Made by a program: the position numbers and the translations under genes
Notes under the pieces: model-generated
The model's input: the letters and a program-made list of their open reading frames with translations, nothing else
Database searches by the model: none
Told to the model about the DNA's origin: nothing
Source of the DNA: Candidatus Thalassarchaeaceae archaeon
GTDB taxonomy: Archaea; Thermoplasmatota; Poseidoniia; Poseidoniales; Thalassarchaeaceae
Length of the DNA: 64,000 nt
NCBI GenBank assembly: GCA_029250605.1
Contig: JAQXEZ010000016.1
Coordinates: 68,272-132,271, forward strand
Direction of reading: 5' to 3'
Shown here: positions 1 through 64,000 of the stretch, one piece after another
How the letters are laid out: each line of letters begins with the position of its first letter
Numbering within the stretch: the stretch's first letter is position 1

Positions 1-3000
1 GCAGATACTGACAATGGAGGGGTCGAGGACGGGCAGGAATATCTAGACGGGACAAACCCTCAAGACAATCCTGATGACGATATCAACCCCCTCGATACTG
101 ATGGTGATGGCATACCGGACATAATCGAGCAGGATATAGGAACTGACTGGCTCGACCCCGATTCCGATGGAGGGGGGATCCCTGATGGCGAAGAATGCCC
201 AGAGGATTTCTGGGTTCTGGACTGCATCGGGTCTCCCGGAGATCCTTTCGACCCCATTGATGACATACAAGAGAACGCACTGATGTTCACTGCCACCAAT
301 AGTTCCGAGGGACTCGATCCAACTGTCAAACACTACTGGAGGTGGCATACCTATGACTTCTACACTGGAGTTTCATGGGGTGTGAATAGCACCCTCGTGG
401 GCAATACCCAAGTTACTCCGGAATTCTCCACAGAACAAGGGGTGGCAGACCAGTCTTTCTGGAATCACTCAGGGCCACTATCCTGGGAGATAATTTTCGA
501 TGAAGCCGGATACATCGGTCCCGGGCAGGAACTAATTCAACCTCACAATGTGGTGAATTACACGGCCTGGGTGGATAGTTCCGCCGGACTAAACTTCTCC
601 AACTACACTCGTGACATAATCGTCGATAGTGCCATCATCGAAGCTCTATACGTCAACGCTCCAGAGGTGATATTATCTGCTGTAATTCGTGAGAATTCGA
701 CAGCATTCGCTGATTCCGATTACGGCAAGGATTTACCTCAAGACTTCATGAACAACTCAGGTTTCGTCGCTAACCTTACTCAGGATATCATAGACCAGTC
801 GGGGGCGATCTCAGCCTGGGAGAAGGTCACTGCTATACAGAATTTCATAGTGAATGGTAATGACACAATCTCTTTCCTAAGGAATCACTACGGTTCGGGC
901 AGGGAAAGCGGTCTTGGAATAGATAGTGATGTTTCTCATTGGATTCTAAATTCATCTAGGGAAGGAGACTGTGATGAGTTTACTTCAGTCTTCGTGACTA
1001 TGCTTAGAATGGCAGGTATACCTGCCCGCAAGGTCACTGGCTTTTCAGGTGGCTCATGGGATGGCAAGGCATTCAAAGTGTACGGTAAAGACTTCTCTAG
1101 ATGGGCCGAGGTTCATCTCCAGACCAATCAGAACCAGGGTGAACTAGATCTTGGTTGGATTCCCTTCGAAGCTTGTCCCCCGATGTCTGAAGTTACGGTT
1201 AATGTGGAGTCTTGGGGGCCAACGTCAGCTGAGAGGAATACAACGACATCAGAACACATCTGGGTCGAGGGGACCTTGGAGTTTGTAGAGAACCAGACTC
1301 TGGTGGATAACATCTCACTCTCAATGTACCTTGTCGAACCCAGTCAATCCGAAGAGGTGCCCGGAAGTGCCGCTATTCTGGAGCACATGGTGGCCATTGT
1401 GACAACGAATGCAAATGGCTCATTCAATCTAACAGGCCTACCTCCCCAAATAATACAACCAGGTTTCGGATCTCTGGTGATCCTCACCGCCGAGATGGGA
1501 TATGTCGGCATCCAAGGAATTTCCATGCCATGGCAAGTCAATATCACAGATGACGTATCCTTGTCTATTACCAGTCCAATCCCCGTAGTCCAACCAATGC
1601 TAGGGATTGGAGTCAACTCGTCAATAACCGGACAACTTTCTTGGGCAAGTTCACCTTTCTTGGATCCTTCAATTGTTGATGACCTGCAGGTCGTTCTGAA
1701 CTACTCTTCGGATGTAGATGGCGAAGTGTCGGTTGTTTCCGGGGTATCCGGAGGGGGATATTACGAGTTCATAGTACCAATCGACGAGACAGAGCCCCTC
1801 GGATTAATGGATGCCGCTATTTCATTCCAGGGTTGGCATTTCGATGATCTGAACAATGCCACCCTCCCATCTTACCACGCGCTTCCAGGTACCCTGCCCT
1901 TCAAGATGAACATCACGCTATCTCCGAATCTAACAGCAGAGATTCAGTCACAAGGACAGAATAACTCGATTCTGGAGATTGGAAGCAATATCTATCTGAA
2001 CGGAACTGTACTCAGTAGAGGCCCATCTCCTACGTCGCTAAATGGTACATTGATTCTAGAGATGCGAAGAGCTGATCTCTCTGGGCCCTTCCAAGAGTTG
2101 ACCACATGGTACCTCAATGATTCCTCATGGGGCTCCACTCCTGGCGATTTCTCAATCGTTTGGCCCTTCTCTGCCTCTGACGTCCCCCTCCCTGCGGGAC
2201 CGGTCGATGTACGTCTGCAGTTCGACTCCGATGACTTGAATTCTAATGACCAAGAACAATTTGTCGATATCTATGGGATACGTAGCTTCGTTGTTTTCGA
2301 TTACGAACTTCCCTTCGCCATCAGGGGTCGAGAGTATGCTGTTGACGTATTATTGGAGGATCACACTGGTTCCTCATTTGCTCCATTTGATGGCGATTAT
2401 ACCTTACTTTTCGATGGAGACCTCGTTTGGAACGAAACCGATCCTGACGCTGGACGGGTAACTCCAACCTTCACTCCATCTTTTGGCATGACCCCGGGGG
2501 ACTATGATTGGAACCTCAGTTATGGTGGCTCCACTTGGCTCAGCCCCAATTTTACATCAGGTGCTCTAAGGGTCCGAGGAATGGGCAATGCATCTGCAAG
2601 CGTCTCTAATGATTGGTCCGTCAGAGGATCGACAAACTGGATCTCTGGATTCGCAAGAGATATGGTGCTGCAGAACCAGATTACTGGAAACAACACCTCC
2701 GTAACTGTGCAGCTTCTGGTGCCCTCGACCCTGCCCCCCACCCCTGGTGGATTTCCAGCAGCCCCCACGATCTACAATATCGCAAATGGTTGGGTGGACG
2801 AAACAACAGGTGCATACAATCTTTCATTCGAGATTCCACCGGGCATTCCTTCCGGCGTATACGAGATTGATGTCGCTTTGAGTTTCTCTGGTAACCCTCC
2901 AGAAGGAGGTAGTTACTACAACGCAGGAGATCCAACAACAATCAGTTTAGGCGTGCAGACGGAGTTTGTAGTCGAGACCGACCCCCAGTCTTCGATAGTT

Positions 3001-6000
3001 ACTGCCGGGGAAGAATTGCTCCTCCAGTCTACTGTAACGGATGTTGAGGACCCATCTGCATCACTGTCTGGGGTGTCTTTGGACCTCTACTTCGACTGGG
3101 GCGGGCCTCTCCAGACAATACTCCAATCTGGAACTACTAACTCTCAAGGAATTGTCTCCTTTGACCCAATCGTCCCATCCACCTCTCCACCTGGATTTTA
3201 TGACATTCGGGTTCACGCCGCTGACGATCTTTCTGATAACCTCACAACCCCCGGTGCGGGAAGATGGCTCGGGAACGAGAGTTTCGTGAATCTAACAGTA
3301 CAGGTTGTCAGCTCAGTTGAGATAACTTCAATTCCTTCCCAAGTTACTGCACTACAATCCTTCAACTTAGTGGGCAATGTGATGGATTCAGTAGATGCCA
3401 ATAGGACCGTAGACGGACCAGTTGGCATCAATGTATTCTTCCTTGACGAACCAGAAGAACTACTAATCAATAATCAAACTACGAATATTACTGGAGCCTT
3501 CAACCTCATAGTTCCAACCGATACCCTAGGAAACGGTGTCCTCAGAGGAGACAGGACCCTAGTCGTTAGCGTAGTCAACGGCTCGACACCATTCTACCTG
3601 ACCGGTAACGGGGATGCATCGATACTAGTGGTGGGGGTTTCCCAATTCGTAGACTCAAATCCGTTTGTGAATACCATTGTGGACCGAGGCGGATCAATCA
3701 CCATTACAACTAGGCTAGTAGAGTTCAGCAACAACGAGAATCCACTTTCAGGCTTCGAAGTGTGGGTTCGTTTCCACGATACTTGGCTCGATCCAGGTGT
3801 AACTGCTGCTGATGGCAGTATTGCCTTCGAATTCGAAGTCCCTCATGACCACCCACTCGGGCTCGTGAATGTCACCTTCGTCTTCAACGGTTCCGTCGAC
3901 CTCCACCAAGCAGTGCTGACCCTGAATACCATCACAGTGAGATCTACAGCTACGATGGTAATAGATCCAATAACTGCGAACCCGCTTCCAGGAGAATTCT
4001 TCAACGTCACAGGCTCTTTGACATCTAGCAACGGATCAGGACTATCTGACAGTTCGGGCAATCCTCTGAATCCAACACTGACATTCTCCATTGACGATGA
4101 ATCCAGTACGTTCATAGTTTCCCAGGTTACATTCAATGCAGATGGAACTTGGTCGGTGGAACTTAGACTCGACTTGTCATTCCCACGAGGACCACATGGG
4201 TTGGATATTTCATTTACACCCCAGGTGACATATTTCTCCTCAGCATCTGGGTTTGCTACCTTCGATAGCAGAGGCTTTTCGGTTCTAACTATAGAAAGCC
4301 CAGATGACCTTGACCCCGACAACAGGACAATCAGGGGTGAAACTTTCGATATCTCTCTCTCCCTGATAGATAACGCGGGCGGGCCTGTAATATCTGCCAC
4401 CATAGTGGTAAGAATTGACAATATCACCGTATGGGGTGGTCTGACTGATTCGAACGGAACCGCTTCAGCATCAATACTGGTTAGGCCAGACAGAGACCCT
4501 GGGCCGATGGTGGTCACAGCAACATTCTCAGGAATCAATGGTACTACCGGCCTTCTTGGTGATGTGTCTTGGACAAGGCTCATCGTACTGGCCCCCACGA
4601 ATCTAGTACTGAAAGAAGCATCCTCCCCCTCCATAGCCGGTGGGTCGGTAACCCTGGTCGGTTCACTTTTGGATGAAAGGGGGCAACTCCTGCAGGCCGA
4701 GGGCAACACCAGCGGCGGCCTGATTCACCTGTACATTGATGGGATTGACGTTGGTCCTGCTTACGCCACTTTCTCCAATGCTACCACGGGACAGTGGTCT
4801 ATCACATACCTAATTCCTTCAGAGATGGACTTCGGGCCCCATACAGCTAGAGTAGATTTCCTAGGTGGATTTTCTTGGGTAGATCCTATGGGCCAAGGCG
4901 ACTCCCTCAATCCAGAATACTACTTGGGTTCCTCTGACACAATGGCATTCAATGTGACCCAACCAACTCAAGTGGTAATTTCCACACCCCCTGGAGAAAT
5001 TGAAAGGACAGAGGTAGCTGTAGTAGAAGGTGTACTGACCGATGGCGTCGGCCGAGCCATCCCAAGTAGAGACCTCGTCATGTCGGTAGACGGGCAGGAA
5101 ATAACATCAATATCGGTAGATGGAAACGGTTCATTCATCGGTTTTGTCCCAATTGCACCAGACATGTCACTGGGCTCGATTGTTATCGGCATAGGGTTCG
5201 CCGGAGAGGATTTCCTACTCCCATCAGAATCATCGGTGGTATTCACTGTCTTTTCCCCGGTTTTCGTCACAATGGATCCAATTGGGCCAATTGCCGTGGG
5301 TGACGCCATGTTGATTTCGGGCACTGCCAAGGATAACTTGGAGGATGGTTGGCTAGGAAGCCAAACAATCGAGATCTTCGTTGATGGTGTGCTGGTGGGA
5401 ATAACTAGTAGCCAGGAGACCGGCATTTGGTCATTGGAGTGGTCGATCCCCGATTCAATGGATATTGGGAACCATTCTATTTCTGCAATTTCTCCAGCTC
5501 AAGGATTCTACAGGCAGGGCATAGTTGAGTCGAATTTCACCGTCTCTTACCACACCTCAATTTCACAGCAGGTCGAACAGACGTATGTGACCAGAGGGGG
5601 GCATTGGAACTTCAGTGGCAGGCTCTTCGAATCTGACACTGGTTTTGAGCAAGGACTTGAGGGAAGGGAGATCTCGGTACTTCTGGATGGGGCTCCTGTC
5701 GAATTGGTAGTCACAGAAGAGGGTGGTTTCTTCTCCTACAGCCATAGGGTGCAATACGCATTGAGCAGAGGTTCTCATAACTTCTCTTTCCTGTTCGGTG
5801 GCGAGTTCCTCTACCTCTCGACAGAAGCCGTGTCGCAGGCATTTGTCCTGTCGGACATCGTAGTCGAGGTACAACCAATCACCAACACGATCATTCGAGG
5901 CGATGCATCTCCATCCAGCTCGATAATGATACAGGGCCTCGTAAGGGAGTTGGGGGGAGAATCCGCAATCTTCGCCAACCTTTCCATGAGCCTAACATGG

Positions 6001-7017
6001 GGTGAATCTGACCTTCCAATCACTTCCGGGCCTTGGGATAATCCGAGTACGATGAACTTCCAGATCAGAGCAAAGGCCCAGGAATTCATGCATCCAGGTG
6101 AGAACATCATCACCATAGTGGTCGATTCCGACCAGTCGAGGTTCCTGAATGGCGTTTCCAAGGAAATCGAGATTCTCGTGATGATAGAGGTTGACTTCGT
6201 ATACTCTGAATTGGACCTCTCAAACGGCCAGAGGGTGATTAGGGGTACCGTAAACGCCACTGCTAGGGACACCGGCGCTCCACTAGAGGGACTTTCCCTA
6301 ACGGCTAGCCTGATGAATGGCAGCATTACTCATTTCACGATCTCTAAGCTAACTGGGGAAGATGGTGTCTTCCAGTACGAATTCAAGTCAATGGCTCCTC
6401 TGCCCGCCTTGTCCGAACAATCGCTTCCACCAGAGGGATGGGGTCTCCTAAGCGTGATGATTGGCTCGGACTCCGAGTTCATCGATCCGGGAAGCCTCTC
6501 TCTGCTGCCCTCTTCGGGCGTCCCCATAACTTACGAGAAACAAGATGGTGACTCCTTATTTGGCAGTACATATGTTGCACTCGGTGCTCTGTTGGTAGCA
6601 GCAATCGCCATCGCAATCGGCGCCATGGCTTTCAATACGAAGAGGAAATCAACAATTAGGGAACTAGCCAAGGTTCTGGGCCAGACCGTGGAGATGCTGG
6701 CATCTGGCGATGAATACCGTCGAGCAATCTTCCTATGCTACGAGAATATGTGTTCAGTCCTAATGCGGCGGGGTTTCCTGCGAAGGAACTTCGAGACAGT
6801 TCGAGAGTTCGAGTACGCAATCAGAGAGGCTCTTCCAATCAGCGAGGCTTCATTGGTTCCCCTGGATCGAATTTTCGAGGAGGCCAGATACTCAAGCCAC
6901 GTCCTTGGAGACACTCATAGGGACAACGCACAACTAGCTCTCTCTTCGGTCATGCAGGAGATTGAGGCGATTCAAGACATTCCATCGAGGGATTTACAGT
7001 TGGAGATTGAGGATTGA
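1..7017 (+). CDS. Giant surface protein, 5'-partial. N-terminal thrombospondin type-3 (TSP3) Ca-binding repeats, long extracellular region, transglutaminase-like core, C-terminal TM helix and DUF4129-like cytoplasmic tail.
   Basis: Frame 1 is open from nt 1. It translates as ADTDNGGVEDGQEY..DTDGDGIPD..DSDGGGIPDGEE before the first Met at 283, so the ORF-track start at 283 is an artefact and the gene runs off the window. TGase-like core: REGDCDEFTSVFVTMLRMAGIPARKVTGF...WAEVHL...LGWIPFEA. TM: YVALGALLVAAIAIAIGAMAF. The tail YRRAIFLCYENMCSVLMRRGF...REFEYAI...FEEARYS resembles DUF4129. Confidence 0.8.
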   Translation, partial: ADTDNGGVEDGQEYLDGTNPQDNPDDDINPLDTDGDGIPDIIEQDIGTDWLDPDSDGGGIPDGEECPEDFWVLDCIGSPGDPFDPIDDIQENALMFTATNSSEGLDPTVKHYWRWHTYDFYTGVSWGVNSTLVGNTQVTPEFSTEQGVADQSFWNHSGPLSWEIIFDEAGYIGPGQELIQPHNVVNYTAWVDSSAGLNFSNYTRDIIVDSAIIEALYVNAPEVILSAVIRENSTAFADSDYGKDLPQDFMNNSGFVANLTQDIIDQSGAISAWEKVTAIQNFIVNGNDTISFLRNHYGSGRESGLGIDSDVSHWILNSSREGDCDEFTSVFVTMLRMAGIPARKVTGFSGGSWDGKAFKVYGKDFSRWAEVHLQTNQNQGELDLGWIPFEACPPMSEVTVNVESWGPTSAERNTTTSEHIWVEGTLEFVENQTLVDNISLSMYLVEPSQSEEVPGSAAILEHMVAIVTTNANGSFNLTGLPPQIIQPGFGSLVILTAEMGYVGIQGISMPWQVNITDDVSLSITSPIPVVQPMLGIGVNSSITGQLSWASSPFLDPSIVDDLQVVLNYSSDVDGEVSVVSGVSGGGYYEFIVPIDETEPLGLMDAAISFQGWHFDDLNNATLPSYHALPGTLPFKMNITLSPNLTAEIQSQGQNNSILEIGSNIYLNGTVLSRGPSPTSLNGTLILEMRRADLSGPFQELTTWYLNDSSWGSTPGDFSIVWPFSASDVPLPAGPVDVRLQFDSDDLNSNDQEQFVDIYGIRSFVVFDYELPFAIRGREYAVDVLLEDHTGSSFAPFDGDYTLLFDGDLVWNETDPDAGRVTPTFTPSFGMTPGDYDWNLSYGGSTWLSPNFTSGALRVRGMGNASASVSNDWSVRGSTNWISGFARDMVLQNQITGNNTSVTVQLLVPSTLPPTPGGFPAAPTIYNIANGWVDETTGAYNLSFEIPPGIPSGVYEIDVALSFSGNPPEGGSYYNAGDPTTISLGVQTEFVVETDPQSSIVTAGEELLLQSTVTDVEDPSASLSGVSLDLYFDWGGPLQTILQSGTTNSQGIVSFDPIVPSTSPPGFYDIRVHAADDLSDNLTTPGAGRWLGNESFVNLTVQVVSSVEITSIPSQVTALQSFNLVGNVMDSVDANRTVDGPVGINVFFLDEPEELLINNQTTNITGAFNLIVPTDTLGNGVLRGDRTLVVSVVNGSTPFYLTGNGDASILVVGVSQFVDSNPFVNTIVDRGGSITITTRLVEFSNNENPLSGFEVWVRFHDTWLDPGVTAADGSIAFEFEVPHDHPLGLVNVTFVFNGSVDLHQAVLTLNTITVRSTATMVIDPITANPLPGEFFNVTGSLTSSNGSGLSDSSGNPLNPTLTFSIDDESSTFIVSQVTFNADGTWSVELRLDLSFPRGPHGLDISFTPQVTYFSSASGFATFDSRGFSVLTIESPDDLDPDNRTIRGETFDISLSLIDNAGGPVISATIVVRIDNITVWGGLTDSNGTASASILVRPDRDPGPMVVTATFSGINGTTGLLGDVSWTRLIVLAPTNLVLKEASSPSIAGGSVTLVGSLLDERGQLLQAEGNTSGGLIHLYIDGIDVGPAYATFSNATTGQWSITYLIPSEMDFGPHTARVDFLGGFSWVDPMGQGDSLNPEYYLGSSDTMAFNVTQPTQVVISTPPGEIERTEVAVVEGVLTDGVGRAIPSRDLVMSVDGQEITSISVDGNGSFIGFVPIAPDMSLGSIVIGIGFAGEDFLLPSESSVVFTVFSPVFVTMDPIGPIAVGDAMLISGTAKDNLEDGWLGSQTIEIFVDGVLVGITSSQETGIWSLEWSIPDSMDIGNHSISAISPAQGFYRQGIVESNFTVSYHTSISQQVEQTYVTRGGHWNFSGRLFESDTGFEQGLEGREISVLLDGAPVELVVTEEGGFFSYSHRVQYALSRGSHNFSFLFGGEFLYLSTEAVSQAFVLSDIVVEVQPITNTIIRGDASPSSSIMIQGLVRELGGESAIFANLSMSLTWGESDLPITSGPWDNPSTMNFQIRAKAQEFMHPGENIITIVVDSDQSRFLNGVSKEIEILVMIEVDFVYSELDLSNGQRVIRGTVNATARDTGAPLEGLSLTASLMNGSITHFTISKLTGEDGVFQYEFKSMAPLPALSEQSLPPEGWGLLSVMIGSDSEFIDPGSLSLLPSSGVPITYEKQDGDSLFGSTYVALGALLVAAIAIAIGAMAFNTKRKSTIRELAKVLGQTVEMLASGDEYRRAIFLCYENMCSVLMRRGFLRRNFETVREFEYAIREALPISEASLVPLDRIFEEARYSSHVLGDTHRDNAQLALSSVMQEIEAIQDIPSRDLQLEIED
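958..1181 (+). other. Transglutaminase-like core segment inside the giant CDS (Cys codon at 970-972)
   Basis: GDCDEF...GIPARKVTGF...RWAEVHL...GWIPFEA matches the PF01841-type pattern G.C..fa...lR..GiPaR.v.G...HaWvEv...GW..fDp. The canonical His and Asp positions look substituted (see findings). Confidence 0.6.
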
Positions 7018-7018
7018 C

Positions 7019-7471
7019 TCAATCCAACTTGATTGCAATGAATTCCCCTTCCCGAATTGCCCCTGAAACGCGCCTCTCCTTCGGTAGCCGGAACGATCTG
7101 ATCATTCCTCCAAACCTCTCTGGGGAAATAACTCTGACAATCTGAGAATCATCGTCGTTCGTTGTGTCGATGGTAAACTCATTCTTGTTGGTAGTTGGCA
7201 AGGGTAGCCTAATCTCAGATTCCGACCATTCTCCCCCGAACTCAGAGACAAACTCACCCAAAGTGGAAACAGACTCGCTTAGGACTCTAGACTCGATTTC
7301 AGAGACTACTGATCCATGCATCTCCATTACTTCGGAGAGGTGGGGCAACTCATTTAGGAATCCTCGATGCATGGACTCTGCATCTGTATCAAGGCCCACT
7401 TTCAGATCGGCCAGACCACCAATTGACTCTATTTCTGCATCAGATTGGACATCAACCCTAGTCCACTCCAT
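7019..7471 (-). CDS. Hypothetical acidic 150-aa protein with a possible divergent Hsp20/alpha-crystallin-like C-terminus
   Basis: ATG start, 40 nt downstream of xpd on the same strand. The C-terminus FTIDT..IVRV....RSFRLPKERRVSGAIREGEFIAIKL loosely follows the Hsp20 pattern (F.R.f.LP..v....i.A....GvL.I.l). Weak call by eye only. Confidence 0.4.
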   Translation of the reverse strand: MEWTRVDVQSDAEIESIGGLADLKVGLDTDAESMHRGFLNELPHLSEVMEMHGSVVSEIESRVLSESVSTLGEFVSEFGGEWSESEIRLPLPTTNKNEFTIDTTNDDDSQIVRVISPERFGGMIRSFRLPKERRVSGAIREGEFIAIKLD

Positions 7472-7511
7472 GCATTGCCCAGTTACCCGACTCGCATGAA
7501 CCCATTGTCGA

Positions 7512-9548
7512 TCAGATCCCGAAGAACGCCTTGACTCGTTCTGCGGTTCTTTCAGGTTTCGATGTCCGCATCTTCTGCATCGCAGGCATACAATCGCTGA
7601 CTCTCCTCTCTAGAAGCCTCTTCTCTAGGAGGATCACAATCGCCCTGTCCTCCTTCTTCCTAATTGGCCTCCCAAGGGCCTGAAGAATACTGTTCACAGC
7701 TGGCTGTAGACTTGCGTACTTCCATGCCCTATTCCTGTCATACTTCTTCGAATAGTACTCTAGCAAGGCATCTTGTTTGGCACTTGGGGGTGGCAAAGGC
7801 AGACCAACGCAAACCAGAGCACTCAGAACATTTTCCGAGTAATCAACCCCCTCGGAAAGCTTCCCACTCAGGACTCCGAAAAGAGCAGATCCTCCCATTT
7901 GCTTATGTTCATAGAGTTTAGAGATCAAACTCTCTACGCCCGACTTACTCATTCGCTGCTCTTCTTTGATAATTTTCTTTCGGCTCCAACTATTCTCAAA
8001 TTCCCCATGAATCTTATCTAGCATAGAATAGCTGGGGGCGAAAATTGCAACATTTCCTTTCGTGTTGTCTATTACCGACTTTACATGGCTAATTATTGAT
8101 GAAAAGCACTCGTCTCTTTCAGTGTACTTACTTGTCACATCACTTGCAATTAGTACTGGCCTATTGCCCAAGGGAAACCCAGAAGAATACTCAATGCATG
8201 AAGAACGACTCCTTGGTATTCCTAGTATCTCTGCGTACATTTCTGGCGGGAATAGCGTTCCAGACATCAGTATGGAACCTAGGCATTGTTCGAAGATTGG
8301 CTCACCAACAACACTCGGATCAAGTAGATGACTGGTCACCCTTGGCTCATCGAGCAGTTCATCGAAGACTAAGGCCAATGCGGAATTTTTTCTATATCTG
8401 ATACAAATTTCCAATATCTCAGCAAGCCTGGTGCAGTCATTCTGTTCATCTTCCCCCGAATCCTCATCTTCTTCGATTACGACTGACAACAATCGTGCAA
8501 TCATCATCCTCAGACGAGATATATCGTCCTCAGGATCTTCTTCTAGAATCTTGCCTATGGCCTTTGAAACAACATCTAGAAAATCCTGAGTGGCCACCCT
8601 TACGTCGTCTCCCTTTGTCTGTTTATTCTCGGCTTTCTTTTCTTCGAACCATTCTCTCAGACCTGCATCATCCCTCAATGCTCTGATTTGCTTCTCCAGA
8701 GATTTCGCTTCTCTAAGCTGATTTGATTCGGGCATCTCCAAATCCACCTCCCTTTTCTCCATGCTCTCTTTGTATTCTTCGACATCAGACAAAGCTCTTT
8801 GGAAAACTCTCTCGGTAACTCTCCTCTCAAGGCCACTCCTAATTCGATCCGGAAGGTTATGTGCCTCATCGACGATGAGAATTGTATTTTCCAAATCTAC
8901 TCCCATAACTGGGAGCGAAGCATCTCTGACGCCCTCTACGAAAACATGGTTGTAGTCGCAGACGATTACCCTAGTGTTTTTTGCCGCCTCTCTCGCGGTT
9001 GCCCATGCGCACACATCCGTCTTCCTGACTCGCTTCAGAATCTGATCAACATGTCGTGGCTCCGAATGGATGAAGTCTTCCAAGTCCGCTCTTAGGAACC
9101 TCCTCTCTGACTCGGTTACTCCTATTTCGCAATTGCATTTCCCCGTGGACCTGTCCACTACTTTGCACATGCCCTCTCTCCCAATGATATCGACTACTTT
9201 CACTCTGGAGAATCCAGATGGCAGCCTCTTGTTGATTTCACGAATTGTATCAACAACAATCCTGTGTTGGGATTGTCTCCCTGTCAGAAATAAAATCTTT
9301 GGAATTTCTGCGTTCTCACTTTGATTCGCAGCATTGAGTGCGGATGCCAATGCTGCCGCAGTCTTGCCAATCCCTGTGGGTGCCGCCGCAAGTAGAAAAC
9401 CCTCATTCTTCAATGAGTCAATACCATCGGAGATCATCCCTATTTGGGACTCTCTAGGAGTCTCATGAGCGAAGAAAAGATTGCTATTGGCCACTCCTTC
9501 ACCAGACATGGAGATGTACTGGGAAATTGACCGTCCATAAGTTTGCAT
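7512..9548 (-). CDS. xpd: XPD/Rad3-family (DinG-like) Fe-S DNA helicase
   Basis: Walker A AAPTGIGKT. DEAH box VDEAHNL. Four Cys between them (MCKVV..GKCNC..DVCAW) as in the XPD 4Fe-4S domain. C-terminal helicase motifs GKLSEGVDY and QALGRPIRK. Confidence 0.9.
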   Translation of the reverse strand: MQTYGRSISQYISMSGEGVANSNLFFAHETPRESQIGMISDGIDSLKNEGFLLAAAPTGIGKTAAALASALNAANQSENAEIPKILFLTGRQSQHRIVVDTIREINKRLPSGFSRVKVVDIIGREGMCKVVDRSTGKCNCEIGVTESERRFLRADLEDFIHSEPRHVDQILKRVRKTDVCAWATAREAAKNTRVIVCDYNHVFVEGVRDASLPVMGVDLENTILIVDEAHNLPDRIRSGLERRVTERVFQRALSDVEEYKESMEKREVDLEMPESNQLREAKSLEKQIRALRDDAGLREWFEEKKAENKQTKGDDVRVATQDFLDVVSKAIGKILEEDPEDDISRLRMMIARLLSVVIEEDEDSGEDEQNDCTRLAEILEICIRYRKNSALALVFDELLDEPRVTSHLLDPSVVGEPIFEQCLGSILMSGTLFPPEMYAEILGIPRSRSSCIEYSSGFPLGNRPVLIASDVTSKYTERDECFSSIISHVKSVIDNTKGNVAIFAPSYSMLDKIHGEFENSWSRKKIIKEEQRMSKSGVESLISKLYEHKQMGGSALFGVLSGKLSEGVDYSENVLSALVCVGLPLPPPSAKQDALLEYYSKKYDRNRAWKYASLQPAVNSILQALGRPIRKKEDRAIVILLEKRLLERRVSDCMPAMQKMRTSKPERTAERVKAFFGI

Positions 9549-9587
9549 CCCAATTCATAGCATTCCTTCTGGGAAGATTCGGGTTGC

Positions 9588-9606
9588 CCCGCACGCGTGG
9601 TGCGGG
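9588..9606 (-). terminator. GC-rich hairpin (7-bp stem CCCGCAC/GTGCGGG, 5-nt loop) between the small ORF and the xpd start
   Basis: Perfect inverted repeat read directly from the sequence. It lies about 20 nt downstream of the stop of the 9626-9820 ORF on the minus strand. Its function as a terminator is speculative, since archaeal terminators are usually oligo-T. Confidence 0.25.
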
Positions 9607-9625
9607 ACGGTGTGTGTGTTGAGTT

Positions 9626-9820
9626 CTAACTCTGATCTGCTTTCCTGGGGATACGAGGGGCTTCGCTGGGGTCATAACCAACTGCGTTGCTAAGCTTCTT
9701 CGCCCTGTCTCTGATGTTCCTCAGTCCGTTGCCAAATCTCCTGGCATCGCTTGATTGGTGGTTGGGGGAGCGGACACGCCGCTCCCCCGAGTTCTCTCTG
9801 TGCATCCCAACTTCGCCCAT
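9626..9820 (-). CDS. Small basic hypothetical protein (64 aa), possibly co-transcribed with the upstream RHH gene. It could alternatively be part of a structured RNA.
   Basis: ATG preceded by the purine-rich tAGGAGagagagat, 12 nt after the RHH stop. The R/K-rich sequence has no family I recognise and contains a perfect 10-bp hairpin. Confidence 0.35.
   Translation of the reverse strand: MGEVGMHRENSGERRVRSPNHQSSDARRFGNGLRNIRDRAKKLSNAVGYDPSEAPRIPRKADQS
9764..9788. repeat. Perfect 10-bp inverted repeat GGGGGAGCGG-acacg-CCGCTCCCCC
   Basis: Read directly. Arms at 9764-9773 and 9779-9788 with a 5-nt loop. Located inside the 64-aa ORF. Confidence 0.9.
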
Positions 9821-9831
9821 ATCTCTCTCTC

Positions 9832-10179
9832 CTAAGCGTTTGAATCCTCATCGTGTCTGAAGCGCAGCTCATCCATGCGCTTTCTCAGTAGGTCCACTAC
9901 TGTGGCCCCTTCGATCATCTCCTTGCGGATCATCTCCCTTGCCGATTGTCTTAGGACAACATCCGCAGGCTCACCAACAATCTTGCAGTAATCCCTCAGC
10001 CTGACAGTTAACTCCGGGCCTAGGTCCACTTCCACTCGATCCCCCTTTCCGGGAAGGGGTGTCGACAGCAACCTCCTCACTGCCTCTCTAATCACGTCGG
10101 ACCTGTTTCTCATCCCATCGAAGCCCACGAGTCTGTCTAGTTCCAGGAGGTGATCCTCTGGAATTCTCAGCGAGACCAT
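9832..10179 (-). CDS. Ribbon-helix-helix (CopG/Arc/MetJ-type) DNA-binding protein with a C-terminal extension
   Basis: MVSLRIPEDHLLELDRLV....RNRSDVIREAVRRLL is the classic RHH beta-strand plus two helices at the N-terminus. The ORF-track start at 10263 lies in the AT-rich repeat region and is unlikely. An alternative start is the GTG at 10197, 8 nt after GGAGG. Confidence 0.75.
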   Translation of the reverse strand: MVSLRIPEDHLLELDRLVGFDGMRNRSDVIREAVRRLLSTPLPGKGDRVEVDLGPELTVRLRDYCKIVGEPADVVLRQSAREMIRKEMIEGATVVDLLRKRMDELRFRHDEDSNA

Positions 10180-10247
10180 TGGACTGTTGCCGGGCACCTC
10201 CTGTTCCTCCTGAGTCTGCGAGAGACGCGTACAGGATATAATTGTAT

Positions 10248-10269
10248 TGCAATTGAAATGCAAATGAAA
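10248..10269. promoter_or_regulatory. Tandem 11-nt direct repeat TGCAATTGAAA / TGCAAATGAAA in the divergent RHH / HD-gene promoter region (candidate RHH operator)
   Basis: Two adjacent 11-nt units differ at one position. They are flanked by the inverted repeat ATTGTATT...AATACAAT. The AT-rich region contains TATA-like GATATAAT and GATATTATT. Confidence 0.45.
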
Positions 10270-10301
10270 TACAATAACGATATTATTGAAACATCCTATT
10301 G

Positions 10302-14852
<4,551 letters not shown>

Positions 14853-14970
14853 TGCCAATCCGTCCCGGCAGAAGGCCATGAATATCACCCCTCCGGGCTC
14901 AATCTTCCCACAGATTTTCCACTCTCACAATCGTGCGAAGGTTCATCCTCCGAATTTCACTGCCAAAGGC

Positions 14971-15654
14971 ATGTCATCGGACTCACTTCCTTGGGATGAC
15001 CCCCTAATCGCACCACTTCTGGTGCTCTGGCTATACCTCCCAGGATATCTTTCCAACACTGCAGCAATGCTAGGGGGGAAGTGGATCCCAGATTTGACAG
15101 GAATCCCCGTTTTCACAATCGATGGAGGCAGGGTGATGTCAGATGGGAACCGAGTTTTGGGTGATGGAAAGACCTGGAATGGCCTAATTGGAGGGACCAT
15201 AGGGGGTGGTCTATTAGGGGTCCTAACTCATTCAATTGCGAATGGAAATACGGTTGATTCTGCTCCATTCCTCGACCCCCTCTCGACATATGGGACGAAC
15301 TCCTCGGAGATCTCGGATGCGTGGTTCTACTTTGGAGGAGATTCGGTTACGGCATTCACAATCGGCTGTGTACTTGGATTGGGGTGCATGGTAGGTGACT
15401 CAGCTGGTTCCTTCGTCAAGCGAAGGCTCGGGCACAAGAGGGAAGGAAGCGTCAGCTCAAAGGCTCCGTTGCTTGACACCATCCCTTTCGCAGCCTCTGC
15501 TTTCGTCTTCGGGCAATTCCTACTCGCACCGTCCATTGTGGGTAGTTCCGAACTCCTGATGGGGATGGCACTACTCCTCTTTGCAACACCAATTCTACAC
15601 AGGTCCTTCAACATCATTGGATATCGATTGGGGCTCAAGTCAGTGCCATACTAG
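14971..15654 (+). CDS. carS: CDP-archaeol synthase (CDP-2,3-bis-O-geranylgeranyl-sn-glycerol synthase)
   Basis: LGDGKTWNGLIGGTIGG, GDSAGSFVKRRLG and the C-terminal IGYRLGLKSVPY closely parallel A. fulgidus CarS (LGDGKTWRGFVGG, GDLCGSFIKRRFG, IAYRLNLKEVPW). The ORF-track extension to 14602 is antisense to the neighbouring gene. Confidence 0.9.
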   Translation: MSSDSLPWDDPLIAPLLVLWLYLPGYLSNTAAMLGGKWIPDLTGIPVFTIDGGRVMSDGNRVLGDGKTWNGLIGGTIGGGLLGVLTHSIANGNTVDSAPFLDPLSTYGTNSSEISDAWFYFGGDSVTAFTIGCVLGLGCMVGDSAGSFVKRRLGHKREGSVSSKAPLLDTIPFAASAFVFGQFLLAPSIVGSSELLMGMALLLFATPILHRSFNIIGYRLGLKSVPY

Positions 15655-15703
15655 GCAACATCTCATGTGCAATCCATTATCACTAGAATAGCGAGCGCGA
15701 ATC

Positions 15704-16975
15704 ATGGCCGGAATGGAAGTACTGGTGGTTGGCTCCGGTGGCCGAGAACACGCATTGGCACTGGGTCTTTCTCAGAGTGATTCCGTTTCTTCAGTCCACT
15801 GCACACCTGGAAACGCTGGCACATCGATGGTTGCTACCAATCACGATATCTCGATTTCTGATATCGAGGGAATCGTCAGTCTAGCAAAGGAATTGATGGT
15901 ATCATTGGTTGTTGTTGGTCCCGAGGCACCACTAGTGGATGGACTATCAGATAGGCTAAGACAGGAATCAATACCCAGCTTCGGACCTCATTCCGAGGGG
16001 GCACTCCTAGAGGGGTCCAAGACTCATGCAAAGACGGTCATGGAGTCACTCGGAGTCCCAACAGGGAGGTTCGAGAGGATTGAAGAAATTGACTCAATAG
16101 ATGCCAGCTTGGAATCATTTGAACCTCCATGGGTCATCAAGAGAGACGTACTTGCGGGAGGAAAGGGAGTAACTGTTACCTCCTCAAGAAAAGAGGCGCA
16201 TGAAGCGCTGAGAAATGGGATTGAAACAGATGGTTTTGTCCTCATGGAAGAGCATCTCTCAGGAGAGGAGGCCTCAGTTCTAGTGATCATGGACGAGTCT
16301 GGTTATGTGATGCTTCCAGCAAGCCAGGACCACAAGAGAGTTGGAAACAATGATGAAGGCCCAAACACCGGGGGAATGGGTGCATATGCGCCCGCTCCAG
16401 TCGCAACACCATCAGTATTGGCCAGGACAAGGGAAGAGATAGTAGAACCAATGCACCACCATCTAAGAAATTCGGAGATGCCCTATCGTGGCTGCCTATA
16501 CGTTGGTCTGATGATCGATGAGGATGGAGCTCCGAGTGTTGTTGAGTTCAATGTGAGGCTCGGAGATCCGGAGGCCCAGGTCACTATTCCGTTGTTCCAG
16601 TCAGATTTGGGGCTGGTTCTTCTTGCAGTTGCGCAGGGAAAACTTGCAGACATTGAAGTTGAATTCAAAAAAGTCCACGCTGCAACAGTTGTCCTAGCAG
16701 CAGAGGGATATCCCGGGAATGTTGTTTCGGGTAGGCTGATCGAAGGCTGGGATGCAACAATAGAAGAAGGACAGGTTCTCGGCTTTGTCCATCTTGCCGG
16801 AGCAAACAGGAAGGATTCAGGAGAACTAATCTCAATTGGGGGGCGGGTACTCTCGGCAACTGGAATTGCGCCTACACTTGGCGAGGCATTGGAGGCCTCA
16901 TACCAGATAATTGGGGGGATCGAACTGGACGGCTCCCATTACAGGGAAGACATCGGTTTCCGTGCACTTCCGTGA
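15704..16975 (+). CDS. purD: Phosphoribosylamine-glycine ligase
   Basis: MEVLVVGSGGREHALALGL N-terminus. ATP-grasp region VIKRDVLAGGKGV. GPNTGGMGAYAP and VEFNVRLGDPE motifs. Confidence 0.93.
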   Translation: MAGMEVLVVGSGGREHALALGLSQSDSVSSVHCTPGNAGTSMVATNHDISISDIEGIVSLAKELMVSLVVVGPEAPLVDGLSDRLRQESIPSFGPHSEGALLEGSKTHAKTVMESLGVPTGRFERIEEIDSIDASLESFEPPWVIKRDVLAGGKGVTVTSSRKEAHEALRNGIETDGFVLMEEHLSGEEASVLVIMDESGYVMLPASQDHKRVGNNDEGPNTGGMGAYAPAPVATPSVLARTREEIVEPMHHHLRNSEMPYRGCLYVGLMIDEDGAPSVVEFNVRLGDPEAQVTIPLFQSDLGLVLLAVAQGKLADIEVEFKKVHAATVVLAAEGYPGNVVSGRLIEGWDATIEEGQVLGFVHLAGANRKDSGELISIGGRVLSATGIAPTLGEALEASYQIIGGIELDGSHYREDIGFRALP

Positions 16976-17041
16976 TGAAAAATAGCACCAATCTAGGGGT
17001 TCTCTTTCCAATCCGTTCTACGAACGGTTAAAACAAGCGTT

Positions 17042-20000
17042 TTGGTCGGCGCGATGCTGAGTTATTGGCAAATAGGTCCGGTGGATGGGATGGAACAGGA
17101 GAAAGATACCCTTCAAGTTGTTCAATTCAACAACCTTGCCGCACCCGTTGCTATCACTCTGGCACTACTTGGTTTGACTATCGTCGCCTCCTCTCTGGAA
17201 GGCAGAGAAGTAGACGGCGATTTCCTCTCTACAGCCATCCTGATATCACTATCAGTGTTAATACCAGCATGTATTGGCAGGTCTTCCTGGCTGATTCCTC
17301 TTGATTCCGGAGCCCTACGTGTCGGCGCTATCACTCTCGCGGCATCACTCATAGGAATAATTGCAAATTCAGCAGATCCAGAAAATTTCAACCATATGTT
17401 CGTTGCCACATTCGTCTTTGTTGGATTCGCTTCAGCCGCCTTAAACGAATCAGAACGATTTGAAGAGTCTGCAACCTTCCTCTCAATAGTTCTGGGGGTG
17501 CGTCTTGCGGCATTCTATGCAGGAGGACTCATCATCGCTCAAAGTGACTCTCTTGCTGTGATCGACACCGTCAGGGAATCAATCGGAGCCGCATTCTTCT
17601 CATTCTGGCTCGCTTCAATATCACTCGGTTTCCTTGTGATGGTCGGACTAAGGGGGACAATCGAGAATCGGGGCACAGGGAATCTAATGGCCAATCTTCC
17701 AAACATTAGGGAGAACCCAGAGGTGGGAATTTACGCGTCTCTAGTATTCGCTAGTTTCTTGGTTCCACTAATCTGGATCGGCCAGATTGACTCTCTCCAG
17801 GATTTCTCTCAGCAGAATCACATTGGATTGGCATGGGCATCATTCTCTGTATTAGTGATCTTCATTCATGCATTCTTCAGAGCAGAGGGGTGGCACGTAT
17901 TGGGTGCACTTCTGGCAGTGAACTGGATTCTTTACTCCATTGGCCATATTCATGAGATTGGTAACGAATTACCATCCTTATTCTCCGAGGACGGATTCAT
18001 TGGCTCCTTCACCTGGTTCTTCCTATGGTTCTGGATGAACTTCTTCACACTCTTCTTTGCTTCCAGAGGTGTTTTCGGAGATATCGCCCCTAGAAGGGAG
18101 AGGAGTGGATTCAGAGTCTGGTGGGATGTCAACTCCTACGTAGTGATGGTCACTCTTGCCTTCTTGATAGCACTCATCGTTAGAACCGCATGGAACGTAA
18201 TCCCGGCAATGAATGCGAATGGAACCGGGCTATGGGACATGACCGGTGGTTCTGATCCTTGGTACATGAAGAGAGTAGTGGACTACGTTATTGCTGAGAG
18301 GAGCCATCTGATTTTCGATCATGATAGGGCTTACCCATCCGGGGGGATTAATCCAAGGCCACCACTCTTCTCTTGGTCCCTAGCACTAGGTGGTTTGGCT
18401 CTCTCTTGGATTCTTGAGATTCCAGCCGATCAAGCAGTGTGGTGGTCCATGTCGGCTCTACCAGCAGTCTACGGCGCCCTCATAGTCCTCCCAATTGCTG
18501 GGATAGCCTCACGCGTACACAGCAGGAGAGCGGGCATCATTGCAGCATGGTTGATAGCACTAATGCCGGGTCACATGAGCCGCTCAACATTCGCAATGTC
18601 GGACCACGACTCCTTCGCAATGCTTTTCCTGGCAATAGCATTCTACTACTGGATCAGGGCGATTGGGCATATTGATCACAATAAAATCTTCAAGTCAACT
18701 AGCACAAACCCTCTGTACATTATCGCAGGAATGAGGGAGACGTGGAAGAGGAACCCCTCATTGATGGCAAATGCTTCAATGGCCGGAATCGCTTTCTCAA
18801 TCATGGCCCTTGGGTGGAAAGGATTCGTTTACGGACCGGGAATCCTCTTCCTTGCTTACTCATTCCAAGTTGCGATCAACATTTTCAAAGGAAGGGATAG
18901 CCTTCAATTTACCTCTGCAGCCCTTCAAATGATGCTAGTCGCAATCCTCATTCCGACTCCATTCTATGCCTGGCCGGGAATGAATCTCCTTTTCGCACCC
19001 AGTGGAATGCAGCCTATGTTCTACATAATCGGGTTCACATTCGCGATGGGATGGGTGTCTAGCTCATTCAGGGACAAGCCTTGGCTGTTGGTAGTCCTAG
19101 GGGGGAGCGCCTTATTCGGTTCGATACTCGCTTTGCTATACATTCTCCAAGTTAGAGACCTTTTCAATGGATGGGACATTCTCTTTACCGGCGGTTTTTA
19201 CTTCTCCAAGAACAAGATCTTCGGCACTATCGGTGAGGCGCAAGCTCCCGAGAGGGGCGTTCTTTTCGCATCCTACGGCCCCATAGTGGCTCTAATCGCA
19301 ATAGGTTGCGCATTCTTGCTATTGTGGAGGGGTAGTAGGAAGAACAAGTCAGATCTAACTCTTCTTGGACTCTGGACCATTATCGCCACATACATGGCAT
19401 GGTCAGCCGGCCGTTTCATAATCAACGCCACCCCAGTAATCGCAGTAGTGGGGGGAATCGGGATTTCCATGCTATGGGGAGCAGCAAGTTTACCAGCCTT
19501 CACCAAGGTATGGAGGAACTCTGGGATCGGAACCCCAAGGACCCGTTTCAAGTCTCTATGGCCGGCCACCAAAGCACGTCCAGGAGTTCCAGCCATGGTC
19601 ATGGTTTTGCTCCTCATCACATCTCAACACGCGACTTATGGGATCGATGCTGGAATCCCAAGAGGTGATCAGTCTGCGAACGAAATTGACCAGAGCCTAT
19701 ACGACATCGTCCCGGACATACTGAGGCAAGACTTGCTAGGTCTCTTTTCAGTCATGAATGGCGATACGTACGACCAAAGCGATTCTGGCCTATGGTACAT
19801 GGGTACTTTCGGCCCAAGCTTCAATTCACAGGGCTGGAATGAGGCATATGACTGGCTCTCCCAGCAAGATAGCGAAACACCATTCAGCGATCGTCCCGCC
19901 TTTGTTTCCTGGTGGGACTATGGTTTCCAAGCCTTGGCTTCCGGACAGCATCCCACGGTTGCCGACAACTTCCAGTCTGGAATACCAAACAGTGGGGCAA

Positions 20001-23000
20001 TGTTACTATCAGGAGGCCAGGAAGATACACTTTCTCTGTTCATAACAACCCTGGCGATGGGCGACAAGAGCATCAACAATGGCCAACTCGGTGAATCCTT
20101 CCTATCCGTCCTAGAGGGTCACATGACTCCAGAACAGGTCCAGGAGTTCGAAGCTATCACTTCCAATACCAACAAGGGGTTTGTCCAAGATCGTTTGATG
20201 GCCGTCGTTGCGGAATATGGGAGTGCCGAATTGCTCCAGGGTGAACCCCTGGACAGCAATGGGCTGACATGCTCCGATCCTTGTTTGGATGCCTATGTTG
20301 TATTGGTAAACGGGGAACCATTCGGTGAAGCCACCACCAATTCATCCGAGGCAATGGCACTCTTCGATCAGGCTCGCGGGTCAGAATCCACGTTCGAGTT
20401 GGCAGAATTCGATGACGCAAGTCACTACGATATGGCAGGATACCGATATACCAGAGACATCATCGACGACTACGATGATCTCTCGACCGCGCTCCACAGG
20501 ACCAATGCCAAGTTCGGCTTGGCTCGTGCGTTCCTAATCACGGCCTTCTCGCTCGATGATCTCGTACAGATATATGACGGAATCTCATCAATCGACACGT
20601 ACGAGGTCTCAGATTACGAAGAGTCGCATGGGAGTACAACCTCGAGGAACCACGAGATTCGGTACTTCGCTGTAGATAACCGGCTATATCCACTTGGAGG
20701 GATGTACTACCAGGACTATCAGTCGTACCATAGGGGGCAAACTACTGGAATCTTTCATGCTCCAACTCATCTTTCTGGTCTAGACATCGACTCATACATT
20801 ACAACAACTTACGAAACAAATCAGGGTGATTTTTCCCCTGAGGTGTTCCAAAACATGTACTTGGAGGACCTCAAGGCTCAGGCTTCCGGAGCATCTACTG
20901 GCGAGGACATGATTCAGATGACGGATATGAACTATCAGCATCTGGACAGTTTCTTCGACACGATGATCGCAAGGACATATGTCGGCTATGGGACTTCCAC
21001 GTTGGGGCTTCCATCGATAAGCGGCCAAGTAGGAGATGCCGACACGCCTTCTACTTGGATTCTACCAAACTCGCTTACGGGGACTCCAGGGAGCTATCTA
21101 CAGGGAGCAATGGCACTTCCAGGGGCAATGATGAATCACTTCGTACTATCCAATTGGTACGATCCGACAAATGGTACTTCCTGTGAAGAAATTCAGATTA
21201 CAGGCTCTGCTTCAACAGTAGCGGACAGTTCTCAATTGTCGGAAGTCTCACTCTATTCAGAGGACAGCCTCTCATCAGGATGGTCCCAGATTCAATCAGG
21301 AGGCCCTTGGAAGATGACCCAAGTGGAAGATGGAGTCATCCCCATGAACGCCTCAACTACCAATTATGACCCCGACGAAGAGACGCTCTCAATCAGTTCA
21401 GCAGCTTCATCTTCTGCTAATGATACCGAATTCACCCTAACAGGAAAGGTGGACAAGTACTGCGGCTCGATTTATGACTCCAACAGGAATGTAAAGATCC
21501 TGAAGTACTACAGTGGCGCAACACTACAGGGCACTGTCTCGCTAGAAGGAGTCGGACCAGTGCCCAATGCAAGGATCCTAATCGAGAGAGACGCTTTCAG
21601 CGGAGATGAGTCCGCGGACGAAGAAGGCCATGTCGTAGACAACGACTCCAGAACATACTGGATACCAATTGGGAGTACTCAAGCAGACGAGAATGGCCAC
21701 TTCTCTTTCACCGCTCCAGCTGGAAAAATCCGCGTCTCTGCTTTCACAGGCGATCCAGACTTGGATGCAGCCAGAACATCCCTATTATCAGGTTCTGCCA
21801 ACCTAATGTCAGAACTTTTCTCAGAGACATCCCAGAACCGAGCCGTAAACCCAGTAACTGGAATCCTGGGCAACGTCTACGGGTCAACATGGCTCTCTGA
21901 GACAATAGTGAACATTTCTGGGTCAGATGGACACAGCAATGGACAATCCGTCATTGAGGCCCCAATATCGGTATCCCCATCAACTGCTTCAGGAATACTC
22001 TCATGGTCGGGCGAACTTGATTTCGATGGGGACCCTGTTCTTTCTGCCAACATTACCCTCACTCCTTCTTCAGAAGATGTAGTAATCCAACCCTATGAGG
22101 TCATTACTTCTGATGGGAGCATGGTCGGGGAAGACTTGAGATTCAGTGGTATAGGGGAGGTCACATTCCTGGGGGAGGGAACTATGGAGAGCATGGGAGC
22201 AGTATCTGTTCACGACTTCACTGGTACTCATACTCAAGCTGTATTCGATAACCACAGTATTACTGGAGAAGGGCAATTCTCTGGAAAGGGTATGATCGAT
22301 GGCACACTATCGGGCGAGTTCCCAAATTGCTCTGGAGATTCAGTCCCCGAAGGTTCTGATGCATGCATTAACGAAGAGGGGCACTATCTCTTGGAAGGAA
22401 TAGCAAACGGCTCTGGAAAGTTCACATCACAGGGAGTCAGTGAATTCACCAGGGAACTCTCCCAGGCCACATTCATCGGTTCAGGCAACTTTGCCACAGT
22501 CCCTTCGGATGACCTTGTCACATTTGGGACAATTAATGGAACTGGTACTTTCTCGGGTCACGGATCGTTCAGTGGACCTATGGTACGACCAGGTTCCTTC
22601 CATATCGTCGACGCCCTCCCTGGGGAGTACGTCGTTTCAGTGGATTTCGGAACCGGGGATCCTGTGGAGATTGTGCAACCATTCGTAATCCCTCTGACTT
22701 CTTCTGAGATTCAGACTCCTGTATCTATCACTGGAGGCGCGATCAAGGGAACTGTCTCGATTTTCACAGGTAGGCCATTGTCGAGTGAGGTTTCGATTTT
22801 CTCGATCAATGGCTCTAGTGAGGATTCCAATGAAGAGTGCCAAGGCGTCATCACTCAACCATGTTTCGTCATTCCTGACGAAAGCGGTTCTTTCGAGGTC
22901 GGACCAATAGTCCCAGGCTCTTACATCGCAGAGGTAGATATCGATGACGACGGTTTCCCAGAGCTCTCTCAGGCATTCACGTTCGAATCCGGATTAGCAT

Positions 23001-26000
23001 CTCTAGTGTCCTTCCCTTCTGAAGTACCTCAAACATCCGATATCACATTCACTCTCTCCGATGACGGAATCAGTGTTGATGACCTTCATTTGCAATTTAT
23101 ACCCGAGGATCTTTCCAGAAGTGCAGTCACAGCAATGTTCGACAATGAGTCAAAGACTTACCATGCCGAGTTGAACCCAGGCAATTGGATACTCAATTAC
23201 ACACTTAGCGATGAGAAGCAACTGTGGCAGCGCATATCTATCGGTAGTATTGATGTCAGCGACTCTTTCGAGTTCCTGGTTAGCCAGGTCGTTAGTGGGG
23301 TCGTGATCGACTCAGTTAAGGGGGACGAAATTTCAGATCCACTGTTGTCCAGAGTGACCAACCAGGAGGTTATGTTCCAATGGCAGGGATTCACTCTCAA
23401 ATCCGTAACCGACTCATCTGGAGAATTCAGCGTTATCCTCCCACAAGGTGCCTTTGTCCATGCAACCGTGGAGAGAATGGTCGGAGCAGGTGGATTCTTC
23501 TCCAACGGCACGAGCTTCCAAGTGACAGATTCGATGGAAAATATCACAATCGAACTCACTGAATCAACAATGGTCCTCGGAGAAGTAAGCCTCAATCGTG
23601 AAGGAAACACGTACAACCAAGGATTCTCCGGATGGACTCCCGTATTTGCCAAAGCAAACAACTTGGACGGAACAACAGACGCCGTTTGGAGGGAAGAGGT
23701 GGATGACCTCGGGCGATTCGACATGCTGCTGCCTCTAGGTAACTGGTCTTTCACATTGGAAGCCGGCAGTGAAATGACTGCCAATGCCGTAGTCAAGGAA
23801 ATCAACACAACCTCAGAACCCCTGGTCGAGCTCCTGGTACTTCCAACAAATATTTCTGTGGAGATAGATTTCTTCATCGATCATATGGGCGATAACAACG
23901 CATCCAATGGGACTCCGGTTTCCTATCCATTCGAGATCAAACCACTGTCACCCAATGGTGCAGGTTACACCGTCCCAAGAGAAGGTTCTGAGTGGACCCA
24001 AACAGGTTTGGCAGAACTATCTCTTGAACCGGGAAGGTACCGAATAGTTGTTGAGAGGGCTAACTCTTCTGCAGACGATCCATTCGATACCCTATATGAC
24101 ACAAATGACATCTTCGAAGTTGGGATCGGGTCTTCTACAGTCAAGCGTTCTGTTGGGTTCGAACCAAGATGGTTAGTTAACATCACATTCCGGAATGAGA
24201 GCGGCCAATTACTAGACAACCACGAAGTTAAACTCGAGAACGCCGAAAATGGTTGGATACAAACTTACACAACCAACGAAGATGGTGTGTTGGCCGAGTA
24301 TATTGAAGAGGGGGATTGGATCGTAATTGTAGATGAATTCGAGACAAACTCGGGTGTGTATGAGGGACTGCGAAGGCCGATTTCTGCTACTCAATCGTCG
24401 GCAGGATCCAGATTGAACTTCCAGACAGTCGAACTTGCCTCTGTTACTGTGACTCTCCAATCATCTTCGGATGTGGCAGCACCCGAGTTGGTTGATCTCA
24501 CGATATCTTCACAAGAAGGCCTTGGATCATTCGTAAGTTCGATCGGAGGATTTGATCAACCACTGGAAATAAGGCTGGTACCCGGGTTCTGGAACGTTGA
24601 GATTAACCAGACCAACCAGGACGGAGTCATGACTCTCTTGGAGAATTCTTCGTTGGTTGAAGCCGGTGTAACCGTAGGACCCAATCACCAAGTTTTCCTG
24701 ACCGTACAGAAACTAGTCAGTCTTAGTGGCAAGGTATTCTGGGATCTCGATGATGATGGTGCCCCTGGTTTCTCAGAGGGCCTTTCTAATGCCTCTGTAA
24801 ACATTACCGGAGACCTTGGTTCCCCGACTCATCACTTAATTTCAGATAATGACGGAATCTGGTCCACATTCCTTCCTGTCCAGAGCTCATGGAACATTTC
24901 CGTAGAGAGGGAGGGCTTCGGTACGCAGACTTCTCCAGTCGAAATCGGGGAAACCTCGGTTACCGAAAATATCGAGATTTCAGCTGGCGAGGTTGAAATT
25001 TCCGGCAGCATTTCGTATCCTGACCAGACATGTATTTCCAGCGGCGAGTGGCAAGTTCAGATAATCCCATCCCACGGAATTTCAAGAGACCGCGTCACAG
25101 TATCTGGAAACTCTCTGGGAGAGTGGTCTGCCATGATCCAACCAGGTAGTTGGGTGGCCATGGCAACATCTACATCCGTGACTCCCGAATGCATAGATTT
25201 GATTTCTATCGAACCTCTGGAAGTTGGGGTCGATGGAGCCTCATTAGAATCAGAACTAACAGTTGGGGGAACTCTCAGGCTTGATACCAATTGGTTGGAC
25301 TTCGATGGCAGTGCTCATGATCTTTCCGAGGTTGAGGATTATGACCTAGTCCTAGAATACGGCCCAATTTCATGGTCCGAGGAACTAGGAAGCGATGGTG
25401 TCCTGAATCTGCTAATGATGCCGGGAACGGTACAAGTCTCCAGTAGTTTCGAGTTGGACGAGGGTGTTCGGAACGTGTCCTATTCTGGCGGAAAGGGAAT
25501 TTCTATCAGGGCTGGACAGGTTAGCCCAATGAACACCCTTAGCATCGATAGAGTTTCCAAGCAGAGCGTCTCTGCTACGGTACAAGGGCCTGAAAGAGTG
25601 GAAGTTGTAGAGATTGATGCTACTTGCACCAACGACGATGATGGTGACGGCGTAATCAATGGAGAAGACGTATTCCCGAACGACTCCACGGAGACCGTGG
25701 ATACCGACGGCGACGGGACAGGCGACAACGCCGATGCTGACGACGATGGCGATGGCGATCTTGACGACGTCGACGACTTCCCATTAGGACAAGGGCTGCC
25801 GACAAACTCAGCAGAGGGCTGCAAGTACCAGAACGCTGCGTTCAATGTCTCGGTCGAATACGATGGGCACAACTCCTTCGACGAATACACAATCGTCGGG
25901 ACAGTCCCCAGTGCCGATGGAGTGGATTGGAGTGTCCAGTTCCAAAATTCATCAGGGGAATGGGTGGATTCCTTAACTTTCGACTTGGGCCTGACTGATT

Positions 26001-26971
26001 CAGACCTCACTGAACAAATCAGCGTTCGCGTGGTACCGGCCAATGTGGGTGTTGCACATCACTTCCCAGATGGGCACTTGGTCCTAATCAAGATGTCAAC
26101 CGATCAAGGATATTCAACTCAAGTAGAATTGAGGGTGGATGTTCCAGAATACAACGGCATTGAACTCAATGAACCAGAAAACCTATTCTTCGACAGAGAG
26201 GAGACCACCATTACGATCGTGATCCCATTCCAGAACACTGGAAACTCAGACGAGGTGTTCTACTTTGAGTTCGACAGTTCAGAGTGGTGGCAATTCGCTG
26301 GACCTACAACCCAACCAGTATCCCCATTCTCCGATGGTACCGCCACCTTCACACTAGTCCGCTCCTCCGAACCAGAACTGCCTTCTCCCTATGCCGAAGA
26401 AATCACATTTACTGTTTCGGACCTGGACAACAATACTTACTCGGGCTCAACTGTGGTGGAGACAGACTCCCCAGTTCTCTCTGTCGTGGGAGGTACGGCA
26501 AGGATCCTCGGGGGCAATGGATTCGCTTCTTATGGCCAAATAGAGAGTTATTCCGTTAATATCAACAACAGCGGGAATGTAGATGCTGAGATTGTCACCT
26601 TAGTGGCTACCTTGTGCTCCGACATTGTCTGCGAAAATGAGCTAGGCGTCAACTCCACTTCCAGCGGCTCAGTATCAGCAATGAGCGAATCAACATTCTA
26701 CATCACCATGGACTACACCCAGTTTACCGAGTCCAAGAAATATTGGATAGTATTCTCAATAGAGGGCGAATTGATAGATGGAAAGTCAGAGTCTTGCACC
26801 TCGACGAAGTCAGATGGCAAGGCATCCTGCGTCTTCGAGGCTCAGCTATGGACCAGCTCCGAAGAGAATGACAATCTGAAGTACTTGGCATACGCATTCC
26901 TGATAATGCTAATTGCAGCACTCCTTTACTTTACTAGAAGGCCAGGTAGACGAGTCAGCGCCCCGTTCTAA
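17042..26971 (+). CDS. aglB: Giant (3,309 aa) AglB/STT3-type oligosaccharyltransferase fusion. About 10 extra N-terminal TM segments, STT3 core, then an extracellular extension of more than 2,000 aa and a C-terminal TM anchor.
   Basis: WWDYG at 19910-19924 (residue 957). STT3-like first loop GGSDPWYMKR and FAMSDHDSF. Multiple hydrophobic helices. Downstream modules are CarboxypepD_reg-like (GTVSLEGVGPVPNARILIERD...ENGHFSFTAPAGKIRV), a TSP3 cluster DTDGDGTGDNADADDDGDGDLDD (about 25630-25790) and a CARDB-like region. Terminal TM LAYAFLIMLIAALLYF then RRPGRR. TTG at 17042, ATG at 17054. Confidence 0.85.
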   Translation: MVGAMLSYWQIGPVDGMEQEKDTLQVVQFNNLAAPVAITLALLGLTIVASSLEGREVDGDFLSTAILISLSVLIPACIGRSSWLIPLDSGALRVGAITLAASLIGIIANSADPENFNHMFVATFVFVGFASAALNESERFEESATFLSIVLGVRLAAFYAGGLIIAQSDSLAVIDTVRESIGAAFFSFWLASISLGFLVMVGLRGTIENRGTGNLMANLPNIRENPEVGIYASLVFASFLVPLIWIGQIDSLQDFSQQNHIGLAWASFSVLVIFIHAFFRAEGWHVLGALLAVNWILYSIGHIHEIGNELPSLFSEDGFIGSFTWFFLWFWMNFFTLFFASRGVFGDIAPRRERSGFRVWWDVNSYVVMVTLAFLIALIVRTAWNVIPAMNANGTGLWDMTGGSDPWYMKRVVDYVIAERSHLIFDHDRAYPSGGINPRPPLFSWSLALGGLALSWILEIPADQAVWWSMSALPAVYGALIVLPIAGIASRVHSRRAGIIAAWLIALMPGHMSRSTFAMSDHDSFAMLFLAIAFYYWIRAIGHIDHNKIFKSTSTNPLYIIAGMRETWKRNPSLMANASMAGIAFSIMALGWKGFVYGPGILFLAYSFQVAINIFKGRDSLQFTSAALQMMLVAILIPTPFYAWPGMNLLFAPSGMQPMFYIIGFTFAMGWVSSSFRDKPWLLVVLGGSALFGSILALLYILQVRDLFNGWDILFTGGFYFSKNKIFGTIGEAQAPERGVLFASYGPIVALIAIGCAFLLLWRGSRKNKSDLTLLGLWTIIATYMAWSAGRFIINATPVIAVVGGIGISMLWGAASLPAFTKVWRNSGIGTPRTRFKSLWPATKARPGVPAMVMVLLLITSQHATYGIDAGIPRGDQSANEIDQSLYDIVPDILRQDLLGLFSVMNGDTYDQSDSGLWYMGTFGPSFNSQGWNEAYDWLSQQDSETPFSDRPAFVSWWDYGFQALASGQHPTVADNFQSGIPNSGAMLLSGGQEDTLSLFITTLAMGDKSINNGQLGESFLSVLEGHMTPEQVQEFEAITSNTNKGFVQDRLMAVVAEYGSAELLQGEPLDSNGLTCSDPCLDAYVVLVNGEPFGEATTNSSEAMALFDQARGSESTFELAEFDDASHYDMAGYRYTRDIIDDYDDLSTALHRTNAKFGLARAFLITAFSLDDLVQIYDGISSIDTYEVSDYEESHGSTTSRNHEIRYFAVDNRLYPLGGMYYQDYQSYHRGQTTGIFHAPTHLSGLDIDSYITTTYETNQGDFSPEVFQNMYLEDLKAQASGASTGEDMIQMTDMNYQHLDSFFDTMIARTYVGYGTSTLGLPSISGQVGDADTPSTWILPNSLTGTPGSYLQGAMALPGAMMNHFVLSNWYDPTNGTSCEEIQITGSASTVADSSQLSEVSLYSEDSLSSGWSQIQSGGPWKMTQVEDGVIPMNASTTNYDPDEETLSISSAASSSANDTEFTLTGKVDKYCGSIYDSNRNVKILKYYSGATLQGTVSLEGVGPVPNARILIERDAFSGDESADEEGHVVDNDSRTYWIPIGSTQADENGHFSFTAPAGKIRVSAFTGDPDLDAARTSLLSGSANLMSELFSETSQNRAVNPVTGILGNVYGSTWLSETIVNISGSDGHSNGQSVIEAPISVSPSTASGILSWSGELDFDGDPVLSANITLTPSSEDVVIQPYEVITSDGSMVGEDLRFSGIGEVTFLGEGTMESMGAVSVHDFTGTHTQAVFDNHSITGEGQFSGKGMIDGTLSGEFPNCSGDSVPEGSDACINEEGHYLLEGIANGSGKFTSQGVSEFTRELSQATFIGSGNFATVPSDDLVTFGTINGTGTFSGHGSFSGPMVRPGSFHIVDALPGEYVVSVDFGTGDPVEIVQPFVIPLTSSEIQTPVSITGGAIKGTVSIFTGRPLSSEVSIFSINGSSEDSNEECQGVITQPCFVIPDESGSFEVGPIVPGSYIAEVDIDDDGFPELSQAFTFESGLASLVSFPSEVPQTSDITFTLSDDGISVDDLHLQFIPEDLSRSAVTAMFDNESKTYHAELNPGNWILNYTLSDEKQLWQRISIGSIDVSDSFEFLVSQVVSGVVIDSVKGDEISDPLLSRVTNQEVMFQWQGFTLKSVTDSSGEFSVILPQGAFVHATVERMVGAGGFFSNGTSFQVTDSMENITIELTESTMVLGEVSLNREGNTYNQGFSGWTPVFAKANNLDGTTDAVWREEVDDLGRFDMLLPLGNWSFTLEAGSEMTANAVVKEINTTSEPLVELLVLPTNISVEIDFFIDHMGDNNASNGTPVSYPFEIKPLSPNGAGYTVPREGSEWTQTGLAELSLEPGRYRIVVERANSSADDPFDTLYDTNDIFEVGIGSSTVKRSVGFEPRWLVNITFRNESGQLLDNHEVKLENAENGWIQTYTTNEDGVLAEYIEEGDWIVIVDEFETNSGVYEGLRRPISATQSSAGSRLNFQTVELASVTVTLQSSSDVAAPELVDLTISSQEGLGSFVSSIGGFDQPLEIRLVPGFWNVEINQTNQDGVMTLLENSSLVEAGVTVGPNHQVFLTVQKLVSLSGKVFWDLDDDGAPGFSEGLSNASVNITGDLGSPTHHLISDNDGIWSTFLPVQSSWNISVEREGFGTQTSPVEIGETSVTENIEISAGEVEISGSISYPDQTCISSGEWQVQIIPSHGISRDRVTVSGNSLGEWSAMIQPGSWVAMATSTSVTPECIDLISIEPLEVGVDGASLESELTVGGTLRLDTNWLDFDGSAHDLSEVEDYDLVLEYGPISWSEELGSDGVLNLLMMPGTVQVSSSFELDEGVRNVSYSGGKGISIRAGQVSPMNTLSIDRVSKQSVSATVQGPERVEVVEIDATCTNDDDGDGVINGEDVFPNDSTETVDTDGDGTGDNADADDDGDGDLDDVDDFPLGQGLPTNSAEGCKYQNAAFNVSVEYDGHNSFDEYTIVGTVPSADGVDWSVQFQNSSGEWVDSLTFDLGLTDSDLTEQISVRVVPANVGVAHHFPDGHLVLIKMSTDQGYSTQVELRVDVPEYNGIELNEPENLFFDREETTITIVIPFQNTGNSDEVFYFEFDSSEWWQFAGPTTQPVSPFSDGTATFTLVRSSEPELPSPYAEEITFTVSDLDNNTYSGSTVVETDSPVLSVVGGTARILGGNGFASYGQIESYSVNINNSGNVDAEIVTLVATLCSDIVCENELGVNSTSSGSVSAMSESTFYITMDYTQFTESKKYWIVFSIEGELIDGKSESCTSTKSDGKASCVFEAQLWTSSEENDNLKYLAYAFLIMLIAALLYFTRRPGRRVSAPF

Positions 26972-26977
26972 TACTAC

Positions 26978-28249
26978 TTGCATCAGCACACAATGGGGAC
27001 AAACATGCGTGGAATCTCACGTCTAGAATTGATGCCTGAACCTGGGGATCCTAGTCTACTTACAGCCGTAGACAGTGATGCACCCGGCTATCCAGGAGAG
27101 GCCTATGGCATCAGTGACGAAGAGGCTAGGAAGCTGAGGTGGCTAATGAGGCCACTAATGAGGTTCTTGTGGCCTTGGGGAGCAGTCGGATTCTCCGCAA
27201 TAGTCGTCTCTATTTTGCTCCTTTATCCCTCGATATACTCACTTATTGGCGAGGTTCTTGATTCGGAGTGGGCCTTCGAAGATAGCGGCATCAGGGATCT
27301 ACAGGAATCTGGAAGCCTAGGCGAAGGAGTCAGAGTATGCATGGTTGATACCGGCATAGACATCTCTCATCCAGACCTATCACATCTAACGTTATCCGGA
27401 TTTCGTGACTTCTATACCGAAAAAGACTCTCCCGTCAGAGATATCGGAACAAATAGTCACGGAACTTTGATGGCGGGACTTCTTGCTGCGAATGGCTCAT
27501 TCACCGGTGTTGCCCCAAGCGTTTCACTTTCGATTGCGATTTCTCTCGGACCAGACGGAAAGTCTGCAAACGAGAGGATGGTCTCCCAAGCGATTAGGTG
27601 GTGCCGAATTTCTCAGGACTCCGACATAATTTCTCTAAGTCTGGGAACTGCTCCTGGATCTAGCTTCTCAGATTCATCTGACACCCTTGATGCCGTTAGA
27701 GAGGCATTAGAAGATGGGATTTTCGTAATCGCAGCCGCCGGAAATAGTGACTCAAGGCAGAATCTCTCCGACGTCTCTTCCCCTGCTAGCTTATCTGGTG
27801 TGATTGCAGTTGGGGCACATGATAGAAATGGAGATACGTGGGTTGATAGTGCTGTAGGTGCCAAAAACGATCCAGAAACTGGTGAGGAACGAATATTCCC
27901 CAACCAGAAACCCGAGATCGTAGCTCCCGGTGTCGATCTATGGTCTTGCAGAGACAGTGGTCGTGACCCGCCATACGCATTCTCAACCGGTACCAGCGAT
28001 TCTACGGTATTGGTTACAGGAGCCCTCGCCTTGATCCTCTCAGTGTATCGTGAGGAAATTGCGGGAGAAAACGGAATCATCGACCAACATGAAATGGACT
28101 TAGTCAAGGTAGCGCTTGCAAACTCGGCACGAACCGACTCAAGCCAATCTGAAAGCCACGATTCGAAGAATGGCTATGGGCTCCTTGATGCCAAAGAATG
28201 GTCTAGACAAGTAGAAATTGAATTCGGCATCAACCAAGAAAACATATGA
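26978..28249 (+). CDS. Membrane-anchored subtilisin-like serine protease (peptidase S8)
   Basis: Asp VCMVDTGIDISHPDL, His NSHGTLMAGLLAANG, Ser STGTSDSTVLVTGALALI. N-terminal TM WGAVGFSAIVVSILLLY. Starts 6 nt after the aglB-giant stop (TTG 26978, ATG 26993). Confidence 0.8.
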   Translation: MHQHTMGTNMRGISRLELMPEPGDPSLLTAVDSDAPGYPGEAYGISDEEARKLRWLMRPLMRFLWPWGAVGFSAIVVSILLLYPSIYSLIGEVLDSEWAFEDSGIRDLQESGSLGEGVRVCMVDTGIDISHPDLSHLTLSGFRDFYTEKDSPVRDIGTNSHGTLMAGLLAANGSFTGVAPSVSLSIAISLGPDGKSANERMVSQAIRWCRISQDSDIISLSLGTAPGSSFSDSSDTLDAVREALEDGIFVIAAAGNSDSRQNLSDVSSPASLSGVIAVGAHDRNGDTWVDSAVGAKNDPETGEERIFPNQKPEIVAPGVDLWSCRDSGRDPPYAFSTGTSDSTVLVTGALALILSVYREEIAGENGIIDQHEMDLVKVALANSARTDSSQSESHDSKNGYGLLDAKEWSRQVEIEFGINQENI

Positions 28250-28315
28250 ATTGGCAATAATTGATGAAACTCTTTGTCCCTATGGTTAAATTGTCTAGAT
28301 GTAGTCCGATGCATT

Positions 28316-31300
28316 ATGGCGCGGGAAGAAAAATTGCGGTCATTCTCATTAACAGGACTTTTCTTGTTGAGCATATTACTTTCATTGGCCTTGCCAGCAG
28401 GTACTGTTTCCGCATCAAACGAGACAACAACGGGGACAATTACCGGTACTGAGACTTGGGCAGGCGTACACACCCTTACCGGAGATGTCACGATAGCCCC
28501 CGGTGCAAAATTGATCATTAATCCAGGAGCAACGATTGAGTTCCCCAACGGAACCCATCTGGATGTACGAGGGAGCCTGTGTGCCGGCGTCTCTTCATGT
28601 GGTGCTTCTTCGAACGCTGGGCCTGCCATGGGAATAACCCTGAGATGGAGTGAACCCCTTAATTCGAGTGCTACAGGGGAATGCTATGGGATGAGTTCTG
28701 GCAACCAAGAGATATGGATAGATGACCCTTCATGCAGCGAGGGCGTGCTAATGAGGAGTTCGATAGATCTTTCTGAAACCGGCCTCAGATACGTCACATT
28801 CGATAGTGCTTGGGGGATTCCTCAGTATGTCTCTGCAGTGGGAGAATTCCGCTATGGGGCCCTCGTTCTAGATGGAGCTAGCCCAACTCTTACCGAACTT
28901 TCATTCAATCAAATAAACACCTCCAGTGTCCTGACAACCAACCTCGCTCAACCAACTTTCAGTGGCGGGGAATTCGTCGTAGGGACCGATGCGAGTAAGA
29001 GCATCGTTGGAGCAGCATTGCAGATTTACTCCTCTGGATCCTCAGTAAGCCCATTCTCTCTGTCTGATATTTCTCTCACAGGAACCAATAATGGATGCGG
29101 TAATAGGGATGGGGGAAGGCACACAATTTGGGCCGAGGACTCATTTATCGAGATAGATAACGCCGAAATCTCATCAGGAGATTTTGGAATCGGGCTTTGG
29201 ACATCAGCAGGAAGCGTGACAAACACGCAGATAAATGTGAACTGTAACGCAATCGATCTAAATGGGAAGAAGGCAGTTGGGGGGACTTCATTCGACTTTG
29301 AAATCTCGAACAATGAAATTACTACGGTCGACGGAGCAGGAGTTTTTGCATCAGCCGGGGCCCTAGTGTACTTGGTAGACAACGATATTGGCGGAGCAGC
29401 ATCTGGTTCCGGAATATCTGTTTACAATAGCGAGGCCCACATTCACGAAAACGAAATTGGGCCAATAGGGGGCTACTTTGGATTGTGGCTGGGTGGCTCG
29501 TACGACGTAATCGCTGAGAATAACTCGATTTTCGACACCACCCTAACTCCAGTGGTTGCAGGGATGTACTCATACGCCATTCAAGCAGCCTCTAGGCTAT
29601 ACCTAGCAAACAACTCAATCTCCTATGATGGTACTGGGACCTGCGGCAGTGAAACCAATTGGGGGGGCGAGTTTTCTTGTCCCGTCTTGCATGCATACGT
29701 TACAGGCGTAACCATGTATGATAACATCATCACTGCAGGTGGTACAGCCGATGGGATTCGAGCAGTAGGGTCCCTGTTGGATATTCAGAGAAACTCATTC
29801 GATGTGCAAAAGACTGGTGCTGTGATCAAGAACTATGACAGTGGTTATGCCGAATCACAGCAATTCGGATCACTAGCATACTTCTCTGAAAACGACTGGA
29901 ACCAGGCCGAGACAGTGTACAACGTGACAAAAAGCTCCGTCACTGCCCAGTCAGAGTACATACCCTCTCCTCCCAGCGGGGAATACCCAGTCCGCCTATC
30001 ATGGCCAGACCAGGAGGCCTGGCCAGACAATGAATTCCAGGGTGCGATTATCCCAACGCCAGTAAAGGAATGCAACACTTGCCAGAACATGACGCCGAGG
30101 AACTTCCCATTGGGTGTCAGCATGGATAACAACTCAACGGTATTTACATTTGCAGATTTGACAAACTTGGACTTGTCCAAGGTCAAGATTGCAACACAGC
30201 CAACCCACTTCGCAGTACAGGTCAGCAGAGCCGAACTCGTCCGATTCCAGGCACTAATTGGTGGTGAAAAGGTAAGCGATGCATTGGTCATTGTGGAGGA
30301 TGCACTCGGTAACGACCTGTATCGTGTAAATACTGGTGGCGATGGTTTCACTCCATGGGTCGCCCTCCCATCTAACTTCCACCTCGACTTCAGAGGACTT
30401 GGCGGAGGAGATAACCCGGATGGGTTTGCGGATGATGAGTATGAGGACTCTTGTTCAGACGGGATTGACAACGATGGCGATCTCACCATCGACACCGCAG
30501 ATTCCAGTTGTGATTATTCAGCAGGAACCAGGGAACTATCACTTTACAGATATACTGCCTATAGATTTGGATATGGCTACTACTCCGGACAGTTCACCCT
30601 TGAGGAGAACTCGCTCGAGGAGACTGCACACCTTGAGAATGAAGCTCCAACGGTGATAGTTACCGAGAATGATGGACACTCATTCAGAAGAGTGGTTAAC
30701 ATCACTGGAAACGCTCACGATGGGACATTGGCAAACAGTTATCTGACTGACGAGAGGGCCCAGTGGGACCAAGGTGGCTATGTCCATGCCGTCCAAGTTA
30801 GGAATCCATTCACTGGTTCTTGGGAGGATGCCGAATTGGCGATTGATACTAGCGGTGCAGATGAGGGCGAGGTCACACGCTTCAACAGGCCTTTCAGCTC
30901 TTGGTACTACAATATTGACATGACTGGACTCGCAGGTGAAGGCGATTACACATTCGAATTCAGGGCATTTGATGGGATAGATCACAGCCCTGTGGTTTCA
31001 CGAACAATAAAACTCAATACTCAACCCCCCAGCATTTTCGTTACCACTCCCAGTTCATTCTCATCTCATGATGAAGGTTCGGTAGTCTTCGATGGCTATT
31101 CCCAGGACCCCTATGGATGTCCGGACAATTGCAACACTGACATTGGTCTAGTATACATGCAGATTTCGGGACCAAATTACCAAGTTACTAGCCCAGTTGA
31201 GACTAATTCCGATGGAACTTGGGATTGGGAATGGGACTTCAGCACCCGGCCTAGGGAACTTACGACTTACACCTTCACAATTTGGGCATCTGATTCAGAT

Positions 31301-32578
31301 TTCTGTAATGAAGAAGTGGACGAGTGCCAGCCAGTAATTCTGACCCTAACAATCGATAACAGGAATAGCCAACCCACAATTAGCGTCAATCAGCCATTTT
31401 CAGGAACAAGAATTTCCTCCTCAGTGGATACTGCTCTAACCGGGGTGGCTAGGGATTTCGATGGAGGGGTTACAAGGGTAGATCTGGAAGTAAAGGACGT
31501 ATCAAATGACTATGTTTCAGTTTTCGAGACCAGCACCAGTGAATTTTCTGAAGATGGAATCTGGGAGATTGAGTGGGACACGACACAACTTCGTCATGAT
31601 GCGGAATATCTGCTACGATTCCGCTCGTATGACGGTATTGACTACAGCAGCTGGACCGAAGTAACCATTGTGGCCGACAATCCACCAAATGCAGGCAATA
31701 ATCAACCCGAATTCGATTCATCCGGCTGGCAAAGTGAAATCACTCTTTATTGTGACTCAGAATCAAACTCTGTCGACAAGTGCACCACAGTGGAGATAGA
31801 TATGAAGGAGTATTTCTCCGACGTAGACAACGACATACAGTTCATCTCTGTTTACAACGACACATCAATCGACTCGGACGATAGACACGCTCTTGTCGTC
31901 GGTGTCGGAACAGATGGAATTGCTCGTTACGACCCCGCAGACATGTTGTTTTTCGACGATGACATGGAGTCTTGGACTCTGAATAATGTGATTTTCATAG
32001 CCACCGATGCATGGGATTCTCGAGTCAACTCAAATCCTGTCAACTTCATAGTGGTCTCCCTTCAATTCTCGATTCAGGAGCCCGAGCAGTCTTGGGTCGA
32101 AGAAGATGAAATGGCAATATATTCCGGCATCGGACTTCCCGGTAAGCAAGTTTCTGTTTTGATAGGCGGTAATCCAGTCAACAACACAATCGTTTCTGAG
32201 GACGGAACATGGGAGTTGGGAATACCAGCCTCTAGAATTAAGGGAGACTCATCAATACCAAAATTCACTTATGCAGGCGAAACCACAGAAGTTAGCGCGA
32301 TTAGTAAGGGAGAGCCAACGCCCGAATCAACAAACTGGGGAATGATTGGAGCAGTTTCTGTTTTGGCCATACTGTCACTGGCTGCTCTTGCTTACTTCAC
32401 TGGATTTATAGGGATTGAGATTGATGACGAAGATGAGTACAAGACCCCTGTCCAAATACCGAAGGACTACGGTGACGAGGAAGAAGAGAGTTCTCTGGAG
32501 AGGTATGATGACCACCCCGGTTGGCTTTGGGATGCAGCTTCCGAGGAATGGGTCCCAGATCCGGATTTCCAAGAATAA
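28316..32578 (+). CDS. Surface protein with right-handed parallel beta-helix repeats, three Ig-like modules, C-terminal TM and an acidic Trp-rich tail
   Basis: Signal peptide MAREEKLRSFSLTGLFLLSILLSLALPAGTVSA. Repeated short beta-helix-type turns (IEIDNAEISSGDFGIGLW.., ISNNEITTVDGAGVFA.., VDNDIGGAASGSGISVYNS..). Cys-flanked acidic motif CSDGIDNDGDLTIDTADSSC. Three similar modules ending in ..FRAFDGIDHS.., ..IWASDSD.. and ..FRSYDGIDYS... TM WGMIGAVSVLAILSLAALAYF. Confidence 0.75.
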   Translation: MAREEKLRSFSLTGLFLLSILLSLALPAGTVSASNETTTGTITGTETWAGVHTLTGDVTIAPGAKLIINPGATIEFPNGTHLDVRGSLCAGVSSCGASSNAGPAMGITLRWSEPLNSSATGECYGMSSGNQEIWIDDPSCSEGVLMRSSIDLSETGLRYVTFDSAWGIPQYVSAVGEFRYGALVLDGASPTLTELSFNQINTSSVLTTNLAQPTFSGGEFVVGTDASKSIVGAALQIYSSGSSVSPFSLSDISLTGTNNGCGNRDGGRHTIWAEDSFIEIDNAEISSGDFGIGLWTSAGSVTNTQINVNCNAIDLNGKKAVGGTSFDFEISNNEITTVDGAGVFASAGALVYLVDNDIGGAASGSGISVYNSEAHIHENEIGPIGGYFGLWLGGSYDVIAENNSIFDTTLTPVVAGMYSYAIQAASRLYLANNSISYDGTGTCGSETNWGGEFSCPVLHAYVTGVTMYDNIITAGGTADGIRAVGSLLDIQRNSFDVQKTGAVIKNYDSGYAESQQFGSLAYFSENDWNQAETVYNVTKSSVTAQSEYIPSPPSGEYPVRLSWPDQEAWPDNEFQGAIIPTPVKECNTCQNMTPRNFPLGVSMDNNSTVFTFADLTNLDLSKVKIATQPTHFAVQVSRAELVRFQALIGGEKVSDALVIVEDALGNDLYRVNTGGDGFTPWVALPSNFHLDFRGLGGGDNPDGFADDEYEDSCSDGIDNDGDLTIDTADSSCDYSAGTRELSLYRYTAYRFGYGYYSGQFTLEENSLEETAHLENEAPTVIVTENDGHSFRRVVNITGNAHDGTLANSYLTDERAQWDQGGYVHAVQVRNPFTGSWEDAELAIDTSGADEGEVTRFNRPFSSWYYNIDMTGLAGEGDYTFEFRAFDGIDHSPVVSRTIKLNTQPPSIFVTTPSSFSSHDEGSVVFDGYSQDPYGCPDNCNTDIGLVYMQISGPNYQVTSPVETNSDGTWDWEWDFSTRPRELTTYTFTIWASDSDFCNEEVDECQPVILTLTIDNRNSQPTISVNQPFSGTRISSSVDTALTGVARDFDGGVTRVDLEVKDVSNDYVSVFETSTSEFSEDGIWEIEWDTTQLRHDAEYLLRFRSYDGIDYSSWTEVTIVADNPPNAGNNQPEFDSSGWQSEITLYCDSESNSVDKCTTVEIDMKEYFSDVDNDIQFISVYNDTSIDSDDRHALVVGVGTDGIARYDPADMLFFDDDMESWTLNNVIFIATDAWDSRVNSNPVNFIVVSLQFSIQEPEQSWVEEDEMAIYSGIGLPGKQVSVLIGGNPVNNTIVSEDGTWELGIPASRIKGDSSIPKFTYAGETTEVSAISKGEPTPESTNWGMIGAVSVLAILSLAALAYFTGFIGIEIDDEDEYKTPVQIPKDYGDEEEESSLERYDDHPGWLWDAASEEWVPDPDFQE

Positions 32579-32602
32579 TGTATATTCCAAGTTCTACTAA
32601 CA

Positions 32603-32612
32603 TTTGTATATT
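32603..32612 (+). promoter_or_regulatory. TATA-like element TTTGTATATT about 22-31 nt upstream of the 32634 ATG (suggests a leaderless or short-leader transcript)
   Basis: An AT-rich box at the position expected for an archaeal TATA box relative to the start codon. A second TGTATATT copy lies at 32579-32586. Confidence 0.3.
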
Positions 32613-32633
32613 GAGTGAGATAGTGTTGGGTAT

Positions 32634-35162
32634 ATGGCCACGAGTGCGTCACCACGTCCAGGAGTTCAGGAGAGGATTTTCCTTCACCTTAGTGACTACA
32701 TAGACCATAGTGACAAGGTCGAAGTCCCATTTGCATTGTCTCAGATGGGGATAGCCAACGCGGTGTCAATCGCTCGCTCTAATGTGCCTCGTGCAATTTC
32801 TGGAATGAAGGAGGCAGGACATCTTATCGAGAGGCAAGCACATGTGACGGGGGTATCTCGGAAAAGGAAGGCATACTTCCTCACCGATGAAGGAGCCAAG
32901 GTTGCAGATGAGGTCTGGACAAGGGTTTCAGAGACAAATGTAAGGGTAGTTTTCTCCGACGGTCGTTCTGAGAATACATCCCTGGCCGAAGCAATCGAGT
33001 CCTCAATCCTACCTCTAAGGCATGTCGATATGCTGAGATATATGGATGATTCAGGTACTATCGACCTATCTGGCCTGACTTCCGAGTTGGTAGAGAGAGA
33101 TCTATCGAAACACATTGAGAAGCAGTTAGTTTCGTATCTGAATGACCTTCCAAGAACAAGAAGATTCTACGGGAGGGAAAAGGAACTAGATGTGATGGCA
33201 AATCTCCTGGAAGCCAATTCTGCTTCTATCCTTGTACCAGGAATAGCCGGAATCGGAAAGACCGCTCTTTCGACAAAAATACTCGACAGATTTACTCATA
33301 GGAGAAATCTGCTCTATCATCGGTGCCAGGATTGGGAGGGTTCCCGAGCATTCCTTGAGGCATGCGCAGAATGGCTCTCTGCGGTGGGAAATAACGACCT
33401 TTCTGACTATCTTGCCTCATCACCAGTACCACAAACGAACATGGCCGTCAATCTAATCGCTAACGGTTTGTCCGAAGCTCCATCTTTGATAGTAATAGAC
33501 GATTTGCATAAGGTTGGTGATGAAACCCTTTTCTCCATTCTCAGGGAACTTACTCTTAGGATAAACACGCTGAAGGAAGTTGGGCTAGTGATGTTCTCTC
33601 GTTCCTTCAGGATGGTAGTTCCAGAATCCGACCAGTCGGGCAATATCGTAACTCTAGTAATGCCCCTTCAAGGATTAGATGCCGAATCAAGTAGGCAGAT
33701 TCTGACAGCAATGCCAAAAATGGATTCGGACCAGTTTACCCACATATATTCTCTATCTAGGGGGCACCCACTGATTCTAGAGTTGATCAATAGGGGAAAT
33801 GTGGCTGAGACATTCCATGCCACATTGGAGGCCTTCGTTGAAAAGGAGATTTTCAGTAGACTATCAGGTCCCGAGAAAAGACTACTAGGTGCCATTGCAG
33901 TTTTCCGTGAGCCCATTCCTGTGCAGGCAATCCATCAAGCAGAGGGAAGCGTAGACCTACTGGATGACTTAGTCGAGAAGGGTTTGGCACGCCAATCTGA
34001 TGCTGAGAATTTTGATGTTCACGATCTCGTCCGTGAATTCTTGTTAAGATCGATGGACAAGGAATTGAAGAATTCCTTACATTCCTCGGCTGTGAATTGG
34101 TACAGGGAAAAGAAAGATGATGCTGCAGATCGTATTGAGTTCATTTACCACCTTAGCCATACAGGAGACGAGGAAGGCATTGCCGAGGTCCTAGTTTCGG
34201 AGGGTCATGGATTGGTTAGCACCGGTCACACCGAATTACTAACTATTCTAAATTCACTCGAAAGCAGTGATTTTGATTCCAGTAGCAGAGGCCTAATTAG
34301 GGAACTAAAGGGTGATATTTTGACTATCCAAGGTAGGTGGGATGAAGCCGAAGAAGAATACGATGCCGCAACAAAACACATTGGCGGAGGTTCCCCTGGC
34401 CGCGAACTTGCCCGCCTGCTTTCAGCAAGGGCAGATATTGCGGTAAAGAGGGGAGCAATGGATGATGCCCTCGAACTACACCGAAAAGCCCTGGAGATCC
34501 AGATAGGCATTAGGGATGCTGTCGGAGCAGCAAGAAGCTACAACAATATGGGGCATATATTCCGTCGAAGGAGGGACATTCGTAGAGCACTAGAGGTGTA
34601 TGGGAATGTCGAGAATCTTCTGGAAAAGGAGAAAGACCCAGATCTGAATGACGCTAGAATAAGGCTGGCATCGGCCTTCATAGAAATGGGGGAGTTAGAC
34701 AGGGCAAGGGAGCACGCCCTTTCTGCTTATGAGAATACTAAGGATTCAAACCAAGATTTCACCCATGCTAGATCAAGAGCAGTCCTAGGAAGGTACTATG
34801 CCAAGATATCAGATAACGACCTTGCACTATTCCATTACTCCGGGGCCCTGGATACTCTCTCCGACCAAAATGACCCCCAAAGTACAGTGGAGGTCGAGAT
34901 GCTGCTAGGACAGGTGCTAATTGATGCAGGACGCAGGGAGGAGTCTGCAGAGCACTATCTCAATGGTCTAGCAGTCGCTGAATCAAACGACTTCCGTATG
35001 CTCCAAGGAGAATTACTGGCAAGGCTAGGTGAGGTGGAGTCCGATCGCTCTCAGAGGATGGATTATCTTCAGAGGTCCCTTTCTCTATTCAGAGACCTAG
35101 GCGCTGTAGGGAGGATGAAAGAAGTACAGAATTCAGTCCACAGAGCGGTGATGGGAAGATAG
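32634..35162 (+). CDS. wHTH - P-loop STAND/AAA_16-type NTPase - TPR repeat protein (MalT/AfsR-like signal-transduction ATPase)
   Basis: N-terminal winged-helix-like LSQMGIANAVSIARSNVPRAISGMKEAGHLIERQ. FYGREKEL..ILVPGIAGIGKTAL (Walker A). SLIVIDDLHKV (Walker B). C-terminal TPR-like repeats (AARSYNNMGHIFRRRRDIRRALEVY, LASAFIEMGELDRAREH, and others). Confidence 0.8.
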   Translation: MATSASPRPGVQERIFLHLSDYIDHSDKVEVPFALSQMGIANAVSIARSNVPRAISGMKEAGHLIERQAHVTGVSRKRKAYFLTDEGAKVADEVWTRVSETNVRVVFSDGRSENTSLAEAIESSILPLRHVDMLRYMDDSGTIDLSGLTSELVERDLSKHIEKQLVSYLNDLPRTRRFYGREKELDVMANLLEANSASILVPGIAGIGKTALSTKILDRFTHRRNLLYHRCQDWEGSRAFLEACAEWLSAVGNNDLSDYLASSPVPQTNMAVNLIANGLSEAPSLIVIDDLHKVGDETLFSILRELTLRINTLKEVGLVMFSRSFRMVVPESDQSGNIVTLVMPLQGLDAESSRQILTAMPKMDSDQFTHIYSLSRGHPLILELINRGNVAETFHATLEAFVEKEIFSRLSGPEKRLLGAIAVFREPIPVQAIHQAEGSVDLLDDLVEKGLARQSDAENFDVHDLVREFLLRSMDKELKNSLHSSAVNWYREKKDDAADRIEFIYHLSHTGDEEGIAEVLVSEGHGLVSTGHTELLTILNSLESSDFDSSSRGLIRELKGDILTIQGRWDEAEEEYDAATKHIGGGSPGRELARLLSARADIAVKRGAMDDALELHRKALEIQIGIRDAVGAARSYNNMGHIFRRRRDIRRALEVYGNVENLLEKEKDPDLNDARIRLASAFIEMGELDRAREHALSAYENTKDSNQDFTHARSRAVLGRYYAKISDNDLALFHYSGALDTLSDQNDPQSTVEVEMLLGQVLIDAGRREESAEHYLNGLAVAESNDFRMLQGELLARLGEVESDRSQRMDYLQRSLSLFRDLGAVGRMKEVQNSVHRAVMGR

Positions 35163-35969
35163 TCACGCTGCTACAATGCTATTAGGCTCAGTCTGTCCAG
35201 TCCAATAACTAAATTCAGGACCAAGTTGCTTAGAAATAGAGATATTTCCAGCAAACTGATCGCCAATTGCCATCAAGACTTCGCTCTCAGCCAAATGCGG
35301 AGCGTTATTCTTCTCTGAAAGGTGACAAAGGACAATACTCTCCAAATCGTCGTGCAAAACTTCCAGTAGTATCTCTCCAGCTTGCCTATTGGAAAGGTGC
35401 CCACCTCTTCCTGAAATCCTCCTCTTCAGGGAGTCAGGATAAGGTCCTCCAACTAATCTATGATGATCGTAGTTTGCCTCAATAGAAATGTGGTTACAAC
35501 CAGATAAATGTTTGATTAGGTCTTGCGGTGCTTCTCCCAAATCTGTAACAATTGCCGCTCGATCCCCATTACTATCACTGGCAATTAGGGCCACATTATC
35601 TGCATCATCATGAGGTACGGGGACCGGCAGCATACTCAGCTCTGATGAGAACTGAACCCTCTCTAGATTGCCAAATGTCGTACACTCTTCCACTAAATCC
35701 CAATCCATTTTCGATGCAGTTACTAGATTACAGTGTAGTCTCGAACCCCACTTCTTTGAGGCCCTAAGTGCCGAACCAGAGTGATCTTTGTGATGATGAG
35801 TTACCACAATAGAATCAATAGAATTCGGCTCAAATCCTGCTATGTCAAGCCTCTTTTCTGTCTGTTTGAGGCTGAAACCGCAATCGACTAGGACATTGCA
35901 GCCCCCAGAACTGACAATTGTTGCGTTTCCACGACTGCCAGATCCCAAGTGAGTTATCCCAATACCCAT
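35163..35969 (-). CDS. Metallo-beta-lactamase-fold hydrolase (YycJ/PhnP-like)
   Basis: MGIGITHLGSGSRGNATIV N-terminus. VVTHHHKDHSG (HxHxDH). Stop codon abuts the STAND gene stop (convergent). The upstream TTG at 36023 is less likely. Confidence 0.8.
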   Translation of the reverse strand: MGIGITHLGSGSRGNATIVSSGGCNVLVDCGFSLKQTEKRLDIAGFEPNSIDSIVVTHHHKDHSGSALRASKKWGSRLHCNLVTASKMDWDLVEECTTFGNLERVQFSSELSMLPVPVPHDDADNVALIASDSNGDRAAIVTDLGEAPQDLIKHLSGCNHISIEANYDHHRLVGGPYPDSLKRRISGRGGHLSNRQAGEILLEVLHDDLESIVLCHLSEKNNAPHLAESEVLMAIGDQFAGNISISKQLGPEFSYWTGQTEPNSIVAA

Positions 35970-36141
35970 TGATTCACGTGCGGTTACAGACGACCTTTCA
36001 ACAAATCCATGCCCATAGGCCAATATTTGCTATTTTCAAACACCAGAAACCATTCTAGGCCCTTCTAACGACATATGTCCGAACGACGCTCCATCACCAT
36101 GATAAATCTCTGAACCCGGGATTTTGCATAGAGGTGGGCGG

Positions 36142-39100
36142 ATGCGTAGGAAGCAAACAGCTTTACTAGTCACAATGTTGATTTTTTCTAGCCTCGTATT
36201 CATCTCTCAGACTCGTCCACAATCCCCAGTATCCTCCACAGACCCAAATATGGCTGAGGGTACAGAATCTCCAGTTACCGACCAAGACGGGGACTTAATG
36301 CCTGATCTATTTGAGGTAATTTTTGGAGAATCTGTTGAAATTGAGACTGCAACATTCCAGGGTACCATACTCGGTCTCAATCCATCCGATTCTACTGATA
36401 ATTCAACAGATTACGACAGGGATGGATTAACTGCTTTGCAAGAATACTGCTGGCCTTATACTTTGGATAATTGCTTCGAAGAACGCAATACACTAACGGG
36501 AAAATCTCCAGAGGAAAGTGAATCCGGATTGAGGGAGTATCTTGACCCCAGATCTTCGGATACCGATGGCGATGGCTTGCCCGATGGATACGAAGTACAC
36601 ATGTGCACTTTGGGGGGCCTATACAAAAAAGATCCAAATGACCCTTTGAATCCAAACAATTTCTGGGAATGCCGATATTTCGATCCACTCGATCCTAGCG
36701 ATATCAATATCGATTTTGACAGGTGTGAGGCGGACTTCAGTTGGGGTTGCGGGGATGGGTTCGATTTCAATAGTGATGGGAACATTGACCTCGGAGAAAT
36801 GTTCACCAATGTGGAGGAATACTCACTGGGAACTCCTGATGACTGGATTACTGAGAGGGACGGACTCTGGTGCTGGGGTTCAATTCAAGGACTCTCTGAA
36901 GACTCGTGTCAGACTCAGTTTGAGAGACCAACTGGAGAATCAGGATGGATGGGATCTGACCCTAGATTCTCCGACTCCGACTACTTCTACTGGGATGAAA
37001 TAGCCCCTGCTCCATTAGATGTATTGGGAGATGGGATCCCTGATGGTTGGGAGGCCCAATATGGGCTCGACCCTTTGAATTCCAGCGATGCGATTATTGA
37101 CAGCGATTTAGATGGATGGGACAAAGACAAGGACGGCTTCATTACGGCGGATGTAACTATAGGGACATCCCAGTGGGGCGAGTCATTCAGTAATTTCGAA
37201 GAGTTCTCAGTGGACTTCGATGAAAATTCAGGAGTTATTCCAGGAGTGAGGGGTATTGAAATTTCTTCCGATTCCAATAACCCGATTAATTTTGATCATT
37301 CAACCGCAATAAGGTTAGTCGACTCTGCCGTGCATAGTATAATTTCAGACCAATCAAGAGAGAGGTTGTTGGTCGGAAGTAAATATGGGATTACTGCATT
37401 AGATCCATTCAGAGGAATTTCGACGTCATTTGAGTTTCCCTCGGGAATTGAATTAAACACAATGGAAAGGAACTCAGTAGGAAACATAGATTTCCTGATG
37501 TTGGGGTCAAATATGGGCCTACACACGGTAATTCTAGAAAACGGACTCCCAGTTATGGATTCCCTAACTACTCATGAACTGGGAGAAGCAGCTGTTCTAT
37601 TTCACCTCGCCTCTGATTCATTTGATCCAGGCATCCTGATTATGGGCAAGGATGGGGCATGGCGGACGACATTCTCTGAGGCTGAACAATCTCTTTCCAC
37701 CTCTGAAATGATTTTCGTAGAGTCACTCTCATCAATGCTAAGAAAGTCAAACGCGACCGCAACTTCTGCAGGGCATGCCAAGATTTTTGGAAGAACCCCA
37801 ATTCTACTAATAGGGACTGATTTCGGCCTAATTGCCTGGAATTCTACAGATGGTTCTGACAACAATGGGATGCCATGGTGGGTTTTCACAAGAAATAATG
37901 CCGATGAATTTGTTAGCCCGGATATCTTGGATACCACTAAGACCGCAACAGTCAATTCAATAATGGTAGAAATTTCTGAACAGGGCTCCGACGATGTGTG
38001 GTTGGGGATGGGGGGCGGCCTCCATCTAATCACAATGGACCTATTTATTTCCCAACCGAAGGAGGCTATTGACAACGAGAGAATGCTCAATCTAGGGGGT
38101 CTACTAACCGGAGCTAATGATATTCGCTCTATCCTTCCTCTTGAGGGGATGATTGTTCTAGGTTCTTCAGACGGAACTTGGTGCTTAGAAGGGAGTTCGG
38201 AGGGGATTCTGGACATTCGTCAGAACCAGACAGAAATCCCTGGCCTTGTTACCTCACTCACTACTCTGGAAAGAGAAGGCCAAATCTGGGTTTTCGCCGG
38301 CGTCTCACCTGGGCGATTCATGAATATAGCTCCGATGAACCCACATTCCCATGATTCTGACCTTGATGGGATCCCTGATGGTTGGGAGTTCGCATACGGT
38401 CTCGACCCAACGGATCCGTTTGACGCCTCTAGGGACCATGATGCCGACGGAGTTTCAATCGGCGGTGGCAACGGTCCTGGATTCGACAGATTGTGGACAA
38501 ACTTGGAGGAGTATAGGTTCGTCACGCCATCGAATTTTGGACAAAACGGAACCGATCCCAGAATTGCAGACTCCGACGGAGACGGATTAACTGATGGCGA
38601 GGAGTATTGGGGGTGGTTCATTGACTCAACATCATTCGAGTGCTACTACCTCAATCAGAATTATCTATGTGATTCCGATGTTGGTACATCTGCAGAGGAA
38701 GTTCACCTCGGCGGTTGGACCGGAACAGGTTCGAGTGGCGGCAGTGATCTACCAACCGATCCGACAAACCCTGACTCAGATGGAGATGGTATGCCTGATG
38801 GATGGGAAATCAAACATCGTCGATGGATTGGAGACATCTACACTGGGGGCAATGAATGGACATTGGACCCCAATAATCCCAACGATGCTAATGGTGATGC
38901 CGATGGAGACGGACTAACCAATCTATGCGAGTATGAATGGGAAAGACTGCTCGATAGGTCAATTTCCACCGGTATCATCTCTCATGGTGAATCTTCTGAT
39001 TCAGTGCAAAATTGGACCCCAACCGATCCAAATTCTGTAGATTCAGATTCGGACTCGCTTCCCGATGGTTGGGAAGCTCGCTATTCATGCAACTGGCCAT

Positions 39101-41853
39101 CTTCGGATTCAGGAATCAATCCCATGAATGGCTCTGATGCATTGAATAACCCTGATGGGGATGGATTTGATGTCAACAAGAATGGGATTATTGAATCCGA
39201 AGAAGCATTTGTTAATTGGATGGAATATCATATAAAATCCGATATCTTGCTTTCTGATTCAATATATTCAGGAACCATGTATCCAGATAATCACACATCA
39301 TTATTGCCACACCATTCATGGCAAGGTCTGGCAGACGAATCATTCGGAGAAAGAACTGGCGAATACTACCTATCTCTGTGGACAGGATTGCCAAACGAAG
39401 ACATCGGTTCCTCAGATCCGTTAAATTCCGACTCTGATAACGACGGCATGCCTGATGGGTGGGAGGTCTTCCATGCAAGATGGAGTCTTTTCGATAGTGA
39501 TTGGACACTCAATCCAGTCAATGGGGGGGATGGTCTTGGAGATCCCGACTTGGATGGGATGTCAAATTGGGAAGAGTACAATGCAATCGATAGTGATATT
39601 AGTGAATCAGACCCTACCATCTCATCACCCCAGTTCTACCTAACCGATGCTGCAGGGGCTCTACTCGAGACTCCATGGATTGGTGCTGACTCGGCTCTTT
39701 CGTTTGGTCATTTCTTGACTGAAGATCAATCCAATCTGACAGGAACTTCTGCTGACCCTAACAATCCAGATACTGACGGAGATGGTTTGCTCGATGGGAT
39801 TGAAGTGATTTTCACCACTTGGAATTCAAGCGCTGGCGTTTGGACGCTTAATCCATTAATCCCCGATCAGGGTGGTTTCGACTCGGATGGCGATGGTATT
39901 GGTGATCTGGTTGAACTAAACCTGACTGCAAACCTCCCCATTAACGGGGAATCTTATCCTATGGGGGCACCAACATTTGGTGTAGAATCGATAGAAATAG
40001 ATGAGATTGCTTTCGAAAACAGGGTATTCAGGATCCTATTCAGTAAAGAAGGAAGGGCTGAACTAGGAATGGAGCAATACTTGGAGTGGAAATCTGGTTT
40101 ACCAGCAAAGCCGATGCTCCAGGCAATCTTTGGAATCACTGATCCAAAGGATCAGGATACTGATAGGGACGGGATGAGCGATGGATACGAGTACTGGTTC
40201 TCGGAGTGGGATCTAGAGGAAAACCAATGGACGATGAATCCTCTGACTGATTCAGACGTAGATTTCGACTCCGACGACGACTCATTCGATTGCAACGGAG
40301 ACGGAGAAATATCTGACTCTGAATCTTTCGACAATTTGGCAGAGTATGACTCTAGGTGGTATGGGAAGAGGTTGGAGGTAGGAAACGTGCCAAATGGGAC
40401 TTCTGCTGTCTCATATGGTGCCGATGCAGCCAATGCCTTCATTGAAGAGGATGGACTTTCTAATAAATCTGCATGGGGTCAACTTTACTCTCTGTTCTCA
40501 TCCAAAAGCCTCAGTTCTTCTGAAAAGATCGGCCTGATCAACCAGGTCGACCCAGACAACTTCAACAAATCCCTGATTGGAATCAGTGACCCCACTCACG
40601 ATGACTCAGATGGAGACGGTATGCCAGATGGTTGGGAATACTGCTACTCAATTTACGGTGAGGTCTTACCAGTCAACTCATTACGTTGGTCATTAAATCC
40701 TCTCAACCCACTGGATGTTAATTATGATCCAGATGCAGATGGTTGGTTGGACAGGGACATATTAGATACGCCTGCAGTCCAAGGAAATTGGGGTTCCAGA
40801 ATCTTCACACCACTCTCGGAAGGCCAGCAATTCGAAAATGGCGCCAGCTCACTTTATTTCACAAATATAATGGAATATGATAACGGAACTGGCCCATTGG
40901 ATCCAGATTCAGACTCCGACTCAATTATGATGACTCCAGTCATAGTAGATGGTGTGGTTATTGATTATCGCCAAGACATGAGCCTATCAGACGGAAGAGA
41001 GATTTTCAAGTATGGGACAAATCCACTTGACAATGATTCCGATGGGGACATGATGCCTGATTTCTATGAGTATTATAGAGGTTGGAATGAGACTAACGAT
41101 AACTGGTCTTCTTTCATGAAAATCAAAGTTCAGTGGACCGAGGTGACACCTCAGAACTGGAAGCCAATAAAATTCTCAGACGGCGAGATTACAAGACCAG
41201 ATCTGGACTGGATATGGTTTACTCATGATCCAACAGATCCCTCGGACGCTACACAAGACGCAGATAATGATGGCGAGTGGGACTGTACGGGGAGCAGTTG
41301 CGATTACGTCCCATACAACAATTTCCAAGAGTATTACGCAGTTGTCAATGCGACCCTATCTTCGCCTTCGATTGTCAGGGCTTCAACTTTGTTCGACTGC
41401 TCCGGAGAAGAGGTGGAGGAATGGTGGCAACTTCGTGAGACCCTCCTTGGCACCTGTTCAGGTTCAAGCTCACTATCTTACAACTATCTGCGAATCAACA
41501 AAATCAATGACGACGACCCACTCTTTGCTTTGATAGTTCAAGATAATGACTTGACATACTTAGATGTAAACTCTAGTGATGATATTATTCATGTCAATGG
41601 AGAATGGACCGATGAATTCAACAGGCTTGCAGGAGATAGAAATCACTTGCCAAATCCGGGGCTAGGGGAATATGCATTTGGTTGGTGGATTCTAGATATT
41701 GATGGAGACTTGGTTGCTGAAGGTACCGACCCAACAAATTGGGATACCGACGGTGACTGGTTGAATGACTTCTTCGAGATCGACGATGATCTACTTGACG
41801 GAATTAGGGGCAATAGCGGTTCGCCGATTCGCTACGATGATAGGACTTCATGA
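36142..41853 (+). CDS. Giant secreted thrombospondin-type-3 (Ca-binding) repeat protein
   Basis: GAGGTG Shine-Dalgarno 6 nt before the ATG. Signal peptide MRRKQTALLVTMLIFSSLVFISQ. More than fifteen D-x-D-x-D-G-x-x-D-x-x-E units, many as DSDGDGMPDGWE / DTDGDGLPDGYE. No C-terminal TM. Confidence 0.85.
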   Translation: MRRKQTALLVTMLIFSSLVFISQTRPQSPVSSTDPNMAEGTESPVTDQDGDLMPDLFEVIFGESVEIETATFQGTILGLNPSDSTDNSTDYDRDGLTALQEYCWPYTLDNCFEERNTLTGKSPEESESGLREYLDPRSSDTDGDGLPDGYEVHMCTLGGLYKKDPNDPLNPNNFWECRYFDPLDPSDINIDFDRCEADFSWGCGDGFDFNSDGNIDLGEMFTNVEEYSLGTPDDWITERDGLWCWGSIQGLSEDSCQTQFERPTGESGWMGSDPRFSDSDYFYWDEIAPAPLDVLGDGIPDGWEAQYGLDPLNSSDAIIDSDLDGWDKDKDGFITADVTIGTSQWGESFSNFEEFSVDFDENSGVIPGVRGIEISSDSNNPINFDHSTAIRLVDSAVHSIISDQSRERLLVGSKYGITALDPFRGISTSFEFPSGIELNTMERNSVGNIDFLMLGSNMGLHTVILENGLPVMDSLTTHELGEAAVLFHLASDSFDPGILIMGKDGAWRTTFSEAEQSLSTSEMIFVESLSSMLRKSNATATSAGHAKIFGRTPILLIGTDFGLIAWNSTDGSDNNGMPWWVFTRNNADEFVSPDILDTTKTATVNSIMVEISEQGSDDVWLGMGGGLHLITMDLFISQPKEAIDNERMLNLGGLLTGANDIRSILPLEGMIVLGSSDGTWCLEGSSEGILDIRQNQTEIPGLVTSLTTLEREGQIWVFAGVSPGRFMNIAPMNPHSHDSDLDGIPDGWEFAYGLDPTDPFDASRDHDADGVSIGGGNGPGFDRLWTNLEEYRFVTPSNFGQNGTDPRIADSDGDGLTDGEEYWGWFIDSTSFECYYLNQNYLCDSDVGTSAEEVHLGGWTGTGSSGGSDLPTDPTNPDSDGDGMPDGWEIKHRRWIGDIYTGGNEWTLDPNNPNDANGDADGDGLTNLCEYEWERLLDRSISTGIISHGESSDSVQNWTPTDPNSVDSDSDSLPDGWEARYSCNWPSSDSGINPMNGSDALNNPDGDGFDVNKNGIIESEEAFVNWMEYHIKSDILLSDSIYSGTMYPDNHTSLLPHHSWQGLADESFGERTGEYYLSLWTGLPNEDIGSSDPLNSDSDNDGMPDGWEVFHARWSLFDSDWTLNPVNGGDGLGDPDLDGMSNWEEYNAIDSDISESDPTISSPQFYLTDAAGALLETPWIGADSALSFGHFLTEDQSNLTGTSADPNNPDTDGDGLLDGIEVIFTTWNSSAGVWTLNPLIPDQGGFDSDGDGIGDLVELNLTANLPINGESYPMGAPTFGVESIEIDEIAFENRVFRILFSKEGRAELGMEQYLEWKSGLPAKPMLQAIFGITDPKDQDTDRDGMSDGYEYWFSEWDLEENQWTMNPLTDSDVDFDSDDDSFDCNGDGEISDSESFDNLAEYDSRWYGKRLEVGNVPNGTSAVSYGADAANAFIEEDGLSNKSAWGQLYSLFSSKSLSSSEKIGLINQVDPDNFNKSLIGISDPTHDDSDGDGMPDGWEYCYSIYGEVLPVNSLRWSLNPLNPLDVNYDPDADGWLDRDILDTPAVQGNWGSRIFTPLSEGQQFENGASSLYFTNIMEYDNGTGPLDPDSDSDSIMMTPVIVDGVVIDYRQDMSLSDGREIFKYGTNPLDNDSDGDMMPDFYEYYRGWNETNDNWSSFMKIKVQWTEVTPQNWKPIKFSDGEITRPDLDWIWFTHDPTDPSDATQDADNDGEWDCTGSSCDYVPYNNFQEYYAVVNATLSSPSIVRASTLFDCSGEEVEEWWQLRETLLGTCSGSSSLSYNYLRINKINDDDPLFALIVQDNDLTYLDVNSSDDIIHVNGEWTDEFNRLAGDRNHLPNPGLGEYAFGWWILDIDGDLVAEGTDPTNWDTDGDWLNDFFEIDDDLLDGIRGNSGSPIRYDDRTS

Positions 41854-42371
41854 CCTCAACAATTCATTTGCTTCCTTCTCCTCAGATATTCATGACCGAG
41901 GGCACGCGAAACATTCCCGGGCCCGAAGAACCCGTGAACGAAAAGCTCCTTTTCCTCAGAGAGAACATGGTTCACTTGACAAATCAACTCAGCATGCCAA
42001 TAATTGAAGTCGCCCTTGTCATCTCGAAGTACATCCGCATCGTGATGGATTCTCTCCACAAAGCCGCCATCGAGGAAGGAGAGGAATTACCTGACATAAT
42101 CCTCAATCCACTTCCTAGTGATTATCCACAGTCTGAAACGACCTCTGGGATTACTTCATTCCCACTTGAGAAGTTAATTGACAGAGTCGATCAGGATAGG
42201 ATGGACATACTGGATACTCTCGTTAGGACAATACTCAATGAGAGTCAACTGGAATTTGTTTCAGCACTTCGAGAGTTTAGAGATTGGGAACTCGAAATCC
42301 GAAATCAACTATCCGATGTTTCAAGTCCCGGAGGACTGTTTAGCCCACTCTCACTAGATGATGAGTTCTAG
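41850..42371 (+). CDS. Hypothetical cytoplasmic protein (173 aa), start overlaps the TSP3 gene stop (ATGA)
   Basis: ATG at 41850-41852 overlaps TGA at 41851-41853. No recognisable motif and no TM. Confidence 0.5.
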   Translation: MTSTIHLLPSPQIFMTEGTRNIPGPEEPVNEKLLFLRENMVHLTNQLSMPIIEVALVISKYIRIVMDSLHKAAIEEGEELPDIILNPLPSDYPQSETTSGITSFPLEKLIDRVDQDRMDILDTLVRTILNESQLEFVSALREFRDWELEIRNQLSDVSSPGGLFSPLSLDDEF

Positions 42372-42700
42372 CCATTCATTGATTCTGAAGATGCTACTAT
42401 CCCACTGGAAACCCACCAAGCATCTGCTATCGACCAAACGAAAAGAAAAGGCCATAGAAATGCTGGAATTAGTGGGAATTGAATTAGAAACCACTCGCCT
42501 GCCTTCCTATGTTGGCGATTGAAATGTTGCCCCAGGAAGAGGAAGGGAACAAGTGAAAGTGCTACGGCAAAGAGTGGGCGTATTGCACCCCATGGCCCAA
42601 CGCCTCCACTCAACTCGCCCCATATCGTAGAAACCACGCCCAGGGGCCTGAAAACATCGTCTTCTGCAGCCTCCACTTTGACTACGAACTCCCCTTCCAC
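42368..42700 (-). CDS. Hypothetical small membrane protein
   Basis: Two or three hydrophobic segments (AIRPLFAVALSLVPFLFLG, FLIQFPLIPAFLWPFLFVWSI). GTG start. No family recognised. Confidence 0.4.
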   Translation of the reverse strand: MEGEFVVKVEAAEDDVFRPLGVVSTIWGELSGGVGPWGAIRPLFAVALSLVPFLFLGQHFNRQHRKAGEWFLIQFPLIPAFLWPFLFVWSIADAWWVSSGIVASSESMNG

Positions 42701-42785
42701 ATTGGTTGCGATAATTGTAAGCGGATGAATTTGCCGACCAAAATATCATAGAAAACGAGAACAATAGATAGCGATTGCGAAAACC

Positions 42786-43373
42786 ATGCATGCGGGGGTC
42801 TTAGTCACTGGATTTGAGCCATTTTCAAATTTTAAGAGAAATATCTCTCAACAGGTTGTACATTTAATATCCACATCAACAATCTTCGATTTCAATATCA
42901 GTACTTCAATCCTAGCAGTAGACGAAACCGGCTCAAGGGAGATTTCTGACAGGATAGAATGTGGAGAAAAAATTGGGGCAGTACTACATCTCGGTTTCTC
43001 TGAAAATGCAGATGAAATACTTCTCGAGAGATACGCTAGAAATCATTTTCAGATGAAAATTGCAGATAACTCTGGAAGGAGACTCTCTTCTGGCAAGGTG
43101 TCTCCAGGAAAATCAATTCTTGAAACAAAAGTCCCAAGAAACTTCATCGAAAACCATCTAGAGGGCATTTCAAAAATCAGATGGAACGAAGACGCAGGTG
43201 GTTTTGTATGCAATGAGACATATTTTCGTTCACTATTAGCATCCTCAGGAAGACGACTACCGATTGTACTTTTCATTCATCTACCAAGCGAGCAAATACT
43301 CCCTCTTGAAGAACAATATTCCATCATTATTTCGATATGTGAATCTCTGAATAGGATACTTGACTCGAACTAA
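42786..43373 (+). CDS. pcp: Pyroglutamyl-peptidase I (pyrrolidone-carboxylate peptidase)
   Basis: VLVTGFEPF N-terminus. Nucleophile context GGFVCNETYF. FIHLP His motif. Length about 195 aa. Confidence 0.8.
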   Translation: MHAGVLVTGFEPFSNFKRNISQQVVHLISTSTIFDFNISTSILAVDETGSREISDRIECGEKIGAVLHLGFSENADEILLERYARNHFQMKIADNSGRRLSSGKVSPGKSILETKVPRNFIENHLEGISKIRWNEDAGGFVCNETYFRSLLASSGRRLPIVLFIHLPSEQILPLEEQYSIIISICESLNRILDSN

Positions 43374-43876
43374 CTTTCTCTTCTCCCTCTTCTAGATTCG
43401 AACCATTCCGCGGCCTCTCCAGTTTCCGTCATTGATAGATCGTCACCAACTTCTCTTGGCACAATATCCCTCCCGTTATGCCAGGTGGCCTGCTCTAGCC
43501 ATAGGACAATGTCTCGTCCAGTCAAAGAAATCTCCATGGTACCTCCAAGGGGACTCTCTTCCAAAACAAAGGAGGCCTTACCTATGGATGCAGACTGCCT
43601 CGAGAGGCTGAAAATAGTCCCTTCTTCATCAGCCTGCATCGCCATAGCATCAAGAGCTGTGTCAAGTACTCGGCTCTCCCTCAATATAGACATCAGATTG
43701 TCGAGTGAGTCTGCTTTTCCACTTATTTCCTCAGAGTCCCTTATTATTGGGAAATCCGAATGTTCTGGGGCATTCTTCGGACTCCAATCTGGAAAGATTG
43801 AGCGTACGGAATCGATAACTTTGCCCGGGTCATCATGACTTCTGACAATTGTCGAAACTACGATCTCTGGCTCCAT
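43370..43876 (-). CDS. UPF0201 family (COG1931) predicted RNA-binding protein
   Basis: VSTIVRSHDDPGKVIDSVRSIFPDW and ...SLSRQSASIGKASFVLEESPLGGTMEISL...IVLWLEQATWHNG parallel the Sulfolobus UPF0201 protein ([63 protein letters not shown]). Confidence 0.7.
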   Translation of the reverse strand: MEPEIVVSTIVRSHDDPGKVIDSVRSIFPDWSPKNAPEHSDFPIIRDSEEISGKADSLDNLMSILRESRVLDTALDAMAMQADEEGTIFSLSRQSASIGKASFVLEESPLGGTMEISLTGRDIVLWLEQATWHNGRDIVPREVGDDLSMTETGEAAEWFESRRGRRES

Positions 43877-44707
43877 ATGACCTCGAACAAATGGAAACTA
43901 ATAGTGCTAACCGGTCAGAAATCGGTTTGCGCGAATATTCAAACCACTAACAATCGACGATTAGATGTGGCACAGCGTTCTGGACTAGTTTCATTGACTC
44001 TTGTTTTGATTCCAAACATCGTCCTCTTTTCTTTCAGAATTCTCTCCCCCGGGCTCCATGAAGCACTTTCAAACGATGATTTCGAGCAAACAGTGGCACA
44101 CTCACTGGCCCTCTTAATCGGACTAAGTATGGCATACAGATATTCGGTGGTCCATGATCACGAATTCCGTCGATCCAAGGCAATCAGCGCTCTATCAAAG
44201 ACTTACAAATTGGAGGACAGAGGACTTTGGGAAAAAGGAGAAGCAGCAATACAGAAGTTAGAAGCAAGGGCATATTCTGATTTCAAAGGAAGAAAGGCCA
44301 CTACTTCCAGACGGAGAATGCAGGGTAGGATCGGCGAGATTAATCGAGAATCCCCGGAGCTGGATCAAAAGATAGAGGAACATTCAGGATTTATTGTTGC
44401 AGTCGATGGAATTGAGCAGAAAAATGCAACTGTCCAAGAACCACTCCAAGACAAACCTAATCTATCCTCCCGATTTTTAAAATTCTTTTCAACTTCAATC
44501 GAAAGAACTGCGACTAGGAGGGATGAAAGAAGGAAGAAAGAAGAACTCCGGAAAAGTGAGTCTTTTTCTCCATCCGAGGAAGATGCGAACTCTAGATGGA
44601 CAATTCCACAAGGGACCCAGATGAAAACTAGGTTATGCACGAGTTGTTCAATGTATAATGCCGCAGAATCAAACTATTGCTCATCCTGCGGATCATTAAT
44701 CACTTGA
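43877..44707 (+). CDS. Hypothetical membrane protein with a charged linker and a C-terminal zinc ribbon
   Basis: TM segments LVSLTLVLIPNIVLFSF and AHSLALLIGLSMAY. C-terminus CTSCSMYNAAESNYCSSCGSLI (CxxC..CxxC). The start is uncertain: the ATG at 43877 abuts the divergent start at 43876 (CATATG). Confidence 0.5.
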   Translation: MTSNKWKLIVLTGQKSVCANIQTTNNRRLDVAQRSGLVSLTLVLIPNIVLFSFRILSPGLHEALSNDDFEQTVAHSLALLIGLSMAYRYSVVHDHEFRRSKAISALSKTYKLEDRGLWEKGEAAIQKLEARAYSDFKGRKATTSRRRMQGRIGEINRESPELDQKIEEHSGFIVAVDGIEQKNATVQEPLQDKPNLSSRFLKFFSTSIERTATRRDERRKKEELRKSESFSPSEEDANSRWTIPQGTQMKTRLCTSCSMYNAAESNYCSSCGSLIT

Positions 44708-44756
44708 TTGGGGAACGGTTGATATGACTCCTTTAGGAGCCTAAGCCGGGAACGTT

Positions 44757-45899
44757 ATGGCCAGTAAGCGAGACTATTACGATATTCTCGAAGTTGACAA
44801 AGAATCCTCAGAGAATCAAATAAAACAGTCTTTCCGTTCCCTTGCAAGAAAGTATCACCCTGATAAGAATCCAAATGACGAAGAAGCAGAGACAAAATTC
44901 AAGGAAATCCAAGAGGCATATGCAATCTTATCAAATCCGGAAGAAAGGCGAAAGTACGATGTCTTCGGACACGAAAGGCCTGGCGGTTCTCCATTCGGTT
45001 CTCGGGGTTTCCAGGGAGTGGACATTAGCTTCGATGATCTCTTCGGTGGTGGTTTCGAATCAATTTTTAGCCAATTCTTTGGCGGACAACAGGTTGATAG
45101 ATCACGTGGTTCAGACTTATTGGTAAGGCATAAGGTACCTTTTCAGGCTTCAATGGACGGCTTGGAAGATGATATAGAAATTGAAGCTATGAAGGGGTGC
45201 AACAGTTGCCATGGTTCCGGTTCCGCAAAGGAGGGAGGGTCTCGTCAATGCCCTTCATGCGAGGGAAGAGGGAGGATAGATGAGATTTCTATGATAGGCC
45301 CTTTCCGACAACGGGTGAGAAAGGATTGCGCTTCATGTAGGGGTTCTGGAAGATTGATTTCCAAACCATGTCATGATTGTGGGGGCGATGGTAGAGCCCT
45401 ACAAACAAATCGTGTGAAGTTCTCGGTTATGCCTGGGATAGCTTCTGGCAACCGTCTTAGGATGCGTGGACAAGGCGAGGCTTCAACATCCCTCAATGGC
45501 AGTCCCGGAGACCTGTACATAGAAATTGATGTTGACCCCCATCCATGGTTCGAAAGGGATGGGCCAGACCTGCTCATGGCCCTGCCTCTGAACTTCGCCG
45601 ACTTGGCTCTCGGGACTACTATCGAGATTCCGCATATTGATTCTGATGGCCTAAGGATTACAGTGCCTCCTGGTTCTAATCCGGGGGAAACAATTTCGAT
45701 TCCCGGTAGGGGTCTGCCGCACAATAATCACGGATCGAGGAGAGGGTCGGTAACCGTCGTACTAAGACTTCTATCTCCGACCAAGCCTTCTCGTAAGCTG
45801 AAGAAGAAAATCAACGAAATAAGGCTCGAATTAGAGGATTCTATTCCGCCTGTCGAGGAGAGAATCAGGGACGAAGCCAGAACGAGAAGGGGACGTTGA
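44757..45899 (+). CDS. dnaJ: Chaperone DnaJ (type I Hsp40)
   Basis: J domain DYYDILEV...KYHPDKNP. G/F-rich linker. Four CxxCxGxG zinc motifs (CNSCHGSG, CPSCEGRG, CASCRGSG, CHDCGGDG). Confidence 0.93.
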   Translation: MASKRDYYDILEVDKESSENQIKQSFRSLARKYHPDKNPNDEEAETKFKEIQEAYAILSNPEERRKYDVFGHERPGGSPFGSRGFQGVDISFDDLFGGGFESIFSQFFGGQQVDRSRGSDLLVRHKVPFQASMDGLEDDIEIEAMKGCNSCHGSGSAKEGGSRQCPSCEGRGRIDEISMIGPFRQRVRKDCASCRGSGRLISKPCHDCGGDGRALQTNRVKFSVMPGIASGNRLRMRGQGEASTSLNGSPGDLYIEIDVDPHPWFERDGPDLLMALPLNFADLALGTTIEIPHIDSDGLRITVPPGSNPGETISIPGRGLPHNNHGSRRGSVTVVLRLLSPTKPSRKLKKKINEIRLELEDSIPPVEERIRDEARTRRGR

Positions 45900-45903
45900 A
45901 AGC

Positions 45904-47007
45904 TCACTCTTCTCCCATTTCTATCGGATTCGTTGGAACCGCTGCTATCGGTTCCCCATCCACTAGGCCTGAAATTTGCATATTGACCAATGGCGGATTT
46001 CCCAGAGTTTCGATTTGAACGAATGTCGTCGTACCTCCTTCAAGATCGCCCAAGAAAACCTCGTCATCCCGAAAAATCATTTTTGGAACAACGCTCTGTA
46101 TTGAAGTGACTTCACCTAGTGGCGAGAATATTCTGATGGCAGCCATTTCCCAACTAAATGATTCTGTCCTGACCCCAATTAGAAGTGAATTACTAGAATC
46201 CTCGAATCTCCAAACACATATGTCGATATTTTCAGTAAAATACCTGATCTCAGGTTTACCCAACTCCTCCGAAACTGAATTCCATGGACTCTCCCCGAGT
46301 ATGGATAGAGCTCCAGAAATCTCTTCTAGACCCTTTGCTAGATCGTTGATCGAGAACCTATCTCTAAGAGTACTCAAGATGTGCTTCTCTTTTTCTACTA
46401 ATTCCTCATCCTTTTTAGACGAAATCAACTCACCCCTATTCCACCATAAAACGATTACTAGCGGGAGTATTAGGAACAGGCCTGCAGCCACATAGAACGG
46501 AGTAAACATCCATGCCAAATTGACAAACTCCCCTCCGTCTTCGAAAGAACCCCTATTTTCCAGAGTGAATCGATATGAAATCTCCTCACCGAAGCCACCA
46601 TTCCTCTCTAGTCTGATTGCATGCATTCCTGGATCGAGCCCCAATTCCCCTATATCGCCATCCGCAAACTCGACAATCGTCCAAGTACTTTGATTCAGTC
46701 TCTGTACACTAATTCTAACTGATTCGTTATTAGAAATCCAAAACCCAACCATTGTCCAATTTGTTGAAGATATTTCCAGGGCAAATACATCAACAGAGTC
46801 ATTCACCGAGAATGTTCCGATGGTCGTGGAATTATTCAGCGAGATTATTTGCCATTCTTCGCCTATTTCGCTGTCATCCCATAACTTTCCTGGAGCATCT
46901 CCTGACTCCTCTATTATCGAATCCTGCTGCTCTTCCCCAGCACAAGAAAATGTGAAAATTGAGGTGACAATTAACGTAGTAATTACCAGGCTGGCCCCAC
47001 GCATCAT
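45904..47007 (-). CDS. Hypothetical secreted/membrane protein (signal peptide, extracellular domain, one TM, cytoplasmic domain)
   Basis: MMRGASLVITTLIVTSIFTFSCA signal-like N-terminus. Mid-protein TM FTPFYVAAGLFLILPLVIVLWW. No family recognised. Confidence 0.55.
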   Translation of the reverse strand: MMRGASLVITTLIVTSIFTFSCAGEEQQDSIIEESGDAPGKLWDDSEIGEEWQIISLNNSTTIGTFSVNDSVDVFALEISSTNWTMVGFWISNNESVRISVQRLNQSTWTIVEFADGDIGELGLDPGMHAIRLERNGGFGEEISYRFTLENRGSFEDGGEFVNLAWMFTPFYVAAGLFLILPLVIVLWWNRGELISSKKDEELVEKEKHILSTLRDRFSINDLAKGLEEISGALSILGESPWNSVSEELGKPEIRYFTENIDICVWRFEDSSNSLLIGVRTESFSWEMAAIRIFSPLGEVTSIQSVVPKMIFRDDEVFLGDLEGGTTTFVQIETLGNPPLVNMQISGLVDGEPIAAVPTNPIEMGEE

Positions 47008-47066
47008 GCTCGGGAAGACAACTAGGTCTTAGAATCCTTCAAGCGAAATGCTTCCATGGGCAGCCA

Positions 47067-48845
47067 ATGAGTGAGCGGCCAATAGGAAGGAGCGTGATCT
47101 CCAGAGATAGGTTCTCCAGACTATTTTCCCTTGGAGATCGGAATGATCCTCCATCATTTGCGCCGGGATTAATTATTGGTAAAGATGATCCAGATTTCCC
47201 AGTTTCAATTGCTCCATTTTCTTCTTCGATGGATAATTCTACTATCCCTTCATCAATGAAGGTATCAACTCGTGCCAATCTCTGTTTCCCATTTGATTCT
47301 CTAGACACGTGGGAATCTTCCCAGGGATTGGTCCTCCCACCGAGCCTACTGGAGTCGGATTCAGGCGAATTTGGCACGGGGGCAGAGTTAGTTCCGGTAA
47401 CCTGGAACTCATTACATCACGACCAGTCCCTACTCACTATTGGGCTACAACCCTCAGTAATAGTGTTGACAGATTCACCTCAACTGTCAAGCAGTCTTGG
47501 TTTGTTAGAACAGGCTCTATTGACTATTAGGACAAATTTCCCGTCTTCACTTATTTGGACACCAGGAATCGGAGGTCCGGATAATTGTGCTCTTCTCTCA
47601 TGGATGGGGGTGGACATTTTTGACTTGGCTCGTTCCAGACAATCATCTTCACTAGGCATACTACTTTCTGAAACCGGACCTAGGTTTCCTGAACAATCAA
47701 CAAATGAGGATTCGTCAATGGAGTCCCAAAAGGAGATGTGGATTCGTGCAATTTCAGCCACTAGGTCCGCAATTAGAGATGGTACACTTAGGGAGTTGGC
47801 CGAGAGACAGAGTACTTCGAGCCCTCGATCCGTCGAACATCTTAGGGGGCATGATCAACTCTCATTTGAGATTTCTAAGCAAATTGGCTTGTCTAGAAGT
47901 TCTGTAGATTTCGGAAAAAAACTCCGCTGCCACTCCTTTGAGAGTAGGAGTGATGTTGCCATTAGAAATTGGAGAGAAGCTATTTCCGAGAATTATGAAC
48001 CACCTTCCCGGCAATGTGATGTTCTCGTTCTACTCCCCTGCTCTGCAAAGAAGCCGTACAGACTCTCCCAAAGCCATTCTAGATTCCGACGCGCAATTGG
48101 AAATTCACGTGCCCATGAGGTAATGGCGACGGCTCCTCTAGGATTAGTTCCAAGAGATTTGGAAGACTTGTGGCCCGCTGCACACTATGACATTCCAGTT
48201 ACAGGAGATTGGGACAACGATGAATTGTCGATAATTAGGAGTATGGTTAACAGACTTGTAGAAAGAGTAGGTTACTCAACAATTGTGAACCATTCCGGAA
48301 TCGATTTACTCCTCACAGACCGTCTTGTAATTGATACTAGAATGGGTGGAAGTGCGGGTTCTAGCGAATCCCTAGAAAGGTTACAGGATGCAATCTCCTC
48401 CTCATTCTCGGAAGATGGCGGAGAAATCGATTTCAGTGTCCGGCAGGAGAAGATGAAATCAATTTCTAGATTCCAATTTGGCTCGGACGAATGGCTTGAT
48501 GGCTGCGAAATTAGAGGGAGGCCCCCAATTTTCACAATAACGAAGGATGGTGTACAAATGGCAAAATGGGATCCCCGGAGGGGGAGATTCTTACTTTCCA
48601 AATCAAGCCTAGAAACAATGAGGGGACTAAAACTCCTCAAGTCGGTGGAAATCCATCCTGGATTAGACTGGGTTGGGGACATATTTCCAAGCATGATTGC
48701 GCACCACGACCGCTCAATCTTAGTTGGCGACGAGATTCTGGTGATACAGGGAGGGAAACTCCTAGGTTCTGCCAGATCAGTTGCCCCAGGGTGGGAATGG
48801 CCCCTGGGTCCCGGCAAACTGGCAAAATCGAGACACCGACTCTGA
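47067..48845 (+). CDS. arcS: Archaeosine synthase / TgtA2-like protein (TGT-like N-domain, DUF5591-type domain, C-terminal PUA)
   Basis: IWTPGIGGPDNCALLSWMGVDIFDLARS (TGT-like). VLVLLPCSAKKPY...APLGLVPRDLE...YDIPVTGDW (ArcS C1/DUF5591-like). C-terminal GDEILVIQGGKLLGSARSVA is PUA-like. 592 aa, as for ArcS. Confidence 0.65.
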   Translation: MSERPIGRSVISRDRFSRLFSLGDRNDPPSFAPGLIIGKDDPDFPVSIAPFSSSMDNSTIPSSMKVSTRANLCFPFDSLDTWESSQGLVLPPSLLESDSGEFGTGAELVPVTWNSLHHDQSLLTIGLQPSVIVLTDSPQLSSSLGLLEQALLTIRTNFPSSLIWTPGIGGPDNCALLSWMGVDIFDLARSRQSSSLGILLSETGPRFPEQSTNEDSSMESQKEMWIRAISATRSAIRDGTLRELAERQSTSSPRSVEHLRGHDQLSFEISKQIGLSRSSVDFGKKLRCHSFESRSDVAIRNWREAISENYEPPSRQCDVLVLLPCSAKKPYRLSQSHSRFRRAIGNSRAHEVMATAPLGLVPRDLEDLWPAAHYDIPVTGDWDNDELSIIRSMVNRLVERVGYSTIVNHSGIDLLLTDRLVIDTRMGGSAGSSESLERLQDAISSSFSEDGGEIDFSVRQEKMKSISRFQFGSDEWLDGCEIRGRPPIFTITKDGVQMAKWDPRRGRFLLSKSSLETMRGLKLLKSVEIHPGLDWVGDIFPSMIAHHDRSILVGDEILVIQGGKLLGSARSVAPGWEWPLGPGKLAKSRHRL

Positions 48846-48920
48846 TTGCTCAGAATCGATTGATATGGCGTAGCGGTTAAAGAGGGAGAGCAGGACGCCC
48901 GGCTGCCCGAGGTATACATT

Positions 48921-49376
48921 ATGTCAAGGATGCACAGTAAAGGTAAGGGGGCCAGTGGGTCTAGCAAACCTCATTCAAAGACTCCTCCCGAGTGGTCAAA
49001 TTCCGACAAGAAAGAGATAGAGGAGTTAATTGTTCAACTATCCGAGGAAGGTCATACTAATGCTTCAATTGGCTCTATGTTAAGGGACAAGCACGGAGTT
49101 CCAGACGTTAGACTAGTCACCGGAGAGAGAATATCTCAGACATTGAATAGGCTAGGCAAATCTTCTGGCCTCCCAGAGGATCTAATGAGCCTAATGCGCC
49201 GCGCTCTGCGACTGATCGACCACCTCTCTCAGAATTCCAAGGACATCCACAACAGGAGACAACTGGAACTATGTGAGTCAAAGATCAGGAGACTTTCGAG
49301 GTATTACAGAGAAAACAATCAGATTGACTCGGAATGGACTTACAAGAGAGACCAACTACGACTGATGGTCGAATAA
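48921..49376 (+). CDS. rps15: 30S ribosomal protein S15 (uS15, eukaryotic S13 type)
   Basis: MSRMHSKGKGASGSSKP...PPEW...EEIEELIVQL..EG...IG..LRD.HGVPDV; C-terminal S15 fold ..IHNRRQLELCESKIRRLSRYY. GAGGT 7 nt before the ATG. 151 aa, typical of archaea. Confidence 0.92.
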   Translation: MSRMHSKGKGASGSSKPHSKTPPEWSNSDKKEIEELIVQLSEEGHTNASIGSMLRDKHGVPDVRLVTGERISQTLNRLGKSSGLPEDLMSLMRRALRLIDHLSQNSKDIHNRRQLELCESKIRRLSRYYRENNQIDSEWTYKRDQLRLMVE

Positions 49377-49413
49377 ACAGTAGTGATTTGTACTCGTCTC
49401 CCATCGAAGGAGG

Positions 49414-50259
49414 GTGGAGTCACTTATCGAGCAGGATATTTTCTCTCCAGTACGAGATACAATCCAATTTTTTGCTAATGAAGTAATCAGTAGCCGTAAG
49501 CCAATTCTACTTGTTTCAAAACCAAATTTGGAAGGCTCCCTCTCTCTGGCTCCTATTGAAGCTGCCTTGCTAGATGCGAGAATCCCATATAAGCGTAGAT
49601 TTTCAAAATCAAATCCAGATTATACTCACTTTATCCAAATTAAAGATGACATTGCTTCGACAAAAAAAGAACCCTCCGGACTGTCCCTTTCTACAACCAT
49701 TGTCGACGGACTAAGGGGTAGGTTTGGTGATTTTCGCAAGGGGCCACTTAGTGCAGTTGCCCAGGCCCACGTTCTTGCTATGGAGATAAATCACCAGAGC
49801 CTTCGACTTAGGAGGATGCGCCCATGGTTGTTGTCTGGAAATTGGATCAACGAAGCACTGGACACAACATATGACCCAGTTTACTCCTCTCTGCGGGATC
49901 ATCTTTCAGCAGAGGGATCAATTCGAGTAATTCCGGTGCCCGAAGTTCCAAATCTATATTTCAAAAACTACCCCTGGCTAGAAAATAGTGAGATAGAGGA
50001 AGCCACTAGGGAATGGGGTAATTCAGAGTTAGAAAAACGTGAAAAGATAATGGAAAGACTGGTTAGTCCAGTTCTAAATTCTAGATTTCCTTCAACATCA
50101 AGATCCGAGGAATTGCTTTGGCACTGTGTTCTCGGTTCTGGTTGGGAAACTGATCTGGCATCTCAAATCAGTTTGGCTCTAACCAATTGGGAAAACAATA
50201 AGCCCATCAACGCAGCATCTATTGTTGCAGACTCTCTTGTTTCAACAGGGCAAATATGA
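49414..50259 (+). CDS. Hypothetical protein, possibly a truncated catalytically inactive DHH/RecJ-like domain
   Basis: GTG is the only canonical start. KPILLVSKPNLEGSLSLAPIEAAL mimics DHH motif I (hhhhxHxDxDGxxS) with the Asp residues replaced. TTIVDGL sits where motif III (hhhDHH) would be. Position immediately after rps15. Confidence 0.35.
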   Translation: MESLIEQDIFSPVRDTIQFFANEVISSRKPILLVSKPNLEGSLSLAPIEAALLDARIPYKRRFSKSNPDYTHFIQIKDDIASTKKEPSGLSLSTTIVDGLRGRFGDFRKGPLSAVAQAHVLAMEINHQSLRLRRMRPWLLSGNWINEALDTTYDPVYSSLRDHLSAEGSIRVIPVPEVPNLYFKNYPWLENSEIEEATREWGNSELEKREKIMERLVSPVLNSRFPSTSRSEELLWHCVLGSGWETDLASQISLALTNWENNKPINAASIVADSLVSTGQI

Positions 50260-52281
50260 CTATTCGATCCTGAGGATACTACTGCATCCGACACATTCAA
50301 TCCTTAGTGGCCTTATATCCGATTCCACAGGATTCCTCTTCCCACAAGACGGACACCTAACTCTCCCGCCCCTCTTCGAATTTCTCTGAACTTCGCTATC
50401 ATCAATCACCGGTGAAACAATAGCAGCAGGGAAAATCAGTAACACGCTTGAACCAACTACGCCAAGAACAATTGGCATAGGCAGTCCAAACCAATATATC
50501 GACAAAGAAAGAATCCCCAATACTCCTATCATGATCATGCTTGGCACCCTTGTCCTCCTTTTCGTCAGGGCCATTCCTATTCCTAAAGCCAAGCATAGAG
50601 CGAACACAGAGATCATAGCTGAAATTAGGGGACTGAATAGAAGTGCATTTTTCGCTTCAAAATCAAGTCTAAAATCAGTATCGGAACTTATGTCGTTTTC
50701 CCCCATAGTGAGGATCTCCATTACAATCCATCTTCTATGCGTGTAATCAACGTCCCCATTGTCCAAATTAACCCCATCGAACCCTGATAGCATCCCTGTC
50801 CGAATCTCGAATGAAAGGCCAACTTCTTCCCAGAAATCATATCCACCGGGTCTGATAAAATCCTCAATTAGAGTCTGCCTCGAGTCTCTCTCAACCTTGT
50901 AACTAGACTCTACATATATCGAAATCTCATCGGAGTTGAAGGCCCTAGATGGGCCTAGATCTATACTCACCACCAAAGGCCCAAATTCTACAGGATCAAC
51001 TCCGAAGACAGACTCAGAATTGATCATTAGTCCGACAGAGAGAAATGACTTCAGATCCGACTTTGAACCCTTGAGGTGACTTTCCAGTGCAGCTAGCTCT
51101 GTGTTGTCTACTCTAGCATTTGACTTCTCTGATGGGCTTACGGTATCTGAAAATGTATTCAGGTTCTTCCACCAACTATTCGATCCTAGGCTCTTATTTC
51201 CAATGTTGTCAAGGCCCCACCTCATCCACTGAGACATGGCACCATCAAGGGTAATCGTCGTCTTTCTCTCTATGGAATTACCATCATATTTGCAGTTCAC
51301 TTCAACCATTAGATCAGAACCACCAGTCCGCGGAGGTTCCTCTTCGGGATACCAGCTGTTGTCTCCAGTGTCTTGGCCAAGTGTGATTTCGTGAATTTTA
51401 TCTACTGTGATGACGAGTGAATCCTGCAGTGAAATCTGGAAGTCAGTTCTGACTGCCCCCTCACTTGAACTGCTCGGTTCCCAGACAAATGTCACGTCCA
51501 CCCAGTCTTCATTCGAATTTACTATCGGACTTTCAGCAATCTCGACATTCTGGACCATAAAACCACCTGTGGAACCAGTCCAAATCTTGTCACTGAATCC
51601 CGAAGTCAACCTTACTGGAAAGAATACTAGGTTTCCCTTGACACTAGCTTCCCTAATAACCACGTTAACTAGTGGGAATGAAATTGATATTGCAGCATCA
51701 ACATCTTCTTCACCCCAGTAGAACACTATTCCAGACTCACTTCCCGGATTGGAAAAAATCAAACTCCTGACAGAAAAAATCACCTCTATCTTCTCGTTTT
51801 TCGAAACTTCACCGTCTTGCACTTCTATGTCCACTTGCAACTCTCCCGATTCAGTAAGATAGATCGCAGGCAGTTGAGAGGAACTTTCGTAGGTATTGCC
51901 GCCGACCTTGACGACCACGGTCGCATTGGCTGATACTCCAGCAGAGTCTGAAACTTCGTACGGAATTGAGAAGGTCCAAGTCCCGGAAGAGTAACTTGCC
52001 GACTCTCCCCATTCAATCATCCATGAGCCAATTTCTACCTCTCCAAGAAAGGAAGAGGTTACTTCGACTGACTTCTTTTCCTCTAAGTCAGATTCGAAAG
52101 GGGTCAGCTGTCCGTTGTCCGGGTCCCCGATTAGGAATAGATCGAACTCATCAGGAGACTCGCAGCAGTCACTGCTCTCTGTAGCTTGGGCATTAATTGG
52201 TGAGAAAATTACCATTACTAGCATCGAAGAAAATATTGCTACTTGCCTTGCTCGGGAACGGTCCACGCCACTCTGATTCAT
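50260..52281 (-). CDS. Hypothetical membrane protein: signal peptide, large extracellular domain, about 3 TM, C-terminal cytoplasmic zinc ribbon
   Basis: MNQSGVDRSRARQVAIFSSMLVMVIFSPINAQA. C-terminal TMs (LLFSPLISAMISVFALCLALGIGMAL, MIMIGVLGILSLSIYWFGL, VLGVVGSSVLLIFPAAIV). VRCPSCGKRNP...IECVGCSSIL. A TTG alternative start lies at 52305. Confidence 0.6.
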   Translation of the reverse strand: MNQSGVDRSRARQVAIFSSMLVMVIFSPINAQATESSDCCESPDEFDLFLIGDPDNGQLTPFESDLEEKKSVEVTSSFLGEVEIGSWMIEWGESASYSSGTWTFSIPYEVSDSAGVSANATVVVKVGGNTYESSSQLPAIYLTESGELQVDIEVQDGEVSKNEKIEVIFSVRSLIFSNPGSESGIVFYWGEEDVDAAISISFPLVNVVIREASVKGNLVFFPVRLTSGFSDKIWTGSTGGFMVQNVEIAESPIVNSNEDWVDVTFVWEPSSSSEGAVRTDFQISLQDSLVITVDKIHEITLGQDTGDNSWYPEEEPPRTGGSDLMVEVNCKYDGNSIERKTTITLDGAMSQWMRWGLDNIGNKSLGSNSWWKNLNTFSDTVSPSEKSNARVDNTELAALESHLKGSKSDLKSFLSVGLMINSESVFGVDPVEFGPLVVSIDLGPSRAFNSDEISIYVESSYKVERDSRQTLIEDFIRPGGYDFWEEVGLSFEIRTGMLSGFDGVNLDNGDVDYTHRRWIVMEILTMGENDISSDTDFRLDFEAKNALLFSPLISAMISVFALCLALGIGMALTKRRTRVPSMIMIGVLGILSLSIYWFGLPMPIVLGVVGSSVLLIFPAAIVSPVIDDSEVQRNSKRGGRVRCPSCGKRNPVESDIRPLRIECVGCSSILRIE

Positions 52282-52352
52282 ATCGTACCCTTCAATGCGA
52301 CGCAATTAATGAGTGATAATTACGTTCTTGCCGACAATAATCAAAATCACGA

Positions 52353-54062
52353 CTAGCCATGTAGCCAGACCAATTCTACTACTCCGTTGTTAATCCTATC
52401 AAGTCTGGCGAATCCGACTCTCTCAAACTGGTAGACTTCTCCGACCCTTAATTCAAAATCTTCAATCAAGCCCACCAATTCCCTAATCTTCTCCCCTTCA
52501 GGGACAAACATCTTTGCTTCTCTGGAAATCTTCTCAGGAAGCCAGTGGATGATTGGTCGACCATCACTCCTTTCTTCGCCTTCAATCTCTGCATTAGAAT
52601 CTGTTATTTCAATATCGGCGAAGTCTTTCAGACGCAACTTTCCTTGTTTGCAATCCTCCTCCTGAATGAAAATAAAATTCTCAACACCCCAAATCCTCAT
52701 CCCAGGGATTGCTCCGTCCGGATGCCTAGCAATCTTCGCTTCGGAGGGGGAATCCTCACTTTGAATTTCAATTCGAATGGGGTCTGAAACGAAAAACCTC
52801 CTTTCACAATTGCTGTCAATATTCTTCGAATTGAAAGACTCTAAGGTTTGCATTGAAATAGAGATGTCCTTCTGAGTTAGACCAATTTCATTCCAAAGAG
52901 AAATTAGAGATTGAGGCTCAAAACCCCTTCGCCGTAGAGCCCTTAGGGTGGGTAGACGCGCATCATCCCATCCATCATATTCTCCCGTTTTGATAGCAGA
53001 TGACATCTCTGATGTGGAGAATCCACCAAACTCGTGAATCTTCACTCTCCCCCAGTAAAGAGTCTCGGGATATGTCCATCCGAAGTGTTCGTACAACAAT
53101 GTCTGTTTCCTTGTGCTGTCCATCAGATCCTTACCTCTAATGATGTGAGTAACACCTTGTTCGTGGTCTTCAACCGCACTCTGGAAATCCAATAGGGGCC
53201 AAACCTTGTATTTGTCCCCAACTACTGGGTGAGGTGAGTGCTGAATCCTAAGTGCTGGCCAGTCCCTAAGTGCAGGATTAGGAAGGTTCATGCTAGTCTT
53301 TACACGTACTACTGCCCCTCCTTCCATAATTCCGCCAGAATTCATAGAATCCCAGTCTTCTAGACTCACCGAAACCCCTCTCCCTCTGCACGGGCAGTCA
53401 GTTTTTGCTTCTCGAAATCCACGAAACTCTTCAGCCCCACAACGACAAACATATCCATGACCCTCGGCAATCATCTTCTTTGCCTGTTTGAGGTAAATGG
53501 GCATTCGTTCACTAGCCTTGATGACAACATCAGCAACTCTTCCAGACAACCACTCGAAGTCTTCCTCAATCCAGTTGTACGCTTCCGCCAAAGGAGGTTT
53601 GACTCTGGTATCCGTGTCATCGAATCTGAGTACTATTTTACCATCGTATTTTTCTGCATACCTGGAATTAATCACGACTCCTCTTGAATGTCCAATTGAC
53701 AATGGGCCATTTGGGTTTGGTGCAAATCTAAGTACAACCTTTGATGTATCGCCGGGAAGTTCACGCAAACCCTCTTTCTTCTTGTGCCTCTCTCTCTTCA
53801 ATGCCTCTGGATCAATACCCCCAAGCTCTTTTCGAACTACTTCTAAACCCTCTTGATTCGCCAATGAATTAGCCTGTTCTACTTCGAAATCAATCAGATT
53901 TATCAGCCTCTTTGCGTGAGGGCGAAGATCGGACCTTTCTGCCAGAACTCTTCCTAGGACACTTCCTGCCTTGCCCTTTCCATCATATTCTATAGCGTTC
54001 TGTAATGCATATTTCCTCACGGTTTGTATGTCCTCGGGATCAAAACCATCGGCATCTCCCAT
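52353..54062 (-). CDS. gltX: Glutamyl-tRNA synthetase, archaeal/eukaryal type
   Basis: RFAPNPNGPLSIGHSRG (HIGH region). RFDDTDTRVKPP, HIIRGKDL, WGRVKI. The ATG at 54062 (MGDADGFDP) avoids overlap with rnhB, while the ORF-track start at 54116 would overlap it. Confidence 0.9.
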   Translation of the reverse strand: MGDADGFDPEDIQTVRKYALQNAIEYDGKGKAGSVLGRVLAERSDLRPHAKRLINLIDFEVEQANSLANQEGLEVVRKELGGIDPEALKRERHKKKEGLRELPGDTSKVVLRFAPNPNGPLSIGHSRGVVINSRYAEKYDGKIVLRFDDTDTRVKPPLAEAYNWIEEDFEWLSGRVADVVIKASERMPIYLKQAKKMIAEGHGYVCRCGAEEFRGFREAKTDCPCRGRGVSVSLEDWDSMNSGGIMEGGAVVRVKTSMNLPNPALRDWPALRIQHSPHPVVGDKYKVWPLLDFQSAVEDHEQGVTHIIRGKDLMDSTRKQTLLYEHFGWTYPETLYWGRVKIHEFGGFSTSEMSSAIKTGEYDGWDDARLPTLRALRRRGFEPQSLISLWNEIGLTQKDISISMQTLESFNSKNIDSNCERRFFVSDPIRIEIQSEDSPSEAKIARHPDGAIPGMRIWGVENFIFIQEEDCKQGKLRLKDFADIEITDSNAEIEGEERSDGRPIIHWLPEKISREAKMFVPEGEKIRELVGLIEDFELRVGEVYQFERVGFARLDRINNGVVELVWLHG

Positions 54063-54106
54063 GTTACTCGAACAAACCAGCCATTGGTTGCATTTCACCG
54101 TTCTTG

Positions 54107-54844
54107 CTAATTCCATTCGTCAAGAGCAGATTGAACCCCACTAGGGCCTCCAATCGTCCTTGATGGAATTGGCTTTCGATGGTGCGCCATCCATGCCCTC
54201 TCGACATTTTTCCACTTTCTCCTAAGGTATTCATTGGGGGGATCTTCCCTGCAAAGATCCTCAACTGCAATCTTTGACTTCGGGTCTGATGGATATCCCG
54301 AGCCTAGGTCAATTCCCAATTCTTTGGACAACTTCTCCATCGCCAAATCCCTATTCACTTTGGCGATAATGCTGGCTGCGCCAGTCACCACGTCCTCAGA
54401 ATCCATCCTATGCTTGGAAAATATTCTACAATCACTACCCAGTTCTCCCAATGTTGAAGATACATTCTCGCCAAAACGTTCCGCATCTACGTCACAAGCA
54501 TCTAGAAAAAGGCTGAACTCTAATGAACTCGCAGTCACCTTTGAAATTGCATCGGCAAAGGCCTTCACCTCCAGAGAATTCAGAGTTCCCGATTCCATCC
54601 ATAAATCAATGCTCACTGCATCACAATGTATCAAACCGATCTCCCAACCTCTAGATTCAGAAATGGCAATGATTTCAGTGTGTATTGACTCTCTCTTCGT
54701 CTTGGTTAGATTCTTTGAATCATCCACACCTAAATCTGTCAGAATAACTCTGTCCTCCATTGGGATAGAAAGTGCACACACAACCAAGGGTCCAATGGAA
54801 GGGCCCCTGCCTGCCTCGTCAACGCCTATGTGGTGAACTCCCAT
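54107..54844 (-). CDS. rnhB: Ribonuclease HII
   Basis: MGVHHIGVDEAGRGPSIGPLVVCA (DEAGRG metal site). DDSKNLTKTKRE. SIIAKVNRD. GSGYPSDP. Confidence 0.92.
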   Translation of the reverse strand: MGVHHIGVDEAGRGPSIGPLVVCALSIPMEDRVILTDLGVDDSKNLTKTKRESIHTEIIAISESRGWEIGLIHCDAVSIDLWMESGTLNSLEVKAFADAISKVTASSLEFSLFLDACDVDAERFGENVSSTLGELGSDCRIFSKHRMDSEDVVTGAASIIAKVNRDLAMEKLSKELGIDLGSGYPSDPKSKIAVEDLCREDPPNEYLRRKWKNVERAWMAHHRKPIPSRTIGGPSGVQSALDEWN

Positions 54845-54937
54845 ATTACCCTCCACTGACACCAATAGTCATGAAAACTACTGTTTTTTGACTTGAAATA
54901 GGGAAAGTATCATTCGTACACCCGTCGCTCATTGGAC

Positions 54938-55132
54938 ATGGGACCGATATGGCCATTCAAGAAGAAGAAAAAGGCGAAACCGGCTATTTCACGGACAAAT
55001 TACATGAAGAATGTAGTTGAGTATGAGAAAAAATCCGGAAAGAAAGAAAGTAAGAATGAAGATAAAAGCCATCTGGAGTCTAAGAAGTTCTTGGATGCAA
55101 TGAAGCTATTGTCAAATGATAAGGATGACTAG
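54938..55132 (+). CDS. Small lysine-rich hypothetical protein (64 aa)
   Basis: MGPIWPFKKKKKAKP... is very K/E-rich. 4-nt convergent overlap with the pheT stop. No family recognised and may not be coding. Confidence 0.25.
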   Translation: MGPIWPFKKKKKAKPAISRTNYMKNVVEYEKKSGKKESKNEDKSHLESKKFLDAMKLLSNDKDD

Positions 55133-56883
55133 GAAACAGGATCAGGAACCAGGAACCCAACTTCTTCCAGGTCAATTTCTCCCGCCTGAATTGGGGATTT
55201 TATTCCAAATCCACCGCTCACTTCGGGGGCAATTTCTCCGAATTCCCCTATTCTCTTTCCTTTGACCAGAATATGGCTGCCTCTACCAGTTATCCACGGT
55301 CCGTGCCCAGGTTCGGTAGGGGTAAACTCTACATCCTTATCTCCAGCACCCAGATCTCTCAGAAGTGCCTGAGCAATGCCCTTAGAGGAAGTGAATCCAC
55401 TACCAACCTCAGCACAAGTCCAAGCCCCCCTCTGGCTATTTCTGAAACCCTTCACTACAGTCCCCAATTCATACACTCTTTGGGGCAATTCGTGATGCCT
55501 ATTAGCAGCAAGTAATCTTAGCAGAGACGGCAGAATGTATTGCCTTAGAACAGTGTGATCCGACGTAATTGGATTGGAAATCAGTGCCATTCCCTGTTCT
55601 TGTGGCCATCTCACGATTTCGAATTGGTCCCTCTCATTTGAGAGAGTCAGACTTTGCACTTCCTGAAGTCCGCATGCCCTCATACTTTCTCCAAATCTCC
55701 TATCCAGATTAGAAGACACAAGTGGAATCGCATCCAGATGCGTCTTAGACAATATTTCTGGTAGGTTTTCGAAACCAAAACCTATCGCAATGTCCTCTAC
55801 AACATCAACCGGATGCATAATGTCACTCCTCCAACGAGGCATCGAAATAATGTGTTCAATCTCCCCCACAACACAGTCCGCCCACCTACCACGCTCATTG
55901 GGCCCGTCAGTCACAGTCTGACTCCTTTCCAGTTTTCCACCCATCTTAGAGATTGCACGCGATAACTCATCTGAACCCAACCCTAAGCCGAGAATTTTCC
56001 TAATCAGACTCTCTGGAACTCGATGCTTTCGAGCACCCCCATTGGGCACTCGGACACCTTCGACATTCGAACCGGATAATTCGATGCTCTCAACGATGCC
56101 CCCTCTTTCTGACATTGATAGGCACACAAGTAGCAGACAGGATTCACAGGCCCTAATATCCCATCCAGTAACATCGATGAAGAAATCCTCAGTACTCGCG
56201 TTAACAGTTGTATGGCTTCCATTGATTATCGGTGGAAATGAGAGGACCCTATCTTCAGAATCCAGAATAACTGGAAAACGATCCATCCCTTCCATTAGGT
56301 GGGAATACTCGGCACCTTTCGGGTGTTCTTCCAGAATCCGTTCTATTGTCATCTCTTCTGAGCAGGCGAGTGGAATGAAAGAGAAATTTGACGGTACTGT
56401 AGTTGCCCTGAGAGGGGGTTTCAGAGAGCTTAGGTCGTGGACACCTATCGATGCGAATTTTCTTCTTCTCCCTAATGTCATGTGTAACTTTTCTTGATGG
56501 TCCATCAGAGTTTGAATGAAATTTTCCCTTTCTTCCAGATTAGATCCGGTGTCGACCCCCCTAACAACTGCGCCCATTACTATCGGTCTGACATCTTTCA
56601 ATTCGGAGGCGATTGAAAGCTTGATTTCACCCTGAGATACTGGTAAGGAAACTCCTACTTCTGATGTTGAAAGAAATGCACGGGAAGCCCTTGCAATAGT
56701 CTCATGGCTGAGAAGATCAGGTCGATCTGGAAAAACTTCGACCTCTATTGATTCCTCGCTATTGCTATCTACCGGGCAACCCAATTCCGGCAACCATTCG
56801 GACCATTCCCCGGCTACATGCCTATGCCCGTGAATATTCTGAATGTAACTGAGGATGGAGTGTTTGAAATCAAGAGTAGGAAT
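55129..56883 (-). CDS. pheT: Phenylalanyl-tRNA synthetase beta subunit (archaeal type), probable non-canonical ATT start
   Basis: VEVFPDRPDLLSHETIARA plus B3/4- and B5-like regions and a length typical of archaeal PheT. The conserved N-terminus (I/M)PTLDFKHSIL... lies upstream of the first canonical start (TTG at 56793). ATT at 56883 follows GAGGTGA by 4 nt. The conservative coordinates are 55129..56793. Confidence 0.85.
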   Translation of the reverse strand: MPTLDFKHSILSYIQNIHGHRHVAGEWSEWLPELGCPVDSNSEESIEVEVFPDRPDLLSHETIARASRAFLSTSEVGVSLPVSQGEIKLSIASELKDVRPIVMGAVVRGVDTGSNLEERENFIQTLMDHQEKLHMTLGRRRKFASIGVHDLSSLKPPLRATTVPSNFSFIPLACSEEMTIERILEEHPKGAEYSHLMEGMDRFPVILDSEDRVLSFPPIINGSHTTVNASTEDFFIDVTGWDIRACESCLLLVCLSMSERGGIVESIELSGSNVEGVRVPNGGARKHRVPESLIRKILGLGLGSDELSRAISKMGGKLERSQTVTDGPNERGRWADCVVGEIEHIISMPRWRSDIMHPVDVVEDIAIGFGFENLPEILSKTHLDAIPLVSSNLDRRFGESMRACGLQEVQSLTLSNERDQFEIVRWPQEQGMALISNPITSDHTVLRQYILPSLLRLLAANRHHELPQRVYELGTVVKGFRNSQRGAWTCAEVGSGFTSSKGIAQALLRDLGAGDKDVEFTPTEPGHGPWITGRGSHILVKGKRIGEFGEIAPEVSGGFGIKSPIQAGEIDLEEVGFLVPDPVS

Positions 56884-56887
56884 TTTC

Positions 56888-58429
56888 TCACCTCAGATCT
56901 AGCCACATCTTCAGGGGGCGATCATATCCAACCAATCTCAAGCCAGATATTGCAGCGGTATCAAAATCGTTTGCTCGAAGATTCCTCCTCCCTATCCTCT
57001 CAATCCTATCCACGCCTATTTCTCGCATCCACCCACGAATTCCCATGGATAACTCGTCAATCTTCGAACTCAAGTCATTTTCAGGGCAGGGGGAGACCAA
57101 TGCAGCACATCCTGATGCCACGGCAATTATCAGGTCCTTAGCATCAGGCTCGTGCAAGACCTCAATCATCACAAATTTCCCCATCTCCCCTATCCCAATT
57201 GCCTTCGCAGCCAAACCTATTTTTGGAAGTGAAGAGGCTAGACGAGAACCACTTCTCGTTGCACAGTTCACTACTGCTCCATCCAACTCCAAGTCCATAA
57301 CAAGTCTGAAAAGACGCTCAATTCTGTCAATTCTTCCCCTTAGTAATATTATCGAATTCCCTGACATCCTACTTCGAAGCGAAATCAACATCGCTTCTAT
57401 TTCTGCGTCATTCAGTCCCGGAAAGTCTGTGATGTCGAAAACAATGCCCGAACAATTACCGGTATAATCGATTGCCTCGGAGAACTCATCCTTTCCAACT
57501 AATAGCAGATCGTTACTTCTTGATTTTGTCCTGACAATCGCAGGCACAACTACGTCCTTCCATTTTTCAGAACCGATTGTCGTCTCACAAGTCATGATCC
57601 AAGGGATTTTCAATAGTGCACCTCCCGAATCGGCTCCATCTTGAACTAGAAGTGTGTAATGATCCAGAGGCGCATTATCCGACAACGAGTCATTATTTGG
57701 ATATAGTGAAATATTTTCAAAACCCTCAGAGATGAAGAATTCTGGTGCCTCAATAGTTGCCGAAGTTTCTACTCCGGGCTCTAGAACCAAAGCATCGTCA
57801 TTCAGAGCCAGACCCATCGGTTCTAGCAATTTCGAGAATTCAGTAATTTCAGACTTCTTTATCGATCTCATTTCCACTCCATCTGGAGGTGGCGGGCAAC
57901 TGCCAGAAATGATGACCCTGCCTCCAGTCATTCCTATCCCGGGCTCCGAACCAACCGACCCCATTACCAAGATCGAACCACCTGCCATCCCAGATCCTAG
58001 GCGATCACCTGAATGCCCTCTAATTAGCAGAATACCGCCAGACATAGAGGAACCGGATTCATCCCCCGCCGATCCTTGAATAGAAATCTCCCCCCCCGTC
58101 ATTCCAAATCCTGCCTTGTTGCCAACATCTTTCTCTACAACTGTTTTTCCGGAAAGGTGAAACGCTCCAAGCATAGATCCAGCATCTCCCCTTAGGGTCA
58201 AAGTTCCGCCCCGATTTGCTGCTCCAACACAATCTCCGAGAGATCCGAGACAAAGTACTCTTGCACCCTCCGGCAAGTGAGTCATTACTCCAAACTCTCC
58301 ATTCTTGGGTCTTTCATCACCGGCTCGACCCCAACCAATCTTTACTGGACGATCCTGTTCTAATGCCTGCTCGACATACCTGTCCAAGTCATTGTTGAGT
58401 TTCAAACTCTTACTGACAATATCTCTCAA
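56888..58429 (-). CDS. GXGXG-motif (glutamate synthase alpha-subunit C-terminal / FwdC-like) domain protein fused to a degenerate Glu-synthase FMN-barrel-like C-terminal domain
   Basis: Repeats ..GSLGDCVGAANRGGTLTLRGDAGSMLGAF..GFGMTGGEISIQGSAGDESGSSMSGGILLIRGHSGDRLGSGMAGGSILVMGSVGSEPGIGMTGGRVIISG. The C-terminal half (LELDGAVVNCATRSGS...IIAVASGCAALV...GIRGWMREIGVDRIERIGRRNL) vaguely resembles the end of the FMN-binding barrel. TTG is the only start. Confidence 0.6.
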   Translation of the reverse strand: MRDIVSKSLKLNNDLDRYVEQALEQDRPVKIGWGRAGDERPKNGEFGVMTHLPEGARVLCLGSLGDCVGAANRGGTLTLRGDAGSMLGAFHLSGKTVVEKDVGNKAGFGMTGGEISIQGSAGDESGSSMSGGILLIRGHSGDRLGSGMAGGSILVMGSVGSEPGIGMTGGRVIISGSCPPPPDGVEMRSIKKSEITEFSKLLEPMGLALNDDALVLEPGVETSATIEAPEFFISEGFENISLYPNNDSLSDNAPLDHYTLLVQDGADSGGALLKIPWIMTCETTIGSEKWKDVVVPAIVRTKSRSNDLLLVGKDEFSEAIDYTGNCSGIVFDITDFPGLNDAEIEAMLISLRSRMSGNSIILLRGRIDRIERLFRLVMDLELDGAVVNCATRSGSRLASSLPKIGLAAKAIGIGEMGKFVMIEVLHEPDAKDLIIAVASGCAALVSPCPENDLSSKIDELSMGIRGWMREIGVDRIERIGRRNLRANDFDTAAISGLRLVGYDRPLKMWLDLR

Positions 58430-58559
58430 ACCATGGCCCCCTGCATTACCCTAGTATCCAGAAAGGGGCGACTCATTATTGACTCTTGCCGAATTCGCTA
58501 TGTTCATAGGCATCCTTCAGACGTCGATTGACCAAAGGCAAAGACATGGGGATTTGAAA

Positions 58560-59600
58560 ATGGAAACCATAAAGGTGGCAATAAACGGTTTTGGCACTAT
58601 TGGGAAGCGCGTTGCAGACGCGATCGACGCCCAAGAAGATATGGAAGTTACAGGAGTAACGAAAACAGGTCCAAGTTTTGGATGCGAGCTCGCAATCAAG
58701 AAAGACTACCCCCTTTATTGCACATTTGATGATGGCGACCGGATTGACCAATTCTCGAAGAAGGGTTATGCCTGCTCAGGGGGCCTTTCTGACTTGCTAG
58801 CAATTTCTGATGTAGTCGTAGATTGCGCCCCGGGAAAATTAGGCGCACAAAATCTTGAGAAATATCAGTCTGCAGGAATAAAGTACATTTTCCAAGGAGG
58901 AGAAAAGCACGAATTAACCGGCCTGTCCTACACTTCATCCGCTAATCACTCGGAGAATATGAATGCAATTGGGACAAGAGTGGTTTCTTGTAATACAACT
59001 GGCCTGTCTCGCACCCTAGTCCCACTTTTCGATCACTGTGGCTCACTGAAGGTCGAATGTACAATGATTAGGAGAGCAGCAGATCCCGGAGACTCAGGAA
59101 AGGGGCCAATCAATGCTATCAAACCCGTACTGAAAGTGCCAAGCCACCATGGTCCAGATGTGATGACCGTAAAACCTGAGATTGAGATAAACAGTCTCGC
59201 TGTAGCCGTTCCAACAACGTTAATGCACGTCCATAGCATTATCGCCGATCTCCCGGAGGGACATGGGCTAACTACTGATTCGATAATTCAAATGTGGACC
59301 GAAACCCCACGGGTAATCATCATGAACGGTTCGGAGGACCGAATTCCAACTACTGCAGAAGTGATGGAGATGGCTAGAGACATAGGCAGGAAATGGGGCG
59401 ATTTGCACGAAATTTTCGTTTGGGAAGATGGGGTAAAACTTGTCGGAGACCGCCTCTACTATTTCCAAGCAATCCATCAGGAGAGCGATGTAATCCCCGA
59501 GAATGTTGATTGCATCAGGGCACTGATGGGTGTTGAGGAGGACTGGCGCAAGTCCGTTTCTAAGACCGATGAATCAATCAGCCGATATTATTCCACATAG
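58560..59600 (+). CDS. gap: Glyceraldehyde-3-phosphate dehydrogenase, archaeal type II
   Basis: METIKVAINGFGTIGKRVADAI (NAD fold). VVSCNTTGLSRTL (catalytic Cys). KVPSHHGPDV. 346 aa. The ORF-track TTG at 58479 adds a non-conserved leader. Confidence 0.92.
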   Translation: METIKVAINGFGTIGKRVADAIDAQEDMEVTGVTKTGPSFGCELAIKKDYPLYCTFDDGDRIDQFSKKGYACSGGLSDLLAISDVVVDCAPGKLGAQNLEKYQSAGIKYIFQGGEKHELTGLSYTSSANHSENMNAIGTRVVSCNTTGLSRTLVPLFDHCGSLKVECTMIRRAADPGDSGKGPINAIKPVLKVPSHHGPDVMTVKPEIEINSLAVAVPTTLMHVHSIIADLPEGHGLTTDSIIQMWTETPRVIIMNGSEDRIPTTAEVMEMARDIGRKWGDLHEIFVWEDGVKLVGDRLYYFQAIHQESDVIPENVDCIRALMGVEEDWRKSVSKTDESISRYYST

Positions 59601-59660
59601 TATCGATATTCAATCGCATAGTGTCAATAGTCAAAAGAGAATCTAGTCTCGGAATGACGA

Positions 59661-62600
59661 ATGACAACCACAAAATCAGTCTGTTCAGTCATTGCTCTCT
59701 TTTTACTCTCGACTTTCGCCCATTCGTTTTCATTAGAACCATCATTCGAAGAAAAGTCATTTTCTCAGTCCTCAGATGTTTCCAACGAGAAAAACTGGGC
59801 TATGTTTGAAAACCCAATTTCCAGTGATTATCAAATATCGGAATCATCTGGTAAGATTCATACTCCTTTCGGGATTTCCGATCCTCTGGTTGAAGACCTG
59901 CCCTTGGGCCCGTGGCAGATAATTGGCCTGCAAAGGCCATATGATAGCCGATTACATATTGTTCAATCTATTAGCTCAGACTTGTTTGGATTGGAGAATG
60001 ATCTCACATCCATCGGAATAGAGATTATTGACCATATCCCAGATGATTCTGTAGTTATCAGCCTCTCTGAAGAGAACACAGATGCAGGAATTTCACGAGT
60101 TCAGAATCTTTCCCAGGTTCGCTGGGCCGGCCCCATGCCATCAATGTGGAAGATTTCTAACTCCTTAGTTACATTAATGCAGTTCGAAGACCCTCTAATT
60201 GACCTAGATGTCACTCCATCTCCAACGAATTCGCCCGAGGACCACACCGATCTAAATGAGTTAATCCACTCCTTCGAGGGCATCCAGTACGAATCTTACC
60301 AATGCGACTCACACCTTTGCCAGATAAAATCTGCAAAACCTTCGTTGATAATTTCGTTAGCATCAGACCATAGAGTCACTAGAGTCGATCCAGGACCAGT
60401 CCTTTCTATCCAGAACTCTAATGCCACCATTATTTCAGGTGCCGATTTTGCGAGGACAATATCTGGGGTAAACCTCACTGGATCAGGTGAAGTAATCGGG
60501 ATAACTGACACCGGTCTCGATACAGACCACGGAGACTTCGATGGAAGGCTCAGGAGTCCCGTATTCAATTTGTTCGGGGCGGACACTTCCGGCGCCGATT
60601 CAAACAGCGGCCACGGTACTCACGTAACCTCTACACTATTGGGGGACGGTTCAGGGGACTCAAATTCTACTGGCATCGTTCCCCAAGCGACTTTCAATTT
60701 TTACCAATTAGAGATTGACAGCTCCGGAATATTAGCAAGATGGGGTTCACTGTACGAAATGTTCGAGCACTCGCTGATGAACGATGCGAACATTCACACA
60801 AACAGTTGGGGGAGTGAAAACCTTGTTGGAGACTATACCTCGGACTCTCGCTCCATTGACTGGTTTACAAATGACTATCCTGAGTTCCTAGTGATTTTTT
60901 CTGCCGGCGATATGGGCGTATCTGGAGTGACCTCCCCAAGTACTGCAAAAAACGCCTTATCAGTTGGGGCCTCAACCACGGGAGCCTTTGGTTCTGAGCC
61001 CATAGGTCAGGTCTTCAATGAATCATCTTCGGGCCCGACTTCAGATGGTCGAATTAAGCCTGATTTGGTTGCACCCGGGGTAATGATATGTTCCGCACGA
61101 GCCCAGGAAGCAGACCTTGCCACTGGTGGGGACTGCTCTAATTCGATGCATTCCGACGGTTCCACTCCTATGTACATGACACTGAATGGAAGCTCGATGG
61201 CAACCCCAGTTGTAGCCGGAGCCTCTGCAATGGCAAGAGAATTCTTGAGGACTGAAGTTGGAATCGAGAACCCCCAATCCGCCCTTATCAGGGCATTGTT
61301 AGTTAACGGGGCAGAGGATATTGGCGAGCAGGACGTGCCGAACTCTCGTGAAGGATGGGGGCAACTCAATATCTCAAACAGCCTCTTTCCGAAAAGTAAC
61401 GGAGAAAATCTATCCGTATTCTACGATCAAGAAAGGCAACTAATGCCAGGTCATAGTTTCATCTACACATTCGAGGTTTCTGGAGGTAACGGGATTGATG
61501 TTACTCTGGCATGGAACGATATGGAGGGTTCTGCTTCTGCGGATCAGAACGCAAGCCGACTTGTCAACAACCTCGATCTTGTGGTAATTTCACCAACTGG
61601 AGAAGAGTACAAGGGGAACCACTTTGCAAATGGAATTAGTCAAACATCAGGTCCTAGTGACCAACTGAATAACCTCGAGAGAGTCAGGCTACCATCTTCT
61701 CAGTCAGGAACCTGGTCTATCCAGGTCGGACATGCGGGTGGTTTCGCTCAAGACTTCTCATTGGTCTTATCCGCGGATGCAGAAGAACGCCAAGAGGCAG
61801 ATCTAACAGTTGTCCCCAATTCTATCTTCTCCTCTGAAAACAGCCCACTTAAGGGAGATACAATCTCCATGCAACTTTCTTGGATTAATCAAGCAGCAGC
61901 ATCATCAGGAAACTACTCAATATCGATACAGGACATTACTGACGGGACTGCGATTGGGACCTATTCGATGCCATCACTCGTGGGAGGGGGGATTAAGACA
62001 TTTTCAATTTACCATTCTTTCCCAACCACAGGAACTCACATCGTGAGGCTAACTCTTGATCACTTTTCTGAGGTCGTTGAACTAAATGATGAGAACTCGG
62101 GAACAAATAACAATGTGTTTGATCTGGAATTGGATGTAACTGAGATAGGTGTCCGAGTCACACCCCTTATGGCCGATGGATCTCATCCTTCCGACTTCCA
62201 GGAATTAAAATCTGCCAAGTCTCAGAATATCGATCCAAGCTTGGTAAGTTGGGCTGAATTCCAACTAGAACTATTGAATGAGGGAACCTCAGAGATCACA
62301 GTTGAACTCTCAACTTCCGCCGTACAAATAATCGATGAGTCTGGCATCATGAACACCCCACAGGATGAGTGGTCTCGTTCTCTAAGTGAAGCAGGACCTT
62401 GGGTGCTCTCTCCTTTCGGAGACGAGGGCGACCGAGTGGTAATCTCACTGAATCTCACTGATGAAGATGCAGATATAGAAAGCAGATTCGCACTTCCTGG
62501 ACTTTTCGTTTCCGAAATCACCCTAAGGGACAAGATGTCCCCAACAATATTTCATTCCATTCGCCTATCTGTTGACATTGATCGCGTAGAGGGCCTATTT

Positions 62601-64000
62601 ACGGTTCCTGCAGGGACAGAGAGCCTGGGTTCTGAACCAAACACATTCGCCCTGTTCACCCTATCAGTCAAGAATATTGGAAACGGACCAACCGAATACA
62701 GCATTTCTTGCGAGACATCCGACCGTTGGATCATTCATGTTGGAAGTAGCCAAACTTCTGAAATCACGATCGGCCCCCTAAGTCGACTCCAATTCGTACC
62801 AGTCCAAATTAGGATCAAAGTTCCACCCGCATCTTCTGGTTTGTCTTCGGGCGATACAAACCTAGTCACATGCGTGACTACCTCTGTGAACGACCCTACT
62901 CTATTCACAACCGAGACCGCCGTAGTTGAAGTCCTAGAAAGCACAGAGTTCACTACTCAAATCTCAGACTCTGCTGGCTCCAATTTCGGCCCAGTAGCTA
63001 TATCAGAATCCAGAGCGGTACTGAATGGAGAAACCGTAACCACGGTCTTATCTATTTCGAATAGGGGGAACATCCCTCTAGATTTTCATGTTCGCGCACT
63101 GTCCTCAAGCAATACTTGGCCGATTCAAGTATACCTTTTCGATGAAGAACCCCCCTCTGGAGAGGAAACAAACGTCGAATTAGAAGTAGAACCCGGCGAT
63201 GAATCGAAGGTGATTATTCGCACCATAGTTCCCCTTGCAGCTGAGAAGGGCGATAGAAACACAATCACGATCAAGACTACATTGGGCGACACAATCGTAA
63301 CAAATGCCACAGTGCTGGAAGTAAGAGAAATTACCACTCTAGATGTGCAGAGCGAAGAAGGATTCTCCATCGCCCTAGGCCAAGATGGCAACTCTGATAT
63401 TTTCCTACATAATTCAGGAAATGTCCCCCTGTTAATTGACCTCACAATGGGTACCCTTCCAGAAGGATGGTCTGGTGGCTTCTTGACCGGAAAAACATTC
63501 ACAATGGACATGAATAGGGACTCTGTCATCACCATAGGCCTTCAACTTCCCAGTGGAACCCCAGTTGGTGCTCTGTTGGATAAGGTCCCCATCATTATCG
63601 AGTCAACATCTCCAAGCATGTCCAAGGAAACAATTACCATAGAGATGGATGTATCAGTTCTGCCATCCGTGTGGATAGATGTCCAGGCTGACTCTGGAAA
63701 CTTGCAGGGTGTTCCCGAGGGTGAAGAGTCAACGTTCACTCTGGAAGTTCATAATTTGGGAAATTCTCCTTCCGGTGTGCAGTTATATTTCGACGAATTG
63801 GACGGGTGGACCATTACATTCGAACCCTCTGTAATCGAAGAACTAGGTTCCGGAGAGCACGTGGAAATCACGGTAACAGTCAAACCACGAAAATCTGCTG
63901 ATAACGGTCTCAATCAACTACTAATTTTTGCAAACTCAACATCCGAGGAGGGGCAAGTCACGGTCACCCAGTCTTCATTGACTATCGATATCAGCAAGGA
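59661..64000 (+). CDS. Giant secreted subtilisin/kexin-like S8 protease with P-domain-like and CARDB-like modules, 3'-partial (runs off the window)
   Basis: Not in the supplied ORF track because there is no in-window stop. I translated this frame from the ATG at 59661 and checked most of it by hand: about 59661-61260 around the start, about 61200-62160, and line by line over 62100-64000. No stop was found in those stretches. Signal peptide MTTTKSVCSVIALFLLSTFAHS. Asp GITDTGLDTDHGD, His GHGTHVTSTLLG, Ser NGSSMATPVVAGA. P-domain-like VTLAWNDMEG...NNLDLVVISPTGEEY...GTWSIQVGH. CARDB-like GDTISMQLSWINQ...ELNDENSGTNNN. Confidence 0.88.
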   Translation, partial: MTTTKSVCSVIALFLLSTFAHSFSLEPSFEEKSFSQSSDVSNEKNWAMFENPISSDYQISESSGKIHTPFGISDPLVEDLPLGPWQIIGLQRPYDSRLHIVQSISSDLFGLENDLTSIGIEIIDHIPDDSVVISLSEENTDAGISRVQNLSQVRWAGPMPSMWKISNSLVTLMQFEDPLIDLDVTPSPTNSPEDHTDLNELIHSFEGIQYESYQCDSHLCQIKSAKPSLIISLASDHRVTRVDPGPVLSIQNSNATIISGADFARTISGVNLTGSGEVIGITDTGLDTDHGDFDGRLRSPVFNLFGADTSGADSNSGHGTHVTSTLLGDGSGDSNSTGIVPQATFNFYQLEIDSSGILARWGSLYEMFEHSLMNDANIHTNSWGSENLVGDYTSDSRSIDWFTNDYPEFLVIFSAGDMGVSGVTSPSTAKNALSVGASTTGAFGSEPIGQVFNESSSGPTSDGRIKPDLVAPGVMICSARAQEADLATGGDCSNSMHSDGSTPMYMTLNGSSMATPVVAGASAMAREFLRTEVGIENPQSALIRALLVNGAEDIGEQDVPNSREGWGQLNISNSLFPKSNGENLSVFYDQERQLMPGHSFIYTFEVSGGNGIDVTLAWNDMEGSASADQNASRLVNNLDLVVISPTGEEYKGNHFANGISQTSGPSDQLNNLERVRLPSSQSGTWSIQVGHAGGFAQDFSLVLSADAEERQEADLTVVPNSIFSSENSPLKGDTISMQLSWINQAAASSGNYSISIQDITDGTAIGTYSMPSLVGGGIKTFSIYHSFPTTGTHIVRLTLDHFSEVVELNDENSGTNNNVFDLELDVTEIGVRVTPLMADGSHPSDFQELKSAKSQNIDPSLVSWAEFQLELLNEGTSEITVELSTSAVQIIDESGIMNTPQDEWSRSLSEAGPWVLSPFGDEGDRVVISLNLTDEDADIESRFALPGLFVSEITLRDKMSPTIFHSIRLSVDIDRVEGLFTVPAGTESLGSEPNTFALFTLSVKNIGNGPTEYSISCETSDRWIIHVGSSQTSEITIGPLSRLQFVPVQIRIKVPPASSGLSSGDTNLVTCVTTSVNDPTLFTTETAVVEVLESTEFTTQISDSAGSNFGPVAISESRAVLNGETVTTVLSISNRGNIPLDFHVRALSSSNTWPIQVYLFDEEPPSGEETNVELEVEPGDESKVIIRTIVPLAAEKGDRNTITIKTTLGDTIVTNATVLEVREITTLDVQSEEGFSIALGQDGNSDIFLHNSGNVPLLIDLTMGTLPEGWSGGFLTGKTFTMDMNRDSVITIGLQLPSGTPVGALLDKVPIIIESTSPSMSKETITIEMDVSVLPSVWIDVQADSGNLQGVPEGEESTFTLEVHNLGNSPSGVQLYFDELDGWTITFEPSVIEELGSGEHVEITVTVKPRKSADNGLNQLLIFANSTSEEGQVTVTQSSLTIDISK

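What the first reader, a model, noticed from the sequence alone, without database searches (positions are those of the whole stretch)
17042..26971. AglB/STT3 oligosaccharyltransferase embedded in a 3,309-aa multi-module giant protein
A single uninterrupted ORF has three parts. Residues about 30-350 hold roughly ten hydrophobic segments that precede the recognisable STT3 region. An STT3/AglB-like membrane core follows, with GGSDPWYMKR in the first loop, FAMSDHDSF, and the diagnostic WWDYG at 19910-19924. After that comes more than 2,000 residues of extracellular modules: repeated CarboxypepD_reg-like beta-sandwiches, a TSP3 Ca-binding cluster at about 25630-25790 and a CARDB-like region, ending in a TM anchor with an RRPGRR tail. 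Characterised AglBs are roughly 500-1,100 aa, with only a modest C-terminal globular domain. An OST carrying an adhesin-sized ectodomain and a doubled membrane domain is not an architecture I know to be described. It could couple glycosylation to surface-layer or scaffold assembly, or anchor the OST within the envelope.
Basis: partly seen in the sequence, partly recalled or inferred. Interest (0 to 1): 0.8.

Follow-up and report, generated by a model that had tools for sequence, protein, structure and literature searches.

The report
Giant membrane-tethered AglB of marine archaea
This is a real, intact 3,300-residue gene found in essentially all Marine Group II archaea, in which the enzyme that attaches sugars to surface proteins (AglB/STT3) is fused to an unknown ten-helix membrane module and to a very long adhesin-like outer stalk; databases label it AglB, but I found no description of this architecture.

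Summary
ORF 17042-26971 (+) has no stop codon. The real start is probably ATG 17090, giving 3,293 aa. Residues ~356-1000 are a bona fide STT3/AglB core, and the acidic loop motifs, TIGE and WWDYG (nt 19910-19924) are invariant in 40 orthologues.

It is not a chimera. A scan of GTDB species genomes found 466 relatives, and the best 80 are all Poseidoniales/MGII, including single-cell genomes. Sixty of 85 fetched loci carry a stop-free frame of more than 3,000 codons; nearly all the others stop at a contig end.

- **N-terminal module.** It has 10 TM helices (AF2 pTM 0.81). It is not a copy of the STT3 membrane domain, has no Pfam or PDB relative, and occurs only in this family among 1.84 billion representatives.
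- **Ectodomain.** The modelled 1,200 residues are all-beta and match pilin/adhesin-type tandem beta-sandwich proteins, with no enzyme match. The ectodomain is enriched in sequons. It ends in a TM anchor and an invariant cytoplasmic ...APF tail.
The TSP3 cluster is clade-specific. The CARDB likeness shows only through related families in orthologues.
- **Context.** Gene order (carS-purD-giant-membrane subtilase-beta-helix surface protein) is conserved.

One published MGIIb MAG table lists it as "aglB", the only COG1287 gene, and transcribed. I rate it a new variant of a known enzyme; the roles of the extra modules are inferred.

The parts
17042..26971 (+). Whole ORF (3309 codons from TTG plus stop). 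The probable true start is ATG at 17090 (M17), giving 3,293 aa.
   Evidence: orthologue lengths of 3293-3294 aa and the point where conservation begins
17090..18106 (+). N-terminal orphan membrane module (ORF residues 17-355). It has ten TM helices with both ends cytoplasmic. Charged or polar residues are invariant (R64, E125, R162, R188, E266, E289-I-G, GxFGDxxP; M17 numbering). It ends in an Arg-rich cytoplasmic linker.
   Evidence: hydropathy; AF2 pLDDT 83.8, pTM 0.81, 10 long helices; K+R 10 inside vs 1 outside; no Pfam hit; no PDB fold match; found only in this family among 1.84e9 representatives; not similar to the STT3 TM domain
18107..19591 (+). STT3/AglB membrane (GT-C) domain, ORF residues ~356-850.
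   Evidence: PF02516 at 403-638; TIGR04154 at 368-990; A. fulgidus AglB-L 3waj/5gmy aligned over 355-653; most conserved part of the protein, 0.66-0.80 identity
18245..18274 (+). First external-loop acidic motif GGSDPWYMKR. It aligns with GGNDPWYYYR of AfAglB-L.
   Evidence: G386-R395 (M17 numbering) invariant in 40 orthologues
18590..18616 (+). Second acidic motif, FAMSDHDSF (D-H-D). It aligns with NDHH of AfAglB-L.
   Evidence: D505-H506-D507 invariant
19226..19249 (+). TIGEAQAP: a TIXE-type motif of external loop 5.
   Evidence: T713-I714-G715-E716 invariant. Assignment to the TIXE motif rests on my own knowledge of PglB/AglB.
19910..19924 (+). WWDYG catalytic/sequon-binding motif.
   Evidence: aligned to the WWDYG of AfAglB-L, -S1 and -S2 and of eukaryotic STT3; invariant
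19592..21166 (+). External AglB-type globular region (ORF residues ~851-1375). It includes a family-specific segment of ~200 residues after WWDYG (about 1000-1200), present in all 117 orthologues, and the invariant VDNRLYPLGG (nt 20660-20701).
   Evidence: no Pfam or PDB match beyond the WWDYG unit
21167..21448 (+). Clade-specific insertion (ORF residues ~1376-1469). It is rich in Ser/Thr.
   Evidence: present in 34 of 117 orthologues; low conservation
21449..25048 (+). Modelled part of the ectodomain (ORF residues 1470-2669). It is an all-beta chain of Ig-like/CnaB/prealbumin-like sandwich domains.
   Evidence: AF2 pLDDT 83.6; Foldseek matches at E 1e-11 to 1e-6 to the B. anthracis TIE protein, Gram-positive pilins and adhesins, SpyCEP and alpha-2-macroglobulin MG domains; weak NOMO2 profile match
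21521..21742 (+). First CarboxypepD_reg-like sandwich (ORF residues 1494-1567). The hit is sub-threshold.
   Evidence: E 0.0015; highly conserved KILKYYSGA...ERDAFSGE
22118..22576 (+). Gly-rich GxGxF repeat region (ORF residues ~1693-1845), predicted as unusually long beta strands. Residues 1501-1700 are the best conserved stretch of the ectodomain.
   Evidence: DSSP strands of 15-42 residues at model positions 224-375; invariant Gly/Phe pattern; conservation 0.63-0.68 over residues 1501-1700
24776..24961 (+). CarboxypepD_reg domain (ORF residues 2579-2640).
   Evidence: PF13620, 38.7 bits against a cutoff of 32.3
25583..25780 (+). Asp-rich thrombospondin-type-3-like Ca-binding cluster (ORF residues 2848-2913). 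It is a clade-specific insertion.
   Evidence: NCBIfam MtsC match, E 1.7e-4; no Pfam TSP_3 hit; present in 27 of 117 orthologues
25781..26875 (+). C-terminal external region (ORF residues ~2914-3278), with Ig-like (E-set, CARDB-related) character. It was not modelled.
   Evidence: weak FixG_C Ig-like hit here; DUF11 and NPCBM_assoc hits at the equivalent place in orthologues P0054 and P0117
26876..26932 (+). C-terminal TM anchor (ORF residues 3279-3297).
   Evidence: hydropathy 2.04
26933..26968 (+). Cytoplasmic Arg-rich tail TRRPGRRVSAPF, ending in an invariant APF-COOH.
   Evidence: all 60 full-length loci end in APF
26978..28249 (+). Conserved downstream neighbour: an S8 subtilase with one N-terminal TM anchor (residues 72-90). 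It starts 7 nt after the giant's stop codon.
   Evidence: (mycosin-like, E 3e-33); same position in L001-L005
28274..32578 (+). Conserved neighbour: a 1,434-aa beta-helix/Big_7 surface protein with a signal peptide and a C-terminal TM anchor.
   Evidence: synteny
13113..14888 (-). Conserved upstream neighbour: a 591-aa surface protein (signal peptide, C-terminal TM, weak CARDB hit).
   Evidence: synteny

Best explanation
The gene encodes the AglB-type oligosaccharyltransferase of a Marine Group II archaeon (order Poseidoniales; closest genomes MED-G35 and relatives). It has the lineage-wide form of about 3,150-3,340 residues.

Shown: a complete, strongly conserved STT3/AglB catalytic core lies in the middle of the chain. 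An orphan ten-helix membrane module precedes it. Because that module has an even number of helices, the start of the STT3 membrane domain stays on the cytoplasmic side. About 2,400 external residues follow the last STT3 helix. First comes the AglB-type globular unit with a family-specific insertion. Then comes the stalk; the 1,200 residues modelled form a chain of Ig-like/CnaB/prealbumin-like beta-sandwich domains with no recognisable enzyme domain. The chain re-enters the membrane through one C-terminal helix and ends in a short Arg-rich cytoplasmic tail with an invariant APF.

Inferred: the core transfers lipid-linked glycans to Asn-X-Ser/Thr sequons of secreted and surface proteins, as other AglBs do. 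The ectodomain, tied to the membrane at both ends and itself rich in conserved sequons, forms a glycosylated arch or stalk that belongs to the cell-surface coat. It keeps the enzyme within the layer of surface proteins that it modifies. Several of those proteins are encoded next to it. The N-terminal module and the C-terminal helix probably pack against the STT3 membrane domain as built-in accessory parts, comparable in role (not in ancestry) to the accessory subunits of eukaryotic OST.
For: Identity of the core: PF02516 above its cutoff; TIGR04154 at E 2e-48 over residues 368-990; AfAglB-L and eukaryotic STT3 structures matched by sequence and by profile. The acidic motifs, TIGE and WWDYG are invariant in 40 orthologues at 44-88% overall identity, and the core is the most conserved region.

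Real and universal: 462 database relatives, with all of the 120 best-scoring near full length. 466 relatives in GTDB species genomes, the best 80 all Poseidoniales and including single-cell genomes. 60 of 85 loci have stop-free frames of more than 3,000 codons, and nearly all the rest end at contig ends.

Topology: hydropathy, the 10-helix AF2 model and the positive-inside count of 10 vs 1.

Ectodomain: the all-beta model matches adhesin, pilin and macroglobulin-type beta-sandwich strings. Sequons are 1.3-2.3 times more frequent than composition predicts in 10 orthologues, and 10 sites are at least 80% conserved.

Probably the main or only OST: in the published table for MGIIb MAG SIMO Bin 19-2, the 9.5-kb gene 305 is the only COG1287/aglB entry among 1,251 genes. 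It is transcribed in the field, with log2 fold change 2.05.

Conserved neighbourhood of membrane-anchored surface proteins and a membrane-anchored subtilase.
Against: No activity, glycan or protein-level data exist for any member. The DK/MI Ser/Thr-pocket motif could not be placed by sequence. The score against TIGR04154 is far below that model's curated cutoff (165 vs 450 bits), so the core is a divergent AglB. The absence of a second AglB rests on one incomplete MAG annotation. I could not scan whole MGII genomes. The packing of the N-module and the C-terminal helix against STT3, and the surface-coat role, were not modelled or tested. Residues 2670-3278 were not modelled.
Confidence: 0.7

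Rival explanations
1. Polyprotein precursor. The giant chain is cut after translation, for example by the membrane-anchored S8 subtilase encoded 7 nt downstream. This would yield a normal-sized AglB plus a separate C-terminally anchored surface or adhesin protein.
For: The subtilase gene lies immediately downstream in every locus examined, across 40-95% identity. Its single N-terminal TM helix predicts a catalytic domain outside the cell, and it resembles mycosins, which are processing proteases. Poorly conserved, Ser/Thr-rich, clade-variable linkers exist at ~1376-1469.
Against: No cleavage-site motif was identified. The fusion is kept as one frame in all 60 full-length loci, and no natural split version was seen. 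The only split case, L005, lies in a contig whose neighbouring genes are also fragmented, as expected of long-read indel errors. Adjacency may simply reflect conserved gene order.
Confidence: 0.13
2. Specialised second OST. MGII cells have an ordinary housekeeping AglB elsewhere, and the giant is a dedicated enzyme for a few neighbouring surface proteins or for itself.
For: Several archaea carry two to four AglB paralogues; A. fulgidus has three. The giant sits among genes for surface proteins.
Against: It is the only COG1287/aglB entry in the 1,251-gene table of SIMO Bin 19-2. The scan found 466 relatives among GTDB species genomes, and each of the 80 listed loci comes from a different assembly. 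My scan patterns were specific to the giant, so they could not have detected a conventional paralogue.
Confidence: 0.1
3. Adhesin with a dead enzyme anchor. The STT3 domain has lost activity and serves only as a polytopic membrane anchor for a surface adhesin.
For: The ectodomain resembles adhesin and pilin stalks. The DK/MI motif was not identifiable.
Against: The catalytic core is the most conserved part of the protein, and every motif that could be checked is invariant. An anchor alone would not need this.
Confidence: 0.04
4. Assembly chimera or read-through artefact that joins aglB to neighbouring genes.
For: Nothing specific, only the prior unlikelihood of a 9.9-kb archaeal ORF.
Against: The same full-length frame occurs in 60 independent loci from MAGs and single-cell genomes of different projects. 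There are more than 120 full-length database orthologues at 39-95% identity. Base composition is uniform across the gene.
Confidence: 0.01

Closest known systems
Archaeoglobus fulgidus AglB-L (PDB 3WAJ/5GMY) and other characterised archaeal AglBs
   Same: Single-chain STT3-family OST. It shares the first-loop GG(S/N)DPWY motif, the D-H-(D/H) motif and WWDYG, and the sequence aligns over the membrane domain and the WWDYG unit.
   Different: AfAglB-L has 868 residues and AfAglB-S1/S2 have 591/593. The MGII protein has about 3,293. It adds 10 TM helices at the N-terminus, a ~200-residue insertion after WWDYG, a stalk of ~1,900 residues, and a C-terminal TM anchor. Its score is below the TIGR04154 cutoff.
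Eukaryotic OST holoenzyme (STT3 plus ribophorins, OST48/Wbp1, Ost3/6 and others)
   Same: The catalytic STT3 works together with extra membrane helices and with lumenal (external-side) beta-rich domains that are tied to the membrane by single C-terminal helices (my own knowledge; the STT3 sequence matches are).
   Different: Here everything is one polypeptide. No homology to any accessory subunit was detected: the only such hit was Ost5 in one of 16 sequences at E 0.69, which is noise. The analogy concerns organisation only and is untested.
NOMO (BOS complex) and Gram-positive pilin/adhesin stalks (CnaB, SdrD-B, SpaA, TIE protein)
   Same: Long rods of tandem prealbumin-like/Ig-like sandwiches, C-terminally anchored in NOMO.
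   Different: None of these is fused to an enzyme with a polytopic membrane domain. Similarity is at the level of fold and repeats only (7-13% identity).
Database entries for the same family (UniRef 'dolichyl-phosphooligosaccharide-protein glycotransferase, uncultured marine group II/III euryarchaeote'; NCBI 'STT3 domain-containing protein'; Prokka 'AglB' in PMC9723583 Table S3; eggNOG 274854.MG2_1283)
   Same: These are orthologues, 3,141-3,305 aa long, in the same gene neighbourhood.
   Different: The labels are automatic. None of the papers I searched or read comments on the size, the extra modules or the function.

Membership tests
STT3/AglB/PglB oligosaccharyltransferase (GT-C, CAZy GT66) | Significant match to the family profile over the membrane domain | tested here: met
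   PF02516 at 40.4 bits against a cutoff of 24.5. Orthologues reach E 4e-18 over profile positions 3-365. AfAglB-L matched by phmmer (E 1e-8) and by profile (E 3e-10).
STT3/AglB/PglB oligosaccharyltransferase (GT-C, CAZy GT66) | Acidic metal-binding or catalytic motif in the first external loop | tested here: met
   GGSDPWYMKR aligns with GGNDPWYYYR of AfAglB-L and is invariant in 40 orthologues.
STT3/AglB/PglB oligosaccharyltransferase (GT-C, CAZy GT66) | Second acidic (DXD-type) motif | tested here: met
   S-D-H-D aligns with N-D-H-H of AfAglB-L. D505-H506-D507 is invariant.
STT3/AglB/PglB oligosaccharyltransferase (GT-C, CAZy GT66) | TIXE/SVSE motif in external loop 5 | tested here: met
   T-I-G-E at ORF residues 729-732 is invariant. 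Its position between TM segments is consistent with EL5, but no 3D model of this part was made.
STT3/AglB/PglB oligosaccharyltransferase (GT-C, CAZy GT66) | WWDXG motif at the start of the external globular domain | tested here: met
   WWDYG at residues 957-961, aligned to AglB and STT3 structures and invariant.
STT3/AglB/PglB oligosaccharyltransferase (GT-C, CAZy GT66) | DK or MI motif (Ser/Thr pocket) on the kinked helix | tested here: inconclusive
   No DXXKXXX(M/I) or MXXIXXX(I/V/W) motif could be placed. The invariant VDNRLYPLGG-x-YY resembles the AfAglB-L E613...K618 segment by eye, but the residue at the Lys position varies (M/K/R/S/A/Q). The literature states that such variants need a 3D structure to be recognised.
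STT3/AglB/PglB oligosaccharyltransferase (GT-C, CAZy GT66) | Thirteen-TM GT-C topology with a cytoplasmic N-terminus | tested here: inconclusive
   Hydropathy peaks and the TIGR04154 alignment span residues 362-820. The Arg-rich linker before the first STT3 helix is predicted to be cytoplasmic. The helices of this part were not counted on a model.
STT3/AglB/PglB oligosaccharyltransferase (GT-C, CAZy GT66) | Transfer of a lipid-linked glycan to Asn of N-X-S/T | not testable with these tools
   This needs biochemistry or genetics.
TIGR04154 archaeo_STT3 (archaeosortase A-associated subfamily) | Score at or above the curated subfamily cutoff | tested here: not met
   165.4 bits against a cutoff of 450. 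Only profile positions 2-570 of 831 are matched. There is no PGF-CTERM-like end; the C-terminus is TM + RRPGRRVSAPF.
CarboxypepD_reg (PF13620) beta-sandwich | Profile match above the gathering score | tested here: met
   Residues 2579-2640, 38.7 bits against 32.3. Further copies at ~1494-1567 and ~2384-2415 are sub-threshold. An orthologue reaches E 9e-20.
TSP_3 (thrombospondin type 3 repeat) | Profile match to PF02412 or equivalent | tested here: inconclusive
   No Pfam hit at E<=1. NCBIfam throspo3_MtsC matches at E 1.7e-4 over residues 2848-2913, far below its cutoff. The D-x-D-x-D-G pattern is visible in the sequence.
CARDB (PF07705) | Profile match | tested here: not met
   No hit in this protein at E<=1. 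The related E-set families DUF11 (E 5.6e-4) and NPCBM_assoc (25.0 bits against 24.4) hit the equivalent region of two orthologues.

The most novel reading that the evidence does not exclude
The MGII giant is a self-contained 'OST plus envelope' machine. The orphan 10-TM module and the C-terminal helix would act as built-in accessory subunits, for example to hand over the lipid-linked glycan or to dock at the secretion site. The doubly anchored, glycosylated beta-sandwich arch would be a principal structural element of the still unknown cell envelope of the ocean's most abundant planktonic Euryarchaeota. Glycosylation and surface-coat assembly would then be physically coupled in one polypeptide.
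Probability: 0.2. Interest if true: 0.85.

Novelty: new variant of a known kind. Interest (0 to 1): 0.62.

Why it matters
AglB is normally a 600-1,100-residue single-subunit enzyme. Here an entire abundant, uncultured order of marine archaea carries a version three to five times larger. It has about 24 membrane helices and a ~2,400-residue external part anchored at both ends, and it is conserved, transcribed and probably the only OST. That makes it a natural experiment in how an OST can be built into the cell surface. It also provides an orphan membrane fold with invariant charged residues to investigate, and a concrete handle on the unknown envelope of Marine Group II (antibody, cryo-ET or metaproteomic target). 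Finally, it warns that automatic 'AglB' labels can hide very different architectures.

Tried and rejected
- **Misassembly or frameshift:** rejected by 60 independent full-length frames, including single-cell genomes.
- **N-module as a duplicate of the STT3 membrane domain:** rejected. hhalign probability is 0.3%, and self-BLAST found no internal repeats anywhere in the protein.
- **N-module as a known transporter or flippase fold:** no Pfam hit for it or for 15 orthologous copies. Foldseek against the PDB gives a best E of 0.93 and TM below 0.25 despite a confident model. This does not exclude a transport role.
- **Stand-alone or shorter natural versions of the family:** the short hits come from contigs of 0.6-6 kb. 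The 848-aa P0162 is one of three pieces of the same gene on a contig whose neighbouring genes are also fragmented.
- **The APF tail as a general MGII sorting signal:** none of the other large or surface proteins in the window ends this way.
- **Placing the DK motif at VDNRLYPLGG by eye:** withdrawn, because the Lys-equivalent position is variable.
- **Enzyme or lectin domains in the ectodomain:** none found by Pfam, NCBIfam, PDB profile search or Foldseek.
- **Literature:** searches for MGII/Poseidoniales with AglB, STT3 or oligosaccharyltransferase, and for giant archaeal STT3, found no description of the architecture. Four MGII genome papers and one N-glycosylation review do not mention it.
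Full report
**1. The observation**

The window contains one open frame, 17042..26971 on the plus strand, of 3309 codons from a TTG. Its translation has no internal stop. Base composition is even across it.
- GGSDPWYMKR at residues 402-411
- FAMSDHDSF at 517-525
- WWDYG at 957-961, which is nt 19910-19924
- the Asp-rich cluster from nt 25634
- RRPGRR at 3299-3304

A hydropathy scan shows about ten hydrophobic segments between residues 30 and 345. It also shows the STT3 membrane region (362-820) and a single last helix at 3279-3297. Orthologues of 3293-3294 aa, and the point where conservation begins, indicate that translation more likely starts at M17 (ATG 17090), giving 3,293 aa.

**2. The core is an AglB**

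- Pfam STT3 (PF02516) matches above its cutoff.
- NCBIfam TIGR04154 aligns residues 368-990 at E 2e-48, although far below that subfamily's curated cutoff.
- Sequence and profile searches of the PDB find A. fulgidus AglB-L (3WAJ/5GMY), eukaryotic STT3 subunits, and the C-terminal domains of AfAglB-S1/S2 around WWDYG.
- In a 40-sequence alignment of full-length orthologues (44-88% identity to the query), four elements are invariant: the first-loop motif, D-H-D, T-I-G-E and WWDYG.
- The core is the most conserved part of the chain: 0.66-0.80 mean identity, against 0.3-0.5 for most of the rest.
- The DK/MI Ser/Thr-pocket motif could not be placed. An invariant VDNRLYPLGG-x-YY looks like the AfAglB-L E613...K618 segment, but the position that would be the Lys is variable. 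The literature warns that such variants are only recognisable in 3D.

**3. It is not an artefact, and it is a lineage-wide gene**

The protein database search returned 462 relatives. All of the 120 best-scoring are 2,700-3,340 aa long and 39-95% identical. Where a source names them, they come from Candidatus Poseidoniales or marine group II.

A scan of one genome per GTDB species found 466 stretches encoding relatives. The best 80 are all Poseidoniales (Poseidoniales, Thalassarchaeaceae, Thalassarchaeum, MED-G35, MED-G38, UBA MAGs), and they include single-cell genomes. The closest are 94-95% identical.

Of the 85 loci held, 60 carry a stop-free frame of more than 3,000 codons, and nearly all the others are cut by contig ends. 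The one apparently split gene (848 + 168 + 2,136 aa) lies on a contig whose neighbouring genes are also fragmented, which is typical of indel-rich long-read assemblies.

**4. The N-terminal module**

Residues 17-355 fold, in an AlphaFold2 model built on 16 orthologues, into ten long helices (pLDDT 83.8, pTM 0.81). Lys+Arg counts are 10 on the predicted cytoplasmic side and 1 outside. The Arg-rich linker before the first STT3 helix is therefore cytoplasmic, as the STT3 topology requires.

The module is not a copy of the STT3 membrane domain (hhalign probability 0.3%). It has no Pfam match in any of 16 copies and no structural neighbour in the PDB (best Foldseek E 0.93, TM below 0.25).

A profile search of 1.84 billion representative proteins found it 57 times only. 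Every hit is a giant of this family or a fragment of one from a short contig. Several charged residues within or next to the helices are invariant, which suggests more than a passive anchor. What it does is unknown.

**5. The ectodomain**

After WWDYG there is a family-specific stretch of ~200 residues present in all 117 orthologues, and the AglB-like region ends near residue 1375. Residues 1470-2669 were modelled (pLDDT 83.6) and are entirely beta.

Foldseek matches the model to strings of Ig-like/CnaB/prealbumin-like sandwiches at 7-13% identity. These include the B. anthracis TIE protein, Gram-positive pilins and adhesins, SpyCEP, and alpha-2-macroglobulin MG domains. No match is to an enzyme domain. 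A profile search also touches NOMO2 weakly.

Only one CarboxypepD_reg copy passes Pfam's threshold in this protein. Others are sub-threshold, and orthologues hit SdrD_B, SpaA, Big_1, DUF11 and NPCBM_assoc.

The best conserved external stretch (residues 1501-1700) leads into and overlaps a Gly-rich GxGxF repeat region (about 1693-1845). That region is predicted as unusually long strands.

The TSP3-like Asp cluster (2848-2913) and a Ser/Thr-rich segment (1376-1469) are insertions found in only 27 and 34 of 117 orthologues. Self-BLAST finds no recent internal repeats.

N-X-S/T sequons are 1.3-2.3 times more frequent in the ectodomain than composition predicts in ten orthologues, and ten sites are at least 80% conserved. 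The chain ends with one TM helix and a short Arg-rich tail. The final APF is identical in all 60 full-length loci and is not seen on neighbouring surface proteins.

**6. Context**

The gene order is kept in loci whose giant is only 40-54% identical:
1. a ~590-aa surface protein on the other strand
2. carS
3. purD
4. the giant
5. an S8 subtilase
6. a ~1,400-aa beta-helix/Big_7 protein
7. an AAA_16/TPR protein

The subtilase has a single N-terminal TM helix, so its catalytic domain should be outside, and it is mycosin-like. The beta-helix protein and the 590-aa protein each have a signal peptide and a C-terminal anchor. The subtilase ORF begins 7 nt after the giant's stop codon.

**7. What is known**

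Published AglB sizes run from 591 to 868 residues for the A. fulgidus enzymes. From my own knowledge, haloarchaeal AglBs reach about 1,050 residues.

Automatic annotation already calls family members 'STT3 domain-containing', 'dolichyl-phosphooligosaccharide-protein glycotransferase' or 'AglB'.

In the supplementary gene table of a metatranscriptome study, MGIIb MAG SIMO Bin 19-2 carries the 9.5-kb gene 305, labelled aglB. It is followed by a 'halolysin' and is the only COG1287 entry among 1,251 genes. It is more highly transcribed when that genus is active (log2 fold change 2.05).

None of the searches or papers consulted mentions the size or the extra modules. That library does not hold subscription-only papers, so an existing description cannot be excluded.

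**8. Interpretation**

The best-supported reading is that this is the working AglB of Marine Group II archaea, and probably the only one. It is built into a much larger surface protein.
- **Shown:** the catalytic core and its conservation, the topology, the orphan N-module, the beta-sandwich nature of the modelled part of the stalk, the double anchoring, the sequon enrichment, the lineage-wide distribution, and transcription.
- **Inferred:** that the ectodomain is a glycosylated structural arch in the surface coat, that the N-module and the last helix act as built-in accessory parts, and that the enzyme serves the neighbouring surface proteins.

The main live rival is post-translational cutting by the adjacent membrane subtilase into an ordinary AglB plus a separate surface protein. 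A second rival is that a conventional AglB exists elsewhere in the genome. Neither could be tested with the data I could reach. A dead-enzyme anchor and an assembly chimera are unlikely or excluded.

**9. Verdict**

- the start codon
- the nature of the 'doubled' membrane domain
- the clade-specific TSP3 cluster
- the indirect CARDB likeness

It is a new variant of a known kind of enzyme rather than a new kind of system. Interest is moderate to high. The architecture is surprising for specialists in archaeal glycosylation and concerns a globally abundant, uncultured group, but the catalytic function itself is conventional and the added roles are still conjecture.

Noticed in passing
window 13113-35162 (also L001-L005): A block of genes is kept in the same order in MGII genomes whose giant is only 40-54% identical. 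The order is: 591-aa anchored surface protein (minus strand), carS, purD, giant aglB, membrane-anchored mycosin-like S8 subtilase, 1,434-aa beta-helix/Big_7 anchored surface protein, AAA_16/TPR protein. It may be a cell-envelope gene cluster or simply conserved gene order.
   Followed up: partly
window 26933-26968: The cytoplasmic tail after the last TM helix ends in APF-COOH in all 60 full-length loci, preceded by an Arg-rich stretch. No other large or surface protein in the window ends this way. Its function is unknown; it could be a docking or sorting signal.
   Followed up: partly
window 22118-22576: The Gly-rich GxGxF repeat region of the ectodomain is predicted with pLDDT near 88-90 as beta strands of 15-42 residues, which is unusually long. 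It partly overlaps the best conserved external stretch (residues 1501-1700). No specific structural match for this element could be singled out.
   Followed up: partly
window 283-7017: A 2,244-aa ORF with a transglutaminase-core domain (PF01841) near its N-terminus, DUF4129 near its C-terminus, and a strong hydrophobic segment at residues 2098-2116. It is another giant protein, possibly at the cell surface.
   Followed up: no
window 36124-41853: A 1,909-aa ORF with an N-terminal hydrophobic segment and weak thrombospondin-type-3/CglD-like matches. Its orthologue in L001 shows a faint TSP3_bac hit. Rinke et al. note that thrombospondin genes are widespread in Poseidoniales.
   Followed up: no
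window 17013-17027: A short inverted repeat (CCGTTC-TAC-GAACGG) followed by TTAAAA lies in the 115-nt gap between purD and the probable ATG of the giant gene. I read it by eye and did not evaluate it.
   Followed up: no
L005 62-5121 and 10001-19557: On a 341-kb ENA contig (contig_16102), the giant gene and several upstream genes are broken into many short ORFs. This looks like indel errors of a long-read assembly, not biology. Such contigs can mimic 'split' versions of the gene.
   Followed up: partly
L032 and L056: In two GTDB-genome loci the frame is interrupted inside the contig (longest stop-free stretches of 2,519 and 2,760 codons). I did not examine whether these are sequencing errors or pseudogenes.
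   Followed up: no

Follow-up and report, generated by a model that had tools for sequence, protein, structure and literature searches.

The window, that is, the whole 64-kb stretch of DNA analysed in this study, is from a Poseidoniales (Marine Group II) archaeon; over its wider extent, housekeeping genes are mixed with large surface proteins. Three long co-directional ORFs (17042-26971, 26978-28249 and 28274-32578) were described in the initial annotation as encoding a giant oligosaccharyltransferase (OST), an S8 protease tethered to the membrane and an anchored beta-helix protein, and both the ORFs and these identities were borne out by the domains found (STT3/AglB, Peptidase_S8, and Beta_helix with Big_7, respectively). 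The TTG starts picked there for all three genes were probably wrong, and ATG starts were adopted instead, with the gaps of 6 and 25 nt corrected to 33 nt (AglB/S8) and 66 nt (S8/beta-helix). The features of the locus are as follows:

17013..17033, + strand: AglB promoter region, a palindrome CCGTTCTACGAACGG (17013-17027) overlapping the TATA box GGTTAAAA (17026-17033)
17034..17089, + strand: conserved AglB leader GGTCGGCGCGATGCT, with a small hairpin and a GGTGGA Shine-Dalgarno-like element, then ATG 17090
17090..26971, + strand: giant AglB/STT3 oligosaccharyltransferase, 3293 aa
26966..26977, + strand: TTCTAATACTAC box, overlapping the AglB stop codon
27005..28249, + strand: type II membrane-anchored subtilisin-like S8 protease, 414 aa
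28261..28293, + strand: beta-helix gene promoter, a TTGATGAAAC box (28261-28270), then BRE/TATA CCCTATGGTTAAATTG (28278-28293)
28316..32578, + strand: type I membrane beta-helix/Ig surface protein, 1420 aa
32597..32617, + strand: conserved box before the regulator gene, CTAACATT(TGTAT)ATTGAGTG
32634..35162, + strand: HTH, STAND NTPase (AAA_16), TPR regulator, 842 aa, with Pfam and NCBIfam matches

ATG 17090 was the sole AglB start kept in relatives, and TTG 17042 lay just 8 nt past the TATA box. The S8 start was placed at ATG 27005 because the orthologs were 410-414 aa in length and began at the invariant M10. For the beta-helix gene, which starts at ATG 28316, a conserved TATA box (28286-28291) fell within the TTG-extended ORF. 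The genes thus corrected still share one strand with short gaps; the corresponding gaps in MGIIb relatives were 28-82 nt (AglB/S8) and 48-117 nt (S8/beta-helix), and no hairpin plus T-run terminators were found at the junctions in the window. The earlier argument from spacing was not sustained, since the gap to the regulator, which had been taken as a separate gene, is 55 nt and therefore shorter than the S8/beta-helix gap.

In AglB, about 8 extra transmembrane (TM) helices precede the STT3 core (about residues 350-990, WWDYG at 941), beyond which an extracellular region of roughly 2300 aa, of beta-sandwich and TSP3-like type, leads to a C-terminal TM helix with a short basic tail, whose last residue is F. 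STT3 family membership was indicated by Pfam STT3 (PF02516; 40.4 bits against a cut-off of 24.5, residues 403-638) and by a match to the PDB AglB structure 3WAJ (E 1e-8), whereas the score against TIGR04154, the archaeosortase-A-associated AglB subfamily, was 165.4 bits against a cut-off of 450, which leaves the protein outside that subfamily. The sequence reads SDHD (DxD-type), GTIGE (TIXE-type), WWDYG and GDKS (DK-type), the motif types that define the STT3/AglB family. The ORF was 3162-3326 aa long in 83 of 86 complete relatives, and the stalk was about 25% identical across family-level divergence. No STT3 ORF other than this AglB was seen in the sequence examined; the length of AglB is constrained to about 3190 aa, and the protein has the appearance of a general enzyme. 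Sequons were enriched in AglB itself (41 against 25.6 +/- 4.5 expected) and in the protein at 283-7017 (59 against 20.2 +/- 4.3 expected). No published description of the giant form of AglB in Poseidoniales was found in the literature searched.

The promoter element of AglB was kept upstream of the gene in relatives, whose RNA contigs started 35-65 nt downstream of the homologous TATA box. Conservation of the leader was established with an alignment of 55 distinct leaders from both clades. Its hairpin showed compensatory stem variants in several lineages, with weak statistics (stem score of 4.5 against 3.65 +/- 1.16 for shuffled sequences).

The S8 protease consists of a conserved cytoplasmic N-tail (LELMPEPxDPxLLTAVD), a single N-terminal TM helix (about residues 63-81) and a mature-type catalytic domain without a propeptide. 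Its membership in peptidase family S8 was indicated by profile (PF00082, 135 bits), triad and fold. The triad D115/H152/S331 (numbered from M10) was invariant, D, H, S and the oxyanion N were unchanged in 12 and in 13 orthologs, and the AF2 model (pLDDT 82) matched subtilisin BPN' in Foldseek with a TM of 0.88 and about 30% identity. The mycosin model TIGR03921 scored 115 bits against a cut-off of 279, and the protein was not assigned to that family. The S8 subfamily was found at this position only, and a paralogous membrane S8 family sits elsewhere, without STT3 nearby. The TTCTAATACTAC box is possibly a weak S8 promoter. In 31 of the 51 MGIIb loci it was conserved at 34-44 nt ahead of the S8 ATG, and distant lineages carried CATTATAY or ATTAAATG at the same position. 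Coding constraint alone does not account for this box, because a copy is repeated downstream of the AglB stop in L019, L024 and L030. Furthermore, a TATA-like box was present before S8 in many MGIIa lineages.

The beta-helix protein comprises a signal or anchor helix, a right-handed beta-helix (about residues 30-560), Ig-like domains, a TM helix (1343-1361) and an acidic cytoplasmic tail, in which the motif HPGWLWD....EWVPDPDF is conserved. Its family membership was indicated by PF13229 (29.4 bits for the full protein and 38.7 on a segment, cut-off 25.9), and Pfam Big_7 was matched as well. The AF2 model had a mean pLDDT of 77, mostly 80-97 over about 30-560, and Foldseek returned polysaccharide-active beta-helix proteins with a probability of about 1.0, the best being alginate epimerases and lyases, GH87, GH28 and tailspikes; these matches were weak and unspecific (E about 1e-4, identity 8-13%, TM not above 0.38). 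No residues with a catalytic role were identified in the protein. Its surface-exposed beta-helix, Ig-like domains and TM anchor make it a candidate adhesin. It had been called heavily sequon-laden, whereas 13 N-X-S/T sequons were counted against 14.2 +/- 3.2 expected from composition. The products of the AglB, S8 and beta-helix genes are all envelope proteins with conserved cytoplasmic tails.

The regulator matched AAA_16 (37.7 bits, cut-off 32.6) and TPR_12 (64.8, cut-off 30.1); the HTH_Crp_2 match was weak (18.8 bits, under its cut-off), and the MalT and AfsR models were matched far under their cut-offs. Its combination of an HTH, an AAA_16-type NTPase and a TPR sensor places it among the MalT/AfsR-like STAND proteins. 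A core of the AACATTATTGA type stood 32-35 nt before the regulator ATG in 44 of 65 loci.

Gene order was compared in 80 species genomes and 73 distant metagenome loci (S8 37-48% identical in the latter), and the order purD > AglB > S8 > beta-helix > HTH-STAND-TPR regulator was kept wherever the flank sufficed. In the species genomes, AglB was directly upstream of S8 in 74/74 loci, the beta-helix gene downstream of it in 77/77, and the regulator directly after the beta-helix gene in 63/63; the counts in the distant clade were 41/41 for STT3, 63/66 for the beta-helix gene and 43/45 for the regulator, and synteny there stopped right after the regulator, the next two genes being kept in 0/36 loci. 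The proposal that gene order is conserved in relatives thus held across the whole order Poseidoniales, and it held equally for purD and the regulator. The conserved block exceeds the trio, because the order spans purD to the regulator, including the unrelated purD, and the idea of a specific three-gene unit is weakened by neighbours on both sides that are just as strictly kept. Since purD has no plausible functional tie to the block, adjacency in Poseidoniales can persist without shared function.

The initial annotation had found no promoter-like AT-rich box between the genes; however, the S8/beta-helix spacer carries CCCTATGGTTAAATTG at 28278-28293. GGTTAWAW occurred twice in the window (both strands), upstream of AglB and upstream of the beta-helix gene, and TTAWAW was about 10-fold depleted in the window (16 against 167 +/- 15 expected). 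TTAWAW stood 28-30 nt before the beta-helix ATG in 63/63 MGIIb loci, and at -28 to -30 before S8 in 1/51 and before the regulator in 1/65. Given this conserved TATA box, the trio contains an internal promoter element, and transcription of the beta-helix gene is predicted to start at or adjoining ATG 28316, giving a leaderless mRNA. The TTGATGAAAC box is the MGIIb form of a TGATAY box. In the distant clade, four TGATAY boxes formed an ordered, operator-like array upstream of the beta-helix gene, with 19 nt spacing within pairs and a phasing of 42 or 52 nt between pairs; in 54 of 56 loci the TATA-like box followed 28-29 nt after the last of the boxes. TGATAY was about 20-fold enriched in this spacer, and of the 100 pairs spaced by 19 nt that were found in 2.7 Mb, nearly all fell within it.

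The RNA data were unstranded assembled contigs from related strains, with approximate depth and unmapped 5' ends. DNA carry-over is conceivable, and the non-flat profile speaks against it. At the MGIIb-O1 locus L067, depth in run X4 was 30-38 over AglB, 16 falling to 3 over S8, 0.5 in the spacer, 24-31 over the beta-helix gene and 7-12 over the regulator, and runs X5-X7 gave profiles of like shape. After the S8 drop, depth at the beta-helix start rose 2- to 6-fold or more in four MGIIb runs. Contigs at L067 bridged the AglB/S8 (four runs) and beta-helix/regulator junctions, and contigs of relatives began 10-30 nt after the beta-helix ATG (10-26 nt at L067). At the MGIIa locus L093, AglB contigs finished in the AglB/S8 spacer, S8 depth was about 0, beta-helix contigs began after the ATG, and no contigs spanned the S8/beta-helix spacer. 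In seven runs, S8 showed the lowest expression in the block. The window's own strain yielded thin contigs only, some of which crossed both junctions and so indicate low-level read-through from S8 to the beta-helix gene; one weak contig in run X6 also crossed this junction. A continuous transcript, as had been anticipated, was therefore observed from AglB into S8 in MGIIb-O1, decaying along its course; it was interrupted by the dip and step up at the S8/beta-helix spacer, and MGIIa gave no such transcript. For the beta-helix gene, the relatives' unstranded contigs and the promoter elements point to an independent transcription start, an observation that by the initial annotation's own reasoning counts against a single unit.

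Locus anatomy, conservation, distinct promoter elements and the profile of RNA depth were all demonstrated, and on balance they favour, with modest confidence, an order-wide conserved Poseidoniales cell-envelope neighbourhood of two adjacent transcription units rather than one operon. In the first unit, the strong TATA promoter and conserved leader would drive the giant AglB, in which an STT3 core, catalytically complete by its motifs, is joined to the extracellular stalk of roughly 2300 aa and to a second anchor in the membrane. S8 is a low-abundance, N-terminally anchored subtilisin without a propeptide, probably transcribed by read-through from AglB in MGIIb and weakly in MGIIa. In the second unit, the beta-helix/Ig protein would have a leaderless mRNA driven by a canonical TATA box of its own, behind one (MGIIb) to four (MGIIa) phased TGATAY boxes, and transcription would continue into the HTH-STAND-TPR regulator.

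It is possible, although unlikely, that the genes are neighbours only, held together by little rearrangement of Poseidoniales genomes here and without shared function. The retention of the purine biosynthesis gene purD in the block, a promoter-like element for each gene, widely differing expression levels and the mixed content of the wider window would all agree with this; however, the block persists at family-level divergence and its synteny ends after the regulator, the S8 subfamily is confined to this position with its paralog elsewhere, and the three products share an envelope location and conserved cytoplasmic tails.

We consider it rather improbable that the block is a substrate-acquisition module, whose tethered subtilisin and polysaccharide-type beta-helix protein, induced by the MalT-like STAND regulator, would work on polymers or particles outside the cell, with the adjacency of AglB incidental. 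A STAND regulator with repeated upstream boxes is the MalT pattern at inducible catabolic genes, the S8 domain has its nearest matches among broad-specificity subtilisins, and the best beta-helix fold matches include the polysaccharide-active enzymes named above. Subtilase genes are reported to be highly transcribed in Poseidoniales (PMC9723583), which also counts for this explanation. Nevertheless, the S8 gene of this block is its least expressed member, the protease and beta-helix genes were not co-regulated in the RNA profiles, and the fold matches were generic, with no catalytic residues identified.

A single AglB-S8-beta-helix operon, serving one pathway from glycosylation of the beta-helix protein by the OST through its maturation by the protease to its display, fits the co-directional genes, short gaps, absence of hairpin plus T-run terminators at the window junctions, strict gene order and contigs over the AglB/S8 junction in six runs (with a few weak ones over S8/beta-helix), but it is quite unlikely because the beta-helix gene is preceded by conserved TATA and operator-like boxes of its own, RNA depth steps up at its start after the spacer dip, MGIIa AglB transcripts end before S8, many MGIIa lineages have a TATA-like box there, the beta-helix protein has no sequon excess, and AglB, the sole STT3 ORF in the sequence examined and constrained in length, looks general.

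Within the preferred arrangement of two adjacent units, a functional link among the genes of the block is plausible. The STAND regulator may bind the TGATAY boxes and toggle the surface protein on and off in a MalT-like manner, and the tethered S8 may trim or shed the ectodomain of a protein from an adjacent gene, which could be the AglB stalk or the beta-helix protein. AglB would be the general N-glycosylation enzyme of the cell and not dedicated to the neighbouring protein.

Archaeal AglB/STT3 proteins are usually 500-1000 aa in size. The AglB of the window shares the STT3 membrane core and the SDHD, TIGE, WWDYG and DK-type motifs with Archaeoglobus fulgidus AglB-L (PDB 3WAJ), but it differs in its length of about 3300 aa, about 8 extra N-terminal TM helices, roughly 2300-aa multi-domain stalk and second C-terminal anchor. 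In the agl clusters of Haloferax and Methanococcus, aglB likewise lies in a conserved neighbourhood with cell-surface-related genes; unlike those clusters, no glycosyltransferase, flippase or sugar-biosynthesis genes flank the AglB of the window, whose neighbours are purD, a protease, a surface protein and a regulator. Mycosin (MycP), the subtilase of type VII secretion (T7SS) loci and the best NCBIfam match of S8, is also a membrane-tethered S8 protease without a classical I9 propeptide in an envelope-related locus, but its anchor is C-terminal whereas that of S8 is N-terminal (type II), and there are no T7SS genes within the window; by structure and sequence, S8 is closest to subtilisin BPN'/Carlsberg and intracellular subtilisins. 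Archaeosortase (ArtA)/PGF-CTERM, by which glycosylated S-layer proteins are matured, is the known archaeal coupling of surface-protein glycosylation, proteolytic processing and anchoring; in contrast, the locus has no PGF-CTERM signal and no archaeosortase, its protease is of another class, and its surface proteins keep ordinary TM anchors and cytoplasmic tails. Finally, the regulator resembles the MalT/AfsR-type STAND activators in its HTH, STAND NTPase and TPR sensor, and the phased direct repeats before the neighbouring promoter, at a fixed distance from the core promoter, are also as in those systems, whereas its HTH is N-terminal and winged-helix-like instead of the C-terminal LuxR type, and the promoter is an archaeal TATA promoter.

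Three long plus-strand open reading frames (ORFs) lie in the window at 17042-26971, 26978-28249 and 28274-32578. Comparison with orthologs and profile searches led to the following gene calls:

15704-16975: purD, left flank of the trio (profile search)
17090 (ATG) to 26971 (stop), + strand: AglB, start conserved across the order
27005 (ATG) to 28249, + strand: S8 protease, start at the invariant Met of its orthologs
28316 (ATG) to 32578, + strand: beta-helix gene, start conserved
32634-35162: STAND regulator with HTH, AAA_16 and TPR parts, right flank of the trio (profile search)

S8 orthologs, 410-414 aa long, were found in marine metagenomes and in MAGs labelled Poseidoniales, Thalassarchaeaceae or Marine Group II; identity to the nearest genomes is 96% and 94%. 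In the alignment, conservation sets in at an invariant Met, which is residue 10 of the TTG-started ORF, with none 5' of it, so the S8 start was placed at ATG 27005. Moreover, the TTG-extended beta-helix ORF would include a conserved TATA box, and TTG 17042 is located just 8 nt past the AglB TATA box, while an SD-like GGTGGA/GAGGGA element precedes ATG 17090. With these starts the gap is 33 nt between AglB and S8 and 66 nt between S8 and the beta-helix gene. The initial annotation set tight gaps within the trio against a separate next gene; this contrast fails, because the gap between the beta-helix gene and the regulator gene is 55 nt.

For gene order in relatives, 10 kb flanks of the S8 ortholog were fetched from 80 species-representative genomes (S8 54-96% identical) and from 80 metagenome loci found via distant orthologs, 73 of which belong to a distant clade (S8 37-48% identical) that is probably MGIIa.

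Gene order around S8 (species genomes; distant clade)
AglB C-terminal part directly 5' of S8: 74/74; too diverged for reliable scoring
STT3 core upstream: 55/55; 41/41
beta-helix gene downstream: 77/77; 63/66
regulator after the beta-helix gene: 63/63; 43/45
next two genes (metallo-beta-lactamase-fold gene, 1909-aa TSP3 protein): 61/61; 0/36

Of 86 complete STT3 ORFs, 83 measured 3162-3326 aa; the ORF ended 7-134 nt 5' of S8, and purD was present wherever the fetched flank extended far enough. The conserved block is thus purD-AglB-S8-beta-helix-regulator, and its right edge lies after the regulator, since the next two genes are found in none of the 36 distant-clade loci. The expected conservation of gene order was confirmed, yet it does not discriminate, for it extends beyond the trio to the regulator and to purD, a gene without a plausible functional tie. 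That the genes have no functional link at all is accordingly a live alternative. On the other side, linkage to AglB is specific to this S8 subfamily, as a paralogous membrane-anchored S8 family (L161 8001-9323 and L162 8001-9173), present in the same archaea, always stands beside an aminotransferase gene with no STT3 nearby.

The AglB protein of 3293 aa matched PF02516 (STT3) with 40.4 bits against a cut-off of 24.5 and TIGR04154 with 165 bits, far under its cut-off of 450; CarboxypepD_reg-like beta-sandwich domains were also found in the ORF. About 14 transmembrane (TM) helices are predicted within the first 800 residues, about 8 of them N-terminal to the part matching known AglB. The enzyme looks catalytically complete, judging from the motifs SDHD, TIGE, WWDYG (residue 941) and GDKS. 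Next comes an extracellular region of about 2300 aa; the C-terminus is formed by a final TM helix and a short tail (26930-26968), which is basic and conserved and carries an invariant terminal Phe. AglB holds an excess of sequons (41, against 25.6 +/- 4.5 predicted from composition). Its stalk also contains an Asp-rich, TSP3-like calcium-binding repeat (25633-25756) that draws many unrelated loose-ended RNA contigs, so that the depth spike there (56x in metatranscriptome run X2) is an artefact and no measure of expression.

The S8 protein (Peptidase_S8, 135 bits) begins with a conserved cytoplasmic tail, LExxPEPxDPxxLxAVD, followed by one TM helix; the N-terminal tail (27005-27170) is predicted to form a beta-hairpin. 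The fold of its catalytic domain matches mature subtilisin BPN'/Carlsberg (TM 0.88, about 30% identity), and no space is left for an I9 propeptide. A search of representatives returned full-length orthologs down to about 41% identity only, every one with the same N-terminal motif, and did not find this subfamily outside Poseidoniales; the next S8 family (P0135) was a paralog within the same organisms in an unrelated gene context. Identity as a mycosin was considered and dropped, given a score under the cut-off, an anchor at the wrong end and an unfit gene context.

The third protein opens with an N-terminal signal or anchor helix, followed by a right-handed beta-helix (residues about 30-560, AF2 pLDDT mostly 80-97) and Ig-like domains (Big_7 in the profile search); one TM helix (residues 1343-1361) separates these from an acidic cytoplasmic tail. 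The tail keeps its final 25 residues (HPGWLWD....EWVPDPDF) across the order; variants of the tail region (32440-32575) follow HPGW(L/I)WD....(E/Q)WVPDP(D/N)(F/Y). The conserved cytoplasmic tails of AglB, S8 and the beta-helix protein suggest cytoplasmic partners. A 'P-[DE]-P' motif shared by the S8 and beta-helix tails was dropped as a common docking signal, being too short and variable. This protein had been described as a sequon-laden beta-helix adhesin. Its fold class is clear, but its role as an adhesin is putative. The fold matches are generic (E about 1e-4, TM <=0.38) and include alginate epimerases/lyases, GH87, GH28, tailspikes, NosD and the PfbA adhesin; a PDB sequence search gave no match, and a homolog search returned 17 fragments only. 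Nor is it rich in sequons, with 13 against 14.2 +/- 3.2 expected. The sequon-rich protein of the window is a 2244-aa giant (283-7017, +) with a transglutaminase-like core and DUF4129, whose 59 N-X-S/T sequons against 20.2 +/- 4.3 expected make it the better candidate for a heavy N-glycoprotein. That the tethered subtilisin would process an ectodomain encoded beside it is the reading that we infer. It is also a live alternative that the protease and the beta-helix protein serve polymer acquisition.

Upstream footprints across species showed that the beta-helix ATG is preceded at 28-45 nt by a box, CCCTATGGTTAAAT. In the window the hexamer TTAWAW is about 10-fold rarer than expected (16 on both strands against 167 +/- 15), a deficit that fits selection against spurious TATA boxes, and GGTTAWAW occurs just twice, at 17026 before AglB and at 28284 before the beta-helix gene. 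TTAWAW stands 28-30 nt before the start codon in 63/63 beta-helix genes, 1/51 S8 genes and 1/65 regulator genes; this distance predicts a leaderless beta-helix mRNA.

The S8/beta-helix spacer of the distant clade is enlarged to 110-263 nt and carries an ordered direct-repeat array of TGATAY(T)WT:

S8/beta-helix spacers of loci L081-L160 (e.g. L098 11204-11358, L082 1217-1406): TGATAY arrays
28261-28270 of the window: single MGIIb box related to TGATAY, TTGATGAAAC, just 5' of the TATA box

Four boxes are present in 42 of 71 distant-clade loci, with 19 nt spacing inside pairs and the pairs phased 42 or 52 nt apart. The final box precedes a TATA-like CAGTRTTATAT or TGTGTTAAG by 28-29 nt in 54/56 loci. 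TGATAY is enriched about 20-fold in this spacer, and of 100 pairs spaced 19 nt in the 2.7 Mb examined, nearly all lie there. The array, which AglB lacks, is all but confined to the beta-helix promoter within these 2.7 Mb and could serve the neighbouring STAND regulator as operator.

Upstream of AglB there is a TATA box, then a leader of about 55-70 nt. The leader (17034-17089; homologs in L016-L151) is conserved across the order, with a GGTCGCCGCGAYGCT / GTGGCGAAGACGCT block first, then a small hairpin of 4-7 bp with several compensatory variants (CAGCC/GGCTG, TAGCC/GGCTA, CAGTC/GACTG, CTGC/GCAG) and last the SD-like GAGGGA/GGTGA element. RNAalifold gave no consensus structure for it, and it was dropped as an RNA element, the hairpin search being only modestly above shuffles. 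Directly 5' of the AglB TATA box and overlapping it is a perfect palindrome, CCGTTCTACGAACGG (17013-17027); the O1 clade has another, CGCTACTACGTAGCG, at the same place (L067 234-248). These could be a purD terminator hairpin or a regulator site. S8 has weak promoter candidates only: TTCTAATACTAC, which overlaps the AglB stop in the window clade and is duplicated past it in three lineages, and CATTATAY or ATTAAATG in many distant lineages. A subclade-specific box, AGACATAT(C/A)TTCAAGC, also precedes S8 in the distant clade, and MGIIa AglB/S8 spacers (e.g. L093 9893-9988) show hairpins followed by a short T-run, such as CCCTCTAAAGGGGTTAGTTTTG. Further downstream, the divergent spacer that precedes the gene of the 1909-aa TSP3-repeat protein contains an element of about 33 nt, TGTCCGAACGACGCTCCATCACCATGATAAATC (36076-36108). 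It is near-invariant throughout the MGIIb loci, including those whose flanking proteins share only about 50% identity, and is probably a TATA box (ATGATAAAT) plus a tightly constrained upstream site. In the window, bacterial-type promoter and terminator scans gave matches no commoner than in shuffles and none at junctions, and Rfam (gathering thresholds) and tRNA scans found nothing.

Metatranscriptome runs matching the window's own strain held only thin, diverged contigs, with all genes transcribed and few contigs over each junction; the RNA profiles were therefore taken from the well-covered relatives L067 (MGIIb-O1, four metatranscriptomes from different studies) and L093 (MGIIa). At L067 in run X4, depth, which is approximate and comes from unstranded contigs of relatives of the window's strain, was 30-38 over AglB, fell from 16 through 12 to 3 along S8 and to about 0.5 in the spacer, and was 24-31 over the beta-helix gene, 7-12 over the regulator, 2-4 over the opposite-strand gene and about 30 over the next giant gene. 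Runs X5, X6 and X7 had the same profile shape, and the unevenness argues for RNA rather than DNA carry-over. The continuous transcript once expected is seen at the AglB/S8 junction of L067, which contigs crossed in 4/4 runs, but not at the S8/beta-helix spacer, which was crossed by one weak contig at L067 (X6, depth 4) and by none at L093. Contigs started at 11366, 11368 and 11382, just 3' of the L067 beta-helix ATG (11353/11356), and the beta-helix/regulator junction was crossed in 3 runs. At L093, AglB contigs terminated at 9967 and 9996 within the AglB/S8 spacer, S8 depth was 0-2.6, and beta-helix contigs started at 11420 and 11456 (ATG 11398).

These data fit two neighbouring units. The first would comprise AglB and then the weakly expressed S8, through read-through in MGIIb, and the second the beta-helix gene followed by the regulator. 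A single AglB-S8-beta-helix operon for envelope assembly is unsupported, since the beta-helix gene has an independent start. Close co-directional spacing in archaea is thus no proof of an operon.

A metatranscriptome study reported an oligosaccharyltransferase among the genes enriched when genus O1 was active and a subtilase among the highly transcribed genes (PMC9723583). In the searchable literature, no paper was found that ties Poseidoniales to AglB/STT3 or describes this locus. Poseidoniales belong to the most abundant archaea of the plankton. To our knowledge they have never been cultured, so that their cell envelope is essentially unknown. The locus offers a concrete envelope gene set conserved across the order, comprising a very large oligosaccharyltransferase, a dedicated tethered-protease subfamily, a regulated beta-helix surface protein and a putative regulator together with a clear candidate for its operator on the DNA; existing metatranscriptomes, recombinant proteins and DNA-binding assays would allow these to be tested. 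Furthermore, the strongly counter-selected TTAWAW TATA box, with leaderless and leadered mRNAs, gives a usable view of promoters that aids promoter and start-codon annotation in Poseidoniales genomes.

A bolder scheme, which we regard as improbable, would make the Poseidoniales AglB a new type of oligosaccharyltransferase doubling as a major structure of the envelope, its core carrying a 2300-aa stalk anchored at both ends and processed by the tethered subtilisin. The STAND regulator would sense a signal from the cytoplasm or the envelope and, via the phased four-box TGATAY operator, switch the leaderless surface-protein gene. If true, this would amount to an archaeal envelope-remodelling circuit not described so far, in a group among the most abundant archaea of the surface ocean.

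Three features of the locus are novel forms of known things, and none is a new kind of system: the giant AglB with its two anchors, the dedicated S8 subfamily, and the operator array along with the candidate STAND regulator. A STAND regulator with repeated upstream boxes is the pattern of MalT; likewise, the STAND regulator of this locus adjoins a gene with repeated upstream TGATAY boxes, and from this likeness and the adjacency conserved in both clades, the regulator may be expected to act on these boxes.
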